From: Gemmataceae bacterium
Lineage (GTDB): Bacteria; Planctomycetota; Planctomycetia; Gemmatales; Gemmataceae
Assembly (NCBI GenBank): GCA_035296965.1
Contig: DATGZX010000367.1
Coordinates: 1 to 58,923 of the forward strand
Reading direction: 5' to 3'
Length of the DNA stretch: 58,923 nucleotides
This document shows, piece by piece, positions 1 through 58,923 of the stretch. Both the position numbers and the translations under genes were made by a program. How positions within the stretch are numbered: position 1 is the stretch's first letter; every line of letters begins with the position of its first letter. The notes below the pieces were generated by a model, which saw only the letters and a list, made by a program, of their open reading frames with translations, did no database searches and had not been told where the DNA came from.

Positions 1-10
1 TGAAACCCAG

Positions 11-140
11 CGCGGCAAAACTAGTGTCGCGATTGTGCGGCAAAACCGGTGTCGGAATTAACCGGCAAAACTCCTTGTCGACATTATGCGGCAAAACTGG
101 ATGTCGGGATTAGTCGGCAAAACCTTATGTCGGGTGACAC
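11..140. repeat. Five tandem copies of a degenerate ~25-27 bp unit (consensus roughly GCGGCAAAAC-N4-TGTCG-N2-ATT-N2). The array runs into the left edge of the window and may continue upstream.
   Basis: Direct reading: gcggcaaaactagtgtcgcgattgt / gcggcaaaaccggtgtcggaattaac / cggcaaaactccttgtcgacattat / gcggcaaaactggatgtcgggattagt / cggcaaaaccttatgtcgggtgacacc. There are no unique spacers between units, so this is not CRISPR-like. Confidence 0.6.
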
Positions 141-560
141 CAGCAGAAGCCCCATCGCCGGCCATCGCGGCCGCGGCCGGCCCAGCAGGTAGGCCAACCC
201 CACGATCCCGAGCAGAAAAGCGGTGAGGTGAATTATGGGGAAGCTCCGCAGCGAGAATTCGCGATGATGTTCATAGCCGATCCACCAGACGAGGACCCCA
301 ACGCCGGCCACGACGAAAAGCGTTCCGCCGATCCAGGGCCAGCGGACGGCCATCAGCGCGAGGGCTGTAAGGATGGCCGCGGGCGACAGATAGTGCAAGG
401 TGATCCATAAGTTTCCGGATAGAGACGAGGCCCACCAGCCCTCATGGAAGTTCTCCAGCGTGCCAAACCATGCCCAGAAACAACTCGCCACCAGGCTAAC
501 AACGACCGCGCACCAGCCGATCACCACCCTGGTTGTGCTCACCGCCACAGGAGCATTCAT
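84..560 (-). CDS. Hypothetical integral membrane protein, about 4 predicted TM helices
   Basis: 158-aa ORF with several long hydrophobic stretches (VVIGWCAVVVSLVASCFWAWF, LSPAAILTALALMAV, GGTLFVVAGVGVLVWWIGY, IIHLTAFLLGIVGLAYLL). The 3' end of the ORF overlaps the tandem repeat array, so its C-terminus is uncertain. Confidence 0.45.
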   Translation of the reverse strand: MNAPVAVSTTRVVIGWCAVVVSLVASCFWAWFGTLENFHEGWWASSLSGNLWITLHYLSPAAILTALALMAVRWPWIGGTLFVVAGVGVLVWWIGYEHHREFSLRSFPIIHLTAFLLGIVGLAYLLGRPRPRWPAMGLLLVSPDIRFCRLIPTSSFAA

Positions 561-739
561 GCCCTCTCCTCCAACTGCACGACATCAAAAATCGGCGTCG
601 GTTCATTCTTTCCCTGCCTTGGGCGGGAAAAATGAACTGACGCCGTGACACCGATTTCCTTGAGGATATTCCTTTCTCCGGCCAACCTCCGAAAGCAGCG
701 TTGGAGTTTCCCTCGTCCAGTTCACATGCGCGAGACCTG

Positions 740-1213
740 CTACTTGCTCTTGCGGCTAACCGGTGGCAAGCGCTTGATGAGAAGAGGAGTGATGTCGACC
801 GTCTCGACCGATTTGTCCTGGAACAGAGGCTCCTCAACAATCAAGGATACGCTCGCCTCTTTGGCGATGGCCGGTAATTCTGCCTTCAACTGACTTAGCA
901 CATTAGTAAGCGGGGCTTTCCCCAGCAGTTGCCTGTGGGCCTCTTCCTGTAAAGCGGCGCCGGCCGCTTCCAGCTCCGCGACCTTCTTTTGGTCGCCCAG
1001 GGACTTGGCCTTGTCCCGCTGGGCCATCAGGTCTTTCAGCTGAGTATCCCAGTATTTCGAGTGGTAAAAGGCAACTAACAACTCCCTGCGCTTGAACGTG
1101 CCGACACGACAACACCCTTTGCTCGAATCTTCGGCCTTCGTCTGCGCCCACGCGACGTGCCCCAAGGAAAGAGTGCAGCCAAGCAATGCCGGCAATAACC
1201 AGTGACGTGTCAT
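740..1213 (-). CDS. Skp/OmpH-like periplasmic chaperone
   Basis: Signal peptide (MTRHWLLPALLGCTLSLGHVAWAQ). The mature part is about 135 aa, rich in K/E/A/L and coiled-coil-like. The C-terminal motif (SLIVEEPLFQDKSVETVDITPLLIKRL) resembles the conserved Skp ending (...VLY...DIT..v...L). Start chosen at the internal Met that begins the signal peptide. Confidence 0.55.
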   Translation of the reverse strand: MTRHWLLPALLGCTLSLGHVAWAQTKAEDSSKGCCRVGTFKRRELLVAFYHSKYWDTQLKDLMAQRDKAKSLGDQKKVAELEAAGAALQEEAHRQLLGKAPLTNVLSQLKAELPAIAKEASVSLIVEEPLFQDKSVETVDITPLLIKRLPPVSRKSK

Positions 1214-1415
1214 GATTGTTCTCCATGTGCTCTGGGAGATGCGCTGAGTTTCCTGTCGCACGCGGACAGAGAAGATTCTATTACCCTACTTGTGGGGCGT
1301 GCTCCGCCGGCGGATATAACGTGGCTATCCGGCATCGGCGGCACTGTCTTGGCGCCGAATGGGCGAAATACCACATGAAGTGGGAGTGGGAAACAAGGGG
1401 AACAAACAAGGACTA

Positions 1416-2237
1416 TTAGTTCGCCACTTTCAGGATAACCTGGAAGCCGAACTCCTTTTTAACAGCCCCGTGGAATGGCTCCAGGTAGCTGATCCAGAGC
1501 GGGTCCAGGGCCGGGTCAGGTGCGAATTCCGCCGAGGCTGCTTTGCAGGGCAACAAGTTCTTGGCGTGGCTGACCCCAACGTGGAAGCCTTGATGTAAGG
1601 TGTAATTGCCCGGAACAACGACGACAGTCACCGGCCCATTGTGGTCGTTGATGGACAGATTATCCCCGCCGCCGACAGCGTGGGGAGGCGAGCACACCGT
1701 GACCAGCTCCGCCGATCCGCAGGCCACCGCCGCGCAGGCTCCGGACTCCTCGGCGACGCCACTCTTGTGATGGCTCCGGAGCAAACCGATCACGCGGGCT
1801 TCCAGTGTGAGATTCAGCTTCCTTGCCTCCGGCTTCGCCGGCCCAATCTCGATGCATTGCGTCAGATCGAAGTCTAGTGCGGTCATCGAGTCCTTGCACG
1901 GATGTGCGCCGGCGACGGCCACGCCGGTCATGGTGACGACCACGACGTCGGGAGTGGGCTGGGCCACGTCGATGTTACCACCAGCCGTGTGCTGGAAGCC
2001 AGTTCGTTGTGGGATGGCCTGTCCGCGCCGCTCGTGCAGGGTAATGGCCGGAGGCGGAAGGGGTCCAGGCGATTGCGCCGGTCCTTGCGCCTGGAGCGTT
2101 GCAGCCACAACCGATGGCACCGTCTTACGCGCGGACCCCGCGCAGCCCTCGGCCTTTTCCGTTCCCGGGACAGCTCCTCCCGCCCAGAGTGCAGCCGGCA
2201 GCAAGAACGCGACCATTCCCAGCGAGATTGTCTTCAT
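1416..2237 (-). CDS. Secreted hypothetical protein
   Basis: 273-aa ORF with an N-terminal signal peptide (MKTISLGMVAFLLPAALWAGGA). I recognise no family. It contains several Cys residues and a Pro-rich linker. Confidence 0.45.
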   Translation of the reverse strand: MKTISLGMVAFLLPAALWAGGAVPGTEKAEGCAGSARKTVPSVVAATLQAQGPAQSPGPLPPPAITLHERRGQAIPQRTGFQHTAGGNIDVAQPTPDVVVVTMTGVAVAGAHPCKDSMTALDFDLTQCIEIGPAKPEARKLNLTLEARVIGLLRSHHKSGVAEESGACAAVACGSAELVTVCSPPHAVGGGDNLSINDHNGPVTVVVVPGNYTLHQGFHVGVSHAKNLLPCKAASAEFAPDPALDPLWISYLEPFHGAVKKEFGFQVILKVAN

Positions 2238-2282
2238 CCCTGCAGAACCTCCTGTGCTTGCAAACTTCCCATCGTTCGGTCG

Positions 2283-3500
2283 CTACCACCGCAAGATCAC
2301 ATCGGTCGCGGCGGTGAAGAGCCCGTGCTTGTTTTCGAAGGGGCGCGTCTCGTCGTTGTCATCGCAGCGCAGCTCGGGACGGATGATGATGCCAGGGAGT
2401 AGGCGAAACGACAGCCCGGCCGTCAGCGCGCTGTAGAGACCGCGGAACCCCGTGCGCTGCCCTTGAGCATCGTCGAAGAATTCAAGCCGTGCGGTCCCGC
2501 TTAGCCTGGGCGCAAAGTTGTACGTCAGGTAGTTGACGACGCCGAACCAGTTGGCATCGCCAATGTTCGGCACATTGGTCTCGAAGCCGAAAAGCCCTTC
2601 CAGGCTGTAGCTGAGTTGCGCACCGAATTTGTGGGTATATACGAGGTCGAAGATTTCAGGATTATTGAAGTTCTGAGCCTGGTTGAAATTGCCAGAGCCG
2701 ATGATCACGGAATATTGCACGCTGTCGCGGTTGCTGGGAGGAGCCCACTTGATGCTGCCAATAAAGGTCGGCTCGTCCACCGGATCGATGAAGACATCGC
2801 AGCCAAGTACAAGGCCGGCTTGAACCGACCACGCGTCCGTGAGCTTTAGGGTTGCCAACAGCCCTGTGTGGGTGAACGGGTCGTAGATGAACGTGTAGGC
2901 GTGGGAGAAAAGTGCGTTGCTGGGGGCGTCATTCGCCTCCACTCCGTATTGGGCAAAAAACCGACCGAGTTTGATGTCAAGGCCGTTCCCCACCGTGGGA
3001 AGGTATGCTTCGGCGTAGAACTGAATCGGGTCGATTCCGTAGAGGCGTGGCTGGCCACGATCGGCCGTCAATTGATCGTCGAAGATTCCGCGCGCTAAGG
3101 TAAAGCGGTAATCGCTTCCGGGAAGAATCGTGTCGCTCCGGAAGCCAAATGTAGGATCGGTGGTGCCGGTGGTGACGACCGTCCTCTCAATCCGCAACCA
3201 GTTTTGTTGCAAGAGGAACTCATTCGCGCGGTAGTTAAAACCCATGGGAAGGTTGCTATGTTCGTCGGAGCTGCCGGTATAGGAGAGGTCCGTCCAGCCA
3301 GAGACCTGGAGGCGATTACTGTCCAAGAGGGAACCTTCCCAGGTACCTTGCAACAACTTCATCAGCAGCCAGCGGTCTGGAAGGGGAGGAGGAACGGAGC
3401 TAGTAGGCTCAGTTGTGGAAGCGTCCGAAGGGGGAACAGCGGGTGTCGAATCGGTTTCGCCGAGAGCCAAGGACATGCCCAGGAAGATGCAGAACAGCAT
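2283..3500 (-). CDS. Outer-membrane beta-barrel (porin-like) protein
   Basis: 405-aa ORF with a signal peptide and a Ser/Thr/Pro-rich N-terminal linker. The body alternates hydrophilic and aromatic residues in a Gly/Tyr/Phe-rich pattern typical of OM beta-barrels, and it ends in an aromatic residue (...DVILRW). Confidence 0.45.
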   Translation of the reverse strand: MLFCIFLGMSLALGETDSTPAVPPSDASTTEPTSSVPPPLPDRWLLMKLLQGTWEGSLLDSNRLQVSGWTDLSYTGSSDEHSNLPMGFNYRANEFLLQQNWLRIERTVVTTGTTDPTFGFRSDTILPGSDYRFTLARGIFDDQLTADRGQPRLYGIDPIQFYAEAYLPTVGNGLDIKLGRFFAQYGVEANDAPSNALFSHAYTFIYDPFTHTGLLATLKLTDAWSVQAGLVLGCDVFIDPVDEPTFIGSIKWAPPSNRDSVQYSVIIGSGNFNQAQNFNNPEIFDLVYTHKFGAQLSYSLEGLFGFETNVPNIGDANWFGVVNYLTYNFAPRLSGTARLEFFDDAQGQRTGFRGLYSALTAGLSFRLLPGIIIRPELRCDDNDETRPFENKHGLFTAATDVILRW

Positions 3501-4438
3501 GTGGAAGTCCTAGCCGGGGTGCCGAGGCTCTGTGTCCCACTGCGCGGCATCCCGCTTTTCTCTGCTCCCCATGTCTCTTGAAAGCCCTGGATCAAAATCG
3601 CGCCAAATCGACAAAAAAAGCCGCCGTGCTTTCTTGGTAAGCACAGAGCGGCATGGAAAGTGACGAAGGGTAACCCAACCACTTGTCACCAGAGGAATTA
3701 TCGGTTTGTTAACCCAAGCAGCTTGAGGCGAACAGACAAAAACTGTCCAAATGGTCCGGCACAAGACTCCCTTGCGAATCGCGTGCGATGAATCGCGCTT
3801 GGTACCCGGCCGTATTAGCGGTTCGAACCGGAGCGCCATGAACTACGAGTGCGCAGCACTCGGGACGAATATCGAAGCCCCGAGCGAAGGGTCGGGACGC
3901 AAAGGTGCCGCTCAACGCAGCCCTTGCGGACCGACTCTGCGGTGACAGGGAGCGTGGCCAGACGGAAGCATTTCACACCGCAAAGGGCGCGAGCGGCCAC
4001 GCGTAATAAATTCACTTGGCACTTTGGGCTAGTCCGGCGGAATGGCCACAGCTCGCAGCTGTTTCGGAAGATTGTTACAGGCCGAACAGAGCCATTTCCA
4101 CGAAACTGGAGCCATCATTTCGCTTGCATTGCGGCGCAGGTGAGCTAGCGCATTAATGGGTGCACGCAACGACGCGGAGCGGCCGGAGCGGCGATCCAAC
4201 GCGGGGGCGTCGGATCGAGGGAAACTCCCTGAAGCGCAAGCCTTTCGATGGGGGGCGAGGATACGAACCGGGTTCTCGCGGAGCTTCCGAGGACACCCGG
4301 ATGGATCGCCAGAAGCGCGGCGTGGGCAGATTCTCTTTGGGCCAACCTGCATGCTTGACAGGGCGCTGCCCTCGATATCGTTCTGCTATATTAGCGGCCA
4401 GAGAGTCTGTGTATATCGCTGTACCTGGACTAGAGCGC

Positions 4439-6676
4439 ATGAGCCGCACGCAGACCCGCCGCCGACCGCCTGCCTTCAATCCGGCACTCCTCATTGGACT
4501 GACTCTCGTCCTCCTGACGCTCGTGGTCTACTATCCCGTCGTCAATAATCAATTTGTGAACCTGGACGACAACCTCTACGTCACGGGCAATCCTAATGTT
4601 CAGGCCGGCCTGACCAGGGAAAACATCGCCTGGGCTTTTACTTCGCTCACCTCTGCCAACTGGCATCCCCTGACCATGCTTTCCCTGCTGGCTGATAGCG
4701 AGCTTTCGAAAAAGGACCTGCGAACGGGAAGTCGGGGCCCGACGCTCTTCCACCTTACCAACCTGATTCTCCATTGCGCCTCGACCTTTGTGTTGTTTTG
4801 GGTCCTTCAGCGCATGACTGGCTGCCTGTGGAGATGCGCCTGGGTCGCGGCACTTTTCTCCCTCCATCCTCTCCATGTCGAATCTGTGGCTTGGGTAGCC
4901 GAACGAAAAGACGTGCTCAGTGGGCTGTTCTGGATGCTTTCGCTCCTGGCCTACCTGCGGTACGTCGAAGCTCCGAGCTGGCAGCGCTCGCTGATTGTGG
5001 CCCTGATGATGGCGTTTGGGCTGCTGGCCAAATCCATGCTCGTGTCGCTGCCGGTGGTGTTCCTGCTTCTGGATTGCTGGCCTCTGGGCAGGTTGTCTTT
5101 TGCGGGGACTTCCCCCGAAGCCTTCACGACCCGGAAGCCCCAGAGAGCGACCGAGAGTTTCTGGGTCCTCCTCCGCCAGAAGATACCGTATCTGGCTCTC
5201 AGCGGATTGTTTTGTGTGATCGCGTTGGTTGCCCAATGGCAAGGGGAGTCTTTGACGCCGTTCACAGTTAGCCCGATTGTGTCCCGGCTTCAACTCGTCC
5301 CTGTGGCCTACGTTGTCTATCTACGCAAGATGCTTTGGCCCTTCGATCTCGTTCCCTTCTATCCCTATCCCAGAGATGGTTTACCAGCCTGGCAAGTGGC
5401 CTGTGCGGCACTCCTGCTGATCGGCATCACTGTGCTTGCCTGGAGGGAAAGGCTGCGCCGGCCGTACCTCTTGATGGGTTGGCTCTGGTACCTGGTGACC
5501 CTGGTACCTGTGATCGGTCTCGTACAGGTGGGTCATCAGGCGTACGCGGATCGTTACACGTATCTTCCACTCGTCGGCATCTTTATCATGCTCGCATGGG
5601 GGTTTGCGGATCTAATAACGGGCTGGAGCAACCGCAGGGTCGTCTCGGCTGCCTTGGCCGTCTGCACACTCGTTGCGTGCTTGACGATCACGCGCACCCA
5701 GATCGGCTACTGGAAGGACAACTTTCATCTTTGGGAACACACCCTGAAGGTATCGCCCGAGAATTACCTGGCGCACAATAATCTTGGGAGCGCCCTGCTG
5801 GAAGCTAAAAAGCTTGACGAAGCGGTCGATCATTTCACGACTGCCGTCGCTCTCAATCCAAAGTACGACCGCCTTCGGTACAACCTTGCCATGGGATTGT
5901 TTCAGCAAGGGAAGATAGCACAGGCTTTGCAATGCATGCAGACTGCGCTCCAATTCAATCCCGACAATGACCGTGCCCACGTGGTGCTAGGCCGTCTATG
6001 CATGCTCCAGGGCCAGATGGAAGAGGCAGTGAGCCATTTTCAACAGGCGCTTCGCCTCAATCCGGACAATCCTGGAAGAGTGGACGTGTATTTGCTTCTG
6101 GGCCAGGCCCTCATGACCCAGGGTAACCCGGAAGAAGCGGCACAACAGTTCGCCCAAGTGACCCGGCTCGCTCCCGACAGCCCGGATGGTCACCAGCTGC
6201 TTGGCATCGCCTTGGGGAGGTTGCAGCGCTGGCCGGAAGCGGCAGCCAGTCTGGAGCGCGCGGTCGAGCTTTCTCCCAAGAATCCAACCTATCGGTGCGA
6301 CCTTGCTCTAGCGCTCTTCGAGATGGGCGAACCCCAGAGGTCGGCTGGACAATACAAAAAAGCCTCGGAATTGCAGCCTGACTGGATGGCCAAGTTCCAT
6401 GCGCTGGCCGGCAAACTGCTTGAAGCAAAGGGCGTAAGGCTGCCTGAAGGCCAACGAGCACTCGAGCTTGCCACCGAGCTCTGCCAGGCCAGCGCGTATC
6501 GAAATCCACAATTCCTGGAGACGCTGGCCGCCGCCTATGCCGCGACCGGCCAAAGAGAAAAAGCGTGGCAGACATCACAAAAAGCGATCGAGCTGGCTAC
6601 AGCGAGTGGACAAAAGGCGCTGGCGGAGCAAATCCGGGAGCGCGGAAAATCCTACCAGGACAGCCGTGCGAAATAA
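4439..6676 (+). CDS. TPR-repeat integral membrane protein of the DUF1736/TMTC-like (PMT-fold glycosyltransferase-like) type
   Basis: The N-terminal TM helix is followed by the motif NLDDNLYVTGNPNVQAGLTRENIAWAFTS...ANWHPLTMLS, which is characteristic of TMTC/DUF1736 proteins. There are about 10 TM helices in the first ~450 aa and a run of TPR repeats in the C-terminal ~300 aa. Start set at the Met beginning MSRTQTRRRPPAFNPALLIGLTLVLL; the track ORF extends further upstream. Confidence 0.65.
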   Translation: MSRTQTRRRPPAFNPALLIGLTLVLLTLVVYYPVVNNQFVNLDDNLYVTGNPNVQAGLTRENIAWAFTSLTSANWHPLTMLSLLADSELSKKDLRTGSRGPTLFHLTNLILHCASTFVLFWVLQRMTGCLWRCAWVAALFSLHPLHVESVAWVAERKDVLSGLFWMLSLLAYLRYVEAPSWQRSLIVALMMAFGLLAKSMLVSLPVVFLLLDCWPLGRLSFAGTSPEAFTTRKPQRATESFWVLLRQKIPYLALSGLFCVIALVAQWQGESLTPFTVSPIVSRLQLVPVAYVVYLRKMLWPFDLVPFYPYPRDGLPAWQVACAALLLIGITVLAWRERLRRPYLLMGWLWYLVTLVPVIGLVQVGHQAYADRYTYLPLVGIFIMLAWGFADLITGWSNRRVVSAALAVCTLVACLTITRTQIGYWKDNFHLWEHTLKVSPENYLAHNNLGSALLEAKKLDEAVDHFTTAVALNPKYDRLRYNLAMGLFQQGKIAQALQCMQTALQFNPDNDRAHVVLGRLCMLQGQMEEAVSHFQQALRLNPDNPGRVDVYLLLGQALMTQGNPEEAAQQFAQVTRLAPDSPDGHQLLGIALGRLQRWPEAAASLERAVELSPKNPTYRCDLALALFEMGEPQRSAGQYKKASELQPDWMAKFHALAGKLLEAKGVRLPEGQRALELATELCQASAYRNPQFLETLAAAYAATGQREKAWQTSQKAIELATASGQKALAEQIRERGKSYQDSRAK

Positions 6677-7185
6677 CTTCAGGCAGAGAGCACTCACGCC
6701 TGCCGCCTTAGAGCCTACCGTTTCTCCTCTGACTGAATCTGGCGGGGCAGGTCCTCGACGAGCCTCATTTCACGCACCACTTTTCTTTCTCGTTCTGTTA
6801 GCACTTGTATTTACCAGGAATCAGGCGTGAGGATGCGGGTTGAACGTCGATAACGGCTCGACAGCAACTGTCAGCAACACGACCTTCATCTGGAACGTAG
6901 CCCCTGGCGGGGCCGGCGGCCCGGGTGACACCGGCGCGGCGGGCGGCACCGGTGCCACCGGCGAGGGAGGCGCTCTCTCAAGCACAGATTCGACCACCGG
7001 CGTGATCAAGAATGCTGGAGGCGCCCTTGAGGACATGCAAATCTGCGGAGGGAAAGGAATCCCTCAAGCACTCCTCTCCGCTCGCGCTGCTGCGAGACCT
7101 CCCTTACTCTGCTTGGCGTTTGACATGGGTGTGGTACCGTTGCTAGTCTTCAGGGTACCGTTACCATATCTCGAGGAGAACGCCT

Positions 7186-8526
<1,341 letters not shown>

Positions 8527-8911
8527 GGGACCGGGTGAAAACCTTACGGCCCTGTGCGCAGGCGAGGAGGGATCCGCTTCACCCGCGAGGACGAAGCGTT
8601 TGAAGCAGCGCAATAGGGAGTTCGAGTGCATAAGCATGAACGCGTCGCAGCCGGGCCCTCTTTGCTCGGCGCTGACACAAATATTCACGGATTCCGGATG
8701 ACTCATTGGCGTCACGCAGGCCACCGCGCCAGCCGAAACACGGAAATGGCCACGATCAGTCAAATCGAATTGCGGTCACGCTTTGCAAAGGGGCAAACCG
8801 CCTCCCGTCGTGCAAACGAGGATGTCGAGTTCAGGGCGACCTGGTAGTTGTTTGCGCGTGGGTGAACGACAGAAATCTTCTTCGTTCCGCTAACAGCCAT
8901 GCGAATCCGCT

Positions 8912-8944
8912 CCAGCCTGGTTCCTCACCAGGCTGGTTTTCATT
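8912..8944 (+). terminator. Intrinsic-terminator-like hairpin: 10-bp perfect GC-rich stem, 5-nt loop, then a T-tract
   Basis: The sequence is ccagcctggt-tcctc-accaggctgg followed by ttttcatttcc. It lies about 390 bp downstream of the Gfo/Idh/MocA stop codon. Confidence 0.5.
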
Positions 8945-8975
8945 TCCTGTCTCTCTCGATATACCTTTCTCCTGA

Positions 8976-9087
8976 GGGCGTGTTGAAAAAGGGGTCAGAC
9001 TCCTTGAGTTCGGCAGAGCCTGGTGTCTCAGAAATGGGCGGAGTGCCTCGATTCTCCAGGGGGTCTGACCCCTTTTTCAACACGCCC
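8976..9087. repeat. Palindromic element copy A: perfect 25-bp terminal inverted repeats (gggcgtgttgaaaaaggggtcagac) flanking about 58 bp
   Basis: The left arm at 8976-9000 and the reverse complement of 9063-9087 are identical. The 17-bp core TGAAAAAGGGGTCAGAC is shared with copy B at about 49155-49266. The core itself contains the mini-palindrome GGGGTCAGACCCC. Confidence 0.65.
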
Positions 9088-9126
9088 TGAGAACCGACCG
9101 CTCATTTTTACCAGGGAGAGCATCGC

Positions 9127-10293
9127 ATGGGCTTCTTCACCGGCCGGGTCAGCTTCCTGCGCTACCGCATTGAGCGCGCAGCCCCCAAGCTGTTCGGCCC
9201 CGAGCATCTGGAGAAGCTGGAGGCCCACGCTCCCGGCAAGCAGCGACTTCAGAGCAAGGATAGCACCGAGGCGGGTTGGACTGCGGGCGACGATATCCTC
9301 GACACGGACTTCGATCTCGCTAAAAACATCGTCAACGACACGCTGCACTTCGCGCTGCGTCTGGACACGCAACGATTGCCCGGCGACCTGCTGCGCGCCT
9401 ATACACGTATCGAACTGCAGGCCTTAGCCGCCGACAACCCGAGCGGCCGGCCCAGCCTCAAGCAAAAGAAACAAGCACGGGAGGCGGCCCGCGAGAGGCT
9501 GGAGGCCGAAGCCAAGGACGGCCGGTACCTGCGGCGGAAGGTATATCCCCTGCTTTACGATCGCCTCTCAAATGCCCTCCTCGTCGGTGCAACGTCGGGC
9601 GCCGTGCTGGATCACGTTCAAAAACTGTTCAAAGAGACTTTTGGCGCTAACCTCACGCTTATCGATGCCGGCCAACGTGCCATCGACAGCGGTCCGGCCC
9701 GTGCCGTGGCGGATGCCCGACCCTCCGAGTTTGTTGCCGGCAGCGGCGGAGGGGACGTCGCCTGGGCTCCCGACCCCGCCAACCCGCGCTACCTGGGCAA
9801 TGAATTCCTCTTGTGGCTCTGGTTTGTCCTGGAAGTGGAAGAGGACTTCGTCGCCCTCCCGGACAAGTCGGACGTGTCGGTCATGCTCGCCCGCACGCTG
9901 GTGCTGGATTGTCCTCGTGCCCAGTCTGGCCGCGCTAGCATCCGCAGTGACGCCCCAACCCGCTTACCTGAAGCTGCGCGGGCCATTCAGGCCGGCAAGC
10001 TGCCCCGCCAGGCCGGTCTGATCGTGGTACGCCATGGCCAGCAGTTCGAACTTACGCTGCAAGCCGAAACCTTGGCTGTGAGTGCCGCCAAATTGCCGGC
10101 TCTCGAGGAAGAGGACGACCGGGCTCTGCTCGAAGAGCGCGTCGGGCAAATCCGCCATTTGATCGAGACCTTGGACCTGCTCTATGAGGCGTTCCTGCAG
10201 AGGCGGCTGTCGGTCAATTGGCCCAAAGAGCTGAAGCGCGTGCAGCGCTGGTTGAAGCGCGACGACGGGAATCGTTTGGCGACGACGGCGTGA
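9127..10293 (+). CDS. rdgC: RdgC-like recombination-associated protein
   Basis: The N-terminus MGFFTGRVSFLRYRI resembles the RdgC start (MLWFKNLMVYRL). The conserved GW region and the central KKQAREAARERLEAEAKDGRY...LLYDRLSNALLVG block align, from memory, with the E. coli RdgC segment [31 protein letters not shown]. Total length of 388 aa fits. Confidence 0.5.
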   Translation: MGFFTGRVSFLRYRIERAAPKLFGPEHLEKLEAHAPGKQRLQSKDSTEAGWTAGDDILDTDFDLAKNIVNDTLHFALRLDTQRLPGDLLRAYTRIELQALAADNPSGRPSLKQKKQAREAARERLEAEAKDGRYLRRKVYPLLYDRLSNALLVGATSGAVLDHVQKLFKETFGANLTLIDAGQRAIDSGPARAVADARPSEFVAGSGGGDVAWAPDPANPRYLGNEFLLWLWFVLEVEEDFVALPDKSDVSVMLARTLVLDCPRAQSGRASIRSDAPTRLPEAARAIQAGKLPRQAGLIVVRHGQQFELTLQAETLAVSAAKLPALEEEDDRALLEERVGQIRHLIETLDLLYEAFLQRRLSVNWPKELKRVQRWLKRDDGNRLATTA

Positions 10294-10359
10294 AGATAAA
10301 TCCGCATCGTGAGTTGACGACACTTTGTTCTCTCCTATTTCCTCCTGGAAGGAGGCAGT

Positions 10360-11256
10360 TCATTTTACGTTCGGCTTCCAAGCAGGTCGGCCGCCGTTCG
10401 TCGGGCCCTCCTCCTTCAGAATCTCCGTTGGGTTTTTGCCGTCGGCATCCATGATGTAGAGGGAGCTGCCGCGCCCGCCTCTTTCCAAATGCTGAAAGGC
10501 AATCTTCTTACCGTCGCTGGACCAGGCGCATTGCGTGTTGAGGGCGCCCTGCTTGGTCAATTGCCGTCGGTTCGTGCCGTCCGCGTTGCATATGTGGAGT
10601 TCCGCCCCATTTCCTGTTCCTTCGGCAAAAAGTATTTTCTTCCCGTCGGGCGACCAGGCGGGGCACATGAAAGGGAGCGTGCTATCAACTTTGGTGATTT
10701 CCTGAACATTGCGACCGTCTGCGTCCATGGTGTAGAGGTGAGATCCCTGACCGGAGCGATTCGAGGAGAAAGCAATCTTCTTGCCGTCAGGCGACCAATC
10801 CGGGCAGGCGTCCATCGACGGGTTGTTCGTGAGATTGGTGGGATTGCTGCCATCCGCGTCCATTATGAATATGTCTTGATCTTGCTGACTCAACTCCCGG
10901 GAGAAGGCGATTTTCTTGTCGTCGGGCGACCAGGCGGGATAGTAGTCGGCCACCGATTCACTCGTCAGTTGCGTGGCATTTGCGCCGTCGGCATCCATCA
11001 CATAGATATGAAAGGCGCCCTCCCGATTGGAGGCGAATGCAATCTTCTTGCCGTCGTGCGACCAGGATGGATAACTGTCCTTCCAGGAGTTGACTGCCAC
11101 ACTTTGAGGATCGGAGCCATCCATCATCATCAGAAAGAGTCCCACGGAGCCGCTACGGTTGGATGGGCAGAGGATTCTGCGCTCCGCGGGACCATCGAAG
11201 GCTGCCGCAAAGGAGAATGCAGATCCGACCGCGATGATCGCCAGGAATAATCTCAT
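10360..11256 (-). CDS. TolB-like periplasmic beta-propeller protein (PD40/WD40-like repeats)
   Basis: Signal peptide, then 6-7 repeats of the PD40 signature (P.WSPDGKKIAF.S.R.G...I..MDADG.N...LT). Confidence 0.8.
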   Translation of the reverse strand: MRLFLAIIAVGSAFSFAAAFDGPAERRILCPSNRSGSVGLFLMMMDGSDPQSVAVNSWKDSYPSWSHDGKKIAFASNREGAFHIYVMDADGANATQLTSESVADYYPAWSPDDKKIAFSRELSQQDQDIFIMDADGSNPTNLTNNPSMDACPDWSPDGKKIAFSSNRSGQGSHLYTMDADGRNVQEITKVDSTLPFMCPAWSPDGKKILFAEGTGNGAELHICNADGTNRRQLTKQGALNTQCAWSSDGKKIAFQHLERGGRGSSLYIMDADGKNPTEILKEEGPTNGGRPAWKPNVK

Positions 11257-11590
11257 GGTGACGGCCTCCTGGGAAAGTGAGGGCCTAACAACCAGGACAC
11301 AACCCGATGCTAAAATGCCACTCGAGGTGGGGCAAGCATTTTCGCGGAACGACAGAAGATGGGGTGGAGGGACATAGGTGGGCGAAGAGAGAACGCACTT
11401 CCTCTGTTCGGATGGTATATAACCGCTCCTGGTCGCGCGCCGTAAGCGGGGATAGGCGCGGCTCCGGCATCATGAATCCGAAATTGGGGCTTGCACGTCT
11501 AATTCAATGGTCCTGTCCCGTTATTCGGATAGGCGCTTAGCCAGGGTCATGGGGACCATCGATCAGCAGCGCGTCGCCTTGGAGACTGTC

Positions 11591-11652
11591 AAACACATAG
11601 GCGGTTACAGGCGTGCTCGCTCCGCGGCACGTCTGTAACCGCCTATGTGTTT
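11591..11652 (-). terminator. Very long hairpin (26-bp stem with one mismatch, 10-nt loop) about 36 bp downstream of the last gene of the MoxR/vWA operon. Candidate terminator or structured RNA.
   Basis: The sequence is aaacacataggcggttacaggcgtgc-tcgctccgcg-gcacgtctgtaaccgcctatgtgttt. Confidence 0.4.
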
Positions 11653-11687
11653 ATGATCGAGCCCGTGATGGGCCACTCCTTGCCTGC

Positions 11688-13235
11688 TTATTTCTGGGGA
11701 GCCGTGTCCTTCTTTTCCGGCACGGCGTCCGCGTTCGAGGGCCGGATCAATTCGAAATACTTCTTGACCATCTGGCGATGGCCGAGCGGGATCGGCTCGC
11801 TTTCCAAAACGGTCTCGGATTCCTTCTTGAATTTCTGGTACTTTTCCTTGTACTCGCGGCTTGCTTGTTGCCTGGCTTCCGGTGTGGCCGTGGTTTCCAC
11901 TTCGGAATCGCCCTCGGCGCCTGGCGTGCCTGAGATTTGTTGATCGGTGCGCTTGCTGTTGAGTTTTGTTTTTTCGCCGTCGATATTGCCGCTCGCTGTC
12001 CGACCCCAGTTGCTCGAGGGGTTGTTCGACTTCTGGGGCATCCGCAGCTTGGCGCCGCCGTTCATCTGGCAGTTGCACTTGCAATCTTTTAACTCCTCAA
12101 TTTGCGAGAGGAGCAGATCATTCACCTTCCTGCGTTTGATTGCGTTGTTGACTTTCTTGGCGAGGTTACGAGAGGCTTTACCCACCTTGCCCTTGCCGCC
12201 CTTCAGGCTATCGGCCAGGTCGCCCACCGCTTCGCTCAGCGAGCCCTGGCCTGCTTCGCCCATCTGCTTGGCAAGCTGTTTGAGCTTTTCTTCCAAGGCC
12301 TTTGCTTCCTTGGGGGTCAGTTTCACCTCATCCAGTTTTTCAAGTTCCTTGGTAGCCTTCTCCAATTTGCCATCTTGAAGAGCCTTGCCGGCGCCTTCGA
12401 AGGCGGTGGAGGCAGCCAGGGCAGTCCCCAGCGACGAAAGCTGGCCGTCCAGGGCGGCGACGTTGAGTTCATTGGCGAGAGCCTGCACGTCCGCCTGCAT
12501 TTCGGACAATTTGGCCAGGGCTTCCTTCTCGTCGGTCCCCGGTTGAGTTAATTCTTCGACCTTTTGCAGAAGCTTTTCCAACAGCTCCTTGATACCCTTC
12601 TTCTCTTCGTCCGCCTTCTCGTCTTCCAGGTCCTGGGCCATTTCAGAGAGCTTCTTGTCCAGTGCTGCTAGCTTTTCTTTCTGCTCCAACACCATGGTGG
12701 CAATATGCTCAGGAGTTGGTGCAGGCCCGGCCTCGACTTGCTGTTGGGCCAGGGGCCAAGTGAGCAGAACGACGGCGGCCACAACTGCAGCCAGGGCGAG
12801 TTTCCACGACCGCGGTGTGCGTAGCGGTGCAACCTCGTGCGATTCGACCGTTCGCAGCTGGCTCAGAGCATCCGACATTTGTAAAGTGTGGAGGTCCGAT
12901 GGCGCATGTTGTTCCGAGAACGCCAGCGCCGTGACCGTGCGATCCTTGAGCAGGTAATGCTGGTCGACGGCGCTTGCTGCTCCGTGCCAACTCCGGCGCA
13001 GGACGAATCCTACGGCCAGCCCGCAGACGGGCCCTGCAAGCAGCACGCCAATGCGCATGACAAGGGACAGGTCGATTCCCGCGGACAGCCGGCCGATCCC
13101 CAAAACCACGCCCGCGCCGGCTGAGACGATCAAGCCGATCATCGCACAGCGCAGGGCAAAGAGCCACTGCTGCCTGAACCGGGTCGGCTTCAGAGCGGCG
13201 TAAACGGCCTGTTTCATCACCAGCCCTCCGTTCAT
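11688..13235 (-). CDS. Coiled-coil membrane protein, last gene of the Bat-like operon (BatD-like by position only)
   Basis: Two N-terminal TM helices (IGLIVSAGAGVVLGIGRL, IGVLLAGPVCGLAVGFVL), a third TM helix (LALAAVVAAVVLLTWPL), then about 300 aa of K/E/A/L-rich coiled coil. Start placed at the internal Met so that it overlaps the upstream vWA gene's stop by only a few nt. Confidence 0.4.
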   Translation of the reverse strand: MNGGLVMKQAVYAALKPTRFRQQWLFALRCAMIGLIVSAGAGVVLGIGRLSAGIDLSLVMRIGVLLAGPVCGLAVGFVLRRSWHGAASAVDQHYLLKDRTVTALAFSEQHAPSDLHTLQMSDALSQLRTVESHEVAPLRTPRSWKLALAAVVAAVVLLTWPLAQQQVEAGPAPTPEHIATMVLEQKEKLAALDKKLSEMAQDLEDEKADEEKKGIKELLEKLLQKVEELTQPGTDEKEALAKLSEMQADVQALANELNVAALDGQLSSLGTALAASTAFEGAGKALQDGKLEKATKELEKLDEVKLTPKEAKALEEKLKQLAKQMGEAGQGSLSEAVGDLADSLKGGKGKVGKASRNLAKKVNNAIKRRKVNDLLLSQIEELKDCKCNCQMNGGAKLRMPQKSNNPSSNWGRTASGNIDGEKTKLNSKRTDQQISGTPGAEGDSEVETTATPEARQQASREYKEKYQKFKKESETVLESEPIPLGHRQMVKKYFELIRPSNADAVPEKKDTAPQK

Positions 13236-13243
13236 AGGTTCGT

Positions 13244-15802
13244 CTAGCGCTTCGTCCACATCATCTTGAGCGGCGGTTTGTTGCGCCCAAGCAGCAAGTC
13301 GAAATCGATGCGTCGCAACGCCACATCGGCCACGAAAATCAATGCAGCGGCAATCAAGAAGTAAGGCCACAAGGGTATGGCCTGCGAAGCCGTGCGCTCA
13401 TCGGGAGCAAACACCGCTTCCGGCGCCGGCCGATAGATCCCGCCCGACGCCTGGGCAATCGATTGCAACAGTATCTCATTTGTCGGACGAATACGCAACT
13501 CCTCGTCATAGTTTACAACTAAACCGCGCGATTGCTGGGTGACAGGCTGCCCTTTCGCCTGCTGCGTAATGTGAACGTGATAGGCCCCTTGCTTGTCGGC
13601 AGGAAACTCCGCCACGTACCGGCCGGGAGCCGTCTGCGTCATTGGCAGCTTTTTCTCGTCACCATGAGGCTCGATCACAGTCAACTCGGCCGGCGCTTCA
13701 TTCAAGAACCGGCCGTCGGTTTGCACGGCGTCGAGCACCACCGTGGCCTTGCCGTCCTTTTGGTTGGTTTGCACGAACACGCCTTTGGCGTCCGATTTGC
13801 GCATGGCGTGTCGGACCACTTGTGCCCAGAACTTGCTGTAGCCGGGCCAGCTAAGCCATTCCGCAGCCCAACGACTCTTGGCATCCGACGTGAACGCAAC
13901 CGACATGCCCAGCCCGTAGCGCCACCACGACAGGAGGGGATCCCCTTTTTCCGTGGACAGGATCAGTTCGCTCGTCGGCTTGGGTCGGGTCGTCACGTAA
14001 CCAAGCAAGAAGGGTGCTTCATCGAACTTGATATTGGCAATGGCCTGCGACGGCCTGACGACGATGGGCGTGAACGGCTGCTCGTTGATGGCCGATTTGC
14101 TGGCGGTCACCGTTTCCTTGGCGAAGATTTGCGGGATATTGGTGGGATCCTCCGCCTGGTAGTAGCGGCCGTTGCCGATGCGAGCGATTTCCTGAAGCAG
14201 ATCAAAGTCGCAATCGTCGCCGACGGCCACCGTGGTGCACGTCATTTTCGACTGGATCATGCTTTGGGCGATGCCCGCGAAATCGGCCGGCTCGGAGACG
14301 CCGTCGGTAAGAACGATCACGTGCTTGAGCGTGGCCGGCGTATTCAGGAGGGCATCATAGGCGGCTTCCATGGGCGGACCCATGATAGTTCCACCTCCCG
14401 CTTCAATGGTGCTGATCTTGTCGATGACCTGGCCCTTGTTCGAAGCCGGCTGCAAATCGGCCACCCAATACAGCTCCGCATCGAAGGCAATGACGCCGAC
14501 TTTGTCCTTGGGACCAAGCAGCTCTACCGCGGCCCGGGCCGCATCCTTGGCCATCTCGATTTTGACGCCGCCCATCGACCCGGACTTGTCAATGACGAGC
14601 ACCATGGCCAGGCTTGGCCTTTCCTTCTCCTTTTCGAAATCGCTACGGACGGGCAAAATCTCTTCGATCGTCGTCTTGTAGTACCCGCCGAGTCCAAAAG
14701 CCTGGTCGCCGCCGATCATGATGAGCCCGCCGCCCAGATCCTGCACGTACGAGCGAATGGTGTTCATTTGGCGGGTGCTCATTGCCGTGGCCGGCACGTT
14801 GGACAGTACGAGCAATTCGTAATTCTGCAGATCGGAAAGGGCATCCGGAATTCCCTGCGGAGGCCGGACATCGACCTTGATCCCCTCTTGCTCCAAGGCG
14901 GAGGCAAAATGCCGAGCCTGCTTGACATCGCTGTCCGCGACCAAAACACGCGGCTTGCCGTTACTGAAGACAAGGCCCCGGGCAACATTATTGTCGAGAA
15001 GCGTGTCCTTGAAACCAGTGACCCGAGCCGTGTACTCGGCCATGCGTTCCGCGGTAATTTGCTGGCGAAAACGGAAGCGATTTTCCCCGACCTTGACTTT
15101 GACCTTTTCGCTGACGACTTTGTGTGCGCCTCGATAAACCTCGACTTCGCCTTCATCATCGTGGTTGGAATCGACGACGACCTCGACGTAGAAGGGTTCT
15201 CCTTCGCGGACCTGAGCGGGAACCTCGACCGCGGAGGCCTGCACCTCGGGTTCGCCACGCACCGGCAAGGGAAGCGTAGAGACGGGGATACCGCCCCGAA
15301 GAGCGGCGCGAACGGCGTCACCTTGGGTCTGGTTGCCATCGCTCAGCAGCACAATGCGCGGAACATACGAAGGAGGAATGGCGGCGGCAGCGACGTCCAG
15401 AGCGGCGGCAATGTTGGTGCCGCGCCGGTTCAGCGTGAAAGGCGCGGCCCAGTCGCCCATGACCGGGCCAGGCTCTGCCCCGAAGCGCACGTAGGCGCAG
15501 CGATTATTCTGAGCTAAGGCAGCCGACTTGTTCAGAAAGCTATCGATTTCCGACTTGGCTTCGTCGGCAACGCTCAGGCTGTCGTCAATTGCGAAGATAA
15601 CGTACAGATCGCGGGAAGACTTGAGCCAGGTCAGGCCGCACAGGGCGGCGACCAGCAAGACCACAATGACGCCGCGCAGCACCAGCGAAGCCACGCGCTG
15701 CCACTTTGAGAAATCGGTGAGTCCGCGATAAAAATACCATGCCAAAACGGGCAACACGCAGAGCAGGAGCAGGAGTTTGGGGTTGGTCAATTCCAGGGGC
15801 AT
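13244..15802 (-). CDS. Large membrane-anchored protein with two von Willebrand factor A (vWA) domains
   Basis: N-terminal TM helices, then vWA/MIDAS-like segments (IFAIDDSLSVADEAKSE...; VLVIDKSGSMGGVKIEMAKDAARAAVELLGPKDKVGVIAFD...VIVLTDG). Length is 852 aa. Confidence 0.75.
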   Translation of the reverse strand: MPLELTNPKLLLLLCVLPVLAWYFYRGLTDFSKWQRVASLVLRGVIVVLLVAALCGLTWLKSSRDLYVIFAIDDSLSVADEAKSEIDSFLNKSAALAQNNRCAYVRFGAEPGPVMGDWAAPFTLNRRGTNIAAALDVAAAAIPPSYVPRIVLLSDGNQTQGDAVRAALRGGIPVSTLPLPVRGEPEVQASAVEVPAQVREGEPFYVEVVVDSNHDDEGEVEVYRGAHKVVSEKVKVKVGENRFRFRQQITAERMAEYTARVTGFKDTLLDNNVARGLVFSNGKPRVLVADSDVKQARHFASALEQEGIKVDVRPPQGIPDALSDLQNYELLVLSNVPATAMSTRQMNTIRSYVQDLGGGLIMIGGDQAFGLGGYYKTTIEEILPVRSDFEKEKERPSLAMVLVIDKSGSMGGVKIEMAKDAARAAVELLGPKDKVGVIAFDAELYWVADLQPASNKGQVIDKISTIEAGGGTIMGPPMEAAYDALLNTPATLKHVIVLTDGVSEPADFAGIAQSMIQSKMTCTTVAVGDDCDFDLLQEIARIGNGRYYQAEDPTNIPQIFAKETVTASKSAINEQPFTPIVVRPSQAIANIKFDEAPFLLGYVTTRPKPTSELILSTEKGDPLLSWWRYGLGMSVAFTSDAKSRWAAEWLSWPGYSKFWAQVVRHAMRKSDAKGVFVQTNQKDGKATVVLDAVQTDGRFLNEAPAELTVIEPHGDEKKLPMTQTAPGRYVAEFPADKQGAYHVHITQQAKGQPVTQQSRGLVVNYDEELRIRPTNEILLQSIAQASGGIYRPAPEAVFAPDERTASQAIPLWPYFLIAAALIFVADVALRRIDFDLLLGRNKPPLKMMWTKR

Positions 15803-15820
15803 TCGTTGTCCCTCATTATC

Positions 15821-17725
15821 TCAGCTGATCCAGCGCCGCTGATAGAGATACCATTCGCAGGCGAGCAAGACCAATGCGGCCAGGGCCAGGTACCACCAGG
15901 CAGGCCCGCCCAGAAAACCGCCGGCCAGACCAACCTCGGCAGCAGTCGCCGGCGCGGGGAGCGCCTCTGGCGGCCGCAGGTCGCTCTCGGCTTTGTTCAT
16001 CAAGTTTACCGCGAATTCGTCGAGGGCTGCCGCGCCGGGCGCGTCCGGCACCACCGCCCAGACGCCGCAGTGGTCGAAGGGGCCGACGGTCGTCTTGACA
16101 CCGCCAGGAGGAAGCTTCCGCGTTGTGCCGTCCGGTGCGCGCAGCGAAAAAGTGGTGACGCCTGCCGTGCTGGCCGGCAGCGTGACCTCGGCCGTGGCGC
16201 CGGTTGGCAGAGCTTCGCGGAGTTCGCCCGAGTTGCTCGTAAAAAATCCAAATAAGTTCATGGCCATGATTGGGAAGGCGGTCCGGAAAGGGAGATCGCC
16301 CTTGTCGAGATTGACAGTCAAGACAGCCACCTTCCCCTCGGGCCGCTCAATCAGCGCAAAGAGCGGATCGCCGCTGACGGCGCCTGCCAACACCTGGGGC
16401 TTGCAGGAGGGGACGAATGTCAGCTTGCGCGCCTCGGGCAGGATGACATTATCAAGTCGAACGTGGGCCATGAGTGGCGAGTCCCGATCTTGCTGCGTCA
16501 CGATGGGGTTTTGCAAATTGTTGCCGACTTTCCACAGGTCGCAGTCACCCGTCGGATCGATGACAAGCACGGAACCGGCGGGGAGTTGGGCAGGGGTCTC
16601 CCGATGGAACACGGTGACCGTGCCGGATGCAAATTGCTTGGGCAACTCCTTGGAAGTGGTCAAGCGAACGAGCGGGTTCGCTTCGAGTACTTTCTGCAGG
16701 AATAGATTGCCGTGGGGGCTATGCATGTGGACCGGGACCGGCTCGCGCTTCGGCAACACCGCGGACGCGCGATTATCGGCAGCCAGGGAATCGACCAGGG
16801 GCTGGAAGTCCTTGTCTGCTTTGATGACCAACTCAGCCGTCAATAGGCCGCCGTCGGCAGTTGTGCTCTCGATCACTTCACTCCAGCGGCCGTTCGGACC
16901 GAGCTTGAGAGGTTTGATGTCTATCGTTCTCCCTTCCAGCGCGATGGCCAGGCGGACGTCTTCCGCCGGTTCGTCGGAGAGATTGGCAACCTCGGCCAAG
17001 ATCTCATAGCCAATGGGGTCGATCGTGCTGCGTCGGGCCTGGAAACGGGTGATGGCTATGTTGGGGGACCTGTGGCCGACCGTGATCAGGGCGACGTCAG
17101 CCGCACGCGCCAGCTCGGCTGTGCCTTCGCCGCAGCCGTCACTGATGACGACAATGCGGTTGTGTTTCGCGCCTTCCTCCGTTGCGACGGCCAGGTTGCG
17201 CGCGAGCGCGACGGCAGCGGTCAGCTGCGTTGGGCTGTCCGTCGCGCCCATATTTTCCACGGCGCTACGCAGTGTTCTCTGGTGGCCGGTCAGGCCGCAA
17301 ACGACTTGGGGTGGAGCGCTGCCCGTCACGATGGCCATCTCGTCCTGGAAGTGAAGGCCGGCGATGATGCGCAGCGCCTCCTCCTTTGCCCGAGCTAGCC
17401 GCGACGGTGTCACCTCTGTGGCATTCATACTCGCCGAGTTGTCCAGGATGAGCAAGATGCGGCGGGCCTCGAGCACTTCCGATGAGAAGAACGGCTTGGC
17501 CAGAGCGGCAACCAGGAGAAGAAGGAGAGCCAACTGCATAAGGAGCGAAACCAGATGCCGAAGCTTCTGCCACAGGGACCGTGGCTTCTTCTCGTCAAAG
17601 ATTTGCCGCCAAAAGATGACCGTGGATACGGGAACGCGCTTCAAGCGGATCTTCAAGATGTAGAAGATCACGATGGGGACAATCAAGAGGCCCCATAGAA
17701 GGGCCAGCGGATTGGCGAGACTCAT
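15821..17725 (-). CDS. batA: BatA-like protein: aerotolerance-regulator N-terminal double-TM domain plus a vWA domain
   Basis: MSLANPLALLWGLLIVPIVIFYILKIRLKRVPVSTVIFWRQ is the characteristic BatA N-terminal two-anchor motif. It is followed by a MIDAS-like vWA segment (ILLILDNSASMNA...). Confidence 0.75.
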   Translation of the reverse strand: MSLANPLALLWGLLIVPIVIFYILKIRLKRVPVSTVIFWRQIFDEKKPRSLWQKLRHLVSLLMQLALLLLLVAALAKPFFSSEVLEARRILLILDNSASMNATEVTPSRLARAKEEALRIIAGLHFQDEMAIVTGSAPPQVVCGLTGHQRTLRSAVENMGATDSPTQLTAAVALARNLAVATEEGAKHNRIVVISDGCGEGTAELARAADVALITVGHRSPNIAITRFQARRSTIDPIGYEILAEVANLSDEPAEDVRLAIALEGRTIDIKPLKLGPNGRWSEVIESTTADGGLLTAELVIKADKDFQPLVDSLAADNRASAVLPKREPVPVHMHSPHGNLFLQKVLEANPLVRLTTSKELPKQFASGTVTVFHRETPAQLPAGSVLVIDPTGDCDLWKVGNNLQNPIVTQQDRDSPLMAHVRLDNVILPEARKLTFVPSCKPQVLAGAVSGDPLFALIERPEGKVAVLTVNLDKGDLPFRTAFPIMAMNLFGFFTSNSGELREALPTGATAEVTLPASTAGVTTFSLRAPDGTTRKLPPGGVKTTVGPFDHCGVWAVVPDAPGAAALDEFAVNLMNKAESDLRPPEALPAPATAAEVGLAGGFLGGPAWWYLALAALVLLACEWYLYQRRWIS

Positions 17726-17730
17726 GGTTC

Positions 17731-18612
17731 TCAGCGCACCGAACCGGCCTGGCGCATCATGCGCAGGATCAGTTGATCAAAGGGAATCTCCGTCGACGTC
17801 CGCGTGCAGCCCAGCCCGTAACGATTGCAATAGCGCTGCACACTCGTTTGAAAGTCATCGAAGAGCAAACGATACTGCCGCAAATTCTTTTCCGTCACGG
17901 TCACCTTGCGCGCGGCGCCGGACTCGACGTCCCACATTTCGAGGTCGCCAAGCATGCCGTCCGGCTCTTTCTCGTATTTGTCGTAGATCTGCACCAGGTG
18001 CGGTTCATAGCGCCGGTGCCGCAGGATATCGAGACCGCGTTCGAAGCCGGCTGTGTCGTAAAGATCGCTGAGCACGACGACGAGTCCGCGGCGTTGCTCG
18101 CGATGAACGAAGCCGGTCGCCACGCGCTCCAGGCTGGTATCCTCGCCGGAAGGGATCAGCCCTTCCAGGAACTTGAGTAGGGCCAAAATGCGGCCTTTGC
18201 CCCGGGTGAGCGGGAAGTCGGCCATGATGTCGTTTGCAAAGGCAACCACGGCGATGCGGTCCAGGTCGGCCAGGGCGATGTAGGCAAGGGCGGCTGCCAC
18301 CTGCCGGGCAAAGTCGAACTTGGGCGGGTCGCCAAACGCCATGCTGCGCGACGCATCGAGAAGGAAGTACACGTGCAGGTCCTCTTCCTCCTGAAAACGC
18401 TTGAGCAGCAGCTCGTCGAGCCGGGCGAAGAGATTCCAGTCGAGATAGCGGAAGTCATCGCCCGGAGTGTATTCGCGATGATCGGCAAACTCGATGCCGG
18501 CGCCCTTCTGCATCGTCCGCCGCTGGGCCATGAGCGAACCGCGAAAGACTCGCTTCGAGATCAGAGACAGATACTCGAGCTTTTTAAGGAAGTCGGAATC
18601 AAATAACGGCAT
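17731..18612 (-). CDS. DUF58 domain protein (MoxR-associated)
   Basis: The conserved DUF58 core (GIEFADHREYTPGDDFRYLDWNLFARLDELLLKRF...VYFLLDASRSM) sits immediately downstream of MoxR. Confidence 0.85.
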   Translation of the reverse strand: MPLFDSDFLKKLEYLSLISKRVFRGSLMAQRRTMQKGAGIEFADHREYTPGDDFRYLDWNLFARLDELLLKRFQEEEDLHVYFLLDASRSMAFGDPPKFDFARQVAAALAYIALADLDRIAVVAFANDIMADFPLTRGKGRILALLKFLEGLIPSGEDTSLERVATGFVHREQRRGLVVVLSDLYDTAGFERGLDILRHRRYEPHLVQIYDKYEKEPDGMLGDLEMWDVESGAARKVTVTEKNLRQYRLLFDDFQTSVQRYCNRYGLGCTRTSTEIPFDQLILRMMRQAGSVR

Positions 18613-18678
18613 GAGATAGTGCCATTCTTGGTCAGTATGAATCCGCGCCCGGCCAGGGCGATTTGCGGTTGCCTGCGT

Positions 18679-19680
18679 CTACACGGCTACCTGCTCTGCC
18701 GTCGTTTTGAGGATATTCGCGACGACGGCATCGGGAGGCACGCCATCGGCCTGGCCTTCGAAGTTCAGGATCAGCCGATGGCGTAGGGCCATGGGAGCGA
18801 CCGCACGGATGTCATCGCGGGCCACGTGATACCGGCCGTCGAGAATGGCCCGCAGCTTGGCCGCCAGGATGATCGCCTGGGCGCCGCGCGGGCTGCTGCC
18901 ATAGCGCACGAATTGCTTGGCCATGGGCGCCGTCAACTCGTGTTCGGGATGCGTGGCCATCACGACGGAAATAGCGTAGCGCCGGACCTCGGGTGCTACC
19001 GGAATTTGCCGCACTAACCGCGAGAGGGCCAGAATCCGCTCGCCATCGAAGACTGGTTCGGCCTTGGGGTTGGCGGCTTCGGTGGTGCGATCGAGGATAG
19101 TCTCCAGATCTTCGATCCGAGGAAACTGCACAAGAAGTTTGAAGAAGAAGCGGTCGAGCTGAGCCTCCGGCAGCGGGTAGGTGCCTTCCATCTCCAGCGG
19201 GTTCTGCGTGGCCAGCACGAAAAACGGTTCCGGCAGCCGATGGGTCTGCCCTGCGATCGTGACGTTGTGTTCCTGCATCGCTTCCAGCAATGCGGATTGC
19301 GTCTTGGGAGTGGCGCGGTTGATTTCGTCGGCCAGAACGATATTGGCGAAGACCGGGCCTTTCTGAAACTCGAAGCGCCGTCCGCCGTCCGCCGCTTGCA
19401 TGACCACATTGGTGCCGATCAAATCGGCCGGCATCAGATCCGGCGTGAACTGAATGCGGGCAAACTTGAGGTGCAATGCGTCGGCAATGGTGCGCACGAG
19501 CAGCGTTTTGCCAAGGCCGGGGACTCCTTCGAGCAGTACGTGGCCGCCGGCAATCAGCGCGGACAAAGCGCCCTCGACGATTTCATCCTGACCGACGATC
19601 ACCTTGGCGATTTCCTGGCGCAGCCGCGTGAAATCCGCCCGGAATTGTTCGAGTTCTTGTTTGATGGCTTCCGCGCTCAT
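18679..19680 (-). CDS. moxR: MoxR-family AAA+ ATPase
   Basis: Walker A GHVLLEGVPGLGKT, the MoxR signature (IQFTPDLMPADLIG) and Walker B (VLADEINRA). Length is 333 aa. Confidence 0.9.
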   Translation of the reverse strand: MSAEAIKQELEQFRADFTRLRQEIAKVIVGQDEIVEGALSALIAGGHVLLEGVPGLGKTLLVRTIADALHLKFARIQFTPDLMPADLIGTNVVMQAADGGRRFEFQKGPVFANIVLADEINRATPKTQSALLEAMQEHNVTIAGQTHRLPEPFFVLATQNPLEMEGTYPLPEAQLDRFFFKLLVQFPRIEDLETILDRTTEAANPKAEPVFDGERILALSRLVRQIPVAPEVRRYAISVVMATHPEHELTAPMAKQFVRYGSSPRGAQAIILAAKLRAILDGRYHVARDDIRAVAPMALRHRLILNFEGQADGVPPDAVVANILKTTAEQVAV

Positions 19681-19786
19681 AAGAGCAACGCTCCTTCATC
19701 TATGAGAGGAAGGTCTAAGGCAATCTGATGAGTCAGTTGCTTCACACTAAGGCCTGGCGTAATCTAAATGACCGTGTGCAAATAGG

Positions 19787-19843
19787 CTGATACTAGCCCG
19801 ACGCGTTAGCGAGGTCCTCGCTGACCCTTCGGGCTAGTGTCAG
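19787..19843. promoter_or_regulatory. Nested dyad symmetry in the divergent promoter region between moxR and the giant gene
   Basis: ctgatactagcccga ... tcgggctagtgtcag has 15-bp arms with one mismatch. It encloses a second palindrome, agcgagg-tc-cctcgct. Confidence 0.3.
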
Positions 19844-19950
19844 CGGAATCCTGCACGGTGATGTAGTTGACGTTATCGTCCGGCCCAGCGGAAGTCAAAC
19901 CGGTGCCGGCGGAATCTTTGCGTGCAGGCCTACAAAACGAGGGCCCTCCC

Positions 19951-22900
19951 ATGCGGCACGGACGGTTCGAGTGGTATCTCCTCTCCTTTTTCCTCCTTTT
20001 CGGAGGGAGTTGGTCTGCTGCGCAATCACCCCGACCGCCAGTCCAGACGCCCGCGCGGACCGAGGAGGCCGACGACAAGAACAAGGCGGACGCCGAGGAA
20101 GAAAAGGAACGCGCCATCGCGGAACGCTTTCGGCGCGTGCTGGAAAGCAATCCGCGCCGCGGCACAGCCTTCGACCGTCTCTACGGCTATCACGTCGAAC
20201 GAGGCACACTCGATCATCTGGTGGGCGAATACACCGCCCGCACCAAGAAGGACGCCAAGGACGGAATCGCCTGGATGATCGTCGGCCTGCTCGAAAGCCA
20301 GCGCGGCCGCGATGCCGCCGCCGTCTCCGCCTTCAAGCAAGCCGAAGCCGATCTGACCGACAGCGCCATTCCCTCGTACTATCTGGGCCAATCGTTGATC
20401 CTTGTCGGCCAGCCGGAAGCGGCGGCGGAGGCCTTCGAGAGGGCCATCACGCGCAAACCCAACCGCAACGATCTGCTCGACGCCTTTCAGGCATTGGGAC
20501 GCGTCTATCAACGCTCCCAGCGGACCGAAAAAGCGCTCGAGGTGTGGGCCCGGCTGGAAAAGCTCTACCCCGATGATGCGCGCGTGCAGGAGCAGATCGC
20601 CACGACGTTGGTCGAAGAAGGACAGTTCGAGCAAGCGCTGCCCCGGCTCACCAAGCTCGCCGATCAGGCGGATGACAAGTACCGGCAAACGTCGCTACGC
20701 ATGGACGCGGCTGATTTGAAGGTAAAGCTCAAGAAGACGCCCGCGGCGCTGACGGACTTCGAGAAGCTTTTGAGTGAGTTGAATCCAGATAGCTGGCTGT
20801 ACCGCGATGTCCGCCGGCGCATCGAGGAAATCTTCCTGCGCAATGACGACCTTGCCGGGCTGGCCAAGTACTACGAGAAATGGCTTGAAAAGAACAAGAC
20901 CGACGTGGACGCCATCAGCCGGCTTGCCAAGACGCTGGCCTCGCAAGGACGTGCGCCCGAGGCGCGCGACTGGCTCAGCAAGGGTGTCGCCGTCGCGCCC
21001 AACAGCCGGGCCCTGCGCCAGGCTCTCATCGATCAGTACGTGTTCGAGCAAAACTTCACGGCCGCGGCCCAGCAATACGAGGCCATGGACAAGGCGGATC
21101 CTAACAATCCCGATACCCTGCGCGAGTGGGGCAAACTTATCATGCGCGACTCCGCCAGGCCCGAGGCGGAACGCCGGACCGCAGCCAGCGCCATCTGGCG
21201 GCGCCTGCTGGAGAAAAAGCCCAACGACCCGGTTGTCGCTTCCCAAACGGCGGATTTGCTGCGCACAGCCGGCGCCGTGGACGACGCCGTCGCGCTCTAC
21301 AAGAAAGCGATCGCGGTTGCGCCCAACGCTGCCCAGTATCGCGAGTACCTGGGCGAGTACTACCACAGCTTGAAGCGTAGTGAAGAAGCACTGGCTACCT
21401 GGCGGCCGATCGCCGAGGGCCCGAACCGCACATCCAAGAACCTGGCCCGGCTTGCCGAAGTCTTCGCCGGCTTCGGCTATCGCAGGGAAGCCGCCGCCGC
21501 CATGGCAGATGCAATCAGCCTGGAAAAGGACGACTTCGGCATGCTCATGACGTATGCCGAGCTGCTGCACCAGGAGGGCCAACATAACGAAGCCTTGAAG
21601 CAAATCGAGACCGCCAGCAAGCTGGCCAGCAATGTTGAGGAAACAGAGCAAATCCTCAGCGCGCAGATAAAGATCTGGCAGGCGACGGAAACCTTAGGCG
21701 CGCAGATCGATCAACTGCAGGCGGAACTCGACGCTAACCAGGAAGCGACCGCCGAGCGCTGGCTGCGCCTGGCCCGCTGTTACGAGGCCAATCGGCAAAT
21801 CGACAAAGCCAGCGAAGCGATCAGCAAAGCGCAGGCCAAGGATGCCAAGTCGGTGGCCGCGCTCATCGCCGCGGCGCGCATCTACGAATCGGTCGGCAAC
21901 CTTTTGGCCGCCGCGGAAACCAACCGCAAGCTGGCCGCCGGGGATCGCCGTTATCGGACGGAATACCTGACCACTGTCACCAAGCTGGAACAGCGGCTCG
22001 GCCGGCGCGAGCATGCCCTGCAAGCCGCTCGCGATCTCCTGGCGGCGTCGCCCGGCAATCCGGACGTCTACAAGTTCTTCGCCGATCTTTGCTTCCAGTT
22101 CGGGGACCAGGAGGAAGGACTGGAAGCCTTGCGCCGCTCGGTTCGCGCCAACCCGTCCGAACCCCAGGGGCTCATCACTCTGGCCAATGCGCTGGGCGAA
22201 CGCATGCGGCAGGGAGAGGCCGTCGAGCTGCTCTGGCGCGCCCTGGAAAAGACCCCGGAACTGGACGCCAAGCTCGGCGTCGTCGAGCGAATTACGCAGC
22301 TTTACCTGGAGAACAACCAGTTCGATCGGCTGCTGGAGCGGCTGGAGCGCGAACGTCGCGAGGCGGAGAAGGCGCGCGAGGCCACGCTTTGCATCGCTCA
22401 GGCATATACGACTGCCGGCGACCTCGGGGCCGCTCGGCAGCAGCTCGAACACATGCTCACCGAAAATACGCGCGACACGCACTTGCTCGCCCAGCTCTCG
22501 TCGCTTTGCGAGCAAGAGGGCGACTTGCCGGCCGCGGTCAAGTATCAGCGTCAGCTCAATGCCGCCGCGCCCAGCAACTATGACCATCAACTGCGGCTGG
22601 CACAGTTACTGACTCGGACCGGCGAGCCGGACGAGGCCGCGGACATCTGGGTGCGGCTCGTCAGCAAGGATACGGAAACGCACCGCAACCTTTCGGCAAT
22701 CGACAGCCTGCTCACGGCCGGTAAATTGGAAGGAGCGCTCGCCATCATTTCCCGGCTGCTGCTGCAAAAGCCAGGCAACTGGGAACTGCTTTACCGCGAA
22801 GGCGCCGCCCTGGCAGCTCTGGAAAGAAGAGAGGAGGCCAGCGCGCGCTTCCGCGCGATCATGGCCCTGAAGCTGCCCGACGACGAGCTCGGCGAGATCA

Positions 22901-25900
22901 CCAAGCACCAGATCGAACTATCCAAGAAAAAGACGACAAAACCGACGCAGCAACAAGGGCAGCTGCCTCCGAGCCGGCCGGGCGTCATGGCCAACCCTTT
23001 CGACGAATGGGCCAATCCCCCTCTCACGCGACGCGTCGGCAAGATTTGGAACGTCCGCCGGGCCACTGGGATGGATCCGCAGTACTACAACTACAATCAA
23101 GGCGGCGGCACCCAACCCATTTACGTCCCTGCGGACTATGGCGAGGCGCGCATGGCCTGCCTGGGTTGGCTCTATGAAGAAGCGCGGGCGAAGGGAACGG
23201 CCGATGGATTCATCAAGCAATTGCGCACGGCCAAGGAGAAACCTGGCGCGAATCGAGAATCGCTATGGGAGTGGTATTACTTCAATTTGCTCCGGTACGA
23301 AGGCAAGCAGGTATTCCCGGCGGCCCTGGTACTTGCCAAGAGAAACGACCCTGCCGGGATGTTGGCTCTGGTCAACGCGGTGGGGTCGCGGACCAATACG
23401 AACTTGGTGCGCCGTCGATCGCCCCGTGGCGGCAAAGATTTGACGCCCGCCCTGCCGTCCGACCAACTCGAGCAGCTGCTCTCGGCTTATCGCGGCTTGA
23501 CACAGCTCAAGCCTGAATGGGCGCCCAGCGCCGTGCAAACCGTGATCACCGAGTTGAAACGGGCTGGCCGAGAGAGCGACGAGAAGGCCCTCTACCAGCA
23601 GATGCTCAAGGAAGCAAACGTAATCACCAAGGTGCAAGCCGCCTTGAGCGTGGCTGCCGAGCGCGACGACCTCGAGGCCTCCTTCGAGTTATTAAACAGA
23701 CTCGAAAAGCTCCAACCTCCCGCAAAGACGACCGCCATGCTGGCGCAACTGCCGACGCGCCAGGCAGCGTGGCCATTGACAACGCTCATGGGCAAACGCG
23801 CGGATGAAAAGCATTTCGACGATGTACGCAAAGTACTCGATTTCTACCTCTCCGTCACGCGCCGGCAAAACCTGACAGCGGTACGGTCAGCTTCGACCAG
23901 CCGCCGGCCGCAAAACGGCGGCTTCTCGGTCAGCACGTACTCGCGCAATCAAAGCTACAACAACACGCAGATTGCTTACCCCTCCCCGAACGAGTACTAC
24001 GACGCCGGGACCCTGTCATTTCTGTACAACGGATACGATTTGCACAAAAGGGCGGACCTTGCTTCCGATCTCTTCGCGCATTTGGAGAAACGCCGCGACG
24101 CGGCGCGTGGCGCGGAGCGCATCTACTTGCACCTCGCGCTCGGCTATTGTCATTGGTGGGCCGGCGAGAAGGATGAGGCGATTGCCGAGCTGAGCCAGGC
24201 CGTACAAGCCGCGCCCAATGACCAGATTCTAATCCTGGAGGTGGCTGCTCTGCACGAGTTGAACAACGATTTTCAAGCGGCCATGGCCTTGCTCGACTCC
24301 TTCACCCCCATGGAAATGCAGGTCATGCAGCAGCGCGAGGAGGCTGCCCTGCGCTTGGCCGAGCGGACCGGCGGCGTGGAGCGAGCCCGGCAAGCTGCAG
24401 ACCGTCTCTTCGGCCTACGGCTCGACTCCGACAAGCAACTGGAGCTGGCAGGCAATATGCACCGGCTCGGCATGCATCAGTTGGCCGAGATGGTTTTGGG
24501 TCGGGCCCAAAGGCAGGCGGGCAGCAAAACGGGCACGTTGGTCCGGCTCATGACGCAATATCAGAGCCAGAACCAGATCGACCTGGCCGTGCAGATCGCT
24601 CGCCAAATCCTGCGCAAAGGGCCCTCCATCCAGACCAACTTCCGCGGCGGGTACAACGAAAACGAAAATGCACGCCAGCAAGCCATCAGCGTTCTGGCAC
24701 GCTCCGGACAACTCAAGGAAATCATCGAACGAGCGGAAGCTCAGCTCAAGGCGTCGCCCAGGTCTTTGCAGATTTATCAAGCCCTGGTCGGCTACTACCA
24801 GGCCGCTTCCGAGAAGAAGAAGCTGAAAGACGCCTTGCTCAAGATGGCCGACCTGAAGCCAAAAGACGGTAAGCTTCGCATGCAGGCCGCCCAGCAACTT
24901 CAGCAGATGGGCGAGCGCGACGCGGCCATGCAGCAATACAAGCTGGCCATCAAGCTCGAACCGGTGCTCTTCAGCAACAGCTACTGGCAAATCCAAAACC
25001 TCTTCACCCAGGCCAACAAGTTCGAAGAACTCGTTCAGTTGTTCGATGAAATCGACCTCCACAAGGTGGGCAATTACTGGGCGGTAACCGAGCCCATCGC
25101 CACGCTCTTGCAGCAGGACAAAGGCAGAGAACTGGGCCTGAAGCTGTTCCGCAAGGCCTGGGAGGCGTTCCCGCAGTATCGCAGTTACATCCTCGGCAAC
25201 CTTTACAATGAGGAGATTTGGCGGCTGCCGGAGATCTACACGTTCGCCAAGGAAGCCGTCATCCCACGCCAAGATTCGGAAGCGGATCCCTGGCAAGCGG
25301 TCACCGAAATCTCCAACTACGGGCAAGAGGGCCGCGTGGAGAGCATTGTCACGCGGATGCTGTCCATTGCCCGCAAGCAGCAGCGGCTGCCTGAACTGCG
25401 TGGCCAAGTGCAGGCTGCGCTCGCCAAGCGGCCGGACTGGATCGGCGGCAAGGCTCTGCTTGCCGTTATCGATGTTCAGCTGGGCAACAAGGAACAGGCC
25501 AAGAAAGCCTGGCGGGAGGTGTTCGATGATCCCAAGGCGGACGTTCCCGTCTTGGCTCGATTCATCCTCAGTCAGGAGCTCGAGTTCTACTCCGGGGTCG
25601 AAGATCTGGCGATCAAGACCCTCGAAGACGGCATCGATGAGCTGATTCGTGATCCAAATTACCAATACAGTTACTCCCCTGCGCATCGGCTCGTCTGGTG
25701 GTACGAACAGATGGGACGCAAGGAAGACGCGAAGAAGCTCACGCTGCGGTTTTGCAGTGACGAGGTAACCAACCCTGGCTATGGCGGCGGCTGGTGGGAG
25801 TATCAACGTGCGCAAACTCGCGTGAGCGTCGCTCAGGAATTGGTCCGCTCCGGAGACTGTGTCGAGGCGGTTCGGGTTTACAATAGCTTGCTCGCCGATC

Positions 25901-28900
25901 CCGATCTGCTCGACGCGGCGAACCAAGTCAGTGGTGGCGAGCGCTTCGATGTGCAGGTCGAACAAGGGCTAAAAGCTGCCGTCAAAGCATTGAAACCCAG
26001 CGCCTTGCCGGCGGCGGTCAGCGCTCTCTTGACACCGCTCGAGACCAAATCCACGGATAAGCCCGCGCTTGACATGGTGCTGATTGTCGACTCTCGCGAC
26101 ATCAGCAAGGCAACGCTGAATAGCTTGCTTGCCGCGGCCATCAAATCGACGGCCAAAGTTCCCGAGGTTCGACACAGCGCCCTGGCCAAGCTTGCCGAGC
26201 TGACCAAGAAGCATCCCACCGATCATGGAGTCCAGGTTGCGAACGCGCTGGTGGCAATGGCGGACGGTAAACCCAAAGAGATTCAGGACGCGATCGAGCG
26301 GTTGGTCAAGCTAATGGATGCCACGCAGTTGGAGAAATTGCCGGCCAACGGAAAGCTCAACGCGCGCCATCGGGCCGCGGCCCAGCTGCAAGTGCCGCTT
26401 TGGCTCGCCGCCCGGGAATGCCTCGACAAGGATCGGCCGCAGCTCTGGCCCGCAGGCGAGAAACTGGCCGCACGTGCTGCCGAGGCCGCCAAACGTCAAC
26501 AAGATGCACTGGTCACGGTCGCTGTTTTCCATGAATGGGGCCAACTGGAGTTGGACAAGGGCGATAAAGCGAAAGCCCAAGCCATCTGGGCGGAGCTGAT
26601 GGAATGGACTCTGCCCAAGCAGCCGGCAGCCAAGGCGGCGGCAGGACCGAAGCCAGCGACATCGGTCCCAGCCACTCCGGCGGCACCTGCACTTGTGCCC
26701 TCTCCCAAGTCGCCCCTGGCATTACGCGGCGTGGCCGCGGCCCTTCTTGTCCTCGTGCAAGCCCCCGTGCCGCCTGCGGGAGCGCCTAACCCGCAACCTG
26801 CACGCACACCGTCACGCTCCAGCGCTCCGGCCCCCACGGAAGACGAATTCAAGCGATCCTATGAGATCGCTCAGTTGGCCATCGACAAGCAAATGCCGGA
26901 CCTGTCATTGCGTACGATGCAGGCGGCGGTACGTGGCGGTCCGCCTATCGCGGTGACGGAGAATCGGAATTTTGGCGGCATGTATCGATCGCGCATGATT
27001 AACGGGACGCAATACCTTGTCAGCGGAGGCAATTCGCGACGTGTCACGGTTGACCAGGCTCTACTGGCTCTGATCCCCAAATGGCGTGCCCAGAGTGTGG
27101 CCGCCGCGAGAATCTATGAGCTGCTCGTGGCCGCTGTCTTGCCGGACGCGCGCCCGGCGGAGGTCTTTCTTTATCCTCCTTTACAAAACTTCGGCCAGGT
27201 CTATACGCTCGTCGGAGGAATGTGGACGCCCGCACAGGGAATCATCGACGACGTGGAAGATCGCGGGCTCGGCCAAGCGTTGATCCAGGCAGCTCTCGAG
27301 GCCGGCAAGACGGGCGACCTTCGCCAGCGGCTCGAAACGCGCGCCAAGCAGCCGCTGGGTGAGCTGCCCGCCAAAATCATGCTGGCCATGCTCGGCATGC
27401 GGGCCAAGGACCAGGCTCTCGCCACGTTGACCTTTCGCTCCCTGGGTGATCGGCTCAAGAAGGATTCATCGCAAACCACCAACGCCACCATCGCCGCCGT
27501 TCTCGTTGTCGCTTTGAACGATCCCAAGTATGCCGAGTTGGTCGTTCCGTTCATCGACAAGACAGCACAGAACTACCTGACCGCCGGCAATGCGCAAGCT
27601 GCGGCCGAAGTTCGTTTCCGGTTGGCGGAATACTATGTGCACCGCCAAGACGAAGCGGCCGCCAGAGCCCAGTTCAAGTTGGTGGAAAGCTCCGACAAAA
27701 AGGCCGGGGCAGGCAACTTTGACATGCATCAGACCGTGGCTAGAGAATTCCTGAAGCTCGGCTGGGTGGAAGATGCTCTGCGCGAGTTTGGCTATCAAGC
27801 TGACAATCCGAACGATTCGGCCACCAATACCAACAATGAGAATATGGCAGGTCAGCCGCGCATGGAACCAATGCTGCCGGGTAGTTTTGAACGCCTGGCG
27901 GTTCTGCTGCTGCAGATGCCAGCCGCCAAGCGCTATGAGGTGCTCAAGACGTGGACCCTACCGACCAAGAGCCGCAAGTCGATCCGCTACTACGTGGGCG
28001 CGTCGCCAAAAGAGATTCCCCCGGAGATCTTTGGCAAGCCTCCTTCGTTCCCTGCACATCGCAGCTTGAGCACCATGCTGATTCTGGCAGATGCAGCCAA
28101 GGAGGCTGGGAAAGGTGAGGAGTTGATTGCCGAAGTAGAGCGCCTGGCCAATGACAAGGTGGAAAACGCCGAGACGTTCAAGGTACTCGTCTATCTTGCC
28201 CAGGGAAAAGGGAAGGACATTGAGCCGGCGGTGAAAGCTTTCGCCGAATCGGCACACAAGCGCCTCACGGAAAAACGCGAACAGCCGCTGGGCTTCAACC
28301 GGTACTACTATAACGGCGGCGATAATCAGCAGCCCGCGCCACCATACCCGAGTGAGTTTATTTTCGCAGCGCTATGCCACAACGATCCCGCCCTGGCTGC
28401 ATCGGGTGAAGACGTACTGTCGGCAATGCTCGGCAGCCGCTGGGCGGGCAACGATCCCGACCTGAACGCCCGGGTCCAGCACACGCGCGATCAATGGGAT
28501 GCCAAGCGCGCGGGCGCTCCGGACGTGTTTGCCGGCGCCTTGCCGCCTCTCTGGCACGCCAGCACTCCCGATTCGAGCTGGATCGCTCACGACGGTTATC
28601 TCGCGCAAATGCCGGGAGATCAGGCTTCTTCCCTACTGGTCGATTATCCGTTCACTGGAACGTTTGAGTTTTCCGTCGACGTTAGTCCGATGGGCGGCGC
28701 CGCGGGATACGGCGGCATCACGTTCACGCCCTCTTCAATGCAGGTTGCCTCCACGGTGCCGGGTGATACGATCCAGCAGCAAATCCCGACCAATCAGCAA
28801 GGCGACTTTGCTCGTCTTACTGTCCAGGTCTCTCCGCAGAAGATTCGCTGCCTCGTCAACGGCGTGCTTTTCTACGAGGACATCAATCCGGCTCCGACAA

Positions 28901-31566
28901 GCCCCTGGCTGACCTTGGGAAGCGCGCCGGCCAATGGTTCTACATTCCAACGGTCAGTCTATCGGAACTTCCATTTGTCCGGCAAAGCTGAGGTTCCTGG
29001 TGAGGTCAAGCTTGCCGCGGGCGACTATCTCGAAGGCTGGCGGAGCCAGGTTTACAATTCGACCCTTCCCCAGCGGCTCATCGCGCGTCAAAAGGCAGAG
29101 GGCGGACCGGCCAACTACGATCAATGGGGCAGGCGCTTTTACAACAGCAACGAGGATCAGCCGGAGGCGGGCGATCCTGTTTACGACTGGTTGTCCAAGG
29201 ACGGCGAGATCCTCGGCCGGAAGCTCGATTGGCCGGGCGAAAAGCCTTCTCCCAGTTGCCTGGCCTATTCTCGCCCTTTACGGCCGGGGGAGACGTTGCG
29301 CTATGAGTTTTACTATGAGCCTGGCAAGACGCATGTTCACCCCAGCCTGGGCCGAGTCGCCTTTATTCTCGAACCGGAAGGCCTCAAGCTGCACTGGATG
29401 ACCCAAGGGGAAGATTGGACCGGGCTGAAATCCGACAACGCGATCCCCAATCGGAGCAGCCCAACCGCGGACAAGCTGCCGCTCAAGCCAGGCGCGTGGA
29501 ACAAGGTTGCCCTGGCCGTCACCAAAGACGGCGCGCGTATCGAGCTGAACGGTGTCGCCGTGTTTGACTCGAAGCTAGACCCGCACGTCGAACGCGTTTT
29601 CGGCCTGTTTCACTATCGCGACCGGGCCGCTGCTCGCGTGCGCAACGTTCTGCTGACGGGGAACTGGCCCAAGACCCTGCAGCCGTCCCGCGAAGTTTCC
29701 TTTGCTACCAAGCCTGCCGCGCCGGCAGAAGTCAAAGTGCTTCGCTCCCTCATCGGTGAAAAACAGTTCGCCTCCGAGTCGGCCGACCTGGTCGAGTGCG
29801 CCAACAAACTGCCCGCCGGCGAACGGTATGCACTGCTGGCCGACTGGGTGTTGCCCAGCGAGCGTCGGCCGACCTATCAGCTTGCCGGCGTGATCAAGCC
29901 GCTCGACGTTCTCGGCGTGGTCGACCAACCGCAACAACCGCCCGGCCGGCGCATTTTCTTGGGCGGACACATGATCCTTCCCTGTCTCGAAATGATTGCG
30001 GCAGCCAGCGAAGCGGGCAAGCTGGACGATTTGTGCGCGCGGCTTGGGAAAGCAGCTTTCGGCTCTGAAGACGAGCTGGATAGGCGCGCACGCCTTGCTC
30101 TGCGGGCAGCCGCGCTCGCCACGAAGGGCGACGACGGCGCCGCTGCCGCTGACCTCGACGACTTGCTTCCCCATGTGACCCGCATGAAGGTTGACGCCCT
30201 GGGGCGTGAGCGTTGGCCCGTCCTGGTGGCGGCATGGGGCTCCCTGGAGCGTCCCGCGCTGCTGGCCAAAGTTGCGCCTCTTGTGGAAGCTATGAACAAG
30301 AACCTGGAGGAAGCCATTATCCAGGAGAAAGTCTTCGACGAACGCGAATGGTGGATGCTCGTGTTCCGCGATGTGCTGGCCAACCTGGAACTCAAACGCT
30401 TGCCGGACGGCAGTCGTTGGACGACGGCGGATAGTCGATTTGTGCATTGGGCGCCGGCACCTGGCGCCGACATAAGCGTTCGATCTTCCGGAGGGGGTGT
30501 TGCTCGCTGGGTGCTTCGCGATGGCGTGCTGGTGCATTTGCCCGGCTGCGATCAGGACTGCCTGATCTTGGACGCACCTCTGCGGGGCAATTTCGAAGTC
30601 ACCTGCGACCTGACGACGCAGCGTTGGCATGATATACACGTGCGTTACGGTTCACGTCAGTTTGACCTGCAGCCGGATCGGAAACACTACAAACTGATCG
30701 CCAGCATGCGTGGCGACGCGCGCGAAAGCTCCATCATCCCGCCACTGCCCGCCGCCAAGGGAGACGCCTATCAGTTTCGCATTGCAGTGAAGGACGGCTG
30801 GTTCCGAGCCTACGTGGATGGCAGGGAGCTGGCAGCGGAAAGGATTGGGTCCAACCCGGAGCCGTGGCTCATGCTGCATGGTTCGTCACTCAATGTGGGC
30901 GAGATGCGCAATTTCAAGATCACCGGGAAGCCGTCGGTTCCCGACCATATCGATTTGCTCGCCGACGCCGAGCTGGGGATGTGGTTGCCGAGCCAGGGCC
31001 AGCCGTGGACCAAGCGTGGCGAGGAAATGTACAGTCAAGGCCAGAGACCCGAGCCGCCCGAAGAAGGAAAGCCCGTTCCGCCACGCGGCTTTCCCGAGGC
31101 CGCGGCTTTTTACCAACGCCCCATGCTGGAAGACGGCGCCATCGAGTATGAGTTCTATTATGAGCCGGAAAAGGCGCACGTACACCCCGCTCTCGATCGC
31201 TTGACCTTCCTCCTGGAGCCCGAAGGCGTCAAGCTTCATTGGCTCACGGATGGAGGGCTCGAGAAGAGCAAGACGCCAATCGATAACACCGTCGATGAGC
31301 CATCGTCTCGGCGCGGCCCAGCACGGCCGCCGCTCAAACCAAAAGCCTGGAACACGGTTCGTATGGTGGTTGCGGGAGATGTCGTCAAAGTGTCGTTGAA
31401 CGGTGTGGATATTTACGAGCGCCCCATCGAGTCGACCAATCAACGCCTTTTCGGCTTGTTCCACTACACGGATCGCACCGAGGCGCGCGTGCGCAACATG
31501 ATCTACAAGGGCGCCTGGCCGAAGAAAATCCCGACCGAAGCTGAGCTGTTCGAACTAAAGAAGTAA
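19951..31566 (+). CDS. Giant (~3870 aa) secreted or membrane-anchored TPR-repeat protein with an internally duplicated C-terminal beta-sandwich module
   Basis: One uninterrupted ORF. It has a signal peptide or anchor (MRHGRFEWYLLSFFLLFGGSWSAAQS). The first ~1000 aa contain dozens of TPR-like helical repeats. There is a Pro/Ala-rich linker around 26.6-26.85 kb. Two copies of a ~380-aa module lie at about 28.56-29.70 kb and 30.42-31.56 kb. Each has a ConA/LamG-like segment followed by the conserved blocks YEFYYEPxKxHVHPxLxRxxFxLEPEGxKLHWxT and RxFGLFHYxDRxxARVRN. Confidence 0.8.
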   Translation: MRHGRFEWYLLSFFLLFGGSWSAAQSPRPPVQTPARTEEADDKNKADAEEEKERAIAERFRRVLESNPRRGTAFDRLYGYHVERGTLDHLVGEYTARTKKDAKDGIAWMIVGLLESQRGRDAAAVSAFKQAEADLTDSAIPSYYLGQSLILVGQPEAAAEAFERAITRKPNRNDLLDAFQALGRVYQRSQRTEKALEVWARLEKLYPDDARVQEQIATTLVEEGQFEQALPRLTKLADQADDKYRQTSLRMDAADLKVKLKKTPAALTDFEKLLSELNPDSWLYRDVRRRIEEIFLRNDDLAGLAKYYEKWLEKNKTDVDAISRLAKTLASQGRAPEARDWLSKGVAVAPNSRALRQALIDQYVFEQNFTAAAQQYEAMDKADPNNPDTLREWGKLIMRDSARPEAERRTAASAIWRRLLEKKPNDPVVASQTADLLRTAGAVDDAVALYKKAIAVAPNAAQYREYLGEYYHSLKRSEEALATWRPIAEGPNRTSKNLARLAEVFAGFGYRREAAAAMADAISLEKDDFGMLMTYAELLHQEGQHNEALKQIETASKLASNVEETEQILSAQIKIWQATETLGAQIDQLQAELDANQEATAERWLRLARCYEANRQIDKASEAISKAQAKDAKSVAALIAAARIYESVGNLLAAAETNRKLAAGDRRYRTEYLTTVTKLEQRLGRREHALQAARDLLAASPGNPDVYKFFADLCFQFGDQEEGLEALRRSVRANPSEPQGLITLANALGERMRQGEAVELLWRALEKTPELDAKLGVVERITQLYLENNQFDRLLERLERERREAEKAREATLCIAQAYTTAGDLGAARQQLEHMLTENTRDTHLLAQLSSLCEQEGDLPAAVKYQRQLNAAAPSNYDHQLRLAQLLTRTGEPDEAADIWVRLVSKDTETHRNLSAIDSLLTAGKLEGALAIISRLLLQKPGNWELLYREGAALAALERREEASARFRAIMALKLPDDELGEITKHQIELSKKKTTKPTQQQGQLPPSRPGVMANPFDEWANPPLTRRVGKIWNVRRATGMDPQYYNYNQGGGTQPIYVPADYGEARMACLGWLYEEARAKGTADGFIKQLRTAKEKPGANRESLWEWYYFNLLRYEGKQVFPAALVLAKRNDPAGMLALVNAVGSRTNTNLVRRRSPRGGKDLTPALPSDQLEQLLSAYRGLTQLKPEWAPSAVQTVITELKRAGRESDEKALYQQMLKEANVITKVQAALSVAAERDDLEASFELLNRLEKLQPPAKTTAMLAQLPTRQAAWPLTTLMGKRADEKHFDDVRKVLDFYLSVTRRQNLTAVRSASTSRRPQNGGFSVSTYSRNQSYNNTQIAYPSPNEYYDAGTLSFLYNGYDLHKRADLASDLFAHLEKRRDAARGAERIYLHLALGYCHWWAGEKDEAIAELSQAVQAAPNDQILILEVAALHELNNDFQAAMALLDSFTPMEMQVMQQREEAALRLAERTGGVERARQAADRLFGLRLDSDKQLELAGNMHRLGMHQLAEMVLGRAQRQAGSKTGTLVRLMTQYQSQNQIDLAVQIARQILRKGPSIQTNFRGGYNENENARQQAISVLARSGQLKEIIERAEAQLKASPRSLQIYQALVGYYQAASEKKKLKDALLKMADLKPKDGKLRMQAAQQLQQMGERDAAMQQYKLAIKLEPVLFSNSYWQIQNLFTQANKFEELVQLFDEIDLHKVGNYWAVTEPIATLLQQDKGRELGLKLFRKAWEAFPQYRSYILGNLYNEEIWRLPEIYTFAKEAVIPRQDSEADPWQAVTEISNYGQEGRVESIVTRMLSIARKQQRLPELRGQVQAALAKRPDWIGGKALLAVIDVQLGNKEQAKKAWREVFDDPKADVPVLARFILSQELEFYSGVEDLAIKTLEDGIDELIRDPNYQYSYSPAHRLVWWYEQMGRKEDAKKLTLRFCSDEVTNPGYGGGWWEYQRAQTRVSVAQELVRSGDCVEAVRVYNSLLADPDLLDAANQVSGGERFDVQVEQGLKAAVKALKPSALPAAVSALLTPLETKSTDKPALDMVLIVDSRDISKATLNSLLAAAIKSTAKVPEVRHSALAKLAELTKKHPTDHGVQVANALVAMADGKPKEIQDAIERLVKLMDATQLEKLPANGKLNARHRAAAQLQVPLWLAARECLDKDRPQLWPAGEKLAARAAEAAKRQQDALVTVAVFHEWGQLELDKGDKAKAQAIWAELMEWTLPKQPAAKAAAGPKPATSVPATPAAPALVPSPKSPLALRGVAAALLVLVQAPVPPAGAPNPQPARTPSRSSAPAPTEDEFKRSYEIAQLAIDKQMPDLSLRTMQAAVRGGPPIAVTENRNFGGMYRSRMINGTQYLVSGGNSRRVTVDQALLALIPKWRAQSVAAARIYELLVAAVLPDARPAEVFLYPPLQNFGQVYTLVGGMWTPAQGIIDDVEDRGLGQALIQAALEAGKTGDLRQRLETRAKQPLGELPAKIMLAMLGMRAKDQALATLTFRSLGDRLKKDSSQTTNATIAAVLVVALNDPKYAELVVPFIDKTAQNYLTAGNAQAAAEVRFRLAEYYVHRQDEAAARAQFKLVESSDKKAGAGNFDMHQTVAREFLKLGWVEDALREFGYQADNPNDSATNTNNENMAGQPRMEPMLPGSFERLAVLLLQMPAAKRYEVLKTWTLPTKSRKSIRYYVGASPKEIPPEIFGKPPSFPAHRSLSTMLILADAAKEAGKGEELIAEVERLANDKVENAETFKVLVYLAQGKGKDIEPAVKAFAESAHKRLTEKREQPLGFNRYYYNGGDNQQPAPPYPSEFIFAALCHNDPALAASGEDVLSAMLGSRWAGNDPDLNARVQHTRDQWDAKRAGAPDVFAGALPPLWHASTPDSSWIAHDGYLAQMPGDQASSLLVDYPFTGTFEFSVDVSPMGGAAGYGGITFTPSSMQVASTVPGDTIQQQIPTNQQGDFARLTVQVSPQKIRCLVNGVLFYEDINPAPTSPWLTLGSAPANGSTFQRSVYRNFHLSGKAEVPGEVKLAAGDYLEGWRSQVYNSTLPQRLIARQKAEGGPANYDQWGRRFYNSNEDQPEAGDPVYDWLSKDGEILGRKLDWPGEKPSPSCLAYSRPLRPGETLRYEFYYEPGKTHVHPSLGRVAFILEPEGLKLHWMTQGEDWTGLKSDNAIPNRSSPTADKLPLKPGAWNKVALAVTKDGARIELNGVAVFDSKLDPHVERVFGLFHYRDRAAARVRNVLLTGNWPKTLQPSREVSFATKPAAPAEVKVLRSLIGEKQFASESADLVECANKLPAGERYALLADWVLPSERRPTYQLAGVIKPLDVLGVVDQPQQPPGRRIFLGGHMILPCLEMIAAASEAGKLDDLCARLGKAAFGSEDELDRRARLALRAAALATKGDDGAAAADLDDLLPHVTRMKVDALGRERWPVLVAAWGSLERPALLAKVAPLVEAMNKNLEEAIIQEKVFDEREWWMLVFRDVLANLELKRLPDGSRWTTADSRFVHWAPAPGADISVRSSGGGVARWVLRDGVLVHLPGCDQDCLILDAPLRGNFEVTCDLTTQRWHDIHVRYGSRQFDLQPDRKHYKLIASMRGDARESSIIPPLPAAKGDAYQFRIAVKDGWFRAYVDGRELAAERIGSNPEPWLMLHGSSLNVGEMRNFKITGKPSVPDHIDLLADAELGMWLPSQGQPWTKRGEEMYSQGQRPEPPEEGKPVPPRGFPEAAAFYQRPMLEDGAIEYEFYYEPEKAHVHPALDRLTFLLEPEGVKLHWLTDGGLEKSKTPIDNTVDEPSSRRGPARPPLKPKAWNTVRMVVAGDVVKVSLNGVDIYERPIESTNQRLFGLFHYTDRTEARVRNMIYKGAWPKKIPTEAELFELKK

Positions 31567-31580
31567 CAGGAGACTCACCC

Positions 31581-34442
31581 GTGGTCGGCGCTCGCTGGTA
31601 TTACCCATTGACAGCTTGCCTTGCCTTGGCCACCGTCCTTATTCCCTCGGCCATCGGCCAAGTTGGCAAGCCCGTCCTAGCCAAGCCCGCAGTATTTCCC
31701 GAGCCGATCCAGTTCGAACCCAAGCCGCAAACCGCTCGTCAAGACGACGAGGCGCTGGCGGTCGCTTATTCTCCGGACGGCAATTTGCTCGCCTCGGCCG
31801 GCGCGGACGGTGTAACGCGTCTCTGGGAGCCATCGACCGCCAAACTCCTGGCCAAGTTACCCGGCCATCGCGATGCGGTTGCCGCGCTTGCTTTCTCGCG
31901 GGACGGGCGCATGCTGGCCACGGCTTCCTACGACAAAACGATCAAGGTCTGGGACGTCGCCGCGCGCAAGGAGACCTGCACAATCACAGGGCATAGTAAC
32001 GCTGTCCTGGCCGTGGCATTTCTGTCTGGCGGCGCGCGGCTGGTTTCGGGAGGGGCAGATCGCCTTGTTAAGCTCTGGGATGTGCCGGCCAAGAAGGAGC
32101 TTGCCTCGTATGGGGAACACAAGGGGGCAGTTCGTGGTATCGCCGTCTCGCCGGACGGCAAAACCATCGCTTCGGCCGGGAGTGACCGCCGGGTGATCCT
32201 CTGGAACGTGGACGGTTGGACCTCTGCCGGAACTCTCAGCAGCCATAAGGGGCCGGTTCGTGCGATCGCTTTTTCGCCGGACGGCCGCTTGCTCGCCAGC
32301 GCGGCTGAGGACAAGACCATCATCATCTGGGACGTTGCAACTCGCAAGGAAAAGCACAGCATGGAAGGGCATACCGAAGCCGTCACTGCGCTCGCGTTTT
32401 CACCGCGCGGACAGCTGCTGGCAAGCGCGAGTGTCGACAAGACCCTGCGGCTCTGGGAGACGGCGACGGGCGGTGAGTTGGCCAATCTGGAAGAGGGTCA
32501 CACCGAGGCTATCCAAGGGGTTGCCTTTGCCCCCTCCGGCCGGCAAATCGCCACCGCCTCGGCGGACAAGACCATCGGCCTATGGTCCTCCGCCTTGCCG
32601 CGCGTCTTCGCTGCGCGGACCTACCAAAACCGGACCGGACCGACCGGCGTTACTGCTATTTCCCCCGACGGCAAGCGCCTGGCCGTTCTTGGAGACAAAC
32701 ACGCGATTCTCGTGCTCGACGCCCAAAGCGGCCAGACCCTGGCGGTCTTGCAAGGCCACCGCAGTGCGATCGTGGACCTGACGTTCAGCCCCGACGGAGC
32801 CTGGCTCGTGAGCAGCGGCCGCGACCGGGTTGGCATGCTCTGGGATGTGGCCGGCGGCCGGCGGCTCGCCCTGCTCGACGGGCATCGCGGCACGGTGCGC
32901 GCCGCGGCGTTCGCCCCGAACGGCAAGCTGCTTGCCACGGGCGGGGCAGACAAGCGCATCCTGATTTACGATCTACCGCCTACAGGGTCGAGCGTGACCG
33001 AGCTGCGCGAGCGCACCGTGCTCGAAGGTCATCGGGGCGCGGTCTCGTGTTTGGCCTTTTCCCACGATAGCCGCCTGCTTGCCAGCGGTTCGGATTTGGT
33101 GACCCGCAAAGCGCCGGCCGAGGTCAAGTTGTGGGAGCTGGCCGCCGGCAAGCAGATCGCGTCTTGGATCGATCATACCGGCGACGTCGCGGCACTGGCT
33201 TTTCACCCAACTCGCCCAGTGCTGGTGTCGGGCGGGGCGGACCCCGGCTTCCGTGTCTGGGATCTCGACGCACGCAAGCCAATTCTTTTTCGCCCAACAC
33301 AATCCGCAGTGATCTCGCTTGCCTTCACCGGCGGCGGCACAGAGTTACTTACCGGATCGGTGGGACGCACTCTGCTCGCCTGGGACACGGAGAGCTGGCG
33401 CGAACAACTTCGCTTCGTCGGCCACACGGGGGCAGTCACCAAGCTCTGCGTTCTTGCGGGGACACAAGGAGCACCCATACTCTCAGCTTCCGCCGACAGG
33501 TCGCTGCGTTCGTGGTCCATGACTGCGGCGGCCGTTCGCGGCACCCGCTTCGCGGGCCATGAAAGCTGGGTAACGGCGCTCGTGCTCACGCCCGACGGCA
33601 AGAAACTCATCTCCGGCAGCTGGGATGGCACAGTCCGCATATGGGACGTCGAGACCGCCAAGGCGGATACCGTGCTCGAGTCACACCAGTCGAAGATCTA
33701 CGCCGTCGCTGTTAGCCGGAACGGCAAGCGCGCCGCATCCGCCGGCGGGAACGGCGAAGTCTTCCTCTGGGATCTGGAGGCAAACGCCGAGGCCGCCCGA
33801 CTGGAAGGTCACGATGAAGAATCGGAAGTCAACGGCATCGCCTTCACGCCGGACGGTAAGCGGGTAGTGACCGCCGCCTCCGACGGCGATATTCGCATTT
33901 GGGATGCAGCCACCGGCAAAGAACTGGGCAAGATCAAAGGTCCCAAGGAGGGCATCCTCGCCCTGGCCCTGAGCCCAGACGGGCGCCAAGCCGTCATCTC
34001 CGGAGGCGCCGGTTTCGCATGCACGCTCTACGACCTGGAGACCAAGAAGGAAGTCCGCCGTTTTCTGGGGCACACTGCCGCCGTGCATGCCATTGCCTTT
34101 GCCCCCGACGGCAAACGCATTCTCACAGGCTCGGCGGACCGTACGCTGCGATTCTGGGACATAGCCAGCGGGAATGAACTACGCAAACTTGACGCCCACG
34201 CGGGCTACGTTCGCGGCGTTTGCTTCACCGCCGACGGAGCCGTGGTCGCTTCGGTAGGCTACGACCATGTCAATCGACTCTGGGATTCCAGTGACGGCCG
34301 GCTTCTTATTTCTTTCGAAGTGCACAATCGACCTGCGCTGTCGGTCGCGCTCTCAGCCGACGGCAAGACCGTATATTCCGGTGGTGCCGACGAGTATATC
34401 TTTCGCTGGCGGCAACCGGCGAGCGAAGAAGCGGCGAAATGA
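31581..34442 (+). CDS. WD40-repeat protein with about 20 repeats and an N-terminal signal peptide or anchor
   Basis: GTG start 15 nt after the giant gene's stop, with caggaga 8 nt upstream. There are numerous WD40 units of the form GH...V..LAFSPDG..LASAS.DKT...WD. Confidence 0.85.
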   Translation: MVGARWYYPLTACLALATVLIPSAIGQVGKPVLAKPAVFPEPIQFEPKPQTARQDDEALAVAYSPDGNLLASAGADGVTRLWEPSTAKLLAKLPGHRDAVAALAFSRDGRMLATASYDKTIKVWDVAARKETCTITGHSNAVLAVAFLSGGARLVSGGADRLVKLWDVPAKKELASYGEHKGAVRGIAVSPDGKTIASAGSDRRVILWNVDGWTSAGTLSSHKGPVRAIAFSPDGRLLASAAEDKTIIIWDVATRKEKHSMEGHTEAVTALAFSPRGQLLASASVDKTLRLWETATGGELANLEEGHTEAIQGVAFAPSGRQIATASADKTIGLWSSALPRVFAARTYQNRTGPTGVTAISPDGKRLAVLGDKHAILVLDAQSGQTLAVLQGHRSAIVDLTFSPDGAWLVSSGRDRVGMLWDVAGGRRLALLDGHRGTVRAAAFAPNGKLLATGGADKRILIYDLPPTGSSVTELRERTVLEGHRGAVSCLAFSHDSRLLASGSDLVTRKAPAEVKLWELAAGKQIASWIDHTGDVAALAFHPTRPVLVSGGADPGFRVWDLDARKPILFRPTQSAVISLAFTGGGTELLTGSVGRTLLAWDTESWREQLRFVGHTGAVTKLCVLAGTQGAPILSASADRSLRSWSMTAAAVRGTRFAGHESWVTALVLTPDGKKLISGSWDGTVRIWDVETAKADTVLESHQSKIYAVAVSRNGKRAASAGGNGEVFLWDLEANAEAARLEGHDEESEVNGIAFTPDGKRVVTAASDGDIRIWDAATGKELGKIKGPKEGILALALSPDGRQAVISGGAGFACTLYDLETKKEVRRFLGHTAAVHAIAFAPDGKRILTGSADRTLRFWDIASGNELRKLDAHAGYVRGVCFTADGAVVASVGYDHVNRLWDSSDGRLLISFEVHNRPALSVALSADGKTVYSGGADEYIFRWRQPASEEAAK

Positions 34443-34615
34443 CCGGAAGACGCTTGGGTGCGATGCGTTCGTGGCCTTGGCACTCGGCAGTCTCCGGCAG
34501 TAGCTCGGGACCGAAAGCATGGCACCCAACATGGATTTGCTGTATGATAGTAAATCATGTGCAGTTCCAGCTTAGTCAACGCTCTTACCGACCTGCCATT
34601 GAACTAGGTAGATAA

Positions 34616-35032
34616 ATGCAACTTGAATTTGCGATCATGTGCGATGCCGCTGAGGTTAATAGCAGCGGCCTTATCTATATATTGAAGGGCGGGTATGACA
34701 TTACAGTCGCATCAGAGTTTCCAGTAATCATACATCAAGTCATTTTAGTTGTCAGGATTTTGTGCAATCCTGAAGAAGTCAACCATCAACATATTCTAAT
34801 TTCGCAAATCATTGATCCACATGGCCGCATACTGCCTTCGAAGATAACAGTTCCCTTCACGACTCCGGTTTATCCAGGCCATCCCGACCGCCCAAACAAA
34901 TACACGCTAAAGTTGGAGCATCGGTCGGTCTCGTTCGATGAGCCAGGCGATTACACTTTTCGTTTTCTAGTTGATGGCCTTCAGCTCGGACAAGCCGGAC
35001 TTGAAGTCAAACGAAAAGAAGGAAAGGAATAA
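34616..35032 (+). CDS. Hypothetical protein, first gene of the low-GC island
   Basis: 138-aa ORF in a conspicuously AT-richer stretch. Its stop overlaps the next ORF's ATG by 1 nt. No family recognised. Confidence 0.45.
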   Translation: MQLEFAIMCDAAEVNSSGLIYILKGGYDITVASEFPVIIHQVILVVRILCNPEEVNHQHILISQIIDPHGRILPSKITVPFTTPVYPGHPDRPNKYTLKLEHRSVSFDEPGDYTFRFLVDGLQLGQAGLEVKRKEGKE

Positions 35033-35445
35033 TGATGGCATTAGCAGCTTTGACTAAGAGCTCCGGCAGAGGTTCCGCATCTGCTTCTGAATACGAGGTT
35101 TCGTGCGTTGGCGGTGGGAGTTCCAATTACAGTGAAGAATGTGAAACCGATAATGTCACTGCCCTTAAGTTCGTCGAGCTCTCGGAAACATGGAAGAAGG
35201 ATACGGAGTACCTGTCCAAGCTTAGCAAGAAAGTGATGCATCCGGCTTACCAAAGGATCATTGGCATGGGGCGGGATGCAATCCCGTTCATCCTGAATGA
35301 TTTGAAAGAAGACCCGGCTGATTGGTTCTGGGCGTTAACGGCGATCACTGGAGAAAACCCTGTTGCCGAGGCGAGCGCCGGCAAGGTGGAAGAAATGGCG
35401 AAAGCATGGCTGCTATGGGGCCGTGAAAGAGGATATGGAGTGTGA
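35032..35445 (+). CDS. Hypothetical protein, second gene of the low-GC island
   Basis: 137-aa ORF (MMALAALTKSS...). It overlaps the next gene's GTG start (GTGA). No family recognised. Confidence 0.45.
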   Translation: MMALAALTKSSGRGSASASEYEVSCVGGGSSNYSEECETDNVTALKFVELSETWKKDTEYLSKLSKKVMHPAYQRIIGMGRDAIPFILNDLKEDPADWFWALTAITGENPVAEASAGKVEEMAKAWLLWGRERGYGV

Positions 35446-35927
35446 GCAAATCGGATTTGGACAATGCGTTCCCGAACTTGGCGCTGTCCAATTATGAGAT
35501 TTCTAGCCCCAAGTCGAGGAGATACAATTGCATTGCATGGGCGTGCAAGGATACGACGCGCAAGTGGGACTGCTTCGCATTTCCTGTCCCACCCGGATAC
35601 CATTGGCCCAAGGGCGCTTCTCTCGGCGACGACATCGTTGCTTTGATCAGCGTTTTCGCGGCCCAGGGCTACGCGCCGTGCGCTGAAAGCTCCTTGGAAG
35701 ATGGATACGAAAAGGTAGCGCTCTATGTTGATGATGCCGGCGAATGGACGCACGCAGCTCGGCAGCTTCCCAATGGAAAATGGACAAGCAAGATGGGAGA
35801 TGCTGAAGACATTACTCATTCGGCCCCCGAGGATCTGACCAACTCCATCTACGGCGAGGCCCATTGTTACATGAAACGGCCAAGCATGAAGCGCCAGAAC
35901 GAAGAAGAAGAGCGAGACAAGCTTTGA
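35442..35927 (+). CDS. Hypothetical protein, third gene of the low-GC island. Possibly a papain-fold Cys/His hydrolase.
   Basis: 161-aa ORF with a GTG start. A Cys in the motif YNCIAWACKD and a downstream His in GEWTHAARQLPNGKWTSK occur in the N-to-C order seen in papain-fold or CHAP-like enzymes. This is pattern-level inference only. Confidence 0.4.
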   Translation: MSKSDLDNAFPNLALSNYEISSPKSRRYNCIAWACKDTTRKWDCFAFPVPPGYHWPKGASLGDDIVALISVFAAQGYAPCAESSLEDGYEKVALYVDDAGEWTHAARQLPNGKWTSKMGDAEDITHSAPEDLTNSIYGEAHCYMKRPSMKRQNEEEERDKL

Positions 35928-36177
35928 CGCAAGGATACGCCCAGTGAAGCTGCGAAGGTCGAAGCCAAGGGCCAAGGACATTGCGGCGAGCGCGTGAACA
36001 GACGGGATCCGTTCCCCTTCTGTAGACGCGCTCCCCTTCGGGTCGCGGTTAAACGATTTATCGGGCACCGCAAGAACGGGAATGCGCTCTTGCTTGGCCG
36101 CATTTATGCGGCTACCCTGGGGTGTGCAGGATTGCCGAAGGAATCGCTCTCGGCGTCCGTCCGTTCCCTCTGAGGGC

Positions 36178-37740
36178 ATGGCCATGCGTTGGCGCTCCGC
36201 TCTCGTTGCTGGGCTTGGTGTTTTGCTATCAGTCGGCCAAATTGCGGCAGCCGAGCGGCCGGATGCGACTTCGTTGGCGGCCGAAATCGACCGGCTCATC
36301 CTCGAAAAACTCAAGACGACCGGCGTTTCTGCCTCGCCCCTGGCTGACGACGCCACTTTTTTCCGCCGGCTAAACCTCGCGATCGCCGGCCGGATCCCCG
36401 TACCCTCGGAAGTCCGAGCATTCCTGGCCGACAAAGCGCCCGACAAACGAGCTCGGGCGGTCGACCGTCTCCTTGCGTCGCCTGCCTATGTCAATCACAT
36501 GACCGTTTCCTGGAACGGCTGGCTGCTACCGGAAGCGGCGACCGATCCAGCCGTTGCTAATGCCGCGGTCGGCTTCAAGGTATGGCTGCGTAGCCGGATT
36601 CGTGAAAACGCCTCGTTTGATCGGCTCACCTCGGAGCTTCTCACCTATCCTCTCAATGGTCGTGCCCTGGCCGACCAGCCGGCAGGCGACGGCGGGACGG
36701 ACGCCGCCAACGGCCCCCTGGCCTTTTACACCGCAAAAGAGGGGAAACCGGAGAATCTCGCCGCCGCAACGGCGCGAGTGTTTCTCGGCGTCCATCTCGA
36801 GTGCGCTCAATGTCACAACCATCCGTTCGCACGCTGGAGCCGGGACCAGTTTTGGGGCATGGCCGCATTCTTTGGCGGCATCGAAAAAACGGATGGCGGA
36901 ACTCTGCGCGAAATCCAGGGCAAACGCGAGCTGCTCATTCCCAACTCTTTCCGCGCCGTTCCCGCCACCATGCTGGACGACCGCGAGCCGGAATGGCAAT
37001 ACAAGAAAAGCCCTCGGGCCACCCTCGCTGCCTGGGTGACTGCGCCCGACAACCCGTTTTTCTCCAAGGCGATCGTCAATCGGCTTTGGTGGATGCTCTT
37101 CGGCGTCGGTCTCGTCGATCCTGTCGATGATTTCCACGATCAGAACCCGGCCAGCCATCCCGAGCTGCTCGACACTCTGGCCCGGGCATTTGTCCAGTCT
37201 GGCTTTGATACCAAGTTCATCCTCAGGGCCATCTGTCAGAGCCAGGCTTTTGGCCGCTCCAGTGCCATTGCTGACTCCGCCGCGGCAAATGTTCGCCTCT
37301 ACGCCCACTTCCCGATGCAGGGGCTGTCCCCCGAGCAGATCTACGATAGTCTCATGGTCCTATTCGGCGAGCGAACCGAAACTCGCGGCGACGACGGACA
37401 GCGCCGTCAGTTTCTCGAGGCCTTCGCCGTTTCTGGGCGACAAACAGAAAGCCCGACGACGATCTTGCAAGCCCTCACGCTCATGAATAGCAAACAAGTG
37501 GGCGCGGCTACGGATGGGCAATCCAGCCGGTTGCTTGGGGGTGTGCTCAAGCTGCCTGGTTTGACGCCGACGGAGCGGATCGAAGCAATCTACTTCGCTG
37601 TGTTGAGTCGGCCTCCGCGCAAAGCCGAATTGGACCAAACGCTAGCCCATGTCAAGGGCTGCACAGACGGCACCGATAAAGCGCATGCCGACGTGCTCTG
37701 GGCTTTGCTCAACGGCATCGAATTCAGGACGAATCATTAA
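36178..37740 (+). CDS. DUF1549/DUF1553 domain protein without the N-terminal cytochrome-like domain
   Basis: Signal peptide. The DUF1549 signature FLGVHLECAQCHNHPFARWSRDQFWGMAAFF is present, as is the DUF1553 signature IVNRLWWMLFGVGLVDPVDDFHDQNPASHPELLDTLARAF...AICQSQAFGRSS. Confidence 0.85.
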   Translation: MAMRWRSALVAGLGVLLSVGQIAAAERPDATSLAAEIDRLILEKLKTTGVSASPLADDATFFRRLNLAIAGRIPVPSEVRAFLADKAPDKRARAVDRLLASPAYVNHMTVSWNGWLLPEAATDPAVANAAVGFKVWLRSRIRENASFDRLTSELLTYPLNGRALADQPAGDGGTDAANGPLAFYTAKEGKPENLAAATARVFLGVHLECAQCHNHPFARWSRDQFWGMAAFFGGIEKTDGGTLREIQGKRELLIPNSFRAVPATMLDDREPEWQYKKSPRATLAAWVTAPDNPFFSKAIVNRLWWMLFGVGLVDPVDDFHDQNPASHPELLDTLARAFVQSGFDTKFILRAICQSQAFGRSSAIADSAAANVRLYAHFPMQGLSPEQIYDSLMVLFGERTETRGDDGQRRQFLEAFAVSGRQTESPTTILQALTLMNSKQVGAATDGQSSRLLGGVLKLPGLTPTERIEAIYFAVLSRPPRKAELDQTLAHVKGCTDGTDKAHADVLWALLNGIEFRTNH

Positions 37741-37762
37741 GGGGTTTTCAGGAGGCTTTCCC

Positions 37763-39094
37763 ATGCAATGGGGTCACGACGCGTCTTGGACTCGACGACA
37801 TTTCTTACGCTCAGGCGCGGCCGCTTGCACAGTGAGTCTCTCCGGCTGGCTGAGCCGTCTCGCCTACGCCGCAAGTGGCGACCCGAAGCGGACCCGAAGT
37901 TGCATCCTCCTGTGGATGAATGGCGGCCCTGCGACGATTGACCTGTGGGATCTCAAGCCCGGTCATGCCAACGGCGGCCCGTACAAGGCGATTGCTACCA
38001 AGGCCCCTGGTCTGAAGATTGGCGAACATCTTCCCAAACTGGCGAGCTGGGGCGACCGTCTCGCCGTCATTCGTTCCATGACGACGAAGGAGGGCGATCA
38101 TGGCCGCGCTGCCTATCTCCTCCGCACCGGCAACTTGCCCCTGGGCGGCATTGACTTCCCCACTCTGGGATCGCTCGTCGCCAAAGAGCTGCATCGCGAA
38201 GGAGCCGATCTGCCGCCTTTTGTCAGCATCGCTCCACAGCGCTTCCTGGCACAGAATGCCTTCGGACCGGGCTTCCTCGGACCGCTATACGCACCCTTGC
38301 TGGTCGCCGACGGCCAGCGGGCAGCGCTGGGCGGCGCTAATAACCAGGGCGTCGATCAGCAGCTTAAAGTCGAAAACCTGCAACGCATCTCCGGTGTCGG
38401 CGCCGACCAGGCCGACCGCCGGCTTGCTCTCATGCGCAACCTGGAGACCGATTTCCTGGCATCCCATCCCGGCGCGATTGCGGATAGCCACCGGTCGGCT
38501 TATGGGGCCGCCGTCCGGCTGATGCATCCCGAAACGGCCCGGGTTTTCGAATTTGCGAGCGAGAAAGCCGAATTACGCGACCGCTATGGCCGCAACCTCT
38601 TTGGCCAAGGATGTCTCCTTGCCCGGCGACTCGTTGAACGAGGCGTCCCGTTCGTCGAAGTCACGCTCGATGGCTGGGATACGCATGCGAATAATTTTGA
38701 CGGCGTCAAGAACCTGTGCGGCGTGCTCGACCCGGCCTGGTCCACCCTCATGGCGGATCTGAAGGATCGCGGCCTGCTCGAATCAACGCTGGTGGTTTGC
38801 ATGGGCGAGTTCGGCCGGACGCCGAAGATCAATCCGCAAAAGGGCCGCGACCACTTCCCCAATGCCTGGAGCGCTGTCCTGGCCGGGGGCGGCATCAAGG
38901 GCGGCCAAGCCGTCGGCCGAAGCAGCAAGGACGGCATGCAAGTCGAGGAGCGGCCGTGCGGCGTCCCCGACCTCCTAGCCACGATTTGTCGAGCAATAGG
39001 TATCGATTCTGAAAAACAGAACATGTCGAATGTGGGCCGACCCATCCGTATCGTGGACAAGGCTGCCCGGCCAATCTCTGAAGTGCTGGTATGA
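37763..39094 (+). CDS. DUF1501 (sulfatase-like) protein with a Tat signal
   Basis: Tat signal RRHFLRSGAAA and the conserved core CILLWMNGGPATIDLWDLKP...FGRTP. The RBS aggagg lies 7 nt upstream of the ATG. This is the canonical partner of a DUF1549/DUF1553 gene. Confidence 0.85.
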   Translation: MQWGHDASWTRRHFLRSGAAACTVSLSGWLSRLAYAASGDPKRTRSCILLWMNGGPATIDLWDLKPGHANGGPYKAIATKAPGLKIGEHLPKLASWGDRLAVIRSMTTKEGDHGRAAYLLRTGNLPLGGIDFPTLGSLVAKELHREGADLPPFVSIAPQRFLAQNAFGPGFLGPLYAPLLVADGQRAALGGANNQGVDQQLKVENLQRISGVGADQADRRLALMRNLETDFLASHPGAIADSHRSAYGAAVRLMHPETARVFEFASEKAELRDRYGRNLFGQGCLLARRLVERGVPFVEVTLDGWDTHANNFDGVKNLCGVLDPAWSTLMADLKDRGLLESTLVVCMGEFGRTPKINPQKGRDHFPNAWSAVLAGGGIKGGQAVGRSSKDGMQVEERPCGVPDLLATICRAIGIDSEKQNMSNVGRPIRIVDKAARPISEVLV

Positions 39095-40791
39095 CGCTTC
39101 GCTCCATCTTGATTCCCTCTGCGCTGCTGGGCTGCCTGGCAACTGCCCTGGCGCCAGCCGAGCCGCCGGCAAAAGCTCAATCTCCTGAGAGCGTTCGCGA
39201 TTTGGTCTACTGGGGCGTGGGTGGCCCGACACGCATCCGCTTGCGCATTAGGATCGCTGGCCGTCCAGCAGACCTCCTCTGGTCAGATGCAGTCGAGGCG
39301 CTTTTTGCCTTCTGCGATCGCAACGGCGACGGCGTACTCGACCCGGCCGAATATGCACCGTTCGTCGAGCAGCGCCGCGGGAGAGTCATGCAAATCGCGC
39401 TGGACGAAGCCGCAGGCTTGCCGGCTCTACGCCTGGACTTTGACCGGCGAAATGCAAAAGTCACCCGTGCCATCTTTGATTCCGCATTGCGCGAAGCCGG
39501 GTTTGGGCCGGTTGTGCTCTCCGTGCGGCGGGCACAGCCCGATTCTCAACGGCTCAGCAGTATTCTTTTTCGACGGCTGGACCGCGACGGCGACGGCAAG
39601 CTCTCGACCGCTGAGCTGCGCGATGCCCGCGACCGATTGGCATTCTTCGACGCGAACGAAGACGAATTCATTTCCGTGACGGAGTTGCTAGGCAATGTCG
39701 ACGCGAGCCCGATTGCACCTGCGGCTTTGCAGCGCAGCGACTCCTCGGATGCAACCGACTCGACGTCCGACTTGGTGTTATTGCCCCCGGACCGCGAGGC
39801 GGCCGTGCAACAAATTGTGGCTTCCCGTGGCGATGCCAAGCGCAAGGCGATTCGTCGCGCCGAGTTTGGGGGCGACGAGAGGACGTTCGCTGCGCTTGAC
39901 AAGAACAGTGACGGCAAGCTCGACGCCGCGGAGTTGGAAGGTTGGCTGAAGCAGCCTCCCGACCTGGAAATAGTGGTATCCGCGGGCACGCCCTTGGCGC
40001 CAGGCCAATCGACGCACCGCCTCTATACTTTGGTCTCCGAGCCAGGAAGTAGCAAGTTGCGGGTGCAAACCGCCCCTGGCATTGAAGCCTCTTCGGAACG
40101 ATTTTACTTCCGTTTCGACCAGCCCGTCGCTGTCGATCGCCGGGGCACGCTCCCCAGCAGGGAGATCGACGTGATCCGCGCGGAGATGAAGCGCCTCGCC
40201 GACGGCAAGGGCATTGTCCAGCGCAAGCAAGTGGAAGCTAGCCCGCGGCAACCAGGCTCATTCGCTGCGCTCGCATTTTTTGATTTTGCCGACCTCAATG
40301 CCGACGGCAAACTTGAAACCGCGGAAGTGGAGGCGGCGCTCAAGGTTCTTGCTCCCCTGTTTGCCGGCTGCCGCATGAGGATAACAGTTCAAGATCAAGG
40401 CACTGGCCTTTTCGAGTTGCTGGATCGAAACGGCGACAGCCGATTGTCGCCGCGTGAATTGGTAAACGCTATCGAGGTCCTGAAGCCCTTCGCGGATTCG
40501 ACCGGCAAGGTGAGCCCCGCTGCCTTGCCCCGGCGTTTCTTCGTCCAAATCGCGGTTGAACCTCTCCCCATATTCTCGTTCCCGGCGCCTATCGCGCTTG
40601 CGAAACCGAGCGCGCCTCCTGAGCGCACCCCCGCCTGGTTTTACGACATGGACCGCAACGGCGACGGCGAGGTGTCGCTCCGCGAGTTCCTTGGGCCCAT
40701 CGAATTGTTTCGCAAGCTGGACAAAAACGGCGACGGCCTCATCAGCCTCGACGAAGCGAGGGCCACCCAGATCGAAAAATCAGGGCGTTGA
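39091..40791 (+). CDS. Secreted EF-hand calcium-binding protein with at least 7 EF-hand loops
   Basis: ATG overlaps the DUF1501 stop (ATGA). Signal peptide present. Repeated D-x-[DN]-x-DG-x-[LIV]-x-x-x-E loops (DRNGDGVLDPAE, DRDGDGKLSTAE, DKNSDGKLDAAE, DLNADGKLETAE, DRNGDSRLSPRE, DRNGDGEVSLRE, DKNGDGLISLDE). Confidence 0.75.
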   Translation: MTLRSILIPSALLGCLATALAPAEPPAKAQSPESVRDLVYWGVGGPTRIRLRIRIAGRPADLLWSDAVEALFAFCDRNGDGVLDPAEYAPFVEQRRGRVMQIALDEAAGLPALRLDFDRRNAKVTRAIFDSALREAGFGPVVLSVRRAQPDSQRLSSILFRRLDRDGDGKLSTAELRDARDRLAFFDANEDEFISVTELLGNVDASPIAPAALQRSDSSDATDSTSDLVLLPPDREAAVQQIVASRGDAKRKAIRRAEFGGDERTFAALDKNSDGKLDAAELEGWLKQPPDLEIVVSAGTPLAPGQSTHRLYTLVSEPGSSKLRVQTAPGIEASSERFYFRFDQPVAVDRRGTLPSREIDVIRAEMKRLADGKGIVQRKQVEASPRQPGSFAALAFFDFADLNADGKLETAEVEAALKVLAPLFAGCRMRITVQDQGTGLFELLDRNGDSRLSPRELVNAIEVLKPFADSTGKVSPAALPRRFFVQIAVEPLPIFSFPAPIALAKPSAPPERTPAWFYDMDRNGDGEVSLREFLGPIELFRKLDKNGDGLISLDEARATQIEKSGR

Positions 40792-40841
40792 CGCCGAACA
40801 GCCGTACTGGTGGAGCTTGGCAGGATGCCCTCGCGTCGTCC

Positions 40842-42500
40842 TTAACTTGAAGCTGCGCTGGGCGGCGCATCAGGCGCCGCGACGTCTGGGACGGTCGTGG
40901 CGCCGTTCGGAGTGGTCGTCTCGGGCTTGAGCCGGGCCAGGTAGTCCGGCATCTCCACGCCGCCGATGTCCTTGAGCACTTGCATCATCGGCGGCATCGA
41001 GCGCACCAGCCCCTGCAGGAAATGGGAGGTGTTGCCGCCCGTGCCGTTGCTGCCGCCGTTTTCCCAGACAACCACCTTGTCGAACTTGATGTTGGAAATC
41101 GCCTTGGCGGACGTTTCCGCGAGCCGGTCCACGTGCTCCAGCATCAGCAGTTGATAAGCCTGCGTGGCGCCGCCGCAGGCTTCGACGATGCGGCGCAAGC
41201 CTTCTGCTTTCTGCGACAGGATTTCGTATTGTCCCTTGGCTTCCGCTTCCAGCTTGGCGAAGATCGCCTTCGCCTGTCCCTCGGCTTCGAGCCGAATGCG
41301 TTCAGCGGCGGCCTCAGCCTCGACGATGATGCGGGCCTTCTCGGCCTTGGCCGGTGCTTCCACAGCGGCGCGGCGCTCGGCTTCCACGCGCTCGGCGTCG
41401 GCCAGTGCAGCCTTAGCCTGGGCGCGGTTTTGCGCTTCCTGGACGGCCGCTTCGGCCTGGCGCTTCTTGGTTTCGCCGAGTTGGAAAGCCTCGGCCTGCT
41501 TGACCTGCAGGTTGGCCTGGGCCAGGGCGATCTCGGCCTGGGCCACAGCCTCGCCGGAGACTGCCTTGGCATTGGCGTCGGCCAAGGCGATGCGCATCGT
41601 GCGCTCCGCGTCTTTCACCTGGGCATCGCGCTCGAAGCCCGCCCTCTGTTCGCCGATTTTCTGCTCCTTGTCCAACTCGGCCAGGCGGACGGCTTGCTCG
41701 CGGCTCGCCTCGCGGGTGCCGATCTCCCGCAGCTTATGGGCGTTGGCGACCTGGACCGCGGTGGTTTGCTGGGCCGCGGCCACACCGATGGCCCCGACCT
41801 TTTCCTGCTCGGCCACGTCGATGAGCGCCTGTTGCACCGCCTGCGACGCCGCCTTCTTGCCAATGGCCTGAATGTACCCGGATTCATCCGTAATATCCGT
41901 GATGTTGACGTTGATCAGCACCAACCCGATTTTGCGCAGCTCCGGCTCCAGAGAAGCCTGGATTCTTTGCAGGAACTGCTCGCGGTGGCGATTGATGTCC
42001 TCGATCCGCATCGAGGCGATGACCTGGCGGAGCTGACCGAAAATGATGTGCTCGGCCTGCTTCTTGATCTCCTCGGTATTGAGACCAAGCAGGCGGATGG
42101 CGGCGTTTTGCATGACCTCCGGCTCGGTGCCGATCGCCACCGTAAAAACGCTCGGCACATTGACGCGGATGTTCTCAATGGACAGGGCGCCGCGGAGCGG
42201 CACCTCGATCTGGATCGGCTCCAGGTTCAGGTAGCCGTAGTCCTGGATGAGCGGCATGACCAGGGCCGCTCCGCCATGGATACAGTGGGCCGTGTTGCCC
42301 CCGCCCACCTTGCCGTAGATGACGAGCACGCGGTTGCTGGGGCAACGCCGGTAACGGCTGGCGAACAGCGAGGCCAGGCTGAGGAACGCCAGGGCCGCGA
42401 CGGCAGCCATGATTCCAAGCCAAAGCGAGGACGAGTTCTCGACGCCGCCGGCAGCCAGCAAGGGACTAAACATGACTGACATTCTCCGCAGTAGGGGCAA
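40842..42500 (-). CDS. Flotillin-like SPFH/Band-7 protein
   Basis: N-terminal TM helix followed by RYRRCPSNRVLVIYGK, which marks the SPFH start as in YqiK/FloT. There is a long Ala/Glu-rich coiled coil in the middle. The true start is probably one of the internal Met codons between about 42410 and 42482, because the longest ORF overlaps the upstream kinase gene. Confidence 0.75.
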   Translation of the reverse strand: MPLLRRMSVMFSPLLAAGGVENSSSLWLGIMAAVAALAFLSLASLFASRYRRCPSNRVLVIYGKVGGGNTAHCIHGGAALVMPLIQDYGYLNLEPIQIEVPLRGALSIENIRVNVPSVFTVAIGTEPEVMQNAAIRLLGLNTEEIKKQAEHIIFGQLRQVIASMRIEDINRHREQFLQRIQASLEPELRKIGLVLINVNITDITDESGYIQAIGKKAASQAVQQALIDVAEQEKVGAIGVAAAQQTTAVQVANAHKLREIGTREASREQAVRLAELDKEQKIGEQRAGFERDAQVKDAERTMRIALADANAKAVSGEAVAQAEIALAQANLQVKQAEAFQLGETKKRQAEAAVQEAQNRAQAKAALADAERVEAERRAAVEAPAKAEKARIIVEAEAAAERIRLEAEGQAKAIFAKLEAEAKGQYEILSQKAEGLRRIVEACGGATQAYQLLMLEHVDRLAETSAKAISNIKFDKVVVWENGGSNGTGGNTSHFLQGLVRSMPPMMQVLKDIGGVEMPDYLARLKPETTTPNGATTVPDVAAPDAPPSAASS

Positions 42501-44457
42501 GGATGACTTCCACAGTATCGGTACCGAGGACCGCCACGACCACGACCTTCGACCCTGTCTCCAGGGTGTCTTCGGCGGTGACGGCCTGGTACTCCATGGT
42601 GCGATTCTGCACGTTGAGCAGGACTTTGCCGAGGCCGGCCTTGTGTCCGGGGATCGGCAGATATACGGTGCCGGCGCGGCCGACGGCGCGGCGAATGCGG
42701 ACGGAGCCGTCCGATTGGAGACTGACCAGCACGCGCATCAGCCAGGCGACCAGGAGAAGGGCGCCGCCGCCGGCTGCCAAGGCCAGGGCCAGCGTCTGGG
42801 CCGGTTGGAAACCGGCCGCGTCGGCTGCCCGCCCACCCAGCCCGAAGAAGGCTACGGCGGCGATGAATGTGCGAACCGTCAGCAACCGAACGAAACCTGT
42901 TGCGTGGGCATCGTGATTGGGGTCGTGCACGTCCTCCGCGTGGCCCGGCTCGCCGCCGAGGTCGTGACCATCGATGCCGTCGCCATGGTGGCCCAGTCCC
43001 AGCAGGCCAAGCAGGAACTGGCAGACCAGCACTGTGCCTCCCATAACGGCGCAGACCGAGTAGAGCATCGTTAATTGATCGTTCAAGGTCTCCTCCCTGC
43101 CTCTCTGGATGAGAACTATCAGGGCGCTCACGAGAATCAGCCCGCCGCACGCGGCACACATGGACGCAACCAGGCGCCAGTGCCGCCGTGGCGGTCCCCC
43201 GGCATTCTGCGGCAGCGCCGGCTCCTCGGCGGCATTCCCGCGGGCATCGAGCGCGTGCACGACATCCGCGGGCGTCGGGTAGCGCTGTGCCGGATCCTTC
43301 GCCAGCATCCGCTCGACGATGCGAACCAGCTCCGGAGGCGCATCGAGGCGGAACTGTGTCAGGGGTGGCGGCGTTCGCTCCGCGTGGGCGATTAGCTTGT
43401 CAATCGCGTCGCCCGTGGGAAACGGCGGCTGGCCGGTAACCAGGTAGTACAGCGTGCAACCCAGGCTGTAGATGTCGGCGCGAATATCGGCGCTTTGTGG
43501 GCTGGCCGCTTGTTCGGGGGCCATGTAGTCTGGCGTCCCGAGCATAGCGCCGGCTTGCGTCAACCCTGGGGCGGGCGTGGCGAAACCTCCGGCGGCCGGC
43601 GCGCCTGCGGCCGGAGCAGAATCCCGAGCCAAGCGGGCCAGCCCGAAATCCAGGATCTTGATCTGGCCTTCGGGGGTGCGGATCAGGTTGGCCGGCTTGA
43701 TGTCACGATGGACCATGCCATGTTGGAACGCGTACTGGAGTCCGAGGGCCGCCTGGCGAACGCAGTCGCAGGCCAGCGGAATCGGCAGCGGCCCCTGGCG
43801 CTTGACGAGTCGATCCAGGCTGTCGCCCTCGACATATTCCATGACGAGGAAATGAATATCGCCGGCTTGTTCCGCATCGTAAGCCGTGACGATGTGCGGG
43901 TGCACCAACTGGGCGGCGCTGCGGACCTCGCGGCGGAAGCGCTCAATCGCGGCCGGGTCGCCGGTCAGGGCGCGGTTAATGACCTTCAGGGCTACCAGCC
44001 GGCCCATCAACAGATGCTCGGCCTTGTAGACCACGCCCATGCCGCCGATCCCCAGCAATTCCAGGACGCGATAGCGCGGGTGCTGGGCCAGTTCCGGTGG
44101 CACGCCAGGGTCGCCGGCCAGCGGCAGGATGGCGTTGGTCAACGTTGGCGCCTCCTGTGGAACCACGCTCTCGGTGCTGGCATTCGCTTGCAGCTTGGCA
44201 ACGAAGGAATCCGCCGGCAGATTCTCCAGAATGGTCCGGCACAGTGTGCAATCTTCCAGGTGCTCCTGGACGGTCGCCGCCGCAGTCTCGTCGAGCCTGC
44301 CCAGGCCGAACGCGGCCAACTGCTCGCGATCGGGATGTGAAAGGCCTACGCCGTTCATCGGACGAACTCCTTGCCGCACCAAGCGGTGGGGAACGATGCT
44401 TGACGCCCTCCATAAAGGAAAGTGCGCCGGCGACGCCATCCTGTACGAAAACCCCAA
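42466..44457 (-). CDS. Fusion protein: anti-sigma-factor-like zinc finger, Ser/Thr protein kinase, TM region, NfeD-like C-terminal domain
   Basis: N-terminal HPDREQLAAFGLGRL...HLEDCTLCRTIL is anti-sigma zinc-finger-like. Kinase motifs follow: GIGGMGVVYKAEH, VALK, HRDIKPANL, DFGLA. Then come Pro/Ala-rich and His-rich segments and TM helices. The C-terminus (...GKVLLNVQNRTMEYQAVTAED.LETGSKVVVVAVLGTDTVEV) resembles the NfeD beta-barrel. The start codon directly abuts the upstream sigma-factor stop. Confidence 0.65.
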   Translation of the reverse strand: MGFSYRMASPAHFPLWRASSIVPHRLVRQGVRPMNGVGLSHPDREQLAAFGLGRLDETAAATVQEHLEDCTLCRTILENLPADSFVAKLQANASTESVVPQEAPTLTNAILPLAGDPGVPPELAQHPRYRVLELLGIGGMGVVYKAEHLLMGRLVALKVINRALTGDPAAIERFRREVRSAAQLVHPHIVTAYDAEQAGDIHFLVMEYVEGDSLDRLVKRQGPLPIPLACDCVRQAALGLQYAFQHGMVHRDIKPANLIRTPEGQIKILDFGLARLARDSAPAAGAPAAGGFATPAPGLTQAGAMLGTPDYMAPEQAASPQSADIRADIYSLGCTLYYLVTGQPPFPTGDAIDKLIAHAERTPPPLTQFRLDAPPELVRIVERMLAKDPAQRYPTPADVVHALDARGNAAEEPALPQNAGGPPRRHWRLVASMCAACGGLILVSALIVLIQRGREETLNDQLTMLYSVCAVMGGTVLVCQFLLGLLGLGHHGDGIDGHDLGGEPGHAEDVHDPNHDAHATGFVRLLTVRTFIAAVAFFGLGGRAADAAGFQPAQTLALALAAGGGALLLVAWLMRVLVSLQSDGSVRIRRAVGRAGTVYLPIPGHKAGLGKVLLNVQNRTMEYQAVTAEDTLETGSKVVVVAVLGTDTVEVILAPTAENVSHV

Positions 44458-45048
44458 TTAGTCGATCAACCCGCGCGACTCTTGCCGTAAGCGCCTGAGC
44501 ACGCGTGACTTGGCGAGTAAGACCGCGTTGACGGTCATGCCCAGGTCGGCGGCAACGGCGGCGGCGCGCTCGCCTTTCAAGGCCGTGCGCGTGAATGATT
44601 GCCAGCTCTTTGCGTTGAACTCCGGCTCGATCAGCTCCCGCAGCCGCTGAAGCACGTACTGATCATGTTCCTGGTCCCACAGCGTGCTCAGGTCACTTTC
44701 TGGATCTTCGAGCTGCGCCAGTTCTTCGTCGATCGAGTTGTCTCCGTACGTCATAGGCCGCGATTTCTGCGCGCGGCGAAAAGCCAGCAGGCGATGGACC
44801 GCGATGGTCCGCAACCAGCACCGGAACGCGCCCGCTCGGTGGCTGTGCTGAAACGTCGGCAAGCCGCGAATCACCTGACCCAGCACGTCTTGCACGAGAT
44901 CGTCCAGGTCGTGGGACTGCAACGCCCCGCCGAAGCGGCGCAGCCAGCCTTGGATCAACGGCGTGTATAGATCCACAAGCCGCTTCCACGACGGGCCGTC
45001 AGGATGCAGGCGTATCCGGTCCAGAAGACTGGCGGAAGTGTCCGGCAT
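44458..45048 (-). CDS. ECF (sigma-70 family) RNA polymerase sigma factor
   Basis: The sigma2 and sigma4 regions are recognisable (LVQDVLGQVIRGLPTFQ...FRCWLRTIAVHRLL; ...AADLGMTVNAVLLAKSRVLRRLRQ). Length is 196 aa. Confidence 0.85.
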   Translation of the reverse strand: MPDTSASLLDRIRLHPDGPSWKRLVDLYTPLIQGWLRRFGGALQSHDLDDLVQDVLGQVIRGLPTFQHSHRAGAFRCWLRTIAVHRLLAFRRAQKSRPMTYGDNSIDEELAQLEDPESDLSTLWDQEHDQYVLQRLRELIEPEFNAKSWQSFTRTALKGERAAAVAADLGMTVNAVLLAKSRVLRRLRQESRGLID

Positions 45049-45414
45049 TTGGCGTTTCCGGATGTCTCTTCAGCGATAGGCTGATTATCAGTGTACCGGG
45101 CAGTATCCGCAAGCGCTTTCCTGCCGCTTCCGGTTTCACCGATGAGGCAAGGGGTTCCAGTTGCGTCGAGTTTGCGGGCGGCGCCACACCAGGGAGGATA
45201 GCCAGTCCATCATCCAAGCCCAAGCCAGCCATCGAGCCCCGAATTCTTTACTTCCGCGTGCCGACCCAGTATTCCTCAGCTTTGGCACAAAGATCAAGAG
45301 GGAGAATAACCCGGCCGCCAACGGCCGCGTTCGGTCCTGTCTCTGTGCGCGCCCTGCCCTGCCTCTATAATAATAATCGTGAGGCATGTCCCAGAGTCGA
45401 AGGCCAGGAGTGCA

Positions 45415-45762
45415 ATGTCTGCGTCCCGTTCAGTACCATTGCTGCCATTGACCCTGAACAAGGAGGGAGCGGATCGTCTTGTCATTCAATGGAATGACGG
45501 CCACCGCAGTGTCTATGCCTGGCAACACCTGCGAAATTGCTGTCCGTGTGCGGCCTGCCGAGAGGAACATCTGAAACCGGTCGATCCTTTCCGCATCCTG
45601 AAAGCCACCGAGCTGGTGCCGCTGGCGCCGGTCGCCATGGCGCCGGTCGGGCACTATGCCTATAAGATCACCTGGAGCGACGGCCATGACTCGGGGATCT
45701 ACACGCTTGAGAGCCTCCGGGAGTTATGCCAGTGCCCGGCATGTGCCGGCAAAGCAAAATAA
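45415..45762 (+). CDS. DUF971 protein, the usual ApbC/Mrp neighbour
   Basis: LVIQWNDGHRSVYAWQHLRNCCPCAACREE...YAYKITWSDGHDSGIYTLESLRELCQCPAC is the duplicated DUF971 pattern. The internal ATG was preferred to the upstream GTG because a TATAAT-like box lies directly upstream of that GTG. Confidence 0.7.
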   Translation: MSASRSVPLLPLTLNKEGADRLVIQWNDGHRSVYAWQHLRNCCPCAACREEHLKPVDPFRILKATELVPLAPVAMAPVGHYAYKITWSDGHDSGIYTLESLRELCQCPACAGKAK

Positions 45763-45787
45763 CGATTCTAAGATGGGAGCCTGAAGC

Positions 45788-46609
45788 ATGCAGCCCACTC
45801 ACGGAGCGGGACAGCCAAAGATCACCTTGCCTGGCGTCAAGTCGATTGTAGCCGTGGCCAGCGGCAAGGGAGGCGTCGGGAAATCGACGGTGGCTGCGAA
45901 TCTTGCCCTGGCTCTGCGCATGCAAGGTCAGCGGGTCGGTCTTCTGGACGCCGACATCTATGGACCCAGCGTCCCTTTGATGATGGGCGTGCCGCTCGTT
46001 GATCCCCAGAACACCGCATTTCCGCTCGAACGCTATGGCCTCAAGCTCATGTCGATGGGATTTCTGGTTGAGCCGCAAAAGGCCGTCATCTGGCGCGGGC
46101 CAATGGTGGATCGCTATCTTCGCCAATTCTTGATGGCCATTCCATGGGGCGACCTCGATACCATGATCATTGACTTGCCGCCCGGCACAGGGGATGCGCA
46201 GCTCACGCTGACACAGGCCGTGCCCCTGTCGGGCGCAATCATCGTTACCACTCCTCAAGAAGTGAGCCTGATCGATGCCCGCAAGGGGCTACAGATGTTT
46301 CGCGAAGTGCGTGTGCCGATACTCGGCATCGTTGAGAATATGAGCTATTTCGTTGGAGATGACGGCAAACGCTACCACATCTTCCGTCACGGCGGTGGGG
46401 AAAAACTTGCCAAGGAATCAGGTGTGCCCTTGCTTGGAGAGATTCCCATCGACGAACGGGTGGCCGAGTGCGGGGACAACGGCGATCCCATCGTACACAA
46501 GTACCCTGATTCACCCATCGCCAAATCCTATCAGGGCCTGGCAACCACGGTGATCAAACAGCTTGCGGAGATGACCAAGCCGCCGGAGCTGCCGGGACTG
46601 CAGCTCTAG
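45788..46609 (+). CDS. apbC: Fe-S cluster carrier ATPase ApbC/Mrp
   Basis: P-loop VASGKGGVGKST, LLDADIYGPS, the CxxC-type motif, and the C-terminal family signature. Confidence 0.9.
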   Translation: MQPTHGAGQPKITLPGVKSIVAVASGKGGVGKSTVAANLALALRMQGQRVGLLDADIYGPSVPLMMGVPLVDPQNTAFPLERYGLKLMSMGFLVEPQKAVIWRGPMVDRYLRQFLMAIPWGDLDTMIIDLPPGTGDAQLTLTQAVPLSGAIIVTTPQEVSLIDARKGLQMFREVRVPILGIVENMSYFVGDDGKRYHIFRHGGGEKLAKESGVPLLGEIPIDERVAECGDNGDPIVHKYPDSPIAKSYQGLATTVIKQLAEMTKPPELPGLQL

Positions 46610-47220
46610 CGCGGGCTGCACATTCTAATGGTGGCGGACCGTAGCAGCGGGCCGAGCAGGGACGCGGCCCGGAAGTCCTCCGCGCACGGGTCGAACATTT
46701 GAATGGGCCGCGTTTGCGCTTTTTCTGACAGGAGAAGAAGGCGCGGTCGGCGGTCCAATCACGGGCCCTGAGAACATGGTCCAGAGCGCAATGCCGGCAA
46801 CCCAGCGAAAGTTCATGGTAGTATGCCGCTGCTCCCGGAGGCACGGAGCAGGACGTTCCCCATCGGTGCGAGTCTTTGGGGCGAATTCGCCAGTGAATGA
46901 TTAGCAAGCTCTGTGCCAACTGGCTGGGCCGTCTCCGTTCTTCAGGTTCGGATGGTCGTAAGAATCGCAGCAGACTGGAGATAAAGGAGGTATGTCGTAT
47001 TCGGGATGCCGCTGTGCATGGCCACGAGTGTATCGATACCTGAACAGTTTGTTTCGCCGAAGGTTAAAACCTGGTTACGGGCGAGCCTCCGGGCCAGCGG
47101 CCGATGAAGCTAAATGGACAGTGACACTTGTCGATTTGGGCAAGTAATTGTGATGTATGGCTTCATTGGATCCTGCCAAACTTTACGCATGTTGAAGAGC
47201 ATCTCGGGATACCTCTCTCT

Positions 47221-47402
47221 TACGCCAAAGGCGTTACAGCGCAAAGCCCGGAGTCGCGACAGCGCACTCCGGGAATATCGCCGAGCTCGGTTGCATCTTA
47301 CACCGAAGGTGTTGCAGCGCAGAATTTCCACGAAGCCCCACACCCTCCGGGGTGGCGTCGCGTCCTCCGCAATCCCACATGCGCTGCAACGCCTACGGCG
47401 TA
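47221..47402. repeat. Three copies (two direct, one inverted, about 77-80 bp apart) of a ~23-nt motif made of a short palindrome plus TTRCAGCGCA. Two further palindromes lie between them.
   Basis: tacgccaaaggcgttacagcgca at about 47221. ttacaccgaaggtgttgcagcgca at about 47298. tgcgctgcaacgcctacggcgtag, the inverted copy, at about 47379. Also cccggagtcgcgacagcgcactccggg at about 47246 and caccctccggggtg at about 47341. The region lies inside a roughly 1-kb non-coding gap between convergent genes. Confidence 0.55.
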
Positions 47403-47652
47403 GGGATTCCTAGAATTGGCCCAGCTTGCCAGGTGCCGCCGGTCTTGCGGCCTGGCGCTCACGCAATGCCCCGCAGGCCGCGAAGCCGGGTCGTGATGCA
47501 AAGTGCAACAAGATGGCCAGACGGGCATTTTCAATTCAGCTCTTACAAGCTTAGTTGGATAGCGCCTCCTTTCTCCTATCCCAGGCAGGCCCAACTATCT
47601 GCCCGCAACGCACTTCCTTCATACGTTTCATCAAAAGCTGCCCAACTAAGAT

Positions 47653-49128
47653 CTATTCGATTGCATCCTCGTTCCCGGTGACAGTCCGGGCAATCGTGAT
47701 GCCTAGTTCGCGGAGCTTGGTTCGTAAGCTTCCGCGGGTTATTCCCAAGATCTTGGCCGCTTGCAACTGGTTGCCACCAGTGTGCTGCAGGACGCGCGTA
47801 AGCAGGATCCGTTCCACGCGGCGCAACAGTTCATCATAGAGATTGGCCGTCCCGCTTTGGAGTCGATCCTCGACGAGTTGTGCCAGGGCCGGAAATCCTT
47901 CGCTGCCGTTAAGTTGCTTTCCCTTCGCTAAGAGGATGGCGCTCTCGAGCAGGTGATCTTTATCGCGCAGCGAATCGGGTAGAAAATCTGGCAACAAGGT
48001 CGGGCCCACGGCCTGTAGGAGCGCCTGTTTGAGCGCACTCTGCAATTCGCGGACATTTCCCGGCCAGGAGTATTGCCGCAGGAGGTCGAGCGTTTCCGGC
48101 GCGACAGTCTGTACTTCTTTGAGCATTTCCAGGTTGAAGCGGTGAAGGTAGTGCTGTACCAATGCAATAAGATCGTCGCCGCGCTCGCGCAGCGGCGGTA
48201 GCCGGATCGTGAATACGCTCAATCGGTAGTACAAATCCTGACGGAATTTTCCGCTCGCGACCAGCGGTTCGAGGTCTTGATTCGTGGCTGCCAGCACGCG
48301 CACGTCCGTTTGAATGGTCTCGTTGCCGCCCAGTCTCTCGAACCGCTGTTCTTGCATGAGGCGCAGCATCTTGCTCTGAGTCAACGGCGACATGTCCGCA
48401 ACTTCGTCGAGAAACAAAGTGCCGCCGGAACATTGTTCGAATTTGCCGATGCGCCGGCGGTCCGCCCCGGTGAACGCGCCCTTCTCGTGGCCGAACAGCT
48501 CGCTTTCGAGGAGATGTTCCGGGATCGCGGCGCAATTGATTGCCAGGAATGGTCCGGCCGCACGGCGGCTGTGCTGGTAAATCGCCCGCGCCACCAATTC
48601 TTTACCCGTACCGCTCTCTCCGCCGATCAGGACCGTGACGTCCTGCTCGGCCACGCGGCCGATGTCCTTGTAGACCTTTTGCATCGCTGGGCAGCGGCCG
48701 ATGATCGCATCAGCGCGATCGTCCACCACCTCGGCCTCCGCGACGACCGCGGGAACGTGCATTTTCCTGCTAATGGCCAAAGCCTGGTCGACCACCTGCC
48801 TGAGCTGCGCTAATTCCAAAGGTTTCAGAAGGTATTCATAGGCCCCTAACTTGGTTGCCTCGATGGCCGTATCCGTCGTGCTCTTGCCGGTAATGAAAAT
48901 CACTGGGCTGCGGGCATCTAATTCGTGAAGCTTGCGCAACACTTCCAGTCCATTCATGTCCGGCAGATGGATATCCAGGATAATGACATCGGGGTGGTAT
49001 TCTTGAGCAAGGGCCAATCCCTCGGTCGCGGTTTCTGCTGTACGAATCTGCAGAGCGCTATCGCGGTAGGCCCGCCGGAAGGCCGCCAGAATCGACGGCT
49101 CATCATCAACGACCAAAAGTGTCGGCAT
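47653..49128 (-). CDS. Sigma-54-dependent two-component response regulator (NtrC family)
   Basis: A REC domain (LVVDDEPSI...DVIILDIHLPDMNGLEV), an AAA+ sigma-54 activator domain (GESGTGKELVARAIY..., the GAFTGA motif, Walker B) and a C-terminal Fis-type HTH. Confidence 0.9.
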   Translation of the reverse strand: MPTLLVVDDEPSILAAFRRAYRDSALQIRTAETATEGLALAQEYHPDVIILDIHLPDMNGLEVLRKLHELDARSPVIFITGKSTTDTAIEATKLGAYEYLLKPLELAQLRQVVDQALAISRKMHVPAVVAEAEVVDDRADAIIGRCPAMQKVYKDIGRVAEQDVTVLIGGESGTGKELVARAIYQHSRRAAGPFLAINCAAIPEHLLESELFGHEKGAFTGADRRRIGKFEQCSGGTLFLDEVADMSPLTQSKMLRLMQEQRFERLGGNETIQTDVRVLAATNQDLEPLVASGKFRQDLYYRLSVFTIRLPPLRERGDDLIALVQHYLHRFNLEMLKEVQTVAPETLDLLRQYSWPGNVRELQSALKQALLQAVGPTLLPDFLPDSLRDKDHLLESAILLAKGKQLNGSEGFPALAQLVEDRLQSGTANLYDELLRRVERILLTRVLQHTGGNQLQAAKILGITRGSLRTKLRELGITIARTVTGNEDAIE

Positions 49129-49154
49129 AGCGTATTCTCGCCTTACTTCCTCAC

Positions 49155-49266
49155 GAGCCTGCTGAAAAAGGGGTCTGACCCCCTACGAAGCTTCACTGAT
49201 TTCCTACCATCTCGGGGGTCTATCGCACTTCGTGGAAGGGGTCTGACCCCTTTTTCAGCAGGCTCC
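49155..49266. repeat. Palindromic element copy B, filling the 138-bp intergenic space between the sensor kinase stop and the response-regulator start
   Basis: gagcctgctgaaaaaggggtctgaccccc ... aaggggtctgacccctttttcagcaggctc: terminal inverted repeats of 28 nt with one mismatch. The inner sequence extends the stem (ctacgaag...cttcgtgg). It shares the core TGAAAAAGGGGTC[A/T]GAC with copy A at 8976-9087. Confidence 0.65.
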
Positions 49267-50922
49267 TCACACGGGCAGGGTAAACGTGAACACGGCCCCG
49301 CCCGCCGGCAGATTATCGCCTCGGATCGTGCCGCCGTGCGCTTCGATCAGCCGTTTGCAAATACTTAGCCCTAGTCCAACGCCTGTCTCCTTGCTGCTGA
49401 CAAACGGCTCGAACAACCGCTCGCGAATCCGCGGTGCAATACCAGAGCCAGTGTCGCACACGCGGATCTCAAGGGAGCGCTCCGGAGATTTGGCAGGCGT
49501 TCCATTGCCCGATGGAACGAACTCGCGGACATTCACTTGAATCGTGCCGCCGCGCGGCAGCGCATCGAGCGCGTTGAGGAGCAGATTCACCATCACCTGA
49601 TGAATCTGCTCAGGGTCAATCAAGACGGGGATTGGCTCGGCGGGCAAATCGGCGGCGAGCGTAACCCTCTGCCGGCGCGCTCGCCCCTCGACTAGCGACA
49701 GTGAGCGGCGCAAAACCGCAAGCAAGTCTGTCTGGCGACGTTCGGAACGCGGCGGCTTGGCGAAATCGAGGAACATCTGGATGCACTGTTCCATGCGCCG
49801 GACCTCGTGCTCGATGATACGCAAGTCTTCTTGCGGCAGGCCCACAGAGGCGCCCCCTTCCAGCCCGGTTTGCACCAGCATTTTGACGGAGGTGAGCGGA
49901 TTGCGCAGCTCGTGCGCCACACCTGCAGCCACTTGGCCGACCGCGGCCAATTGTTCCGAGCGGAGCACCTCGCGTTCCCGCTGCTGGAGTTGGTCGACGA
50001 TACGTTCGATCTCGGCCAGGACTCCTTGCAACTGGCGATGCAAATCCGGCAGGTCCCCATCCTCTTGCAGAGTGACGGAGCCGAGTTCTCGGTTGAGCCG
50101 GCCGGCTGCATCGCGGATGCCCACACTCAACTGATAAATGGAATGGCGCAAGCTCTGCGCGACGGCATATCCCAACAACAACCCGCTTAGTGGCGCACCT
50201 AGGCCGACGGCCAGCAGGCCCCACTTCAGTTGTTTGACGATCCTCTCGTTCTCGTTGTCGGATCTCTCGATCTGCCCAGCGTTATAAGCCCTTAGCTCCG
50301 TGCATGGGACGAGGACATCCTCCTTAACCTGGCGGGCAAGATCCTTGTCAAAATTTGCCTGGTCGACTTCAGTGAGTTCTTTACCGCGCTCCGCCCACCG
50401 ATCCAGGTATCTTTGGAATCCCGCTTCGATCTTGTTGACGTAGTCCTTTTCTGGATCATGATTAGCTAGGCGATTGGCATCTGCCAAGAATCCACGAGCT
50501 TCATCGTTCCGACCATTGATATCCTGCACCAGTCGATTGGGATGGTCGCGATTCGGCTGTTCAAGCTTGCTGATAATTTCTTTGGCTACCTTTTCGAGAC
50601 TGTGTGCCGCACTGGTGCTCTGCACATTCTCAGTCAGTTCCTCGGAGACCTTGACGTGCAGGCGGTTGAGGTACAAGACGGCCAGAATACAGACCCCTAC
50701 CAATGCCAAGCTGACGAGTACGGTCGGGGCCAACAACTTCAGCGCTAAGGGTCTGCTGAGCACGAGCTGCCTCGGGAGAGTGCGGCAAGGAACGGGAAAT
50801 TTGCTTCCTTCATTATAGGCGAGCCGGAGTGTGATTGGGGCCAAACGAGGGAAGGTTGAATCACCCGCGATATGGGAGCACGATTCGCTCTTGCCATCAG
50901 CGCAAAGAAAAACCCGCGCCAA
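49267..50922 (-). CDS. Sensor histidine kinase (TM, HAMP-like, HisKA, HATPase_c)
   Basis: TM helix near the N-terminus and a second TM helix (LLAVGLGAPLSGLLLGYAVA). The H-box VAHELRNPL and the N/G boxes in the C-terminus are present. The exact start is uncertain; the track ORF may begin too far upstream. Confidence 0.8.
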   Translation of the reverse strand: MARVFLCADGKSESCSHIAGDSTFPRLAPITLRLAYNEGSKFPVPCRTLPRQLVLSRPLALKLLAPTVLVSLALVGVCILAVLYLNRLHVKVSEELTENVQSTSAAHSLEKVAKEIISKLEQPNRDHPNRLVQDINGRNDEARGFLADANRLANHDPEKDYVNKIEAGFQRYLDRWAERGKELTEVDQANFDKDLARQVKEDVLVPCTELRAYNAGQIERSDNENERIVKQLKWGLLAVGLGAPLSGLLLGYAVAQSLRHSIYQLSVGIRDAAGRLNRELGSVTLQEDGDLPDLHRQLQGVLAEIERIVDQLQQREREVLRSEQLAAVGQVAAGVAHELRNPLTSVKMLVQTGLEGGASVGLPQEDLRIIEHEVRRMEQCIQMFLDFAKPPRSERRQTDLLAVLRRSLSLVEGRARRQRVTLAADLPAEPIPVLIDPEQIHQVMVNLLLNALDALPRGGTIQVNVREFVPSGNGTPAKSPERSLEIRVCDTGSGIAPRIRERLFEPFVSSKETGVGLGLSICKRLIEAHGGTIRGDNLPAGGAVFTFTLPV

Positions 50923-51450
50923 TGGCGCGGGTGGGAATGGCCGGGCTCCTGTTCCGGTGAGCCCGACCAGCTATTTTCGAGCAAAGGGGGACACCCGGGC
51001 CTGGGTCGGAAGGCCCGGGTGAGCCAAAGGCCGGGGGCAAACAAGCAGGAATGACGCGACTTCCTGCTTCTTCACCCCCCTTGCCTCTTTTTGACCAAAC
51101 ATCTGCGATCTAGGCTTCATAACCCTTTGTGGTCCCTGTTCCCGGATCCTCGACTGACCCCCGTTCCATTGGTCGCCAGCCTTCGAATCCGGGTTTGGAT
51201 GCTCGCCTGACTAATCGCGAGGGCCTCTTCAGTTCCAGCCCCATCTTCTCTCAAATTCTCGCTTTTCGCCCCGCGAGCGATTGTTTATGAGAGCAAGAGC
51301 CATGCCAAACAATCGCGCTTTCTCCTTATCTTCTTCAAAGCGTTATCCTGAAAAGGTTTGTGTATCAAGCAACTTTCTCGAGATCGCCCGAGCACTAAGA
51401 AGCGTATGCAATTCCTACAAGAATCGTTCCCAGCCGCGTACTTTTTTGCA

Positions 51451-52830
51451 TCATTTTGAAACAGCACGCCCGTTAGCGACCAGAATGACGCGCACGTCCA
51501 TCACATTTGTTTGCGTGAGACCTGTTTTGAGCAAGCTTCCTGTGGCTTCAAAGAAATGGTAGGCGTCGTTGCGAGAGAGGTAGTCCTCGGGAAGGATGCC
51601 TTGATTCTCAGCCCTTGCAAACGTGTCGCTGTCAGCGAAGGCCCCCGCAGCGTCGGTCGGTCCATCCTCCCCGTCGGTGCCGCCACTCAGCAGAACGACG
51701 TCATGCATTCCTTCCTGCCGCAGCTTAACCAGGGCAGCAAGAACGAACTCCTGGTTTCGTCCACCCAGGCCATGCGAATCCGCCAGCGTTACCGTCGTCT
51801 CGCCGCCGCTCAATAAGCAAACAGGAGCAGGGGCTGGCCAGCCGTCCGCGCGAATACTTCGCACCAGGCTCGCCATGACTCCCGCTACCTGCCTTGTTTC
51901 ACCCTCTATATAGGCTCCCAGGTTGACAACGCGATAACCGAGCGCTTCCGCACGGCCATGGGCCGCCGTCAATGATTTCGAATTATTGCCGATAACGAAG
52001 TTTCGAATGGACCCGGGAGGCACTTTAGGCGTCTCGGGGACCTTTCCTTCGAGTCCTTCGACCAGGTAGCGAAGAACGGCCGGCGGAACGCGCTCTTTGC
52101 CTCCTTTGCCTGGGCCTTCAATCAGTCGATATTTTTCCAGAACCGCCAGCGCATCGCGAAAGGTAGTCGGGTCGGGAGATGTCGGACCGGAGGCGATGAC
52201 ATCGAGGGGATCCCCGATCACATCCGAGATGATAAGACTGACCATGACCCGGCCGGTGAACGCGCGGGCGAGTTGCCCGCCTTTGCTGCGCGATAAATGT
52301 TTGCGGACCGTGTTCATTTCATTGATGGTGGCTCCACACGCGTGCAATAGCTGGGTCACACGCTGCTTTTCTTCAAGCGTCACCCCGGTCACGGGAGCGG
52401 GGAATAGGGCGGAGCCGCCGCCGGATAATAGACAGATCGCCAAATCCTCCGGCCCTGCAGCTGCGGCCAGTTTTAGGATTTCCAAGGTGCCTGCGACCCC
52501 CTCAGCCGTCGGCTGGTTCGTCCCTGCGGGCCGGGCAGCATGAAGCTTGATAGCGCGCAGCTTGCGCACGCATTCTGCAGGGACATTGACGATGCCCTCC
52601 ACCCGGTCGATCGAGTCAGCGAGGACTTCTTCAACGGCGGCGCTCATGGCCGCCCCGGCCTTGCCCGCGCCGACCACCAGGATGCGCCGCGCCCTCGCGA
52701 CTTCTTCTTGCAGTCGTAACGTCGGATTGCCGAAGGCCGCACGCACAAGGTCTTGCGGCCTTGCAGCTATCACTGCCGCGTCCCAGATAGCCCGAGCATG
52801 GCGATGCAACGTATCCACAGCATCCCGCAC
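51451..52830 (-). CDS. Glycerate 2-kinase / hydroxypyruvate reductase-like protein (DUF4147 + MOFRL family)
   Basis: 459-aa ORF. The N-terminal domain has the ILVVGAGKAG Rossmann-like motif and the C-terminal part matches the MOFRL region (LLSGGTDGEDGPTDAAGA). The overall pattern matches the glycerate kinase (GckA/TtuD) family. Confidence 0.8.
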   Translation of the reverse strand: MRDAVDTLHRHARAIWDAAVIAARPQDLVRAAFGNPTLRLQEEVARARRILVVGAGKAGAAMSAAVEEVLADSIDRVEGIVNVPAECVRKLRAIKLHAARPAGTNQPTAEGVAGTLEILKLAAAAGPEDLAICLLSGGGSALFPAPVTGVTLEEKQRVTQLLHACGATINEMNTVRKHLSRSKGGQLARAFTGRVMVSLIISDVIGDPLDVIASGPTSPDPTTFRDALAVLEKYRLIEGPGKGGKERVPPAVLRYLVEGLEGKVPETPKVPPGSIRNFVIGNNSKSLTAAHGRAEALGYRVVNLGAYIEGETRQVAGVMASLVRSIRADGWPAPAPVCLLSGGETTVTLADSHGLGGRNQEFVLAALVKLRQEGMHDVVLLSGGTDGEDGPTDAAGAFADSDTFARAENQGILPEDYLSRNDAYHFFEATGSLLKTGLTQTNVMDVRVILVANGRAVSK

Positions 52831-52860
52831 CTAGGGGTCCTCCCAGGTGATGATTTGAGC

Positions 52861-53373
52861 CTACATTTCGAGGAGTTTCGCGAGTCCGGCGGCAACCATT
52901 TGCGGGCCAGTGACATAGTGGCCTCCGCTAGTCCAGGATCGAACCTCATCCGGAGCAGCGCCGAACAGGCGGATCTGCAAGTTATCGATGTCCTTTTCCA
53001 GTTCTTCGAAATGCTTTGCCCAAAGGTAAGCCTCATCAGCCCCGACGCGTTTTTCGCTCTGCCAACGCATCCGGTGGAAGAGTAACGTACTATAAGGAGT
53101 GACAAATCTGCGCGTGCAGGCCGCGAATAGAAGGATAGCCGCCGAGGAGCACTCTCCCAGTACGATTGCAGTGCCTGCCAACTTCCGATGACGCATGAGC
53201 GTCAATACCGCCAGGCTACCAAAGACGCTACCCCCTGCGGAATCGATGTAGAAGATGCATTCCCCACGTGGCGGAAGTTCTAGCAGCGCCTTGACGACTT
53301 CGCTCTCCCAGTCGTCCACGTCGCCTATGACTGGGATTTCCGCAACGTTTTTCTTTGGCTTGCTCTGGCCCAT
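52861..53373 (-). CDS. ClpP-family (S14) peptidase-like protein, short with a possibly diverged catalytic site
   Basis: IFYIDSAGGSVFGSLAVLTLMRHRKLAGTAIVLGECSSAAILLFAA aligns with the ClpP core ([22 protein letters not shown]...ICMGQAASMGAFLL). Only about 170 aa from the chosen Met, and the Ser context is ECSSAA rather than GQAASMG. Confidence 0.6.
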   Translation of the reverse strand: MGQSKPKKNVAEIPVIGDVDDWESEVVKALLELPPRGECIFYIDSAGGSVFGSLAVLTLMRHRKLAGTAIVLGECSSAAILLFAACTRRFVTPYSTLLFHRMRWQSEKRVGADEAYLWAKHFEELEKDIDNLQIRLFGAAPDEVRSWTSGGHYVTGPQMVAAGLAKLLEM

Positions 53374-53540
53374 TGACCGGTTAATTAAAGTGCTCCGTGG
53401 TGAATTCGCGGGCCCAACCCGGCCAGACACTGCTTGCGGAGTGAGATTGTATAGCCACAAGTATCAAGCATACTGGCCTTGCGCTGGTCAGCCAAGAAAG
53501 AATTGTACTCCGTGCGAAGAACGATCATAAACTGGACGGT

Positions 53541-54671
53541 ATGTCCACGGAACCACAACGCGAATCCATATTGCAGGAACCAGGACCGGCGCTTTCCGGC
53601 GTGCTGCACATCTATGTCGCCTTTGACTGGGGGGACGAGGTAGACCTCGAACGCGCTCGTGGATTGGTGCCTGCAGAAGCGCGCGATTTGCCTCGGCGTC
53701 GGCGGACACCGTCATCGATGGGTTATCGTCCCCTGCCGCTCCGATTTGGCTTGCCAGCGATGGCGCTCGAGTTGCCCGAGCTGGGATGCGTCCAGGTGCC
53801 CGCGGAGGCCACCATCTTTGACTTTGGTGCGGTCAGTATCGCATTTCACGTGCATTTTGCCTTGCCCACGGCGGCTTTGATCCGACTAGCCGGCTGGCTG
53901 GCCGAGCCAACCAGTATTGTGAAGGTGGGTCGATCCGCTCTTGAGCCGGTGTACCAGCGACTCTTGCCTGCTATCCAAGCACCCATTTGGAAGGACGATC
54001 TCAGCGAAGAATACTTCGTCTTTCATTTTCAGCCGGATGCCTTTCTACTACCGCCTCCAATCCTTACCGGCTCGCAGACCGCCTGGTTCGCAAGTCTCAC
54101 TCGACTCGAAGCTGGATCTCTGAGCCACGAAGAGATTGCCGAGGCCCTGAGCCTCTACCTGCGCTACAGCCCCGAGGATCTCTTCATCCCTGATTGGGCG
54201 GCTGCGGTGCTGATCGACTCCGACTGCGGCGAGACATTGCAGACTATCGAATTCGCCAACTTGCAACTCCTCGAGTTCCGCCACATCGACGCCCGATTGG
54301 ATGACGTTTTGTCTGTCGCTTACGGGCTCATTCACGCCAGCACCAAATCTCGTCTTCCCTCGTGGCGCAGCCATGCGCGGTCGTTGCGATTTTTGGGAGA
54401 GTTGGAGGTCGAGGCGAACAGTTTATTCGAACGAACCGGCAACGTCCTCAAGTTGGTAGGCGATCAGTATCTCGCGCGCGTCTATCGGCTGCTAGCCCGG
54501 CGCTTTCACCTGGAACAATGGGAACAGAACATTCGACGAAAGCTGGAGGTCGCCGAGGGTGTTTACAAGGTGGTGTCCGACCAGTCCGAAACCCATCGCG
54601 CGGAATTTCTCGAAGTGACGGTGGTTTTCCTCATTTTGCTGGAGATAGTTCTTGCGCTGCTCAGGCATTGA
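53541..54671 (+). CDS. Hypothetical protein with a C-terminal TM anchor
   Basis: 376-aa ORF ending in a hydrophobic helix (VTVVFLILLEIVLALL). The overall architecture is reminiscent of the DUF155/RMD1 type, but I cannot confirm this from motifs. Confidence 0.35.
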   Translation: MSTEPQRESILQEPGPALSGVLHIYVAFDWGDEVDLERARGLVPAEARDLPRRRRTPSSMGYRPLPLRFGLPAMALELPELGCVQVPAEATIFDFGAVSIAFHVHFALPTAALIRLAGWLAEPTSIVKVGRSALEPVYQRLLPAIQAPIWKDDLSEEYFVFHFQPDAFLLPPPILTGSQTAWFASLTRLEAGSLSHEEIAEALSLYLRYSPEDLFIPDWAAAVLIDSDCGETLQTIEFANLQLLEFRHIDARLDDVLSVAYGLIHASTKSRLPSWRSHARSLRFLGELEVEANSLFERTGNVLKLVGDQYLARVYRLLARRFHLEQWEQNIRRKLEVAEGVYKVVSDQSETHRAEFLEVTVVFLILLEIVLALLRH

Positions 54672-54987
54672 AGCCCCACCGCTGCTCAGACGAACATGCA
54701 TGCAACCATCCTGTTGCATTCCACTGTCGTTTTTGTCGGTAGATTTTTGGGCTGGTTAGGCTCGGTTTGGGTGGGCTGGCGTGATTTGCAAGGCATTTTC
54801 GCGGTTATGTGACGATAATAGGACAAAGAGGACGCATATAGTCTTTGTGAATCATGCCAATTCCGGGAGGGGGCCTAAACAGTCCCAAAAGTCTCAGAAT
54901 GCGGAAGTGTTGATTTTTGCGGGGTTTGCTGATGGATAGGCAGGGCAAAGCGTGTCCAAAACCAGGGGTGCCATTCTCAAAAAGGCG

Positions 54988-57471
54988 CTACTTCACCATC
55001 ACGATTGCCACACCGTCATCCATGATGGTGCTGAATGCCTGCTGAAGCTTAGTTTGTCGTTGCGCAAGCGTTCCAATGCACAACTTGTAATAATTGGGAT
55101 CAGAGGTGGCGGTGACAGAAGATGGAAACCCTGTGCCGCCAATCGCTGAAAGCTGCTGCAGCAGCGTCATGGCGCTCGTGGCTTCCGACCCGGAGGCGGT
55201 GGGTTCAAAAATGGCCCCAAAGGCGATGCAATGCACTATCACCGGCTTGCGCGGAGTCGCGAATCCGGGGCCATTTGTGTTATCGGTTGTCAGGGCGCAA
55301 ATCTTCGTGAGGACCTGAATGGCGTCCTGGCCGGGGTTGTTCGAAGAGGTTTGTACCGTATCGCTAGGAGTTATGTTGTAATACGAATTATAGGCGCCAG
55401 CGTTGGTGAAGGACTGCTGCGTCGATTGGTTCGCCATGCCATCGGTTTCGAGCACCACGAGGCGCTGCGCACCAACCCGTCCCAAACCGCCTACTGCCTG
55501 GGCTTGCAATGAGGAATTTGCACTGAATTGGTTGTAGGCCAGCATGAATCCGTAACTCGTCGCCGTGTTGGCGTCGTAATCGCCGTGGGCTCGAGGTGTC
55601 TGCATACCGTTGGGGTCCCAGGGGCGCACGTCGGTCGTGGCACTGTTCGGAGGAAACCAGAGCGAATTGATCATGCCGCTGTAGTTGCGGCTGAGGTTGT
55701 ATTGAGCCTGGGGGAACTGTCCGGCTTCCGGGGGCTCATTCGCATAGTGAGGCCGGCTGAAGAGGATCATCGACACCAGATCGTTGGGATGATTGGTTTG
55801 GATGTCGGTCAGAGCGCCCTGAATGCCAAGTTTGGCGGCCACCATAGAGATGTCACTCGCCGTACCTGGAAAGAGTCCCGTGTCCGACATGTACTGAATC
55901 ATCGTCATGGGCCCGAACCAAAAACGGTGACGCGGCCGTTTTGGATTATCTGTCGGCGAGATATACGGCTGGCCGCTTGGGGTCAAGTGAGTCCCGTCGG
56001 GACCCGTGATTTGCACGTATTGGCCGCTGGTCGATGTGCCGCAGGTGAACTCGTTCCCGATACTGCATGACGGGTTGTTTGGAGCCTGAATGTTGCCGAA
56101 TGGGTCGCGCCAGACGCCTAGCGTGTAGTCGATGTACTCTTTCCAAAAGCGTTGATCGGGATTGGTAATGGTTCTGTTCAGCTGGGTATGGTCGTAAGCA
56201 GTGGCGGGAACATCGCTCGGTATCTGCGAGTAGTAAAGGATGTTTCCGGCTCGAAGGGTCGGTGGAAAGGGATTCGGGCCACTCTGGATCCACTTGAGAA
56301 TGGCCTTGTAGTTAATGACGTAGTTGCCGGAAGGGGTCAGCATGATGCCGTTGGAGCCGAACAGCTTCGTACTATCGTTCAACGGGCCGCCAAAGGTGGG
56401 ATAGCTGCCGCCCGACGCGAAGAAATAGAGTTGTCGCCAGTCGTTGCTCACGCCGTTAGTTGTTGTCGGGTCGGGAGGCCAAATGAAGAACGTCTTGCCC
56501 CAATAGCCCGGGCCCTGCGTGTAGCCATAAAACTGTCCGTTGTAGTGGGCGTAGCCTTCGAAGGTCTTGCTGGTATTGCCGCCGCGAATTTCGGACCAAT
56601 TCTTTGCCGGAGTCGTGGTGTTCATGACAGGCAGGGGAACATCCCCGCCGGGACTCGTGTTGGTGATACTTCCGGGAGCCGGGACGAAAGCAGGAGAAGC
56701 GCTCGAACCCCGGGCATTCTGGTAATAGTTGGTCACCATCGCCGGAACGCCCAGGACGGATTGCGTCACATTGCACTTGCCGACCCGAGGGTCGGTGCTG
56801 GTGCACTGCATGTTTGCCAATGGCGAGTAGCTTGGGGCATAAGGCCCATACTGCGGGAAGACAGGATCGGTGTTATTGGATGTTCCCTGAAGGCTGCCAA
56901 GGTAGGTTTCGCAGTTCCAAAGATCGCTTTCGTTGTTCATCGAGCCCGAGTAGTCGAGGACGATCGACACGTCTCGAGGCCGATGCGCCGCGATCGCCGT
57001 TGCGGAAACGTTGAGAGAATTCAGGTTGAAGACCTTGGCAAAAGCATATGCCACATTGTGCGTCACTGTGACCTGCGTGAGGTTGTAGTTGTCCGGTGAC
57101 ACGGGCGGGAATTGCGGGTAAAACGTTTGGCTGCTTGGATCGTAATGGTAAGCACCGTGCTGAATAGTTAGGTCAGTTGTCTGGATTGGCTGAGAGAGCA
57201 CGCTGTTGTTCGTGGCCGCATTTTGGGCATTTGCGGTGGCGGCCGTGAGGTTGCTGCTCGGACTCCCGTCGAGAGTGCGCGCACCGGTCATTGCAGCAGA
57301 ATCGGCAGCGTTCTGACATTGCGTCCTAGCCACCACGATCATGCCTACGTCGATCGCCATCGCTACGAAGCCACAAATGGCGACGAGACCGATGACGAGC
57401 AACGGCAGAATCGTGCCGCGTCGTTGCTCACGCAGGGACTTGGCTATCATGGCATTCTCCCGTTCGTCCAT
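54988..57471 (-). CDS. tadG: TadG-like pseudopilin/pilus-assembly protein with a vWA-like domain
   Basis: The N-terminal Tad domain motif (ILPLLVIGLVAICGFVAMAIDVGMIVVARTQCQNAADSAAMTGARTL), then DVSIVLDYSGSMNNESD (MIDAS-like). The large Asn/Thr/Ser/Gly-rich body suits a surface protein. Confidence 0.7.
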   Translation of the reverse strand: MDERENAMIAKSLREQRRGTILPLLVIGLVAICGFVAMAIDVGMIVVARTQCQNAADSAAMTGARTLDGSPSSNLTAATANAQNAATNNSVLSQPIQTTDLTIQHGAYHYDPSSQTFYPQFPPVSPDNYNLTQVTVTHNVAYAFAKVFNLNSLNVSATAIAAHRPRDVSIVLDYSGSMNNESDLWNCETYLGSLQGTSNNTDPVFPQYGPYAPSYSPLANMQCTSTDPRVGKCNVTQSVLGVPAMVTNYYQNARGSSASPAFVPAPGSITNTSPGGDVPLPVMNTTTPAKNWSEIRGGNTSKTFEGYAHYNGQFYGYTQGPGYWGKTFFIWPPDPTTTNGVSNDWRQLYFFASGGSYPTFGGPLNDSTKLFGSNGIMLTPSGNYVINYKAILKWIQSGPNPFPPTLRAGNILYYSQIPSDVPATAYDHTQLNRTITNPDQRFWKEYIDYTLGVWRDPFGNIQAPNNPSCSIGNEFTCGTSTSGQYVQITGPDGTHLTPSGQPYISPTDNPKRPRHRFWFGPMTMIQYMSDTGLFPGTASDISMVAAKLGIQGALTDIQTNHPNDLVSMILFSRPHYANEPPEAGQFPQAQYNLSRNYSGMINSLWFPPNSATTDVRPWDPNGMQTPRAHGDYDANTATSYGFMLAYNQFSANSSLQAQAVGGLGRVGAQRLVVLETDGMANQSTQQSFTNAGAYNSYYNITPSDTVQTSSNNPGQDAIQVLTKICALTTDNTNGPGFATPRKPVIVHCIAFGAIFEPTASGSEATSAMTLLQQLSAIGGTGFPSSVTATSDPNYYKLCIGTLAQRQTKLQQAFSTIMDDGVAIVMVK

Positions 57472-57522
57472 TTCTCAGCCACCGCTCGGCCCCACAAAAC
57501 AAAGGAGGCCTGGGACGGCAAG

Positions 57523-57963
57523 CTAATTTGCCTCGCTCAGCATGATCACCTTGGAATGCATCACGACCGGATTGGGAAGGAATCCGAAACTCGGCAGCAT
57601 GGGCGTATAACTTGCTTGCAGATCCACGGCGATGCCTTGGCCAAACGCCGCATTTGTCCAGGGGCCGAGGTTGGCTCCTGAGCTTGGGTCCGCCTGGTAT
57701 ACGTTGAAGGAGGTCAATGTGAGTGGCTGGCTCGCCAAACAGCCGAGAACGCAGTTTTGAATATCGGACGTGGCGAGAGATTCTGTGTTGGCGACAGCCA
57801 GCCGGGCACCCTCGCGCGCGGAGTTATCCAGGAGGTGACGCAGCATCACAAACCTGCCGTACTCGAACAGCGCGAAGAGAACTACCAGGCAGGCGCCAAT
57901 GGCAATAGCAGTTTCTACCGCAGCCACGCCGCTCCGCCGCGTAATTCGCGAGCTACTGGACAT
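57523..57963 (-). CDS. tadE: TadE-like pseudopilin
   Basis: RRSGVAAVETAIAIGACLVVLFALFEYGRFVMLRHLLDNSAREGARLAV is the canonical TadE N-terminus. Length is 146 aa. Confidence 0.75.
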   Translation of the reverse strand: MSSSSRITRRSGVAAVETAIAIGACLVVLFALFEYGRFVMLRHLLDNSAREGARLAVANTESLATSDIQNCVLGCLASQPLTLTSFNVYQADPSSGANLGPWTNAAFGQGIAVDLQASYTPMLPSFGFLPNPVVMHSKVIMLSEAN

Positions 57964-57975
57964 TGGATTGGCTCC

Positions 57976-58455
57976 TCAATAACCTGCGGGCTCCGTGACC
58001 GAAGTAGGATAATTCTGGTCTTTCAAGGAGTACCAGGTAGCCTGCGCACTAAGTTGCGATGAGTTGTTCGTGATCAGATGCAGCCCGATCCAACGAACGT
58101 CAGCAAAGGGGATTGTGAGGGACACCTGCAATTGATCCAGCTGGGCCGCATTCTCAACGTCGGTGCCCGTATTCGTGATATCCGACACAGTTACCACGAC
58201 GTGCGTCGTCGGGATGCTGGCGTTCTGCAGGTAATTGAGTACGACCTGCTGGACCTGGGCGCTGCTGATCTGTCCGGTAGATGCCTGGCGGGCGCCCTCG
58301 CGTGCTGCGTTACTCAACATCTGTTTCACATTGATCAGCCGTCCAACTTCCCAGGTCCCGAGGAGCAACGGAGGTAAAATGAAGCTCATCACCAAGGCCA
58401 ATTCAACGGCGGCGATTCCGCGCCTGGCGCGTTTGCCGTTAACTAGTCGAGCCAT
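57976..58455 (-). CDS. tadE: TadE-like pseudopilin
   Basis: MARLVNGKRARRGIAAVELALVMSFILPPLLLGTWEVGRLINVKQMLSNAAREGARQAS. Start placed at this internal Met; the longer track ORF would run through the C9/G9 homopolymer. Confidence 0.65.
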   Translation of the reverse strand: MARLVNGKRARRGIAAVELALVMSFILPPLLLGTWEVGRLINVKQMLSNAAREGARQASTGQISSAQVQQVVLNYLQNASIPTTHVVVTVSDITNTGTDVENAAQLDQLQVSLTIPFADVRWIGLHLITNNSSQLSAQATWYSLKDQNYPTSVTEPAGY

Positions 58456-58534
58456 GACCTTCCTCCATCGTAGGGCGATCCGTTGGGCTTGCTGCCCATT
58501 GGTTGGCAGAGCATGGCGTTTCACTCGCTGTAGC

Positions 58535-58543
58535 GGGGGGGGG
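58535..58543. repeat. G9 homopolymer (C9 on the coding strand of the Tad genes) about 80 bp upstream of the first TadE-like start
   Basis: tagcggggggggggccgcgg read directly. It lies in the 5' region of the Tad pseudopilin cluster, or inside the coding sequence if the longer ORF is real. Confidence 0.7.
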
Positions 58544-58923
58544 CCGCGGAGATTCCGGATCGGGCTATGGACGCAGAATTCAGGTCTCACGGAATCATTA
58601 AGCAGATCCGCGTACATGGACGGGTCGAGTCGCCTTCTTAAGCGCCTGATCACTCGCGTATTATTGTTCAATGGAATCTAGGTCATGGCTGCGAAAGAGC
58701 AAGTAAGCGACCATTTTCTTTCGTCTCGACTTCCCATGGGTCAGCGTTTCGTGAAAATAAATCCTGCTGCTGGCTAGGGATAGCGCCAGGGCGAACGCAT
58801 CAAACTTTCTCTAGGTTTCGTGCCCCAGCCAAGGTTTCCTCGAGAAAACCCGTGTCCAAGGCAGCCGCCTTGCGTTTCCGTGCGATGCTCGTTTTGGCCG
58901 GATTCCGCTTGAGCAGGCTTAAC

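Follow-up and report, generated by a model that had tools for sequence, protein, structure and literature searches.

Copies A and B, two palindromic sequences of 112 and 111 nt, are inserted DNA, and insertion of such elements duplicates a short target centred on TA or TNA; in many cases this target coincides with the stop codon of an adjacent gene. Both lie in a 58,923-nucleotide stretch of Gemmataceae DNA, which we refer to in full as the window, and both are very probably mobile, non-autonomous elements. Together with their relatives in other Planctomycetota they form a new family of an already known kind of element, unusual in its outer arms, in its target duplication at stop codons and in its association with repeats of the TIRYT type. 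Taken as a whole, the reading that we favour, at slightly better than even chances, is that of MITE- or REPIN-like non-autonomous elements linked to TIRYT transposases.

The window has a G+C content of 60% and carries genes that are hallmarks of Planctomycetota (PSCyt2/PSD1, DUF1501, DUF1583, Tad pilus genes and a TPR protein of 3,899 aa). Its proteins are found on JGI and ENA metagenome contigs, and the nearest named relatives are Gemmataceae. Copy A is located inside a 600-bp gap between a gene for a GFO/IDH/MocA oxidoreductase (7186-8526) and an RdgC-like gene (9127-10293). Copy B follows the stop codon of a histidine kinase gene and precedes the start of the gene for its sigma-54 response regulator. 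No transposase gene of any kind, Y1 and DDE included, was found within the window. The elements themselves have no coding capacity, and the ORFs that cross them are spurious only. The features to which we refer are the following:

8972-8976, no strand: direct repeat on the left of copy A, CTGAG (in its minimal version TGA, 8973-8975); the same pentamer stands at 9087-9091
8977-9003, no strand: left arm of copy A, with outer GGCGTGT (8977-8983), TGAAAAA (8984-8990) and mini-palindrome GGGGTCAGACTCC (8991-9003)
9004-9059, no strand: spacer of copy A, 56 nt, non-coding, partly self-complementary, forming the distal part of the hairpin fold
9060-9086, no strand: right arm of copy A, GGGGTCTGACCCC, TTTTTCA, ACACGCC
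9087-9091, no strand: right flanking direct repeat of copy A, CTGAG
47653-49128, minus strand: sigma-54-dependent response regulator gene, the downstream cistron
49150-49154, no strand: flanking direct repeat of copy B, CTCAC on the plus strand and GTGAG on the operon strand; the empty site of strain L243 has it once, the filled site here twice
49155-49182, no strand: left arm of copy B, GAGCCTGC, TGAAAAA, GGGGTCTGACCCC
49183-49237, no strand: spacer of copy B, 55 nt
49238-49265, no strand: right arm of copy B, GGGGTCTGACCCC, TTTTTCA, GCAGGCTC
49266-49270, no strand: second copy of the duplicated target of copy B, CTCAC; the TCA in its middle (49267-49269) reads as the TGA stop of the kinase gene
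49267-50922, minus strand: histidine kinase gene (HisKA and HATPase_c, Pfam), the upstream cistron of the interrupted operon junction

The perfect 25-bp terminal inverted repeats that a preliminary description had assigned to copy A are present (8976-9000 / 9063-9087), and the repeat reaches 35 nt at 91% complementarity (8972-9006 / 9057-9091). The second element, described as sharing a 17-bp core with copy A and as lying at 49155-49266, has arms of 28 nt that are 96% complementary (49155-49182 / 49238-49265). The 17-mer TGAAAAAGGGGTCWGAC occurs four times in the window, once per arm, against 0.01 occurrences expected from shuffles, and the mini-palindrome GGGGTCWGACCCC, likewise said to be common to both elements, was found in every one of the four arms, the left arm of A having a single mismatch. 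Each copy folds as one long hairpin, with predicted energies for A and B of −79.2 and −73.4 kcal/mol as RNA (z about −10) and of −39.8 and −37.3 kcal/mol as DNA (z about −9). Copy A had also been placed immediately after a terminator, and a hairpin followed by a T-run does lie at 8912-8942, 30 nt upstream of it. The outer arms and the interiors had both been thought to differ between the copies. For the outer arms this is correct: their outer 7-8 nt read GGGCGTGT in A and GAGCCTGC in B, with perfect complementarity inside each copy. The interiors, however, are related, as the spacer of A and the reverse complement of the B spacer share 34 identical columns. Because these 34 columns, and 82 between the whole of A and the reverse complement of the whole of B, are identical in the alignment, we regard A and B as diverged relatives.

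Copy B was inserted recently, at the junction of a sensor kinase gene and a response-regulator gene. In strain L243, whose response regulator is 97% identical to that of the window, the gap between kinase and regulator measures 22 bp, compared with 138 bp in the window. The L243 junction has the sequence CCCGCGTGAGGAAGTAAG, and that of the window, given on the operon strand, has CCCGTGTGAGG, then the element (AGCCTGC...GCAGGCT), then CGTGAGGAAGTAAG. The duplicated target is GTGAG(G), 5-7 bp long and centred on the kinase stop codon TGA. Since the site in L243 is empty, the whole of copy B is inserted DNA, its outer arms included; the mobility that the preliminary description had suspected is thus visible as an empty site in a 97%-related strain. 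The junction is a hot spot: empty in L243 and occupied by this element in the window, it holds a different palindrome with 24-nt arms in L244 and an AT-rich palindrome in L245. Copy A has CTGAG on both sides, and the central G of these flanking pentamers is identical in the direct sense and not complementary. A 99% strain, L246, also has this copy; it is missing from L247, an 85% relative in which the upstream region is too diverged for an exact reading of the junction.

Two other ways of reading these insertions were rejected. Insertion of a core dimer into a pre-existing palindrome made of the outer arms was ruled out, as no such empty palindromes were found and the L243 site is free of outer arms. 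The 38-bp terminal repeat of the Tn3 family (GGGGTCTGACGCTCAGTGG...), a 38-mer that is present in more than 5000 plasmids, shares its first 10 bases with the core (GGGGTCTGAC). Tn3 transposition produces 5-bp target duplications. Nevertheless, the GGGG is terminal in Tn3 and stands 15 nt inside the inserted DNA here, and the likeness ends at 10 bases. Because the empty site places the shared 10-mer in the interior of the inserted DNA, a Tn3 terminal repeat was ruled out.

To place A and B in a family, the 17-mer was sought in one genome per species, and at least 113 stretches matched. Complete paired-arm elements occur, among the matches listed, only in Planctomycetota. At least eight genomes of that phylum hold several copies of elements with this core, and the variant of outer arm and spacer differs from one genome to the next. 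Planctomycetaceae ABC1.50 has at least 17 complete 81-bp elements in 13 loci and Planctomycetota MFD01213.bin.2.22 at least 16 copies of one family (family 1) and at least three of another (family 2); further copies are found in casp150-mb.69, Pirellulaceae MFD09964, OFTM264, Mariniblastus and others. This bears out the proposal of a REP- or MITE-like hairpin family, in place of two fresh transposon copies, with A and B as diverged subfamily members. Across the family the elements measure 57-113 bp and the spacers 40-70 nt. Each arm consists of a genome-specific outer segment of 7-10 nt followed by the conserved block TGAAAAAGGGGTCWGACCCC. An arm by itself carries a small G+C hairpin beside an A/T run; full units AAAAAGGGGTCWGACCCCTTTTT are present in relatives. 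At least seven distinct outer-arm sequences exist, those outside the window including CAGCCCGT, AGGCTATC, AAGCTATC, GGACGTGTT and GAGCGTTCGG, and each keeps near-perfect complementarity within its element while the block stays constant. Copies are near-identical within one genome; the spacer and the outer 7-10 nt vary between genomes, and the spacer is present in both orientations. Truncated half-copies exist, the single arms in planctomycetotal loci being truncated copies and not IS ends, and one locus (L064) holds a fully palindromic deletion derivative of 51 bp.

In a set of 48 elements, 35 stand between ORFs and three at the edge of their locus, while the other 10 overlap an ORF of 100 aa or more from a greedy gene call. 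The neighbouring genes are tandem, convergent or divergent (13 of the 48 elements lie between convergent genes), and 14 elements directly adjoin the stop codon of an ORF no shorter than 100 aa. The ORFs between neighbouring elements are ordinary genes, with no transposases among them. Close to the lineage of the window we found no further copies in 72 kb from four relatives, compared with the two copies in the 59-kb window. Outside the phylum, the bare 27-bp palindrome without outer arms occurs in Clostridium and Eggerthellaceae loci, where we read it as a simple terminator, and in arrays in an alphaproteobacterium. By our own calculation, about 140 isolated 17-mer matches are expected by chance in 596 Gb on both strands, and single matches in unrelated phyla therefore mean little. 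The plasmid collection gave no match in a distant blastn mode, and viral contigs gave four isolated single matches, which are uninformative. Literature string searches with the core sequence and its variants returned no match in the papers covered, and the entries of a 2024 review of prokaryotic MITEs include none from Planctomycetota. A chance origin, or a local inverted duplication without any family, would agree with the presence of only two copies in 59 kb and with the chance level of isolated matches elsewhere. It is refuted by the 17-mer excess in the window and by the dozens of paired copies in Planctomycetota genomes, and we consider its probability negligible.

The flanks of the multi-copy families show what insertion does to the target. 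For family 1 of MFD01213, the flanking tetranucleotides agree directly at 13 of the 14 positions that are informative, and one position matches in the inverted sense (Fisher p = 0.0027); examples are CTAA/CTAA, seen three times with elements of both orientations, GTAG/GTAG and TTAA/TTAA. Family 2 of the same genome and locus L002 have TAA/TAA. The flanks of the ABC1.50/casp150 family read STAG...CTAS and hold no direct signal beyond the TA (8 direct versus 10 inverted), so the length of the duplication is not uniform. By family, the duplicated target measures 2-5 bp and is always placed around TA or TNA, which in the window is the TGA inside CTGAG and GTGAG.

These observations also bear on a host function. 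The elements could be regulatory hairpins, namely bidirectional terminators, mRNA-stabilising 3' structures or small RNAs, conserved for their function and immobile. Several features are in keeping with such a role: read outward on its own strand, each arm is GGGGTCWGACCCC followed by TTTTTCA, the predicted folds are very stable, many elements stand directly after stop codons or between convergent genes, and the bare palindrome of Clostridium and Eggerthellaceae looks like a simple terminator. Against it stand the presence/absence polymorphism, with target duplication, between 97%-related strains and the near-identical multi-copy families inside genomes. Copy B occupies an operon junction, and a strong terminator in that position would break the coupling of regulator and kinase. 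A simple terminator scan does not call the arms, which are weak hairpins as DNA (−4.3 and −6.3 kcal/mol); each has a hairpin and a T-run with which the long hairpin competes, tying up the T-run in the full-length transcript. Rfam has no match in the window at gathering score. The best sub-threshold model is mir-9447 (40.8 bits versus 67) and the others are microRNA or snoRNA models, which carry no weight because any long hairpin gives such matches. We therefore consider a host regulatory hairpin very unlikely. The structured small RNA that the preliminary description had offered as one option is disfavoured by the lack of an Rfam family, by the use of either spacer orientation, by the tandem, convergent and divergent placement, and by the polymorphism with its target duplication. 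The suspicion that the arms are parts of terminators only does not apply, because they belong to the inserted DNA. Known terminator-like dispersed repeats resemble A and B, by sequence, only within each arm.

A REP-associated tyrosine transposase had been suggested as the cognate enzyme, and RAYT-like Y1 genes flanked by the same core were indeed found elsewhere. As set out in the relevant sections of Di Nocera et al. 2013 (PMC3733652), some RAYT-like genes are flanked by terminal inverted repeats; the units were named “TIRtrons” and the enzymes “TIRYT”. Many TIRtron repeats share the sequence GGGGWSAS, and in some genomes, that of R. baltica among them, dispersed repeats occur singly, as dimers or in clusters (PMC3733652). 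Most TIRYTs belong, in the corresponding part of Quentin et al. 2018 (PMC6006769), to TnpA-REP subclass 2.1, with a C-terminal HTH. The core GGGGTCAG, present on one strand or the other in all four arms of A and B, fits GGGGWSAS exactly.

We collected loci in two ways. The first took a protein as query, the RB2408 of Di Nocera et al. (PMC3733652). In R. baltica the Y1 gene has 50-nt TIRs that contain AAAAAAGGTGTCAGGTACCTTTTT, the right one overlapping the stop codon, and in strain CA13 AAAAGGTGTCGGACACC stands on both sides of the Y1 gene. In the protein-chosen loci L114-L116, six of seven AAAGG[GT]GTC 9-mers lie within 300 nt of a Y1 gene, a zone that makes up 6% of the sequence. The second was a metagenome pattern that placed GACCCCTTT near conserved RPRGRP codons; most of the 120 loci that it returned were irrelevant. 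Among the others, locus L155 has a Y1_Tnp gene with exact GAAAAAGGGGTCWGACCCCTTTTT on both sides, the 5' copy lying outside the search pattern. The Y1 genes of L180 and of L201/L187 stand between whole two-armed doublets of 100-125 bp, built from the variant hairpins GGGGTCAGGTACC and GGGGTCGGGAGTC, respectively. The gene of L193 has a single hairpin on one side; its other side carries a doublet that occurs again at a distance of about 600 bp. Because the pattern required a motif 3' of the gene, only the 5' sides of L155, L180, L193 and L201 count as independent. A Y1 gene in a different phylum (L013) lies beside an array of the palindrome, and the Y1 gene P0042 is preceded by the hairpin and by a seven-fold 19-nt array of AAAAGGTGTC. 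The 11 contigs of P0042 do not represent a multi-copy gene, which was ruled out; they are a single locus seen in ten samples. RAYT-like genes flanked in this manner were seen in related loci only (L114, L115, L155, L180, L193 and L201). The Y1 proteins score above the Pfam cut-off for Y1_Tnp and match the NCBIfam REP-associated tyrosine transposase at E values of 1e-15 to 1e-20, below the equivalog cut-off. Pfam detected no HTH in five of the Y1 proteins, and Bac_DnaA_C was found only for the second Y1 gene of L116.

From these loci we conclude that the arms of the elements are probably homologous to the repeats associated with TIRYT genes. We propose that the conserved block TGAAAAAGGGGTCWGACCCC would serve as the recognition hairpin of TIRYT-type enzymes, which belong to subclass 2.1 of Quentin et al. 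and are RAYT-like tyrosine transposases of the Y1 HUH class bearing an HTH at the C terminus, and that such an enzyme, encoded elsewhere in the genome, may move the elements in trans, as is proposed for RAYTs and REPINs. The REPIN-RAYT analogy fits both the architecture of the elements and the doublets that flank the genes. That TIRYT is the enzyme mobilising the elements is nonetheless a more tentative proposition, to which we give slightly less than an even chance. Canonical transposition by Y1 HUH enzymes, as in IS200/IS605, is not known to leave a target duplication. Mobilisation by TIRYT is counted against because the elements carry a duplication that is not expected of Y1 chemistry, because the hairpins and doublets that flank Y1 genes have neither outer-arm segments nor visible duplications, and because neither in the window nor in 1.84 Mb of collected loci did the outer arms of any dispersed family flank a Y1 gene. 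The non-uniform length of the duplication and the presence of only two copies in the lineage of the window also weigh against the favoured reading. A search for an autonomous copy, with arms 450-4000 bp apart and complementary outer segments, gave only pairs of separate small elements. A partial reconciliation, which fits the window copies, is that the element would carry one copy of the cleavage motif, set by the same guide as the target. In MFD01213 this scheme fits poorly, as the variant flanks there match each other. It is conceivable, although rather improbable, that TIRYT enzymes mobilise two-armed hairpins by a pathway that leaves short duplications at TA/TNA sites resembling stop codons. 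If true, this chemistry would be unlike the duplication-free, single-strand “peel and paste” of IS200/IS605, and the orphan TIRYT/RAYT subclass 2.1 would gain a demonstrable substrate.

Because target duplications are unexpected from Y1 chemistry, an IS5-like DDE transposase is a serious rival. The elements would then be MITEs of the DDE type, deleted or assembled derivatives of an IS of the IS5 superfamily (IS5/IS427/IS1031/ISL2-like) whose transposase binds the terminal 15-25 bp; the G+C hairpin shared with the flanks of Y1 genes would be cargo or coincidence, and TIRYT would not be involved. It is favoured by genuine duplications of the target, 2-5 bp long and with TA/TNA or YTAR at their centre. 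Subgroups of the IS5 family have comparable duplication lengths and targets (ISfinder, Siguier reviews). In addition, the termini of the elements start with G(A/G)G or CAG, GCCTGTTGAAAAA resembles by eye the IS903 terminal repeat GGCTTTGTTGAATAAATC, a literature-attested string, and the outer arms could be the true transposase sites, since the hairpins next to Y1 genes lack both outer arms and duplications. Like DDE-derived MITEs (Correia/NEMIS and the “Tourist-like” elements of IS5/PIF-Harbinger), the elements are small and largely intergenic, have terminal inverted repeats and a short TA/TNA-type target duplication, and form hairpins in transcripts. On the other hand, we found no parent IS and no DDE transposase in the window, and no DDE element with these ends in the 1.84 Mb of collected loci; tblastn of these loci with E. 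coli IS5 InsH gave no match. The outermost bases vary by family and an internal block of 20 nt is kept across the phylum, which is the reverse of the usual DDE pattern, and this block, internal to the arm, is exactly the motif that is enriched near Y1 genes. Overall, we consider a DDE origin unlikely, but a good deal less so than a host regulatory function.

Read as elements linked to TIRYT, A and B have two close counterparts among described systems. REPINs and their Y1 transposases, the RAYTs, are described in Bertels & Rainey 2011 (PMC3116915). The elements of the family resemble REPINs in consisting of two inverted hairpin units, short imperfect palindromes in the range of 20-40 bp, with a spacer of tens of bases that fold as one hairpin, in being non-coding, multi-copy in some genomes and largely intergenic, in giving rise to single units by decay and, by internal deletion, to a single long palindrome (L064), and in having related Y1 genes that are flanked by doublets. 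They differ in lacking the GTAG/CGTC tag: in the window the elements are bordered by CTGAG and CTCAC, in relatives by NTAN, and GTAG...CTAC flanks are found only in some copies of the ABC1.50/casp150 family. They further differ in the extra, genome-specific outer arms beyond the hairpin unit, in the short target duplication, which the sections of the REPIN paper drawn on here (PMC3116915) do not mention, and in the associated enzymes, which are of the TIRYT branch and fall under the NCBIfam RAYT equivalog cut-off. With TIRtrons, as covered in the pertinent sections of PMC3733652 and PMC6006769, they share the exact agreement with GGGGWSAS and the flanked RAYT-like genes with a C-terminal extension. 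The published TIRtron repeats adjoin genes and form “moderately abundant” families, and outer arms, target duplications and insertion polymorphism are not reported in those sections (PMC3733652, PMC6006769). The part of Quentin et al. concerned (PMC6006769) also reports finding no REP-like sequences near subclass 2.1 genes, whereas doublets flank the genes of L180, L201 and L193.

In transcripts, an element would form a very stable hairpin directly after the stop codon. REP/BIME elements in E. coli attenuate read-through or protect the upstream message. By analogy, the predicted hairpin of copy B, at −73 kcal/mol between the kinase and regulator cistrons, may attenuate read-through into the regulator gene or stabilise the kinase message.

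RAYT-like transposases of the TIRYT branch are common, and the family described here is natural material for tests of their substrate and mode of action: it combines a conserved, recognition-like hairpin that is common to the flanks of the Y1 genes themselves with young multi-copy families in several Planctomycetota genomes and with an insertion polymorphism that is clean, separates strains related at 97% and has a defined target duplication at a stop codon. The family is also of use in annotation, since it accounts for many of the spurious small ORFs and contig breaks in assemblies of Planctomycetota, and it marks sites, such as the kinase-regulator junction of the window, where a very stable hairpin has entered an operon.

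Two other lineages each have a palindromic element of their own at the junction between the kinase and response regulator genes, the site of copy B, one of the two mobile hairpin elements of the window. In both, the element lies at the junction equivalent to window 49129-49266:

L244, 9957-10013: palindromic element with 24-nt arms at 92%
L245, 6349-6446: palindromic element with AT-rich arms of 18-29 nt

In L243, a relative whose response regulator is 97% identical to that of the window, the junction is empty. The occurrence of different palindromes in two lineages, together with the empty junction in L243, suggests that the position directly 3' of the kinase stop codon is a hot spot for hairpin insertions.

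A second REP-like unit, different from the hairpin family of copies A and B, is found near the response regulator gene:

Window 47221-47402, in the interval from about 46,990 to 47,650: 23-nt unit TGCGCTGYAACRCCTNNGGYGTA in three copies

Two of the three copies are in inverted orientation to each other at a distance of 58 nt, and the stem shows compensatory variation between copies (ACACC/GGTGT vs ACGCC/GGCGT). The copies lie within about 540 bp 3' of the response regulator gene, a segment that is absent from L243.

Shortly before copy A and 3' of an oxidoreductase gene, the region 8527-8942 comprises about 385 nt without a Pfam-supported ORF, and the Rfam search of the window gave no match there. 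The region is closed by a strong hairpin:

Window 8912-8936 plus TTTTCATTT: terminator-like hairpin

This 385-nt stretch could represent either an extended 3' UTR or a small transcript that is missing from the annotation. The TGA that flanks copy A is precisely where an 89-codon ORF (8706-8975) ends. Two other palindromes were recorded in the window:

Window 11591-11652: hairpin of two 26-nt arms, 96% complementary, around a loop of 10 nt; it overlaps in part the 3' end of a minus-strand ORF (11605-12084)
Window 19758-19872: imperfect palindrome of 115 nt with 57-nt arms (74% complementary) separated by 1 nt, directly 5' of a gene, starting at 19867, for a 3,899-aa TPR/DUF1581/DUF1583 protein

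In locus L029, a complete small element is adjacent to a fragment of a Y1_Tnp gene, possibly one for TIRYT, the RAYT-like Y1 HUH tyrosine transposase:

L029, 3811-3907: complete small element, outer arms included
L029, 3918-4100: C-terminal Y1_Tnp gene fragment (residues about 158-222)

The fragment starts about 20 nt past the end of the element, and the arrangement may reflect insertion of the element into a TIRYT gene or recombination with one.

The bare palindrome AAAAAGGGGTCWGACCCCTTTTT is multi-copy outside Planctomycetota too. In the AT-rich alphaproteobacterium LBMAG (L013, L018, L062, L098) it forms arrays with a spacing of about 140 bp, one of which adjoins a Y1 gene (L013), and in Eggerthellaceae UBA3686 (L008, L049, L075, L080, L091, L099) many copies have the form AATGTGAAAAAGGGGTCWGACCCCTTTTTCACATT.

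Other repeat types accompany Y1 genes elsewhere:

L252, 687-810: tandem array of seven units, period 19 nt, each unit starting AAAAGGTGTC
L027 (MFD01213.bin.2.22), 4930-5290 and 7850-8000: second repeat type GGAAAAGGGGACGCGGACAGTT and, separately, GAAAATGGGGACATTC

The L252 array lies about 1.2 kb 5' of a single-copy Y1_Tnp gene, which is preceded at 190 nt by the hairpin CATAAAAGGTGTCAGGTACCTTTTCGG. Two tandem units of the same type occur in L115, a locus chosen by its Y1 protein, and these units look like an array of putative binding sites. In L027, GGAAAAGGGGACGCGGACAGTT adjoins two tandem C-terminal Y1_Tnp gene fragments and GAAAATGGGGACATTC precedes the start of a separate, intact Y1 gene; several TIRYT-type systems appear to exist side by side in the single genome MFD01213.bin.2.22.

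Follow-up and report, generated by a model that had tools for sequence, protein, structure and literature searches.

The DUF1583/DUF1581 protein family (PF20407, PF07619, PF07622) was first defined in Rhodopirellula baltica. The envelope and the mode of division of planctomycetes are unusual, and their genomes hold many giant genes without assigned role. Papers on these giant genes make no mention of TPR, WD40 or MoxR, and the terms 'tetratricopeptide', 'TPR' and 'giant' are all absent from the supplementary files of an Isosphaeraceae paper. The literature holds no mention of DUF1581, and its sole match for DUF1583 is unrelated. For Bat-type proteins, which include a MoxR ATPase and membrane vWA proteins, a role in the cell envelope has been proposed, and their clusters include TPR proteins thought to form a complex (PMC5700661, PMC3557215). 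BB0173, a BatA homologue, has a vWA domain that faces the periplasm (PMC5700661). The mechanism of Bat operons is not established (PMC3557215).

The locus described here lies in a window of 58,923 nt (contig DATGZX010000367.1, assembly GCA_035296965.1, Gemmataceae bacterium), the whole stretch of DNA that was analysed. It consists of a gene for a giant TPR protein, an adjacent MoxR-DUF58-BatA-vWA operon on the opposite strand, and a WD40 gene. The constant adjacency of the giant gene to the MoxR/vWA genes suggests that together they encode a single uncharacterised machine of the cell envelope, and that the giant is not just a random gene. With a probability of about 0.45, somewhat short of an even chance, the locus is a conserved planctomycetal envelope system that combines a Bat-type MoxR/vWA set with a giant periplasmic scaffold replacing the classical Bat TPR components.

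The giant gene (19951..31566, stop codon included, plus strand) encodes an exported TPR/alpha-solenoid protein with DUF1583-type heads. Its reading frame is uninterrupted from 19867 to 31566, and the earliest ATG, at 19951, gives 3,871 aa. The protein starts MRHGRFEWYLLSFFLLFGGSWSAAQ, a positive n-region followed by a hydrophobic core, and this signal-peptide-like N-terminus (aa 1 to about 25; 19951..20025) has a hydrophobic equivalent in all six orthologues. The TPR-type alpha-solenoid body extends over aa about 45-2225 (20083..26625), with a low-confidence break near aa 1001-1120. TPR families pass the Pfam thresholds across aa ~84-1000, with scattered matches to about aa 1860 (TPR_19 96.4, TPR_14 93.9, TPR_2 60.7 and TPR_16 53.0 bits, all above their gathering scores). 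The AF2 model of aa 1001-2200 has helical hairpins throughout and forms an alpha-solenoid over about aa 1120-2200, where the block pLDDT is mostly about 65-94, two short dips excepted. The best Foldseek matches of this model are Ski3, IFT139 and Ctr9. One signal-peptide TPR frame of about 11.6 kb, as the original prediction had it, is thus borne out by the ORF, its translation and Pfam. The TPR region was placed there in the first third of the protein, which fits the Pfam matches at aa ~84-1000, but the modelled solenoid goes further.

A flexible Pro/Ala-rich linker follows (aa about 2226-2300; 26626..26850), whose P/A tract varies in length and sequence among aligned orthologues. A TM helix considered at aa 2255-2273 was rejected because this hydrophobic stretch, inside the variable linker, is unconserved. 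Behind the linker lies an extra helical domain, H0 (aa about 2301-2640; 26851..27870), a degenerate copy of the helical domain of the modules; the module profile matches it at aa 2443-2582 (E 5e-7), and at the same position in all orthologues. The remainder of the protein consists of module 1 (aa 2641-3256; 27871..29718; 494 bits in hmmsearch with the module profile) and module 2 (aa 3257-3871; 29719..31563), each with a helical domain and two ConA-like sandwiches, and ends in an ordinary ...KGAWPKKIPTEAELFELKK. Both modules match DUF1581 (PF07619, 82.1 bits against a cut-off of 27) at aa 2966-3038 and 3610-3678 (28846-29064 and 30778-30984). This is followed in each by DUF1583_N (PF20407, 284.5 bits against 22.9) at aa 3102-3241 and 3719-3858 (29254-29673 and 31105-31524). 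The DUF1583 C domain (PF07622) has no Pfam match in the giant protein of the window and is kept in the Pirellulales orthologues L015, L018 and L020.

The closest solved folds to the C-terminal sandwiches are those of DUF1080 proteins, with a ConA-like jelly-roll resemblance; for module 2 (609 aa) the structural model is confident. For PF06439 the whole giant protein scores 34.3 bits against a threshold of 26.8, with no single stretch passing alone, and isolated segments score 17.2 and 21.6 bits, below it. The DUF1583 family had been guessed correctly in the original prediction, and both sequence blocks quoted there occur in the translation. The duplication and the ConA-like folds also stand, but the repeating unit is about 610 aa, with a helical domain and two sandwiches, rather than ~380 aa, and the supposedly near-identical copies share 26-48% identity in self-BLAST. 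Nor is the duplication a special feature of the giant: two DUF1581 and two DUF1583_N stretches were found by Pfam in all five non-giant DUF1583 proteins scanned (1.4-2.2 thousand aa). The DUF1583 family comprises 3,156 cluster representatives. Some of its non-giant members carry fused PD40 propellers or HEAT repeats, and therefore partnerships of solenoid and propeller recur.

The giant ORF is a real, conserved gene, neither chance nor artefact. Homologues were searched with a 609-aa module and a 600-aa middle segment as queries. Colinear orthologues of 3,741-4,043 aa are present in cultured Limnoglobus, Singulisphaera, Anatilimnocola and Bremerella/Blastopirellula, and six short-read MAG loci have intact colinear ORFs of 3,850-4,126 aa. 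The gene is also intact in the complete genome of Limnoglobus roseus (CP042425.1) and in a 9.8-Mb contig of Singulisphaera sp. PoT. An assembly fusion or frameshift, against which the original prediction had advised a check, was rejected on these intact orthologues. The gene is broken only in contigs that, judging by their names (contig_197514_np1212, MFD bins), seem to come from long-read assemblies. Full-length colinear orthologues are 42-67% identical to the giant, and the most conserved part, aa 100-900, reaches 70-78% across families. Comparison with a metagenome relative of 88-93% identity gave dN/dS of 0.18 for the C-terminus of the giant and 0.12 for the WD40 gene; both genes are therefore under purifying selection. 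The orthologue group forms at least 38 clusters at 50% identity, has members in cultured Gemmataceae, Isosphaeraceae and Pirellulaceae, and is named 'DUF1583 domain-containing protein' by RefSeq. A locus scan with two peptide patterns from a six-sequence alignment returned 10 loci, which is not a census; a nine-sequence alignment was too divergent for this use.

The operon is read on the minus strand. Its MoxR AAA+ ATPase (18679..19680) belongs to AAA_3 (218 bits, with AAA_lid_2 at 65 bits) and has the Walker A motif GVPGLGKT. Beside it are a DUF58 (vWA-like) protein (17731..18612; PF01882, 130.4 bits) with a MIDAS-like DASRS, and a BatA-type membrane vWA protein (15821..17725; PF07584 41.3 bits, VWA_2 61.7 bits) with two N-terminal and one C-terminal TM helices and a DNSAS MIDAS motif. 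A second membrane vWA protein (13244..15802) has GATase1_like and FixH-like regions and two DxSxS motifs; the 2+1 TM layout and DxSxS motifs are common to the vWA proteins of the operon. The Leptospira BatA and BatB models of NCBIfam score far under their cut-offs. A membrane/coiled-coil/Cys-rich protein (11688..13217, start approximate, minus strand) is the sixth conserved component. It has no match in Pfam, NCBIfam or PADLOC and was recognised by its 33% identity (E 6e-66) to the ~495-aa gene that immediately follows the giant in Pirellulales L018 and L020, with a further homologue in L019 (1425-2966). Pfam finds no small TPR gene inside the operon; the adjacent giant is the sole TPR protein. 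A divergent MoxR/DUF58/vWA operon had been foreseen in the original prediction, and Pfam bears it out.

This operon, not the WD40 gene, is the most conserved partner of the giant; it had earlier been taken for a secondary feature. It adjoins the giant in 15 of the 15 loci whose sequence continues beyond the relevant end (the window, L002, L003/12, L004, L005, L006, L008-L011, L013, L015 and L018-L020), which come from Gemmataceae, Isosphaeraceae and Pirellulales, all of one class. The adjoining MoxR orthologues are 73-89% identical in compared loci, and in L018-L020 MoxR is called beside the giant by Pfam. The adjacency persists where the giant proteins are only 36-42% identical. In the Isosphaeraceae locus L013 the operon is downstream of the giant and co-directional with it, instead of upstream and divergent as in most loci. 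In Gemmataceae the operon has the sixth gene at its far end, but in Pirellulales this gene comes immediately behind the giant. That adjacency was kept while the operon or the sixth gene was relocated speaks for function rather than for a gene order that was inherited. Beyond the cluster, the flanking genes are wholly different among L018, L019 and L020. No MoxR gene lies beside the non-giant DUF1583 genes of L016 and L017.

The WD40 gene (31581..34442, plus strand) encodes a 953-aa protein with a signal-peptide-like N-terminus. PF00400 (WD40) matches it in 16 stretches with 576 bits; by inspection it has 21 repeats, rather than the 20 predicted, consistent with three 7-bladed propellers. As had been noted, the gene closely follows the giant with an SD-like sequence of its own, AGGAG before GTG, but the spacer (TAA-c-AGGAG-actcaccc-GTG) is 14 nt, not 15. 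In 10 other Gemmataceae-like loci an orthologue likewise lies downstream of the giant. This neighbour is confined to such loci: it does not accompany the orthologues from Isosphaeraceae and Pirellulales, and it is missing from one Gemmataceae MAG. The coupling of giant and WD40 gene in the original prediction is right about a tightly following gene, but it put too strong an emphasis on what is a lineage-specific partner.

The giant and the operon share a divergent intergenic region (19681..19950) that contains an imperfect palindrome with 57-nt arms at 19758-19872. Six Gemmataceae relatives have a conserved short inverted repeat in this region. A palindrome of the form GATAACTT-N5-AAGTTATC may be the site of a regulator. 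Downstream, PSCyt2/PSD1, DUF1501 and EF-hand genes (36082..40791, plus strand) may be an accessory set of weaker linkage; the same order is found behind the WD40 gene in Gemmataceae loci, and the trio flanks a non-giant DUF1583 gene in L016. A minus-strand ORF of 399 aa (35247-36446) was treated as spurious, having no family match and overlapping better-supported plus-strand ORFs.

An envelope role, suggested in the original prediction, is plausible in view of the signal peptides of the giant and WD40 proteins and of the membrane-anchored vWA proteins, and the giant and its neighbours may form the assembly system proposed there. By position and by analogy, the giant would be the TPR component of a Bat-type operon. 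The two vWA proteins would be situated in the inner membrane, displaying their MIDAS domains to the periplasm, where they could hold or load the giant scaffold. Cytoplasmic MoxR and DUF58 may then drive its assembly or remodelling with ATP. The lectin-like heads, to judge by fold, might recognise a glycosylated protein or a glycan, either imported or belonging to the envelope. In Gemmataceae the triple WD40 propeller, which is exported too, could dock on the solenoid, as Ski8 does on Ski3. One difficulty of this reading is that the prediction puts MoxR and DUF58 in the cytoplasm while the giant is exported, so the coupling must cross the membrane. Also speaking against it, the giant is divergent to the operon, not inside it, in most lineages, Pfam finds no BatD homologue among the neighbouring ORFs, and the non-giant DUF1583 genes of L016 and L017 lie away from MoxR.

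An alternative is a device for glycan capture or processing, in which the heads are lectins or 3-keto-glycoside-type enzymes holding or cutting a periplasmic polysaccharide, the solenoid is a long arm, the PSCyt2/PSD1, DUF1501 and EF-hand proteins are partners, and the MoxR operon is a maturation factor or unrelated. This is rather unlikely. The trio behind the Gemmataceae loci and beside the non-giant gene of L016 points to it; the trio is, however, absent beside the giant in Pirellulales L018 and L020 (bar one unpaired DUF1501 at the far edge of L018) and from the sequenced part of Isosphaeraceae L013. Pairs of PSCyt2/PSD1 and DUF1501 genes occur repeatedly in the fetched loci, for example twice in L016, and because planctomycete genomes hold many copies of both families, their adjacency to the giant is likely due to chance. 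The DUF1080 protein BT2157 hydrolyses 3-keto-trehalose (PMC8121099), but the PF06439 similarity of the giant is sub-threshold on segments, and the neighbourhood has no conserved glycoside hydrolase or transporter. Also unlikely, and a little more so, is that no functional link exists: the giant would be a periplasmic scaffold that acts independently, and it would adjoin the MoxR operon and the WD40 gene through inherited gene order. Divergent transcription in most loci and the lineage-restricted WD40 neighbour are in keeping with this, and the synteny could be partly historical, all sampled lineages belonging to one class. Yet the adjacency outlasts the divergence of the giants and both gene relocations, the flanks in L018, L019 and L020 differ entirely, and relatives have a conserved palindrome between the two divergent units.

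According to the part of PMC5352709 that cites Reva and Tummler 2008, the products of giant genes in bacteria frequently have an annotation as cell-surface proteins. A signal-peptide-like start and lectin-like heads would also suit an adhesin or S-layer-like protein exported past the outer membrane. Against this, Pfam, NCBIfam and PADLOC scans found no secretion-system, autotransporter or sorting-signal family, the C-terminus of the giant is ordinary, its architecture is an alpha-solenoid in contrast to beta-rich adhesins, and its N-terminal third is conserved across families, unlike variable surface-exposed proteins; the explanation is improbable. Hardly credible at all is a biological-conflict (defence) system akin to the MoxR-vWA-beta-propeller ternary systems of Kaur et al. 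2020. Such systems are reported from planctomycetes (PMC7159879), MoxR, vWA, TPR and beta-propeller proteins are all there, and bpMoxR (PF20030) matches the MoxR of the window with 49.6 bits, above the cut-off of 27. The AAA_3 score is far higher, however, and the Walker A motif is canonical, not GxxxTAKS. By Pfam, a C-terminal propeller is absent from all three vWA-type proteins, PADLOC gave no system-specific match, the N-terminus of the giant is its most conserved rather than a variable part, and the orthologues are colinear and under purifying selection. The defence reading was rejected on the conflict-system features, the Walker A motif and PADLOC.

A bolder form of the envelope reading is unlikely. 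The six conserved genes, with the WD40 propeller of Gemmataceae, might form a Planctomycetia-wide, ATP-dependent periplasmic mega-scaffold, an alpha-solenoid bearing lectin-like heads that MoxR assembles on the membrane-anchored vWA proteins. Its task might be to organise an envelope feature peculiar to planctomycetes, for instance the crateriform structures, the budding site, or the enlarged periplasm and its membrane invaginations. If so, it would be a bacterial solenoid-plus-propeller coat-like system. The giant is among the largest proteins of these cells and is not a lineage oddity. Through its linkage to MoxR/vWA genes, Bat-type MoxR systems would gain a concrete candidate for a client or partner, which has been missing since their discovery. 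Were the linkage merely historical, the result would still be a clean annotation upgrade for the 'DUF1583 domain-containing protein'.

Among known systems, the ternary conflict systems share with the locus a domain vocabulary of MoxR, vWA, TPR and beta-propeller as well as occurrence in planctomycetes. Their features, as defined in PMC7159879, are a vWA-propeller fusion, a frequent GxxxTAKS P-loop and a variable N-terminal effector-like region; none of these is seen here, TPR and propeller are separate exported proteins, and conservation along the giant is highest in its N-terminal third. Ski3-Ski8, IFT139 of IFT-A and Ctr9 resemble the middle 1,200 aa of the giant, modelled as a continuous TPR-like superhelix, and in Gemmataceae a WD40 gene is next door. 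This is a likeness of repeat class only (TM-scores about 0.15, 10-13% identity), and the proteins here are bacterial and exported. DUF1080 proteins of the 3-keto-disaccharide hydrolase fold (PF06439; BT3469, 4jqt, and BT2157) have a ConA-like fold as in the giant, at an identity of only 10-18%, and differ in that the sandwiches of the giant are preceded by a family-specific helical domain.

The likeness to the DUF1583/DUF1581 family is that both modules match DUF1581 and DUF1583_N well above thresholds. The giant of the window differs in being without PF07622 and in having a solenoid of ~2,200 aa ahead of the modules, and the MoxR linkage is found only with the giant form, not in L016 and L017. 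The Bat/BatI-like clusters of Bacteroides, spirochaetes and Rhizobium likewise bring together an AAA_3 MoxR, DUF58, BatA with vWA, a second membrane vWA protein and a TPR protein. In the locus described here no BatD or SH3 domain was found, and the second vWA protein has GATase1_like and FixH-like regions. The TPR proteins of the Bat clusters are the small BatB/C/E, whereas the present locus has a separate, divergently transcribed TPR protein that is 3,871 aa long and bears lectin-like heads.

The giant TPR gene is real, and its original prediction was largely right. It lies in a single open frame (19867-31566, +), where the first ATG at 19951 gives a 3,871-aa product, so the claim of one uninterrupted ORF holds. 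The N-terminus, MRHGRFEWYLLSFFLLFGGSWSAAQ, resembles a Sec signal peptide in having a hydrophobic core after a short basic stretch, and equivalent N-termini are present in six orthologues; the protein is probably exported, as the signal peptide first proposed would suggest. Selection on its last 1,073 codons gave dN/dS of 0.18 against the metagenome relative L001, which has 88-93% protein identity to the window. Single giant ORFs of 3,865-4,153 codons are found in short-read MAG loci of Gemmataceae (L006, L009), Frigoriglobus (L008), Urbifossiella (L010), Isosphaeraceae (L013), and Pirellulales (L015). Only contigs that look like long-read assemblies, as judged from record names (e.g., contig_197514_np1212 and MFD bins), have the gene broken into several ORFs, which points to indel errors.

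Seven giant proteins align colinearly from end to end with 42-67% identity, the N-terminal TPR third being best conserved (70-78%). The C-terminal module of the protein was found in 3,156 cluster representatives by exhaustive profile search, and 38 of the best 150 of these are 3,445-4,517 aa long. Orthologues in named genomes include those of Limnoglobus roseus (QEL19722.1, 3,860 aa, complete genome CP042425.1), Singulisphaera sp. PoT (WP_422924867.1, 3,816 aa), Anatilimnocola floriformis (WP_254508225.1, 3,741 aa), and Bremerella cremea/Blastopirellula marina (PQO40523.1, 4,043 aa), whose annotations go no further than 'DUF1583 domain-containing protein' or 'tetratricopeptide repeat protein'. 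The gene belongs to a known but uncharacterised family with an already generic RefSeq annotation; the giant form as a conserved orthologue group over Gemmataceae, Isosphaeraceae, and Pirellulaceae is new. In the distant relative L004, which is 32% identical in the middle region, the homologous stretch (3568-22739) is far longer: residues 37-2910 of the window protein alone are matched across some 16.6 kb of DNA, with two occurrences of the TPR blocks. Either a still larger version of the gene or a duplication within it may explain this; the contig is frameshifted and looks long-read.

The full anatomy of the giant protein, also new, comprises a signal peptide, an alpha-solenoid of ~2,200 aa, a linker, a helical domain (H0), and two modules, each made of a helical domain and two ConA-like sandwiches. 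Many TPR families match above threshold from aa ~84 to ~1000, with scattered matches to ~aa 1860 (Pfam), in agreement with the TPR repeats predicted for the first third; the solenoid extends beyond it, since aa 1001-2200 (the middle 1,200 residues) model as an unbroken series of helical hairpins. Confidence is low at aa 1001-1120, and block pLDDT is mostly ~65-94 from ~aa 1120 onward, two short dips excepted. The top Foldseek matches of this region are the long TPR scaffolds Ski3, IFT139/TTC21B, Ctr9, OGT, and Naa15, with TM-scores of ~0.15, which places the likeness at the level of repeat class only. Among orthologues, both the length and the sequence of the Pro/Ala-rich segment (aa ~2226-2300) differ. 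This segment was considered as a membrane anchor and rejected; its sole hydrophobic stretch is not conserved, and the segment is therefore a linker.

DUF1581 (PF07619) occurs twice in the C-terminus, at aa 2966-3038 and 3610-3678, as does DUF1583_N (PF20407), at aa 3102-3241 and 3719-3858, so the tentative 'DUF1583' assignment was correct; the DUF1583 C domain (PF07622) was not found in the window protein by Pfam. Both sequence blocks quoted in the original prediction occur in the translation, one in each copy, but the copies are 26-48% identical rather than near-identical, and the duplicated unit exceeds the ~380 aa proposed: residues 2655-3249 align to 3286-3866 in windowed self-BLAST, and with a profile of module homologues, two full modules map to aa 2639-3256 and 3253-3871, and a weaker third copy, of the helical part alone, to aa 2443-2582. 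AlphaFold2 modelled module 2 confidently on a 24-sequence alignment (pLDDT 88, pTM 0.87), with a helical domain at module residues 1-221 and beta-sandwiches at 238-400 and 416-592. Foldseek matched this model to tandem jelly-roll pairs (BT3469, laminin LG4-5, galectin-8, neurexin), and a PDB sequence-profile search gave DUF1080 matches that were marginal only.

All five non-giant DUF1583 proteins scanned with Pfam (1,418-2,219 aa) have two DUF1581 and two DUF1583_N stretches, making the duplication a family trait and not a peculiarity of the giant gene; the DUF1583 C domain is present in four of them and is kept by the giant orthologues of Pirellulales. Non-giant double modules are fused to PD40/Tricorn-like propellers (L017, 10309-15394, and P0073) or to Laminin_G_3 and HEAT repeats (P0068). 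The Pirellulales MAG locus L015 has an extra stand-alone paralogue between MoxR and the giant gene (1833-5435), which bears a signal peptide and scores 302 bits to the module profile. A Ser/Thr kinase-TPR gene lies 3' of the giant gene there. The non-giant DUF1583 genes of L016 and L017 do not adjoin MoxR; in the locus L016 (1-16758), the double-module gene has as neighbours an ECF sigma factor and two PSCyt/PSD1-DUF1501 pairs, one of which forms with an EF-hand protein the trio found 3' of the window WD40 gene.

Four Pfam-identified genes lie upstream of the giant gene and divergent from it, as predicted: MoxR (18679-19680; AAA_3, 218 bits; canonical Walker A GVPGLGKT), DUF58 (17731-18612), a BatA-domain vWA protein (15821-17725), and a second vWA protein with GATase1_like and FixH-like regions (13244-15802). 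Both large vWA proteins have two N-terminal and one C-terminal hydrophobic helices and DxSxS motifs. A sixth gene (11688-~13217, -) encodes a protein in which a long, charged region resembles a coiled coil and which also has TM segments and a Cys-rich motif. Its family of ~500-aa proteins (window 11688-13217; L018 22237-23724; L020 22424-23917; L019 1425-2966) had no match in Pfam, NCBIfam, or PADLOC; its members share TM helices at the N-terminus, a coiled-coil-like region rich in Glu and Lys, a Cys cluster of the CxCxxxC type, and, in the C-terminal part, the conserved motif IPLGHRQ...YF..IRP. The window further encodes a second TPR protein (4160-6676, 838 aa), a GFO/IDH/MocA oxidoreductase (7186-8526), a PD40 propeller protein beside the sixth gene (10360-11256), and a Ser/Thr kinase (42466-44457). 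The oxidoreductase, whose match to a TAT signal is weak and below threshold, is of the enzyme class that partners DUF1080 in the 3-keto-glycoside pathway.

Between MoxR and the giant gene, six relatives (L002, L006, L008, L009, L010, and L019; alignment A5) share a conserved inverted repeat, e.g., GATAACTTgtctgAAGTTATC, of the type GATAACTT-N5-AAGTTATC, followed by conserved GTTGTCAAAC and ATTGAAACGA. The window site is replaced or expanded by an imperfect palindrome with 57-nt arms (19758-19872), whose inner hairpin CTAGCCCGA-N27-TCGGGCTAG (19793-19837) is perfect and has no second occurrence in the window. The site may be an operator that a hairpin element has interrupted or enlarged.

Downstream, the WD40 gene (31581-34442, +) encodes a 953-aa protein, the length first given, with a hydrophobic N-terminus and a Pfam family score of 576 bits. 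Parsing found 21 repeats of ~42 aa, not 20, consistent with three 7-bladed propellers. The junction, TAA c AGGAG actcaccc GTG, contains the expected Shine-Dalgarno-like AGGAG in a spacer of 14 rather than 15 nt. The dN/dS against L001 is 0.12. In 11 Gemmataceae-like loci, window included, an orthologue comes after the giant gene, in two of them behind a small inserted gene (Uma2 in L002, a 143-aa ORF in Limnoglobus L019); the orthologue is absent from the Gemmataceae MAG L007 and from L013, L015, L018, and L020. PSCyt2/PSD1, DUF1501, and EF-hand genes (Pfam) follow in the window after a 1.6-kb island of lower GC (34443-36081; 0.53 vs ~0.61), which holds three overlapping small + ORFs (34616-35032, DUF6941; 35032-35445, no family; 35442-35927, DUF7689). 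The island is missing at the equivalent junction of L006, and a BlaI/BlaR-WD40 pair is inserted between the WD40 and PSCyt2 genes of L019; together with Uma2 in L002, this indicates that the junctions accept insertions.

Conservation of the neighbours, proposed as a check, extends to the MoxR operon but for WD40 only to Gemmataceae-like loci. By tblastn mapping and called-gene tables, the MoxR-DUF58-BatA-vWA set adjoins the giant gene in 15/15 loci extending far enough (window, L002, L003/L012 on one contig, L004, L005, L006, L008-L011, L013, L015, L018-L020). Two rearrangements are telling. The operon of Isosphaeraceae L013 lies 3' of the giant gene and shares its strand, and the sixth gene, at the operon's far end in the window and Limnoglobus, has its homologue directly 3' of the giant gene in Pirellulales L018 and L020 (33% identity, E 6e-66), so that its position varies, yet always within this neighbourhood. 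Genes beyond the conserved set are completely different among L018, L019, and L020. The constant linkage of the giant gene to a Bat-type MoxR/vWA operon and the sixth gene is new, and purely historical synteny is hard to reconcile with both rearrangements.

A role in glycan capture or as an enzyme, centred on the giant heads and the PSCyt2/PSD1-DUF1501 neighbours, is possible given that the DUF1080 protein BT2157 hydrolyses 3-keto-trehalose (PMC8121099), but the PSCyt2/PSD1-DUF1501-EF-hand trio is not conserved beside the giant gene outside Gemmataceae. The gene content might also recall conflict systems of the MoxR-vWA-beta-propeller type, whose defining features fail here: the vWA-propeller fusion is absent at the window locus, the MoxR P-loop is canonical, the giant N-terminus is conserved, and PADLOC gave no system-specific match. 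A surface adhesin is unlikely: the protein has a solenoid architecture and is highly conserved, and Pfam, NCBIfam, and PADLOC gave no secretion or sorting family match.

The locus is most simply read as a Bat-type MoxR/vWA system with the giant protein as its TPR component. The anatomy and the gene linkage are observed; localisation, contacts, ligand, and phenotype we infer by analogy with Bat clusters: MoxR and DUF58 would act on the cytoplasmic side, the vWA proteins would expose periplasmic MIDAS domains to the giant, exported scaffold, the tandem ConA-like heads may bind a glycan or glycoprotein, and the Gemmataceae WD40 protein could dock on the solenoid. Classical Bat/BatI clusters encode MoxR, DUF58, BatA/BatB vWA proteins, and small TPR proteins thought to make a membrane-associated complex; the BatA-like BB0173 has been shown to have a periplasm-facing vWA domain, and Rhizobium cluster mutants show defects of the envelope (PMC5700661, PMC3557215).

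Follow-up and report, generated by a model that had tools for sequence, protein, structure and literature searches.

The Gemmataceae (Planctomycetota) locus described here is best explained as a three-gene operon, in which an ECF sigma factor gene is followed by a gene fusing a ZAS-type anti-sigma domain, a Hanks kinase, an extra transmembrane helix (TM1) and an NfeD2 module, and then by a flotillin gene. The three ORFs are co-directional on the minus strand of the window, i.e., the whole stretch of 58,923 nucleotides that was analysed (Table 1). We infer, with a probability of roughly 0.55, a mechanism by which the fusion of the anti-sigma-kinase with NfeD ties the ECF sigma switch to the flotillin scaffold. 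No description of an anti-sigma/kinase/NfeD fusion was found in the literature searched, although the zinc finger of such kinases may have been mentioned earlier; the impression that an NfeD fusion with flotillin linkage is undescribed was upheld within this scope.

Table 1. Positions of the genes, domains and sequence elements of the locus in the window
Feature	Position	Strand	Basis
ECF (group 4) sigma factor, 196 aa	44458..45048	-	Sigma70_r2, TIGR02937
Fusion gene, 630 aa + stop: anti-sigma zinc finger, Hanks kinase, TM1, NfeD2 module	42466..44358	-	P0121, family alignment
ZAS-type anti-sigma domain, residues 1-61 of 630 aa	44176..44358	-	Invariant residues, profile matches, zf-HC2
Hanks-type Ser/Thr kinase domain, residues about 95-372	43243..44076	-	Pkinase E 2e-50
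TM1, extra transmembrane helix, residues about 391-418	43105..43188	-	AF2 helix 391-418
Internal GGGAGGAG, then TTG 3 nt later, just 5' of the NfeD module in the fusion ORF	43084..43097	-	Sequence
Complete NfeD2/YuaF-type module, residues 422-630	42469..43095	-	Homologues, AF2, Foldseek
Flotillin (SPFH2/FloT-like), 543 aa from ATG 42473	40842..42473	-	Band_7, FloT model

The fusion gene had been read as encoding 663 aa, which corresponds to its longest possible ORF (42466-44457, from a TTG at 44457). An identical protein of 630 aa is recorded for the same contig (P0121, titled 'MAG TPA: serine/threonine-protein kinase [Gemmataceae bacterium]') and starts at M34 of this ORF (ATG 44358). The true gene is therefore probably 42466-44358; the single ORF stands, but its product is likely 630 aa long. 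With this start, there is a gap of 99 nt between the sigma and kinase genes, whereas the stop of the fusion gene and the flotillin ATG at 42473 overlap by 8 nt (ATGTTTAG). Accordingly, the earlier picture of three consecutive, abutting or overlapping minus-strand genes fits the kinase and flotillin genes but not the sigma and kinase genes, and 42466-45048, given as the span of all three, leaves the flotillin gene (40842-42473) outside. The identical 8-nt overlap is present in relatives, and this arrangement of start and stop suggests translational coupling of the fusion gene and flotillin.

A frameshift, which had been named as the finding that would overturn the one-polypeptide fusion, or a mis-assembly was rejected as the source of the fusion: the ORF is intact in the window and is kept as a single ORF by about 49 diverged protein clusters (48-74% identity, each covering at least 97% of the fusion protein), with one relative split. 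The family alignment of the fusion protein comprises 49 sequences, and all members of the fused family are from metagenomes or MAGs. Comparison at the family level turned the weak zinc-finger and NfeD signals of the single sequence into solid ones. The AF2 model of the full-length protein has a mean pLDDT of 75.8. No extracytoplasmic sensor domain was found in the fusion protein, in which just short loops are predicted to face outward.

The N-terminus, previously called an anti-sigma-like zinc finger, can now be specified as a ZAS-type domain. HLEDCTLC is present in the middle ORF, and H8, P9, G20, H33, C37 and C40 are invariant across the 49 aligned sequences. The putative Zn ligands among them (H8, H33, C37 and C40) align with H6, H31, C35 and C38 of ChrR. 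Four short helices are predicted by AF2 (11-18, 24-36, 38-45 and 51-61). The ligands follow the ZAS class I pattern H/C-x(23-26)-H-x3-C-x2-C in a helical domain, and Hx3Cx2C occurs in 112/117 related kinases. Profile comparison matched the N-terminus to the anti-sigma factors RslA (3HUG_B, 9e-6), DdvA (8RLZ, 1e-5) and ChrR (2Q1Z/2Z2S, 3e-5), and also to RsiW. The zf-HC2 score of the window sequence is 15.7 bits for the whole protein (E 0.017) and 21.0 bits for the N-terminus in isolation, the cut-off being 22.2; the domain is matched by 33/33 family members at E <= 0.1 (best 5.8e-8).

Like the ZAS factors ChrR, RslA, RsrA/RshA and RsiW, the fusion protein thus has H-x24-H-x3-C-x2-C in register with the ChrR ligands. 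It differs from them in that the domain is short (about 60 residues forming four short helices) and runs into a disordered linker, and in that anti-sigma domain and kinase form one polypeptide. The latter also sets it apart from PknB and RshA/SigH, which provide a precedent for the release of a sigma factor from a ZAS anti-sigma factor by a kinase: PknB of M. tuberculosis phosphorylates ZAS anti-sigma factors, freeing SigH and SigE (PMC8999054, PMC13147305).

The kinase domain is complete, as the sequence-only reading had it. Gly-loop, VAIK Lys, alphaC Glu, HRD, DFG and APE motifs are all present and invariant in the family (K125, E144, H217-R218-D219, N224, D237-F238-G239 and A280-P281-E282 in 49 sequences), the activation loop carries the invariant T267 and T275, and the pLDDT of this region is mostly 80-97. 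PPRRHWR stands just before TM1, and stand-alone NfeD homologues begin past this helix. From the positive-inside rule, we infer that TM1 leads from the kinase in the cytoplasm into the NfeD module, whose N-terminal end would lie outside. In the model topology the kinase would share the cytoplasmic side with the SPFH and OB domains.

The suggestion of an NfeD-like fold at the C-terminus, which was to be abandoned if the region failed to model as such, was borne out. The module is composed of three transmembrane helices (2-31, 62-93 and 98-130 in the AF2 model of the module) and a five-stranded OB barrel (about 42499-42675; pLDDT 84-91), and its top three Foldseek matches in the PDB are YuaF (2K14; E 5e-5, TMt 0.79, rmsd 2.4), YbbJ in 8Z5G, and 3CP0. 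Three N-terminal hydrophobic helices before an OB barrel are typical of the NfeD family, as is an operon with flotillin (PMC2636767). The Pfam model NfeD (PF01957) scored 17.1 bits on the window sequence (E 0.044), below its gathering threshold of 29.1, and was weak in 16/16 members tested (best E 0.0023); YuaF itself is divergent in sequence from the NfeD family (PMC2636767). The module is thus assigned to NfeD by its predicted fold, its architecture and its synteny, and of the three Pfam annotations proposed earlier, Pkinase was returned strongly for the window sequence, whereas NfeD and zf-HC2 remained below their thresholds. What had been described as a His-rich linker is instead an internal loop of the module: it is His/Asp-rich, cytoplasmic (about 42904-43002) and also conserved in stand-alone homologues. 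A sequence-profile search of the module against the PDB returned nothing but designed repeat 'Bagel' propellers, which were discarded as spurious matches of individually insignificant 22-residue stretches.

The third protein was recognized as a flotillin by its SPFH/Band_7 domain (E 1e-26, residues 54-234) together with a long Ala/Glu-rich coiled coil, an A/E/Q-rich region being visible in the translation. It also matched the FloT model NF058507 (E 7e-40), yet far under the equivalog cut-off.

The gene order of the window recurs in its relatives. A sigma gene lies upstream and a flotillin gene downstream of the fusion gene in 7/7 contigs of fused relatives that were looked up, which supports the flotillin linkage proposed before. 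Searches with the NfeD module gave 143 homologues, for the most part proteins of 200-220 aa that stand alone, and an NfeD-like gene is followed by a flotillin gene at 79/80 homologous genome loci. NfeD is therefore indeed normally paired with flotillin, and it stands upstream of the SPFH gene in the window and in the fused relatives alike. Paralogous kinases have the same N-terminus but WD40, TIGR03067 or other C-termini, and a sigma gene was found upstream of 3/3 of those looked up and of 3 further kinase loci whose match includes the N-terminus. In these bacteria, loci of the type "sigma + zinc-finger kinase + variable C-terminus" make up a large family of paralogues. Since N-terminus and upstream sigma gene are shared and the C-termini differ, the C-terminus would be a variable input or localisation module. 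As the NfeD-flotillin pair is ordinary and the pair of sigma factor and zinc-finger kinase common, the locus can be viewed as a recombination of two known modules and is less unusual than had been suggested. A metagenome contig scan with the full-length family alignment, keyed on the generic kinase motifs HRD[IV]KPxNL and [IV]K[IV]LDFGLA, revealed no new fused loci and 80 mostly unrelated kinase loci; the 3 in which the kinase match reaches as far as the N-terminal part are the further loci with an upstream sigma gene counted above.

In essence, the fused NfeD modules fall into one clade, and the fusion locus probably had a single origin. The fusion is nevertheless evolutionarily labile or dispensable: in one relative, kinase and TM1-NfeD are separate overlapping ORFs, and of the locus only NfeD and flotillin remain in a close relative (L164), in which sigma, kinase and TM1 are deleted. 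GGGAGGAGACCTTG is also kept in this deletion variant, in which it must act as the start region; the internal SD and TTG of the window could, speculatively, serve as a start yielding a separate stand-alone NfeD. These variants, the possible internal start, the close stand-alone homologue P0005 and the stand-alone state of most NfeD homologues are all in line with a neutral or loosely coupled fusion, in which a sigma-kinase pair landed 5' of nfeD-flotillin and the stop codon was lost, leaving NfeD as an anchor and flotillin unsensed. We consider this decidedly unlikely, because the single ORF is kept across about 49 clusters with identities down to 48%, the 8-nt flotillin overlap and the upstream sigma gene recur in 7/7 contigs, the fused modules are confined to essentially one clade, and the fused kinases, unlike their paralogues, are without another sensor domain.

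The sigma factor matches Sigma70_r2 (E 6e-10) and TIGR02937 (sigma70-ECF; 44.1 bits, cut-off 42.9; residues 22-190 of 196), and has the sigma2 and sigma4 domains only within about 200 aa that define ECF group 4. As in the planctomycetal STK-linked groups ECF59, ECF61, ECF62 and ECF217 and in ECF43 (EcfP/PknT, EcfK/PknS), it is encoded directly 5' of a membrane Hanks kinase. Such pairing is a hallmark of groups proposed to be controlled by phosphorylation (PMC7826278), so that the kinase, whose catalytic site is intact by sequence, might activate the sigma factor by direct phosphorylation as in ECF43, with the zinc finger as a docking or regulatory element rather than an inhibitor; a docking domain would suit a dedicated substrate. 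In ECF43, uncharged residues and a phospho-acceptor Thr take the place of the acidic DxxD in region 2.2 (PMC13147305), and it is the loss of DxxDxxQE that makes these sigma factors phosphorylation-dependent (PMC8999054, PMC13147305). The window sigma, in contrast, retains in region 2.2 an intact acidic, core-binding DxxDxxQD motif (HDLDDLVQDV), of which D47, D50 and Q53 are invariant across four related sigma factors (an alignment of the window sigma with those of L161, L163 and L079), and is therefore not ECF43-like. The N-terminal domain of the kinase, moreover, corresponds to true inhibitory anti-sigma domains, all four zinc ligands included. Direct activation, the relay by phosphorylation read from the sequence alone, is thus unlikely, and sequestration of the sigma factor by the fused anti-sigma domain, modulated by kinase and flotillin/NfeD, is the more likely mode of control. 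STK-associated ECF groups have been described without anti-sigma factors (PMC7826278), whereas the window kinase has an N-terminal ZAS domain; this comparison is made at the level of the groups.

Under sequestration, the common planctomycetal pair of sigma factor and anti-sigma-kinase would have taken up NfeD as a C-terminal membrane or input module. By homology, the zinc-finger domain would bind the sigma factor and keep it inactive at the membrane, and the OB barrel and transmembrane helices of NfeD would dock on flotillin, as in S. aureus NfeD-FloA and YbbJ-QmcA; the OB domain of NfeD binds FloA directly on the cytoplasmic side (PMC11222466). Docking would put the anti-sigma-kinase in or at flotillin assemblies, and changes in the flotillin/NfeD assembly, e.g., through membrane fluidity or membrane-protein stress, may alter kinase clustering. 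Clustering would lead to trans-autophosphorylation, after which the kinase would phosphorylate the anti-sigma domain, the linker or the sigma factor itself; the sigma factor would be freed as are SigH and SigE under M. tuberculosis PknB. The free sigma factor would transcribe its own operon, so that flotillin and NfeD are raised on demand. That flotillin/NfeD assemblies are the sensory input, with NfeD reading the state of the scaffold for the joined anti-sigma-kinase and so freeing the ECF sigma, is a tentative and rather doubtful part of this scheme. Docking of NfeD on flotillin (PMC11222466) and a kinase on the side of the SPFH and OB domains would also agree with an output to the scaffold, in which NfeD delivers the kinase to phosphorylate flotillin, NfeD or clients and the sigma factor merely sets operon expression; Hanks kinases usually have several substrates (PMC13147305). 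This is very improbable, since it leaves unexplained both the invariant N-terminal anti-sigma domain and the sigma gene 5' of all paralogues looked up, irrespective of their C-termini.

Control through the fused anti-sigma domain would make the locus a cis-wired analogue of the B. subtilis sigmaW/RsiW control of yuaF-floT. There, an ECF sigma factor with a zinc-finger membrane anti-sigma factor has control of both nfeD-flotillin operons, and yuaF-floT and yqeZ-floA belong to the core sigmaW regulon (PMC3498285, PMC8144471). The Bacillus link, however, is in trans via promoters and is activated by regulated proteolysis of RsiW, whereas in the window the components share an operon and in part a polypeptide, and a kinase joins them. 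NfeD2-flotillin operons (B. subtilis yuaF-floT, E. coli yqiJ-yqiK, S. aureus nfeD-floA) share with the window the three transmembrane helices, the cytoplasmic OB barrel and an NfeD gene immediately upstream of, and overlapping, the flotillin gene. In contrast to these, the window NfeD is without a start of its own and continues from the anti-sigma-kinase via the extra transmembrane helix, and its subfamily has the conserved His/Asp-rich loop and stays below the Pfam threshold. An enzyme N-terminal to NfeD has a precedent in NfeD1b/STOPP (PH1510, YqeZ), in which a ClpP-class protease precedes NfeD in an operon with stomatin (PMC2636767). The window has a Hanks kinase with an anti-sigma domain in place of the serine protease, a flotillin as SPFH partner, and a sigma factor gene besides.

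The role of bacterial flotillins and their NfeD partners is still disputed, and the way in which membrane stress switches on ECF sigma factors such as sigmaW has been called unclear (PMC8144471). Being natural and conserved, the fusion provides 'Rosetta-stone' evidence for a signalling kinase and an anti-sigma factor acting at the flotillin/NfeD complex. If flotillin is the input, flotillin microdomains of bacteria would for the first time be seen hard-wired to gene regulation; if the fusion is a mere anchor, it is just a curiosity of domain shuffling in Gemmataceae. In a large class of planctomycetal sigma-kinase pairs the anti-sigma domain sits on the kinase, which suggests a revised working model: as a wider and equally tentative corollary, planctomycetal STK-linked ECF sigma factors would be governed by a ZAS domain concealed in the N-terminal part of their kinase, and not, or not alone, by direct sigma phosphorylation. 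The system is compact, with three genes, and could be rebuilt in a heterologous host.

A scan of 40400-45500 for sigma-70 promoters and terminators gave none above shuffled expectation. A comparison of three regions upstream of the sigma gene (window, L161 and L163) defined no sigma-dependent promoter, with no k-mer of at least 7 nt common to the three. CTGGAACCC occurs at comparable distances in the upstream regions of the window and L161, but the L161 copy belongs to a terminator-like hairpin. By eye, the upstream regions of the window and L163 resemble each other in GGAAC-N16-GAAAC.

The sequence-only reading had proposed three co-directional minus-strand genes for an ECF sigma factor, a kinase fusion and a flotillin; all three ORFs are present and match these families in Pfam and NCBIfam (see table). 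They form an isolated unit, since a convergent EF-hand gene (39091-40791) borders them on one side and divergent genes (GBBH-like_N, Mrp/ParA) border them on the other. The borders had been described as abutting or overlapping. This holds for the fusion and flotillin genes, where the flotillin ATG (42473) and the fusion-gene stop codon overlap by 8 nt (ATGTTTAG), but not for the sigma and fusion genes: a database record with 100% identity to the fusion protein (630 aa, named Ser/Thr kinase, Gemmataceae MAG) makes ATG 44358 the most likely start, and 99 nt then lie between the two genes. A scan of 40400-45500 for sigma-70 promoters and terminators gave no signal above shuffled expectation. The element CTGGAACCC, with an ECF "-35-like" GGAAC, lies at ~45150-45165 on the minus strand, 112 nt 5' of the sigma ATG; it recurs at a similar distance in the related locus L161, there inside a hairpin with a T run behind it. 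By eye only, GGAAC-N16-GAAAC of the window looks like GGAAAC-N16-GAAAC of L163, another related locus.

Features of the three-gene locus, of the modelled fusion protein (630-aa numbering) and of the Pro_CA_2 gene at related loci
Feature	Position	Strand	Remark
ECF sigma factor, 196 aa	44458-45048	minus	Sigma70_r2 E 6e-10; TIGR02937 above cut-off
Fusion ORF, maximum 663 aa from TTG	42466-44457	minus	Pkinase E 2e-50 (Pfam)
Flotillin ORF, maximum 552 aa	40842-42500	minus	Band_7 E 1e-26; FloT model E 7e-40
Kinase	residues 95-372		full-length model
TM1	residues 391-418		full-length model
TM2	residues 422-452		full-length model; then disordered His/Asp-rich loop
TM3	residues 481-514		full-length model
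TM4	residues 519-556		full-length model; then OB barrel
Pro_CA_2 gene	L161 8082-8645; L163 3714-4226		also on the contigs of homologues P0132, P0147 and P0012

Pfam annotation of the window protein bore out the kinase, while zf-HC2 (E 0.017) and NfeD (E 0.044) scored weakly, below threshold; NfeD matches were likewise weak in 16/16 members tested. With residues 425-663 of the 663-aa ORF as query, 143 homologues were obtained, mostly stand-alone proteins of ~200-220 aa that start at a point just past TM1 of the fusion protein. Several carry the JGI name [quoted passage not shown], which we take to be the COG1585/NfeD annotation. An AF2 model of residues 455-663 contains three TM helices followed by a barrel of five strands (barrel pLDDT 84-91), and its top three PDB fold matches were all NfeD proteins: YuaF (2K14) as the best (E 5e-5, TM-score 0.79, rmsd 2.4 Å), then YbbJ as it occurs with QmcA in 8Z5G, and 3CP0. 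YuaF is the flotillin partner in B. subtilis, and NfeD proteins combine three hydrophobic stretches with an all-beta domain, YuaF sharing just 21% identity with archaeal NfeD (Hinderhofer et al. 2009, PMC2636767). As modelled, the C-terminal third comprises an entire NfeD protein, more than the NfeD-like domain first recognized. A flotillin gene directly follows the NfeD homologue in 79 of 80 genomic loci (from Planctomycetota, Hydrogenedentota and a few MAGs with other labels), and the pair in the window is therefore an ordinary, known operon. Between the first two TM helices of the NfeD module lies a His/Asp-rich cytoplasmic loop, predicted to be disordered (window 42904-43002, residues ~453-485), whose composition (GHHHDxGGxDxHD...) is kept in fused and stand-alone homologues. 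It could be a metal binder; we know of no such feature in YuaF or YbbJ.

The suggestion of an anti-sigma-like zinc finger at the N-terminus was strengthened by profile searches. A profile of ~60 residues found the solved anti-sigma factors RslA (3HUG_B, E 9e-6), DdvA (8RLZ, E 1e-5) and ChrR (2Q1Z/2Z2S, E 3e-5), with RsiW weaker, and zf-HC2 was matched by all 33 family members scanned. H8, P9, G20, H33, C37 and C40 are invariant in the family alignment, H8, H33, C37 and C40 aligning exactly with the ChrR zinc ligands H6, H31, C35 and C38; the full-length model shows four short helices, then a disordered linker. These comparisons identify the N-terminus as a zinc-binding anti-sigma (ZAS) domain. 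The same N-terminus occurs in 112 of the 117 parsable kinase homologues, many of which end in WD40 propellers, TIGR03067 domains or proteases, and a sigma gene lies upstream in all three such paralogues looked up, as well as at three further loci where the kinase match reaches the N-terminal region. With its shared N-terminus, varied C-termini and upstream sigma genes, the set of sigma factor plus ZAS-kinase plus variable C-terminal module is thus a large family of paralogues in these bacteria, and the window fusion is the member that has NfeD as its variable module. Such a family fits the kinase expansion reported for Gemmataceae.

A kinase-NfeD fusion was found in only one of the 80 NfeD loci (L001, Gemmataceae). 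The full-length search recovered ~49 clusters (at least 97% coverage, 48-74% identity, 620-710 aa), all from uncultured organisms, in which kinase and NfeD share one ORF, so the single polypeptide of the window stands, with no frameshift between them. Catalytic residues and zinc ligands are invariant across the family and the NfeD module is conserved. Synteny agreed with the proposed flotillin linkage: all seven fused contigs looked up have a same-strand Sigma70_r2 gene upstream (with one further gene before the kinase in three) and a Band_7 gene downstream that likewise overlaps by 8 nt. In a neighbour-joining tree built from NfeD modules, the 43 fused sequences all group in a single clade, and of the 73 clear stand-alone sequences 67 lie outside that clade, a pattern that fits one origin. 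A gene of Pfam PF20393 (Pro_CA_2, "putative carbonic anhydrase"; 170-187 aa) was observed in 5/7 fused loci, located between the sigma and kinase genes or directly 3' of flotillin; its product may belong to the system as a fourth component. A tblastn search found no homologue in the window.

Three variants show that the fusion is labile. An 11,602-bp contig (JGI sample 3300047160, proteins P0173 and P0012) carries sigma, kinase (400 aa), TM1-NfeD (235 aa), flotillin and Pro_CA_2 genes in that order, the kinase and TM1-NfeD ORFs overlapping by 31 nt in different frames; this is either a true split or the result of a frameshift error. P0005, a close homologue, truly stands alone and adjoins an RND pump gene. 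L164 (ENA contig k141_6270703) aligns to window 45190-45004 and 43100-41787 at 77-81% DNA identity and is missing ~1.9 kb of sigma, kinase and TM1 coding; the sigma upstream region, start codon region and first ~15 codons are retained and joined almost directly to the TM1 end, NfeD module and flotillin. By manual translation, the sigma remnant apparently stops after ~15 codons. Common to the window and L164 is a strong Shine-Dalgarno-like GGGAGGAG 3 nt before an in-frame TTG (window 43084-43097, minus), inside the fusion ORF just 5' of the NfeD module, so NfeD may also be translated separately; ATG 43066-43068, after this TTG, is the start point of stand-alone homologues. The fusion is real and conserved, yet derived and labile, and we regard a neutral fusion, or NfeD as a mere anchor, as quite unlikely.

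Positive clusters before TM1 and after TM4 would place the kinase, His-rich loop and OB domain in the cytoplasm, on the side of the flotillin SPFH domain. TM1 reconciles this cytoplasmic position of the kinase with an NfeD of three TM helices that begins N-out. The outward-facing loops would have no more than a few to ~10 residues, and the protein would thus have no extracytoplasmic sensor, its input coming from the membrane, the cytoplasm or a partner.

ECF43 sigma factors do not have the core-binding motif DxxDxxQ(D/E), and phosphorylation is needed to replace the missing charge (PMC13147305, PMC8999054), whereas the window sigma keeps D47, D50 and Q53 in an alignment with related sigmas. 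Direct phosphorylation of sigma by the kinase, as had been suggested, is accordingly unlikely. Kinase-associated planctomycetal ECF groups have been described as without anti-sigma factors (PMC7826278); the fused ZAS domain would supply the inhibitor missing there. Because sigma keeps its acidic motif and the ZAS domain is fused to the kinase, the best-supported model is membrane sequestration of sigma by the ZAS domain, with release modulated by the kinase; a precedent for release is PknB, which phosphorylates the ZAS anti-sigma factors that control SigH and SigE (PMC13147305, PMC8999054). NfeD docking on flotillin would set kinase placement or clustering; in S. aureus the NfeD OB domain binds FloA, and NfeD-mediated oligomerisation has been shown (PMC11222466). 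That flotillin or its clients are the kinase substrates seems very unlikely. Under the sequestration model, freed sigma would, by autoregulation, raise flotillin and NfeD. B. subtilis SigmaW, with its zinc-finger anti-sigma RsiW, controls yuaF-floT and yqeZ-floA (PMC3498285, PMC8144471), a functional analogue, but in trans.

Every part of the locus belongs to a known family, and the sigma-kinase and NfeD-flotillin pairings are both known. An enzyme fused ahead of NfeD also has precedent in the ClpP-type NfeD1b proteins (PMC2636767). In the searchable literature we found neither a fusion of NfeD with a kinase or an anti-sigma factor nor a sigma-kinase-NfeD-flotillin operon, in line with the sequence-only reading, which knew of no such description, nor an explicit statement of an anti-sigma domain on these planctomycetal kinases, some relevant sources being outside reach. 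Automated JGI names already mark the parts ("anti-sigma factor RsiW", [quoted passage not shown]). The conserved fusion makes a link between flotillin and signalling testable; the mechanism proposed for it is an inference.

Elsewhere in the window, a giant ORF of 3,899 aa (19867-31566, plus) is followed by one of 953 aa (31581-34442). The EF-hand gene convergent with flotillin (plus strand) encodes 566 aa with many calcium-binding motifs and a signal-peptide-like N-terminus, and comes after PSCyt2/PSD1 and DUF1501 genes, a pair typical of Planctomycetes. A sigma-54-dependent response regulator (Response_reg, Sigma54_activat, HTH_8) adjoins a histidine kinase (HisKA, HATPase_c) at 47653-50922 (minus), 2.6 kb upstream of the sigma gene; a sigma-54 activator also lies near the locus of paralogue P0231, probably by coincidence.

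Follow-up and report, generated by a model that had tools for sequence, protein, structure and literature searches.

Among the closest described systems to the element reported here are the Correia elements, whose mRNA hairpins are bound or cut by RNase III and alter the expression of neighbouring genes (PMC2649163), and the REP and BIME sequences, for which roles in termination and mRNA stabilisation have been proposed and which are defined by GTAG or CGTC tags (PMC3733652). Once transcribed into mRNA, the hairpins of MITEs are known to be targeted by RNase III and to modulate expression (Correia elements, PMC2649163; MITE/REP overview, PMC3733652). As defined in that overview (PMC3733652), MITEs are about 70–300 bp long and have no coding capacity. 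Generic MITEs also carry terminal repeats of about 15–30 bp and a target-site duplication (TSD) of fixed length, are dispersed, and are present or absent at a given site. Among the insertion sequences of the IS5 family, the IS1031 group, whose member ISLrh has the terminal repeat GAACCTGT…, is marked by an exclusive 3-bp TNA duplication (PMC12016507), and a 4-bp YTAR duplication is the hallmark of IS5 (PMC5009759).

We analysed a stretch of 58,923 nucleotides from a Gemmataceae bacterium (GenBank assembly GCA_035296965.1, contig DATGZX010000367.1), hereafter the window. It is a JGI peat-metagenome contig, and the source names of homologues put it near Gemmataceae within Planctomycetota. Two minus-strand genes are separated here by a spacer of 138 nt (49129-49266), which lies between an ORF ending at 49267 and one starting at 49128 (Table 1). 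The longest ORF for the first gene, encoding the sensor histidine kinase, has 551 codons and reaches 50922. The second encodes a response regulator with the Pfam domains Response_reg, Sigma54_activat, AAA_lid_14 and HTH_8. ORFs and Pfam domains together confirm the gene pair described in an earlier note on this DNA, a histidine kinase followed by an NtrC-like response regulator across a 138-bp gap. That note had also let a palindrome fill the whole gap. A strong palindrome, copy B, does lie in it, but it takes up only 111 of the 138 nt, the rest being a CTCAC repeat and the original spacer. We find that copy B is a MITE that inserted onto the stop codon of the kinase gene, and not a hairpin native to the operon.

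Table 1. Positions in the window of the features discussed.
Feature	Position	Strand	Remarks and basis
Copy A, type-A MITE, 112 nt, tip G(G/A)GCGTGT	8976..9087		Flanked by TGA/TGA (8973-8975, 9088-9090)
Response regulator gene (sigma-54 activator of NtrC type), 491 aa	47653..49128	minus	ORF and Pfam
Rest of the original 22-nt intercistronic spacer	49129..49149	minus	Directly upstream of the regulator start codon; alignment with empty site
Target-site duplication, copy 1 (regulator side)	49150..49154		CTCAC on plus, GTGAG on minus strand; alignment with empty site
Copy B, type-B MITE, 111 nt, non-coding	49155..49265		Inverted repeat, folds, empty site, family consensus
Left terminal inverted repeat, GAGCCTGCTGAAAAAGGGGTCTGACCCC	49155..49182	plus	8-nt tip and conserved core TGAAAAAGGGGTCWGACCCC
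Right terminal inverted repeat	49238..49265	minus	One mismatch relative to left arm
Target-site duplication, copy 2	49266..49270		Contains the kinase stop TGA (minus strand, 49269-49267); sequence and alignment
Sensor histidine kinase gene, HisKA and HATPase_c	49267..50763	minus	Pfam; public gene call of 498 aa

The two 28-nt arms of copy B are complementary at 27 of 28 positions (96%) and stand 55 nt apart, and no match to the arm occurred in 100 shuffles. On the mRNA the right arm reads GGGGUCAGACCCC-UUUUU-CAGCAGGCUC. The transcribed strand of the spacer folds at -72.6 kcal/mol (z -8.25), a stability that none of 200 shuffles reached, and the 111-nt element alone at -67.6 kcal/mol for the minus strand and -72.3 kcal/mol for the plus strand, with z between -9 and -10. 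Since the folds also contain an imperfect inner stem, the earlier description of 28-nt inverted termini with an extended imperfect inner stem holds. No known structured RNA was recognised: Rfam searched at its gathering score gave no match in the whole window, and a permissive Rfam search of the spacer returned only sub-threshold, generic-hairpin matches to microRNA models. Annotated plasmids searched in distant mode held no match to the element, and a full-text literature search with the core sequence retrieved nothing relevant.

The closest relatives carry the operon with an empty site. In contigs L110, L111 and L112, which share with the window the gene order MOFRL-HK-RR-ParA-GBBH and encode a regulator (P0002) 97% identical to that of the window, the distance from kinase stop to regulator start is 22 nt. 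The window differs from this arrangement by exactly 116 nt, i.e. the 111-nt element and a 5-bp direct repeat, GTGAG. The junction …CCCGCGTGAGG|AAGTAAGTCGAGAATTAGCTATG of the relative corresponds to …CCCGTGTGAG[GAGCCTGC…GCAGGCTC]GTGAGGAAGTAAGGCGAGAATACGCTATG on the minus strand of the window, and BLAST of the reconstructed empty site gave a gapless alignment over 115 nt to the three contigs. The duplicated pentamer includes the kinase TGA, so that translation of the kinase stops where it did previously and the C-terminus is unaltered by the insertion (…FTFTLPV* in the window, …FTFTLPA* in the relative). The regulator likewise retains its original 22-nt upstream sequence: the remainder of the spacer together with a copy of the TSD reads GGAAGTAAGGCGAGAATACGCT, and the spacer of L110 is GGAAGTAAGTCGAGAATTAGCT. 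The suggestion that the palindrome marks an insertion is thus borne out: relative to a syntenic bare spacer of 22 nt, the window has gained precisely 116 nt, including a duplication of 5 bp.

These data bear on two other explanations. The hairpin could be an attenuator or terminator of the operon itself, vertically inherited and not mobile, as its strong structure and the structured spacers of several orthologues (see below) might suggest. This is highly improbable, given that the closest relative is precisely without the element while the target is duplicated in the window, that the same 111-nt sequence stands at no fewer than 44 unrelated sites, at least, and that the hairpins of the orthologues have no sequence in common with it. 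It had been proposed beforehand that finding a similarly sized structured spacer, unlike copy A, in all orthologous operons would reduce the palindrome to an ordinary conserved intergenic hairpin. Most orthologous operons do have such a spacer, but the closest relative does not; because that relative lacks the structure and the spacer of the window is a dispersed mobile element, the description does not apply. An assembly artefact from mis-joined reads can practically be dismissed, since the element with identical flanks occurs in independent assemblies of different samples and dozens of other copies have flanks of their own. The age of the insertion is a separate matter. The filled and empty lineages are only about 87–92% identical in the flanking nucleotides, which places the insertion after the species-level split, yet not very recently. 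The word "recent" in the earlier note therefore fits the absence of the element from the closest relative, but neither these flanks, nor the 93% identity of copy B to its consensus, nor the presence of the element at all listed places (5 of 15 contigs) encoding the identical regulator.

Copy B belongs to a dispersed family. JGI metagenome contigs scanned with GRGCSTGYTGAAAAAGGGGTCWGAC yielded at least 119 stretches, which with few exceptions come from related peat-metagenome samples, and after the same locus in several samples had been collapsed there remained at least 74 distinct insertion sites, at least 44 of type B and at least 30 of type A. The family has many copies in a Gemmataceae-like lineage of planctomycetes that dwells in peat. 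Type B has the tip GAGCCTGC, a length of 111 nt and a 5-bp duplication; the identity of copy B given above is to the consensus of these 44 or more distinct copies, and the minus, transcribed strand is the reverse complement of this consensus as written. Type A has the tip GAGCGTGT, a length of 112 nt and a 3-bp TNA duplication, and includes copy A of the window, which is 95% identical to the type-A consensus and sits upstream of an RdgC-like gene, at a distance of 39 nt. A third type, C, was found in the Planctomycetota MAG CAWKFA01 when a single genome of each species was scanned with just the core; it has the tip CAGCCCGT, a length of about 99 nt and a 4-bp NTAR duplication. The core TGAAAAAGGGGTCWGACCCC is common to all four arms of copies A and B, and the tips of the three types align gaplessly in one register directly before it. 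The three sister subfamilies, with the same core of about 20 nt, duplicate 3, 4 and 5 bp. Copy B had been taken for a second copy of the same element as copy A. The two do have termini of about 30 nt in common, but their interiors are unrelated, and they belong to different subfamilies with different TSDs.

The duplications are specific in length. At the 44 listed type-B sites, the 5-bp TSD is perfect in 13 and has one mismatch in 16, compared with no perfect and no one-mismatch case in an offset-flank control at the same sites; duplications of other lengths are almost lacking from the flanks of these listed sites, and the symmetrised target is approximately CYWRG. The 3-bp TSD of type A is perfect at 12 and has one mismatch at 10 of the 30 listed sites, where the duplications are always TNA (TCA, TGA or TTA). 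For type C, the 4-bp TSD is perfect in 16 of 25 cases and has one mismatch in eight, and it is mostly CTAG or CTAA. Copy A itself is present in a 99% relative and absent from an 85% relative with diverged upstream sequence, and no clean empty site for it was found among these relatives. The terminal sequences of the family are GAGCCTGC, GAGCGTGT and CAGCCCGT, plus TGAAAAAGGGGTC. The three MITE subfamilies, unlike one another in tip and cut spacing, all retain a 27-nt module, TGAAAAAGGGGTCWGACCCCTTTTTCA, which is also present as multi-copy short palindromes in other phyla. This module could be a portable functional unit, such as a terminator or a protein-binding site, and more than a transposase site.

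By its features copy B is a MITE: it measures 111 nt, its 28-nt arms are conserved across at least 44 copies, it is flanked by CTCAC/CTCAC and 29 of the 44 listed type-B sites have a TSD with at most one mismatch, the family occupies at least 74 distinct unrelated sites, and its own site is filled in the window and empty in L110, L111 and L112. In the 1.75 Mb of DNA fetched, which was inspected for unpaired arms and for pairs of arms 400–4000 bp apart, no autonomous element with the same termini was found. Arms paired within 130 nt account for 161 of 176 instances, and the few solo arms stem from contig ends or from MITE copies that another IS has interrupted. The ISAs1-like and IS66-like genes in L143 and the IS4-like gene in L157 were considered as partners and rejected; they have their own ends and lie inside disrupted MITE copies. 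The termini and duplications bear on the parentage. The 3-bp TNA feature of the IS1031 group is found in the subfamily of copy A and not in that of copy B, which duplicates 5 bp. The tips GAGCCTGC and GAGCGTGT match the GAACCTGT of ISLrh at six of eight positions, a likeness that is suggestive only. Taken together, the TNA/3-bp and YTAR/4-bp signatures and the likeness of the tips point to a derivation of the family from IS5-family insertion sequences. Copy B is most likely a 111-nt non-coding derivative of a DDE-type IS of this family, and the copies as a whole are best filed as a new family of MITEs, of IS5-type ancestry, from Gemmataceae-like planctomycetes that are uncultured.

Gene contexts were assigned with a codon-usage caller trained on the fetched loci, which recovers the Pfam-supported genes of the window; as it uses longest-ORF starts, distances to start codons are approximate. 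Nearly all listed family sites (69 of 74) are intergenic. Co-directional, divergent and convergent contexts number 24, 9 and 4 for the listed type-B sites and 14, 3 and 1 for those of type A. About 12 of the 55 classifiable listed sites separate the genes of a tight co-directional pair and leave no more than 60 nt on either side, as for copy B. A stop codon lies within 2 nt at 11 of these 55 sites, compared with 2.9 expected under uniform placement in the same intergenic space. Landing at a stop codon that is regenerated by the duplication is thus typical for the family, and the landing of such an element between genes is an ordinary kind of event. Types A and B are not enriched between convergent genes (5 of the 55 listed sites), at odds with type C, for which 8 of 21 are found there. 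In co-directional contexts the listed type-B copies are biased in their orientation relative to transcription (19:6, p 0.015, uncorrected), and copy B has the majority orientation.

These observations suggest the following course of events. A transposase supplied in trans would have made a 5-bp staggered cut at GTGAG, including the kinase TGA, in the 22-nt spacer, and repair would have duplicated these 5 bp so that both the stop codon and the upstream sequence of the regulator survived. The resulting mRNA would read …UGA-G-[GAGCCUGCUG-AAAAA-GGGGUCAGACCCC…GGGGUCAGACCCC-UUUUU-CAGCAGGCUC]-GUGAGGAAG…AUG. The kinase-regulator mRNA would thereby gain a very stable hairpin of about -68 kcal/mol, as predicted by folding. 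Its inner stem, placed between the A5 and U5 runs, resembles a bidirectional intrinsic terminator: a polymerase at the U5 run would just have completed a long G+C-rich stem, which is the geometry of such a terminator, and the presence of the A5 run means that this geometry would hold in either orientation. The full hairpin, a near-perfect duplex of about 28–36 bp, may also be an RNase III substrate. As the coupling distance rises from 22 to 138 nt, tight coupling would most likely be lost and the expression of the regulator relative to that of the kinase would partly change, through transcripts that in part terminate and/or are processed at the hairpin.

The magnitude of this effect is probably limited. 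The U tract has only five residues, and in the full hairpin the U5 run after the inner stem pairs with the A5 run. A consensus terminator scan called no terminator at the element, and shuffled sequences hold terminator-like sites as often as the window does. No promoter-like site was found at the element by a promoter scan, nor an outward promoter in its termini. In the tight co-directional pairs mentioned above, the downstream gene has no room for a promoter of its own, which argues against strong polarity. Together with the filled allele being the only one listed in its lineage, this suggests that any polar effect is tolerated or weak. The expectation in the earlier note that the hairpin attenuates the regulator or uncouples its expression from that of the kinase is plausible and probably overstated; a partial uncoupling, not a silencing, is most likely on the predicted structure. 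A MITE inserted by a trans-acting transposase, with a partial change of regulator expression, is very probably the best explanation overall.

The same junction is structured in most orthologous operons. L110 (regulator 97% identical) has its 22-nt spacer without structure, and the window (100%) has 138 nt with the type-B MITE. The spacer of L113 (regulator 83% identical; true start MPTLLVVDDE at L113:3076) measures 123 nt and forms a hairpin with 24-nt arms, and that of L114 (79%) is an A+T-rich sequence of 157 nt with perfect 18-nt arms. L239 and L238 (78%) have 154 nt with 27-nt arms, L237 (73%) has 120 nt with 30-nt arms folding at -78.5 kcal/mol (z -12), and L242 (72%) has about 170 nt, also with 30-nt arms. 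Two more orthologous loci, for which gene positions only were taken, have spacers of 77 and 429 nt. The repeats at the junction start 0–28 nt after the kinase stop and have no sequence in common with one another or with the MITE. When arms of 18 nt or longer, no more than two mismatches and a loop of at most 130 nt are required, six of the seven junctions are occupied, compared with 11 of 47 other intergenic regions (about 23%) in the same sequences (binomial p about 0.001, a post hoc test on seven lineages).

This could mean that a stem-loop after the kinase gene is itself under selection, and that unrelated mobile palindromes have repeatedly been recruited as interchangeable means of tuning the kinase:regulator output. 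Such a hairpin could set the stoichiometry of the two proteins via differential stability or processing of the mRNA, and the proposal is compatible with the identity of copy B as a MITE. The occupancy of six of seven junctions, by the MITE and at least five other kinds of palindrome in related lineages, against 11 of 47 regions elsewhere speaks for it, as does the orientation bias of type B (19:6 at the listed sites), with copy B on the majority side. We nevertheless consider it rather unlikely. The test is post hoc and covers no more than seven lineages, a bare 22-nt spacer suffices for the closest relative, and the repeat of L114 is weak as RNA (z -1.7). The genomes are generally rich in palindromes, which occupy about a quarter of intergenic regions, and landing close to a stop codon is general to the family, so that a safe harbour explains much of the pattern. 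A tolerated landing pad beside the stop codon is accordingly the other of the two readings of the junction. If selection were at work, transposition would have given back to the window lineage a hairpin that its common ancestor with the closest relative was without.

Taken alone, the insertion of copy B is that of a routine MITE, in a phylum with poorly described repeats. The locus nonetheless offers a clean natural pair of filled and empty sites inside a two-component operon. Both lineages come from related peat metagenome samples, and metatranscriptomes could show directly how a 111-nt hairpin affects kinase:regulator expression. The three sister subfamilies with their 3-, 4- and 5-bp duplications form a compact system for studying what determines the spacing of the cuts made by IS5-type transposases. 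If unrelated palindromes recur at the junction in a larger sample as well, selection for structure between the two cistrons would be suggested. The MITE family also accounts, in annotation, for many of the spurious small ORFs and unusual spacers of Gemmataceae-like assemblies.

Among the known systems, Correia elements leave a TA duplication, can create promoters and carry an IHF site, and none of these features was found in copy B, where the scan called no promoter-like site. Copy B is not known to have any sequence relationship to them. In architecture the resemblance is close, since the Correia elements of Neisseria (CREE/NEMIS) are about 100–155 bp long, have inverted termini of about 26 bp, occur in hundreds of copies and insert next to or between genes, with which they are co-transcribed (PMC2649163). 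Copy B differs in its 5-bp duplication and in its host, a planctomycete and thus of another phylum, and it was for these two reasons that identity with a Correia element was rejected.

Single-strand transposition by Y1 enzymes makes no target-site duplications. A REPIN, i.e. a hairpin formed by a REP doublet and mobilised by a RAYT tyrosine transposase, is a very unlikely identity for copy B on this ground, since TSDs are clear and the length is fixed in each subfamily; moreover, the ends are GAGCC…GGCTC, without a GTAG or CGTC tag, and REP/REPIN sequences are thus opposite to copy B in both respects. An unsystematic inspection brought up no RAYT gene. The likeness to REP, BIME and REPIN sequences is real all the same. 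All are dispersed extragenic palindromes with a doublet architecture, formed in copy B by two inverted copies of the short palindrome GGGGTCWGACCCC about 55 nt apart in one long hairpin; they are targets of IS elements, with other ISs inserted into the core (L143, L157) as into REPs; and intercistronic REPs set differential expression within operons.

With the TIMEs derived from Tn3, the type-B elements have the 5-bp target duplication in common. Also, GGGGTCTGAC equals the outermost 10 nt of the terminal repeat of Tn3 (Tn3/pBR322 sequence). Terminal repeats of the Tn3 type, however, are about 38 bp long with GGGG at the outermost tip, and in copy B the GGGGTCTGAC motif is internal (positions 16-25), behind the GAGCCTGC tip. 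The sister subfamilies duplicate 3 and 4 bp, which Tn3-family enzymes are not known to do. A Tn3-derived TIME, considered for its 5-bp TSD and GGGGTCTGAC, was ruled out by the internal position of the motif.

The MITEs derived from the IS5 family are a further close match. Copy B departs from them in that its subfamily duplicates 5 bp (approximately CYWRG), which we could not assign to a named IS5 subgroup, and in that the conserved terminus of its family, with an internal palindrome and A5/T5, is unusually long (about 28 nt). It agrees with them in its palindromic target, its intergenic insertion and its want of coding capacity; the tip GAGC(C/G)TG resembles the terminal repeat of ISLrh in the IS1031 group, and subfamilies A and C give duplications of the IS1031 (TNA, 3 bp) and IS5 (YTAR, 4 bp) types.

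A strong inverted repeat occupies the kinase-regulator junction, i.e. the space between the kinase stop codon and the regulator start, in six of the seven loci compared, versus 11 of 47 other intergenic regions. These junction repeats differ from locus to locus, and each is located a short way 3' of the kinase stop codon; only the closest relative, locus L110, has a junction devoid of such a repeat. Compared with L110, the window carries a second additional block of about 536 nt (47108-47645), directly after the regulator stop codon. This block harbors at least three copies of a hairpin motif of about 30 nt, TACGCCnnnGGCGTA adjoining …CAGCGC, a strong inverted repeat among them. Throughout the window, strong local inverted repeats were found in 7 of the 27 intergenic regions and in none of the called genes. 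Two good terminator-like hairpins with T tracts were also detected. One of them lies close to the kinase gene, on its upstream side, a position that points to kinase and regulator being transcribed as a separate unit.

A separate type of palindromic repeat, based on …CGAAGCG(Y)(W)AGCGAGG…, was noticed by eye, from motif likeness, in the window and three related genomes. It is present once at a kinase-regulator junction (L239:2359-2422). A search with the arm of this L239 repeat, allowing 3 mismatches, gave no other copies in the fetched DNA, which comes from other organisms. These repeats may constitute another dispersed family of Gemmataceae-like genomes. The same locus L239, from a 78% relative, contains an element whose 22-nt arms (ATACGAAAAGGGGACAGGACTC / GAGTCCTGTCCCCTTTTCGTAT) match perfectly and whose motif style GAAAAGGGGNCAG… is the same as in the MITE core, the short palindrome within each arm of the miniature inverted-repeat element.

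Deletion derivatives, a chimeric copy and apparently nested copies of the MITE were encountered. The 'collapsed' forms of type C, the subfamily with a 4-bp duplication, are perfect palindromes of about 51 nt with both cores fused, and the shortened copies of types A and B (64-93 nt) lack interior sequence. This pattern fits slippage from one 13-nt core to its near-identical partner. The L137:8902-9012 copy is chimeric, with the tip (the terminal 8 nt outside the core) GAGCGTGC, a type-B interior and the 5-bp duplication TGAGG, and the L158 copy has the tip GAGCCTGT and TNA-like flanks. Together, these two copies suggest a link between the base at tip position 8 (C or T) and the length of the duplication (5 bp or 3 bp). 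The flanks of several type-B copies recur at other loci with 80-93% identity (e.g. TCCCTTRAGTACAAGGGAGAGGGG), and the four copies listed in the table appear to lie within members of another repeat family.

Among the genome-contig matches listed, the palindrome TGAAAAAGGGGTCWGACCCCTTTTTCA is multi-copy in genomes of distant phyla (loci L008, L009, L012, L014, L026, L031, L034, L045, L055 and L078, among others). Its flanking palindrome extension is specific to each distant genome: …AATG-core-CATT… in Eggerthellaceae UBA3686 and …TTGG-core-CCAA… in Clostridia. Other hosts are an Alphaproteobacteria MAG and the MAG CALJYC01, the latter with GGGTTAACCC. These palindromes may be related elements or convergent terminators.

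Coordinates of repeats, hairpins and MITE variants (L-numbers, fetched loci)
Feature	Location	Strand	Remark
Junction inverted repeat	L113:2957-3013		
Junction inverted repeat	L114:2872-2969		
Junction inverted repeat	L237:2398-2462		
Junction inverted repeat	L239:2359-2422		also …CGAAGCG(Y)(W)AGCGAGG… type, by eye
Junction inverted repeat	L242:2381-2553		
Strong inverted repeat	window 47303-47398		in second block
Strong inverted repeat	window 593-645		intergenic
Strong inverted repeat	window 11589-11654		intergenic
Strong inverted repeat	window 34454-34529		intergenic
Terminator-like hairpin	window 50912-50932	minus	
Terminator-like hairpin	window 8912-8936	plus	~40 nt upstream of copy A
…CGAAGCG(Y)(W)AGCGAGG… repeat	window 19786-19844		
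…CGAAGCG(Y)(W)AGCGAGG… repeat	L237:4321-4394		
…CGAAGCG(Y)(W)AGCGAGG… repeat	L242:5348-5413		
Element with 22-nt arms	L239:4170-4256		
Deletion derivatives	L040:3288-3338; L091:5739-5790; L102:4701-4750		
Deletion derivatives	L173:712-796; L208:4427-4490; L134:984-1072		
Type-B copies, repeated flanks	L126:5436; L214:2635; L184:1392; L181:7017		
Insertion sequences in MITE copies	L143:2243-3519; L157:64-1721		

Finally, two unrelated insertion sequences interrupt MITE copies, each precisely at the GGGGTCTGAC core. The insertion sequence in L143 is ISAs1-like, with a 380-aa transposase, and that in L157 is IS4-like, with a 464-aa transposase and the ends CCGAATGGCACTTCCC. Like REPs, the core palindrome may serve as a hot spot for insertions.
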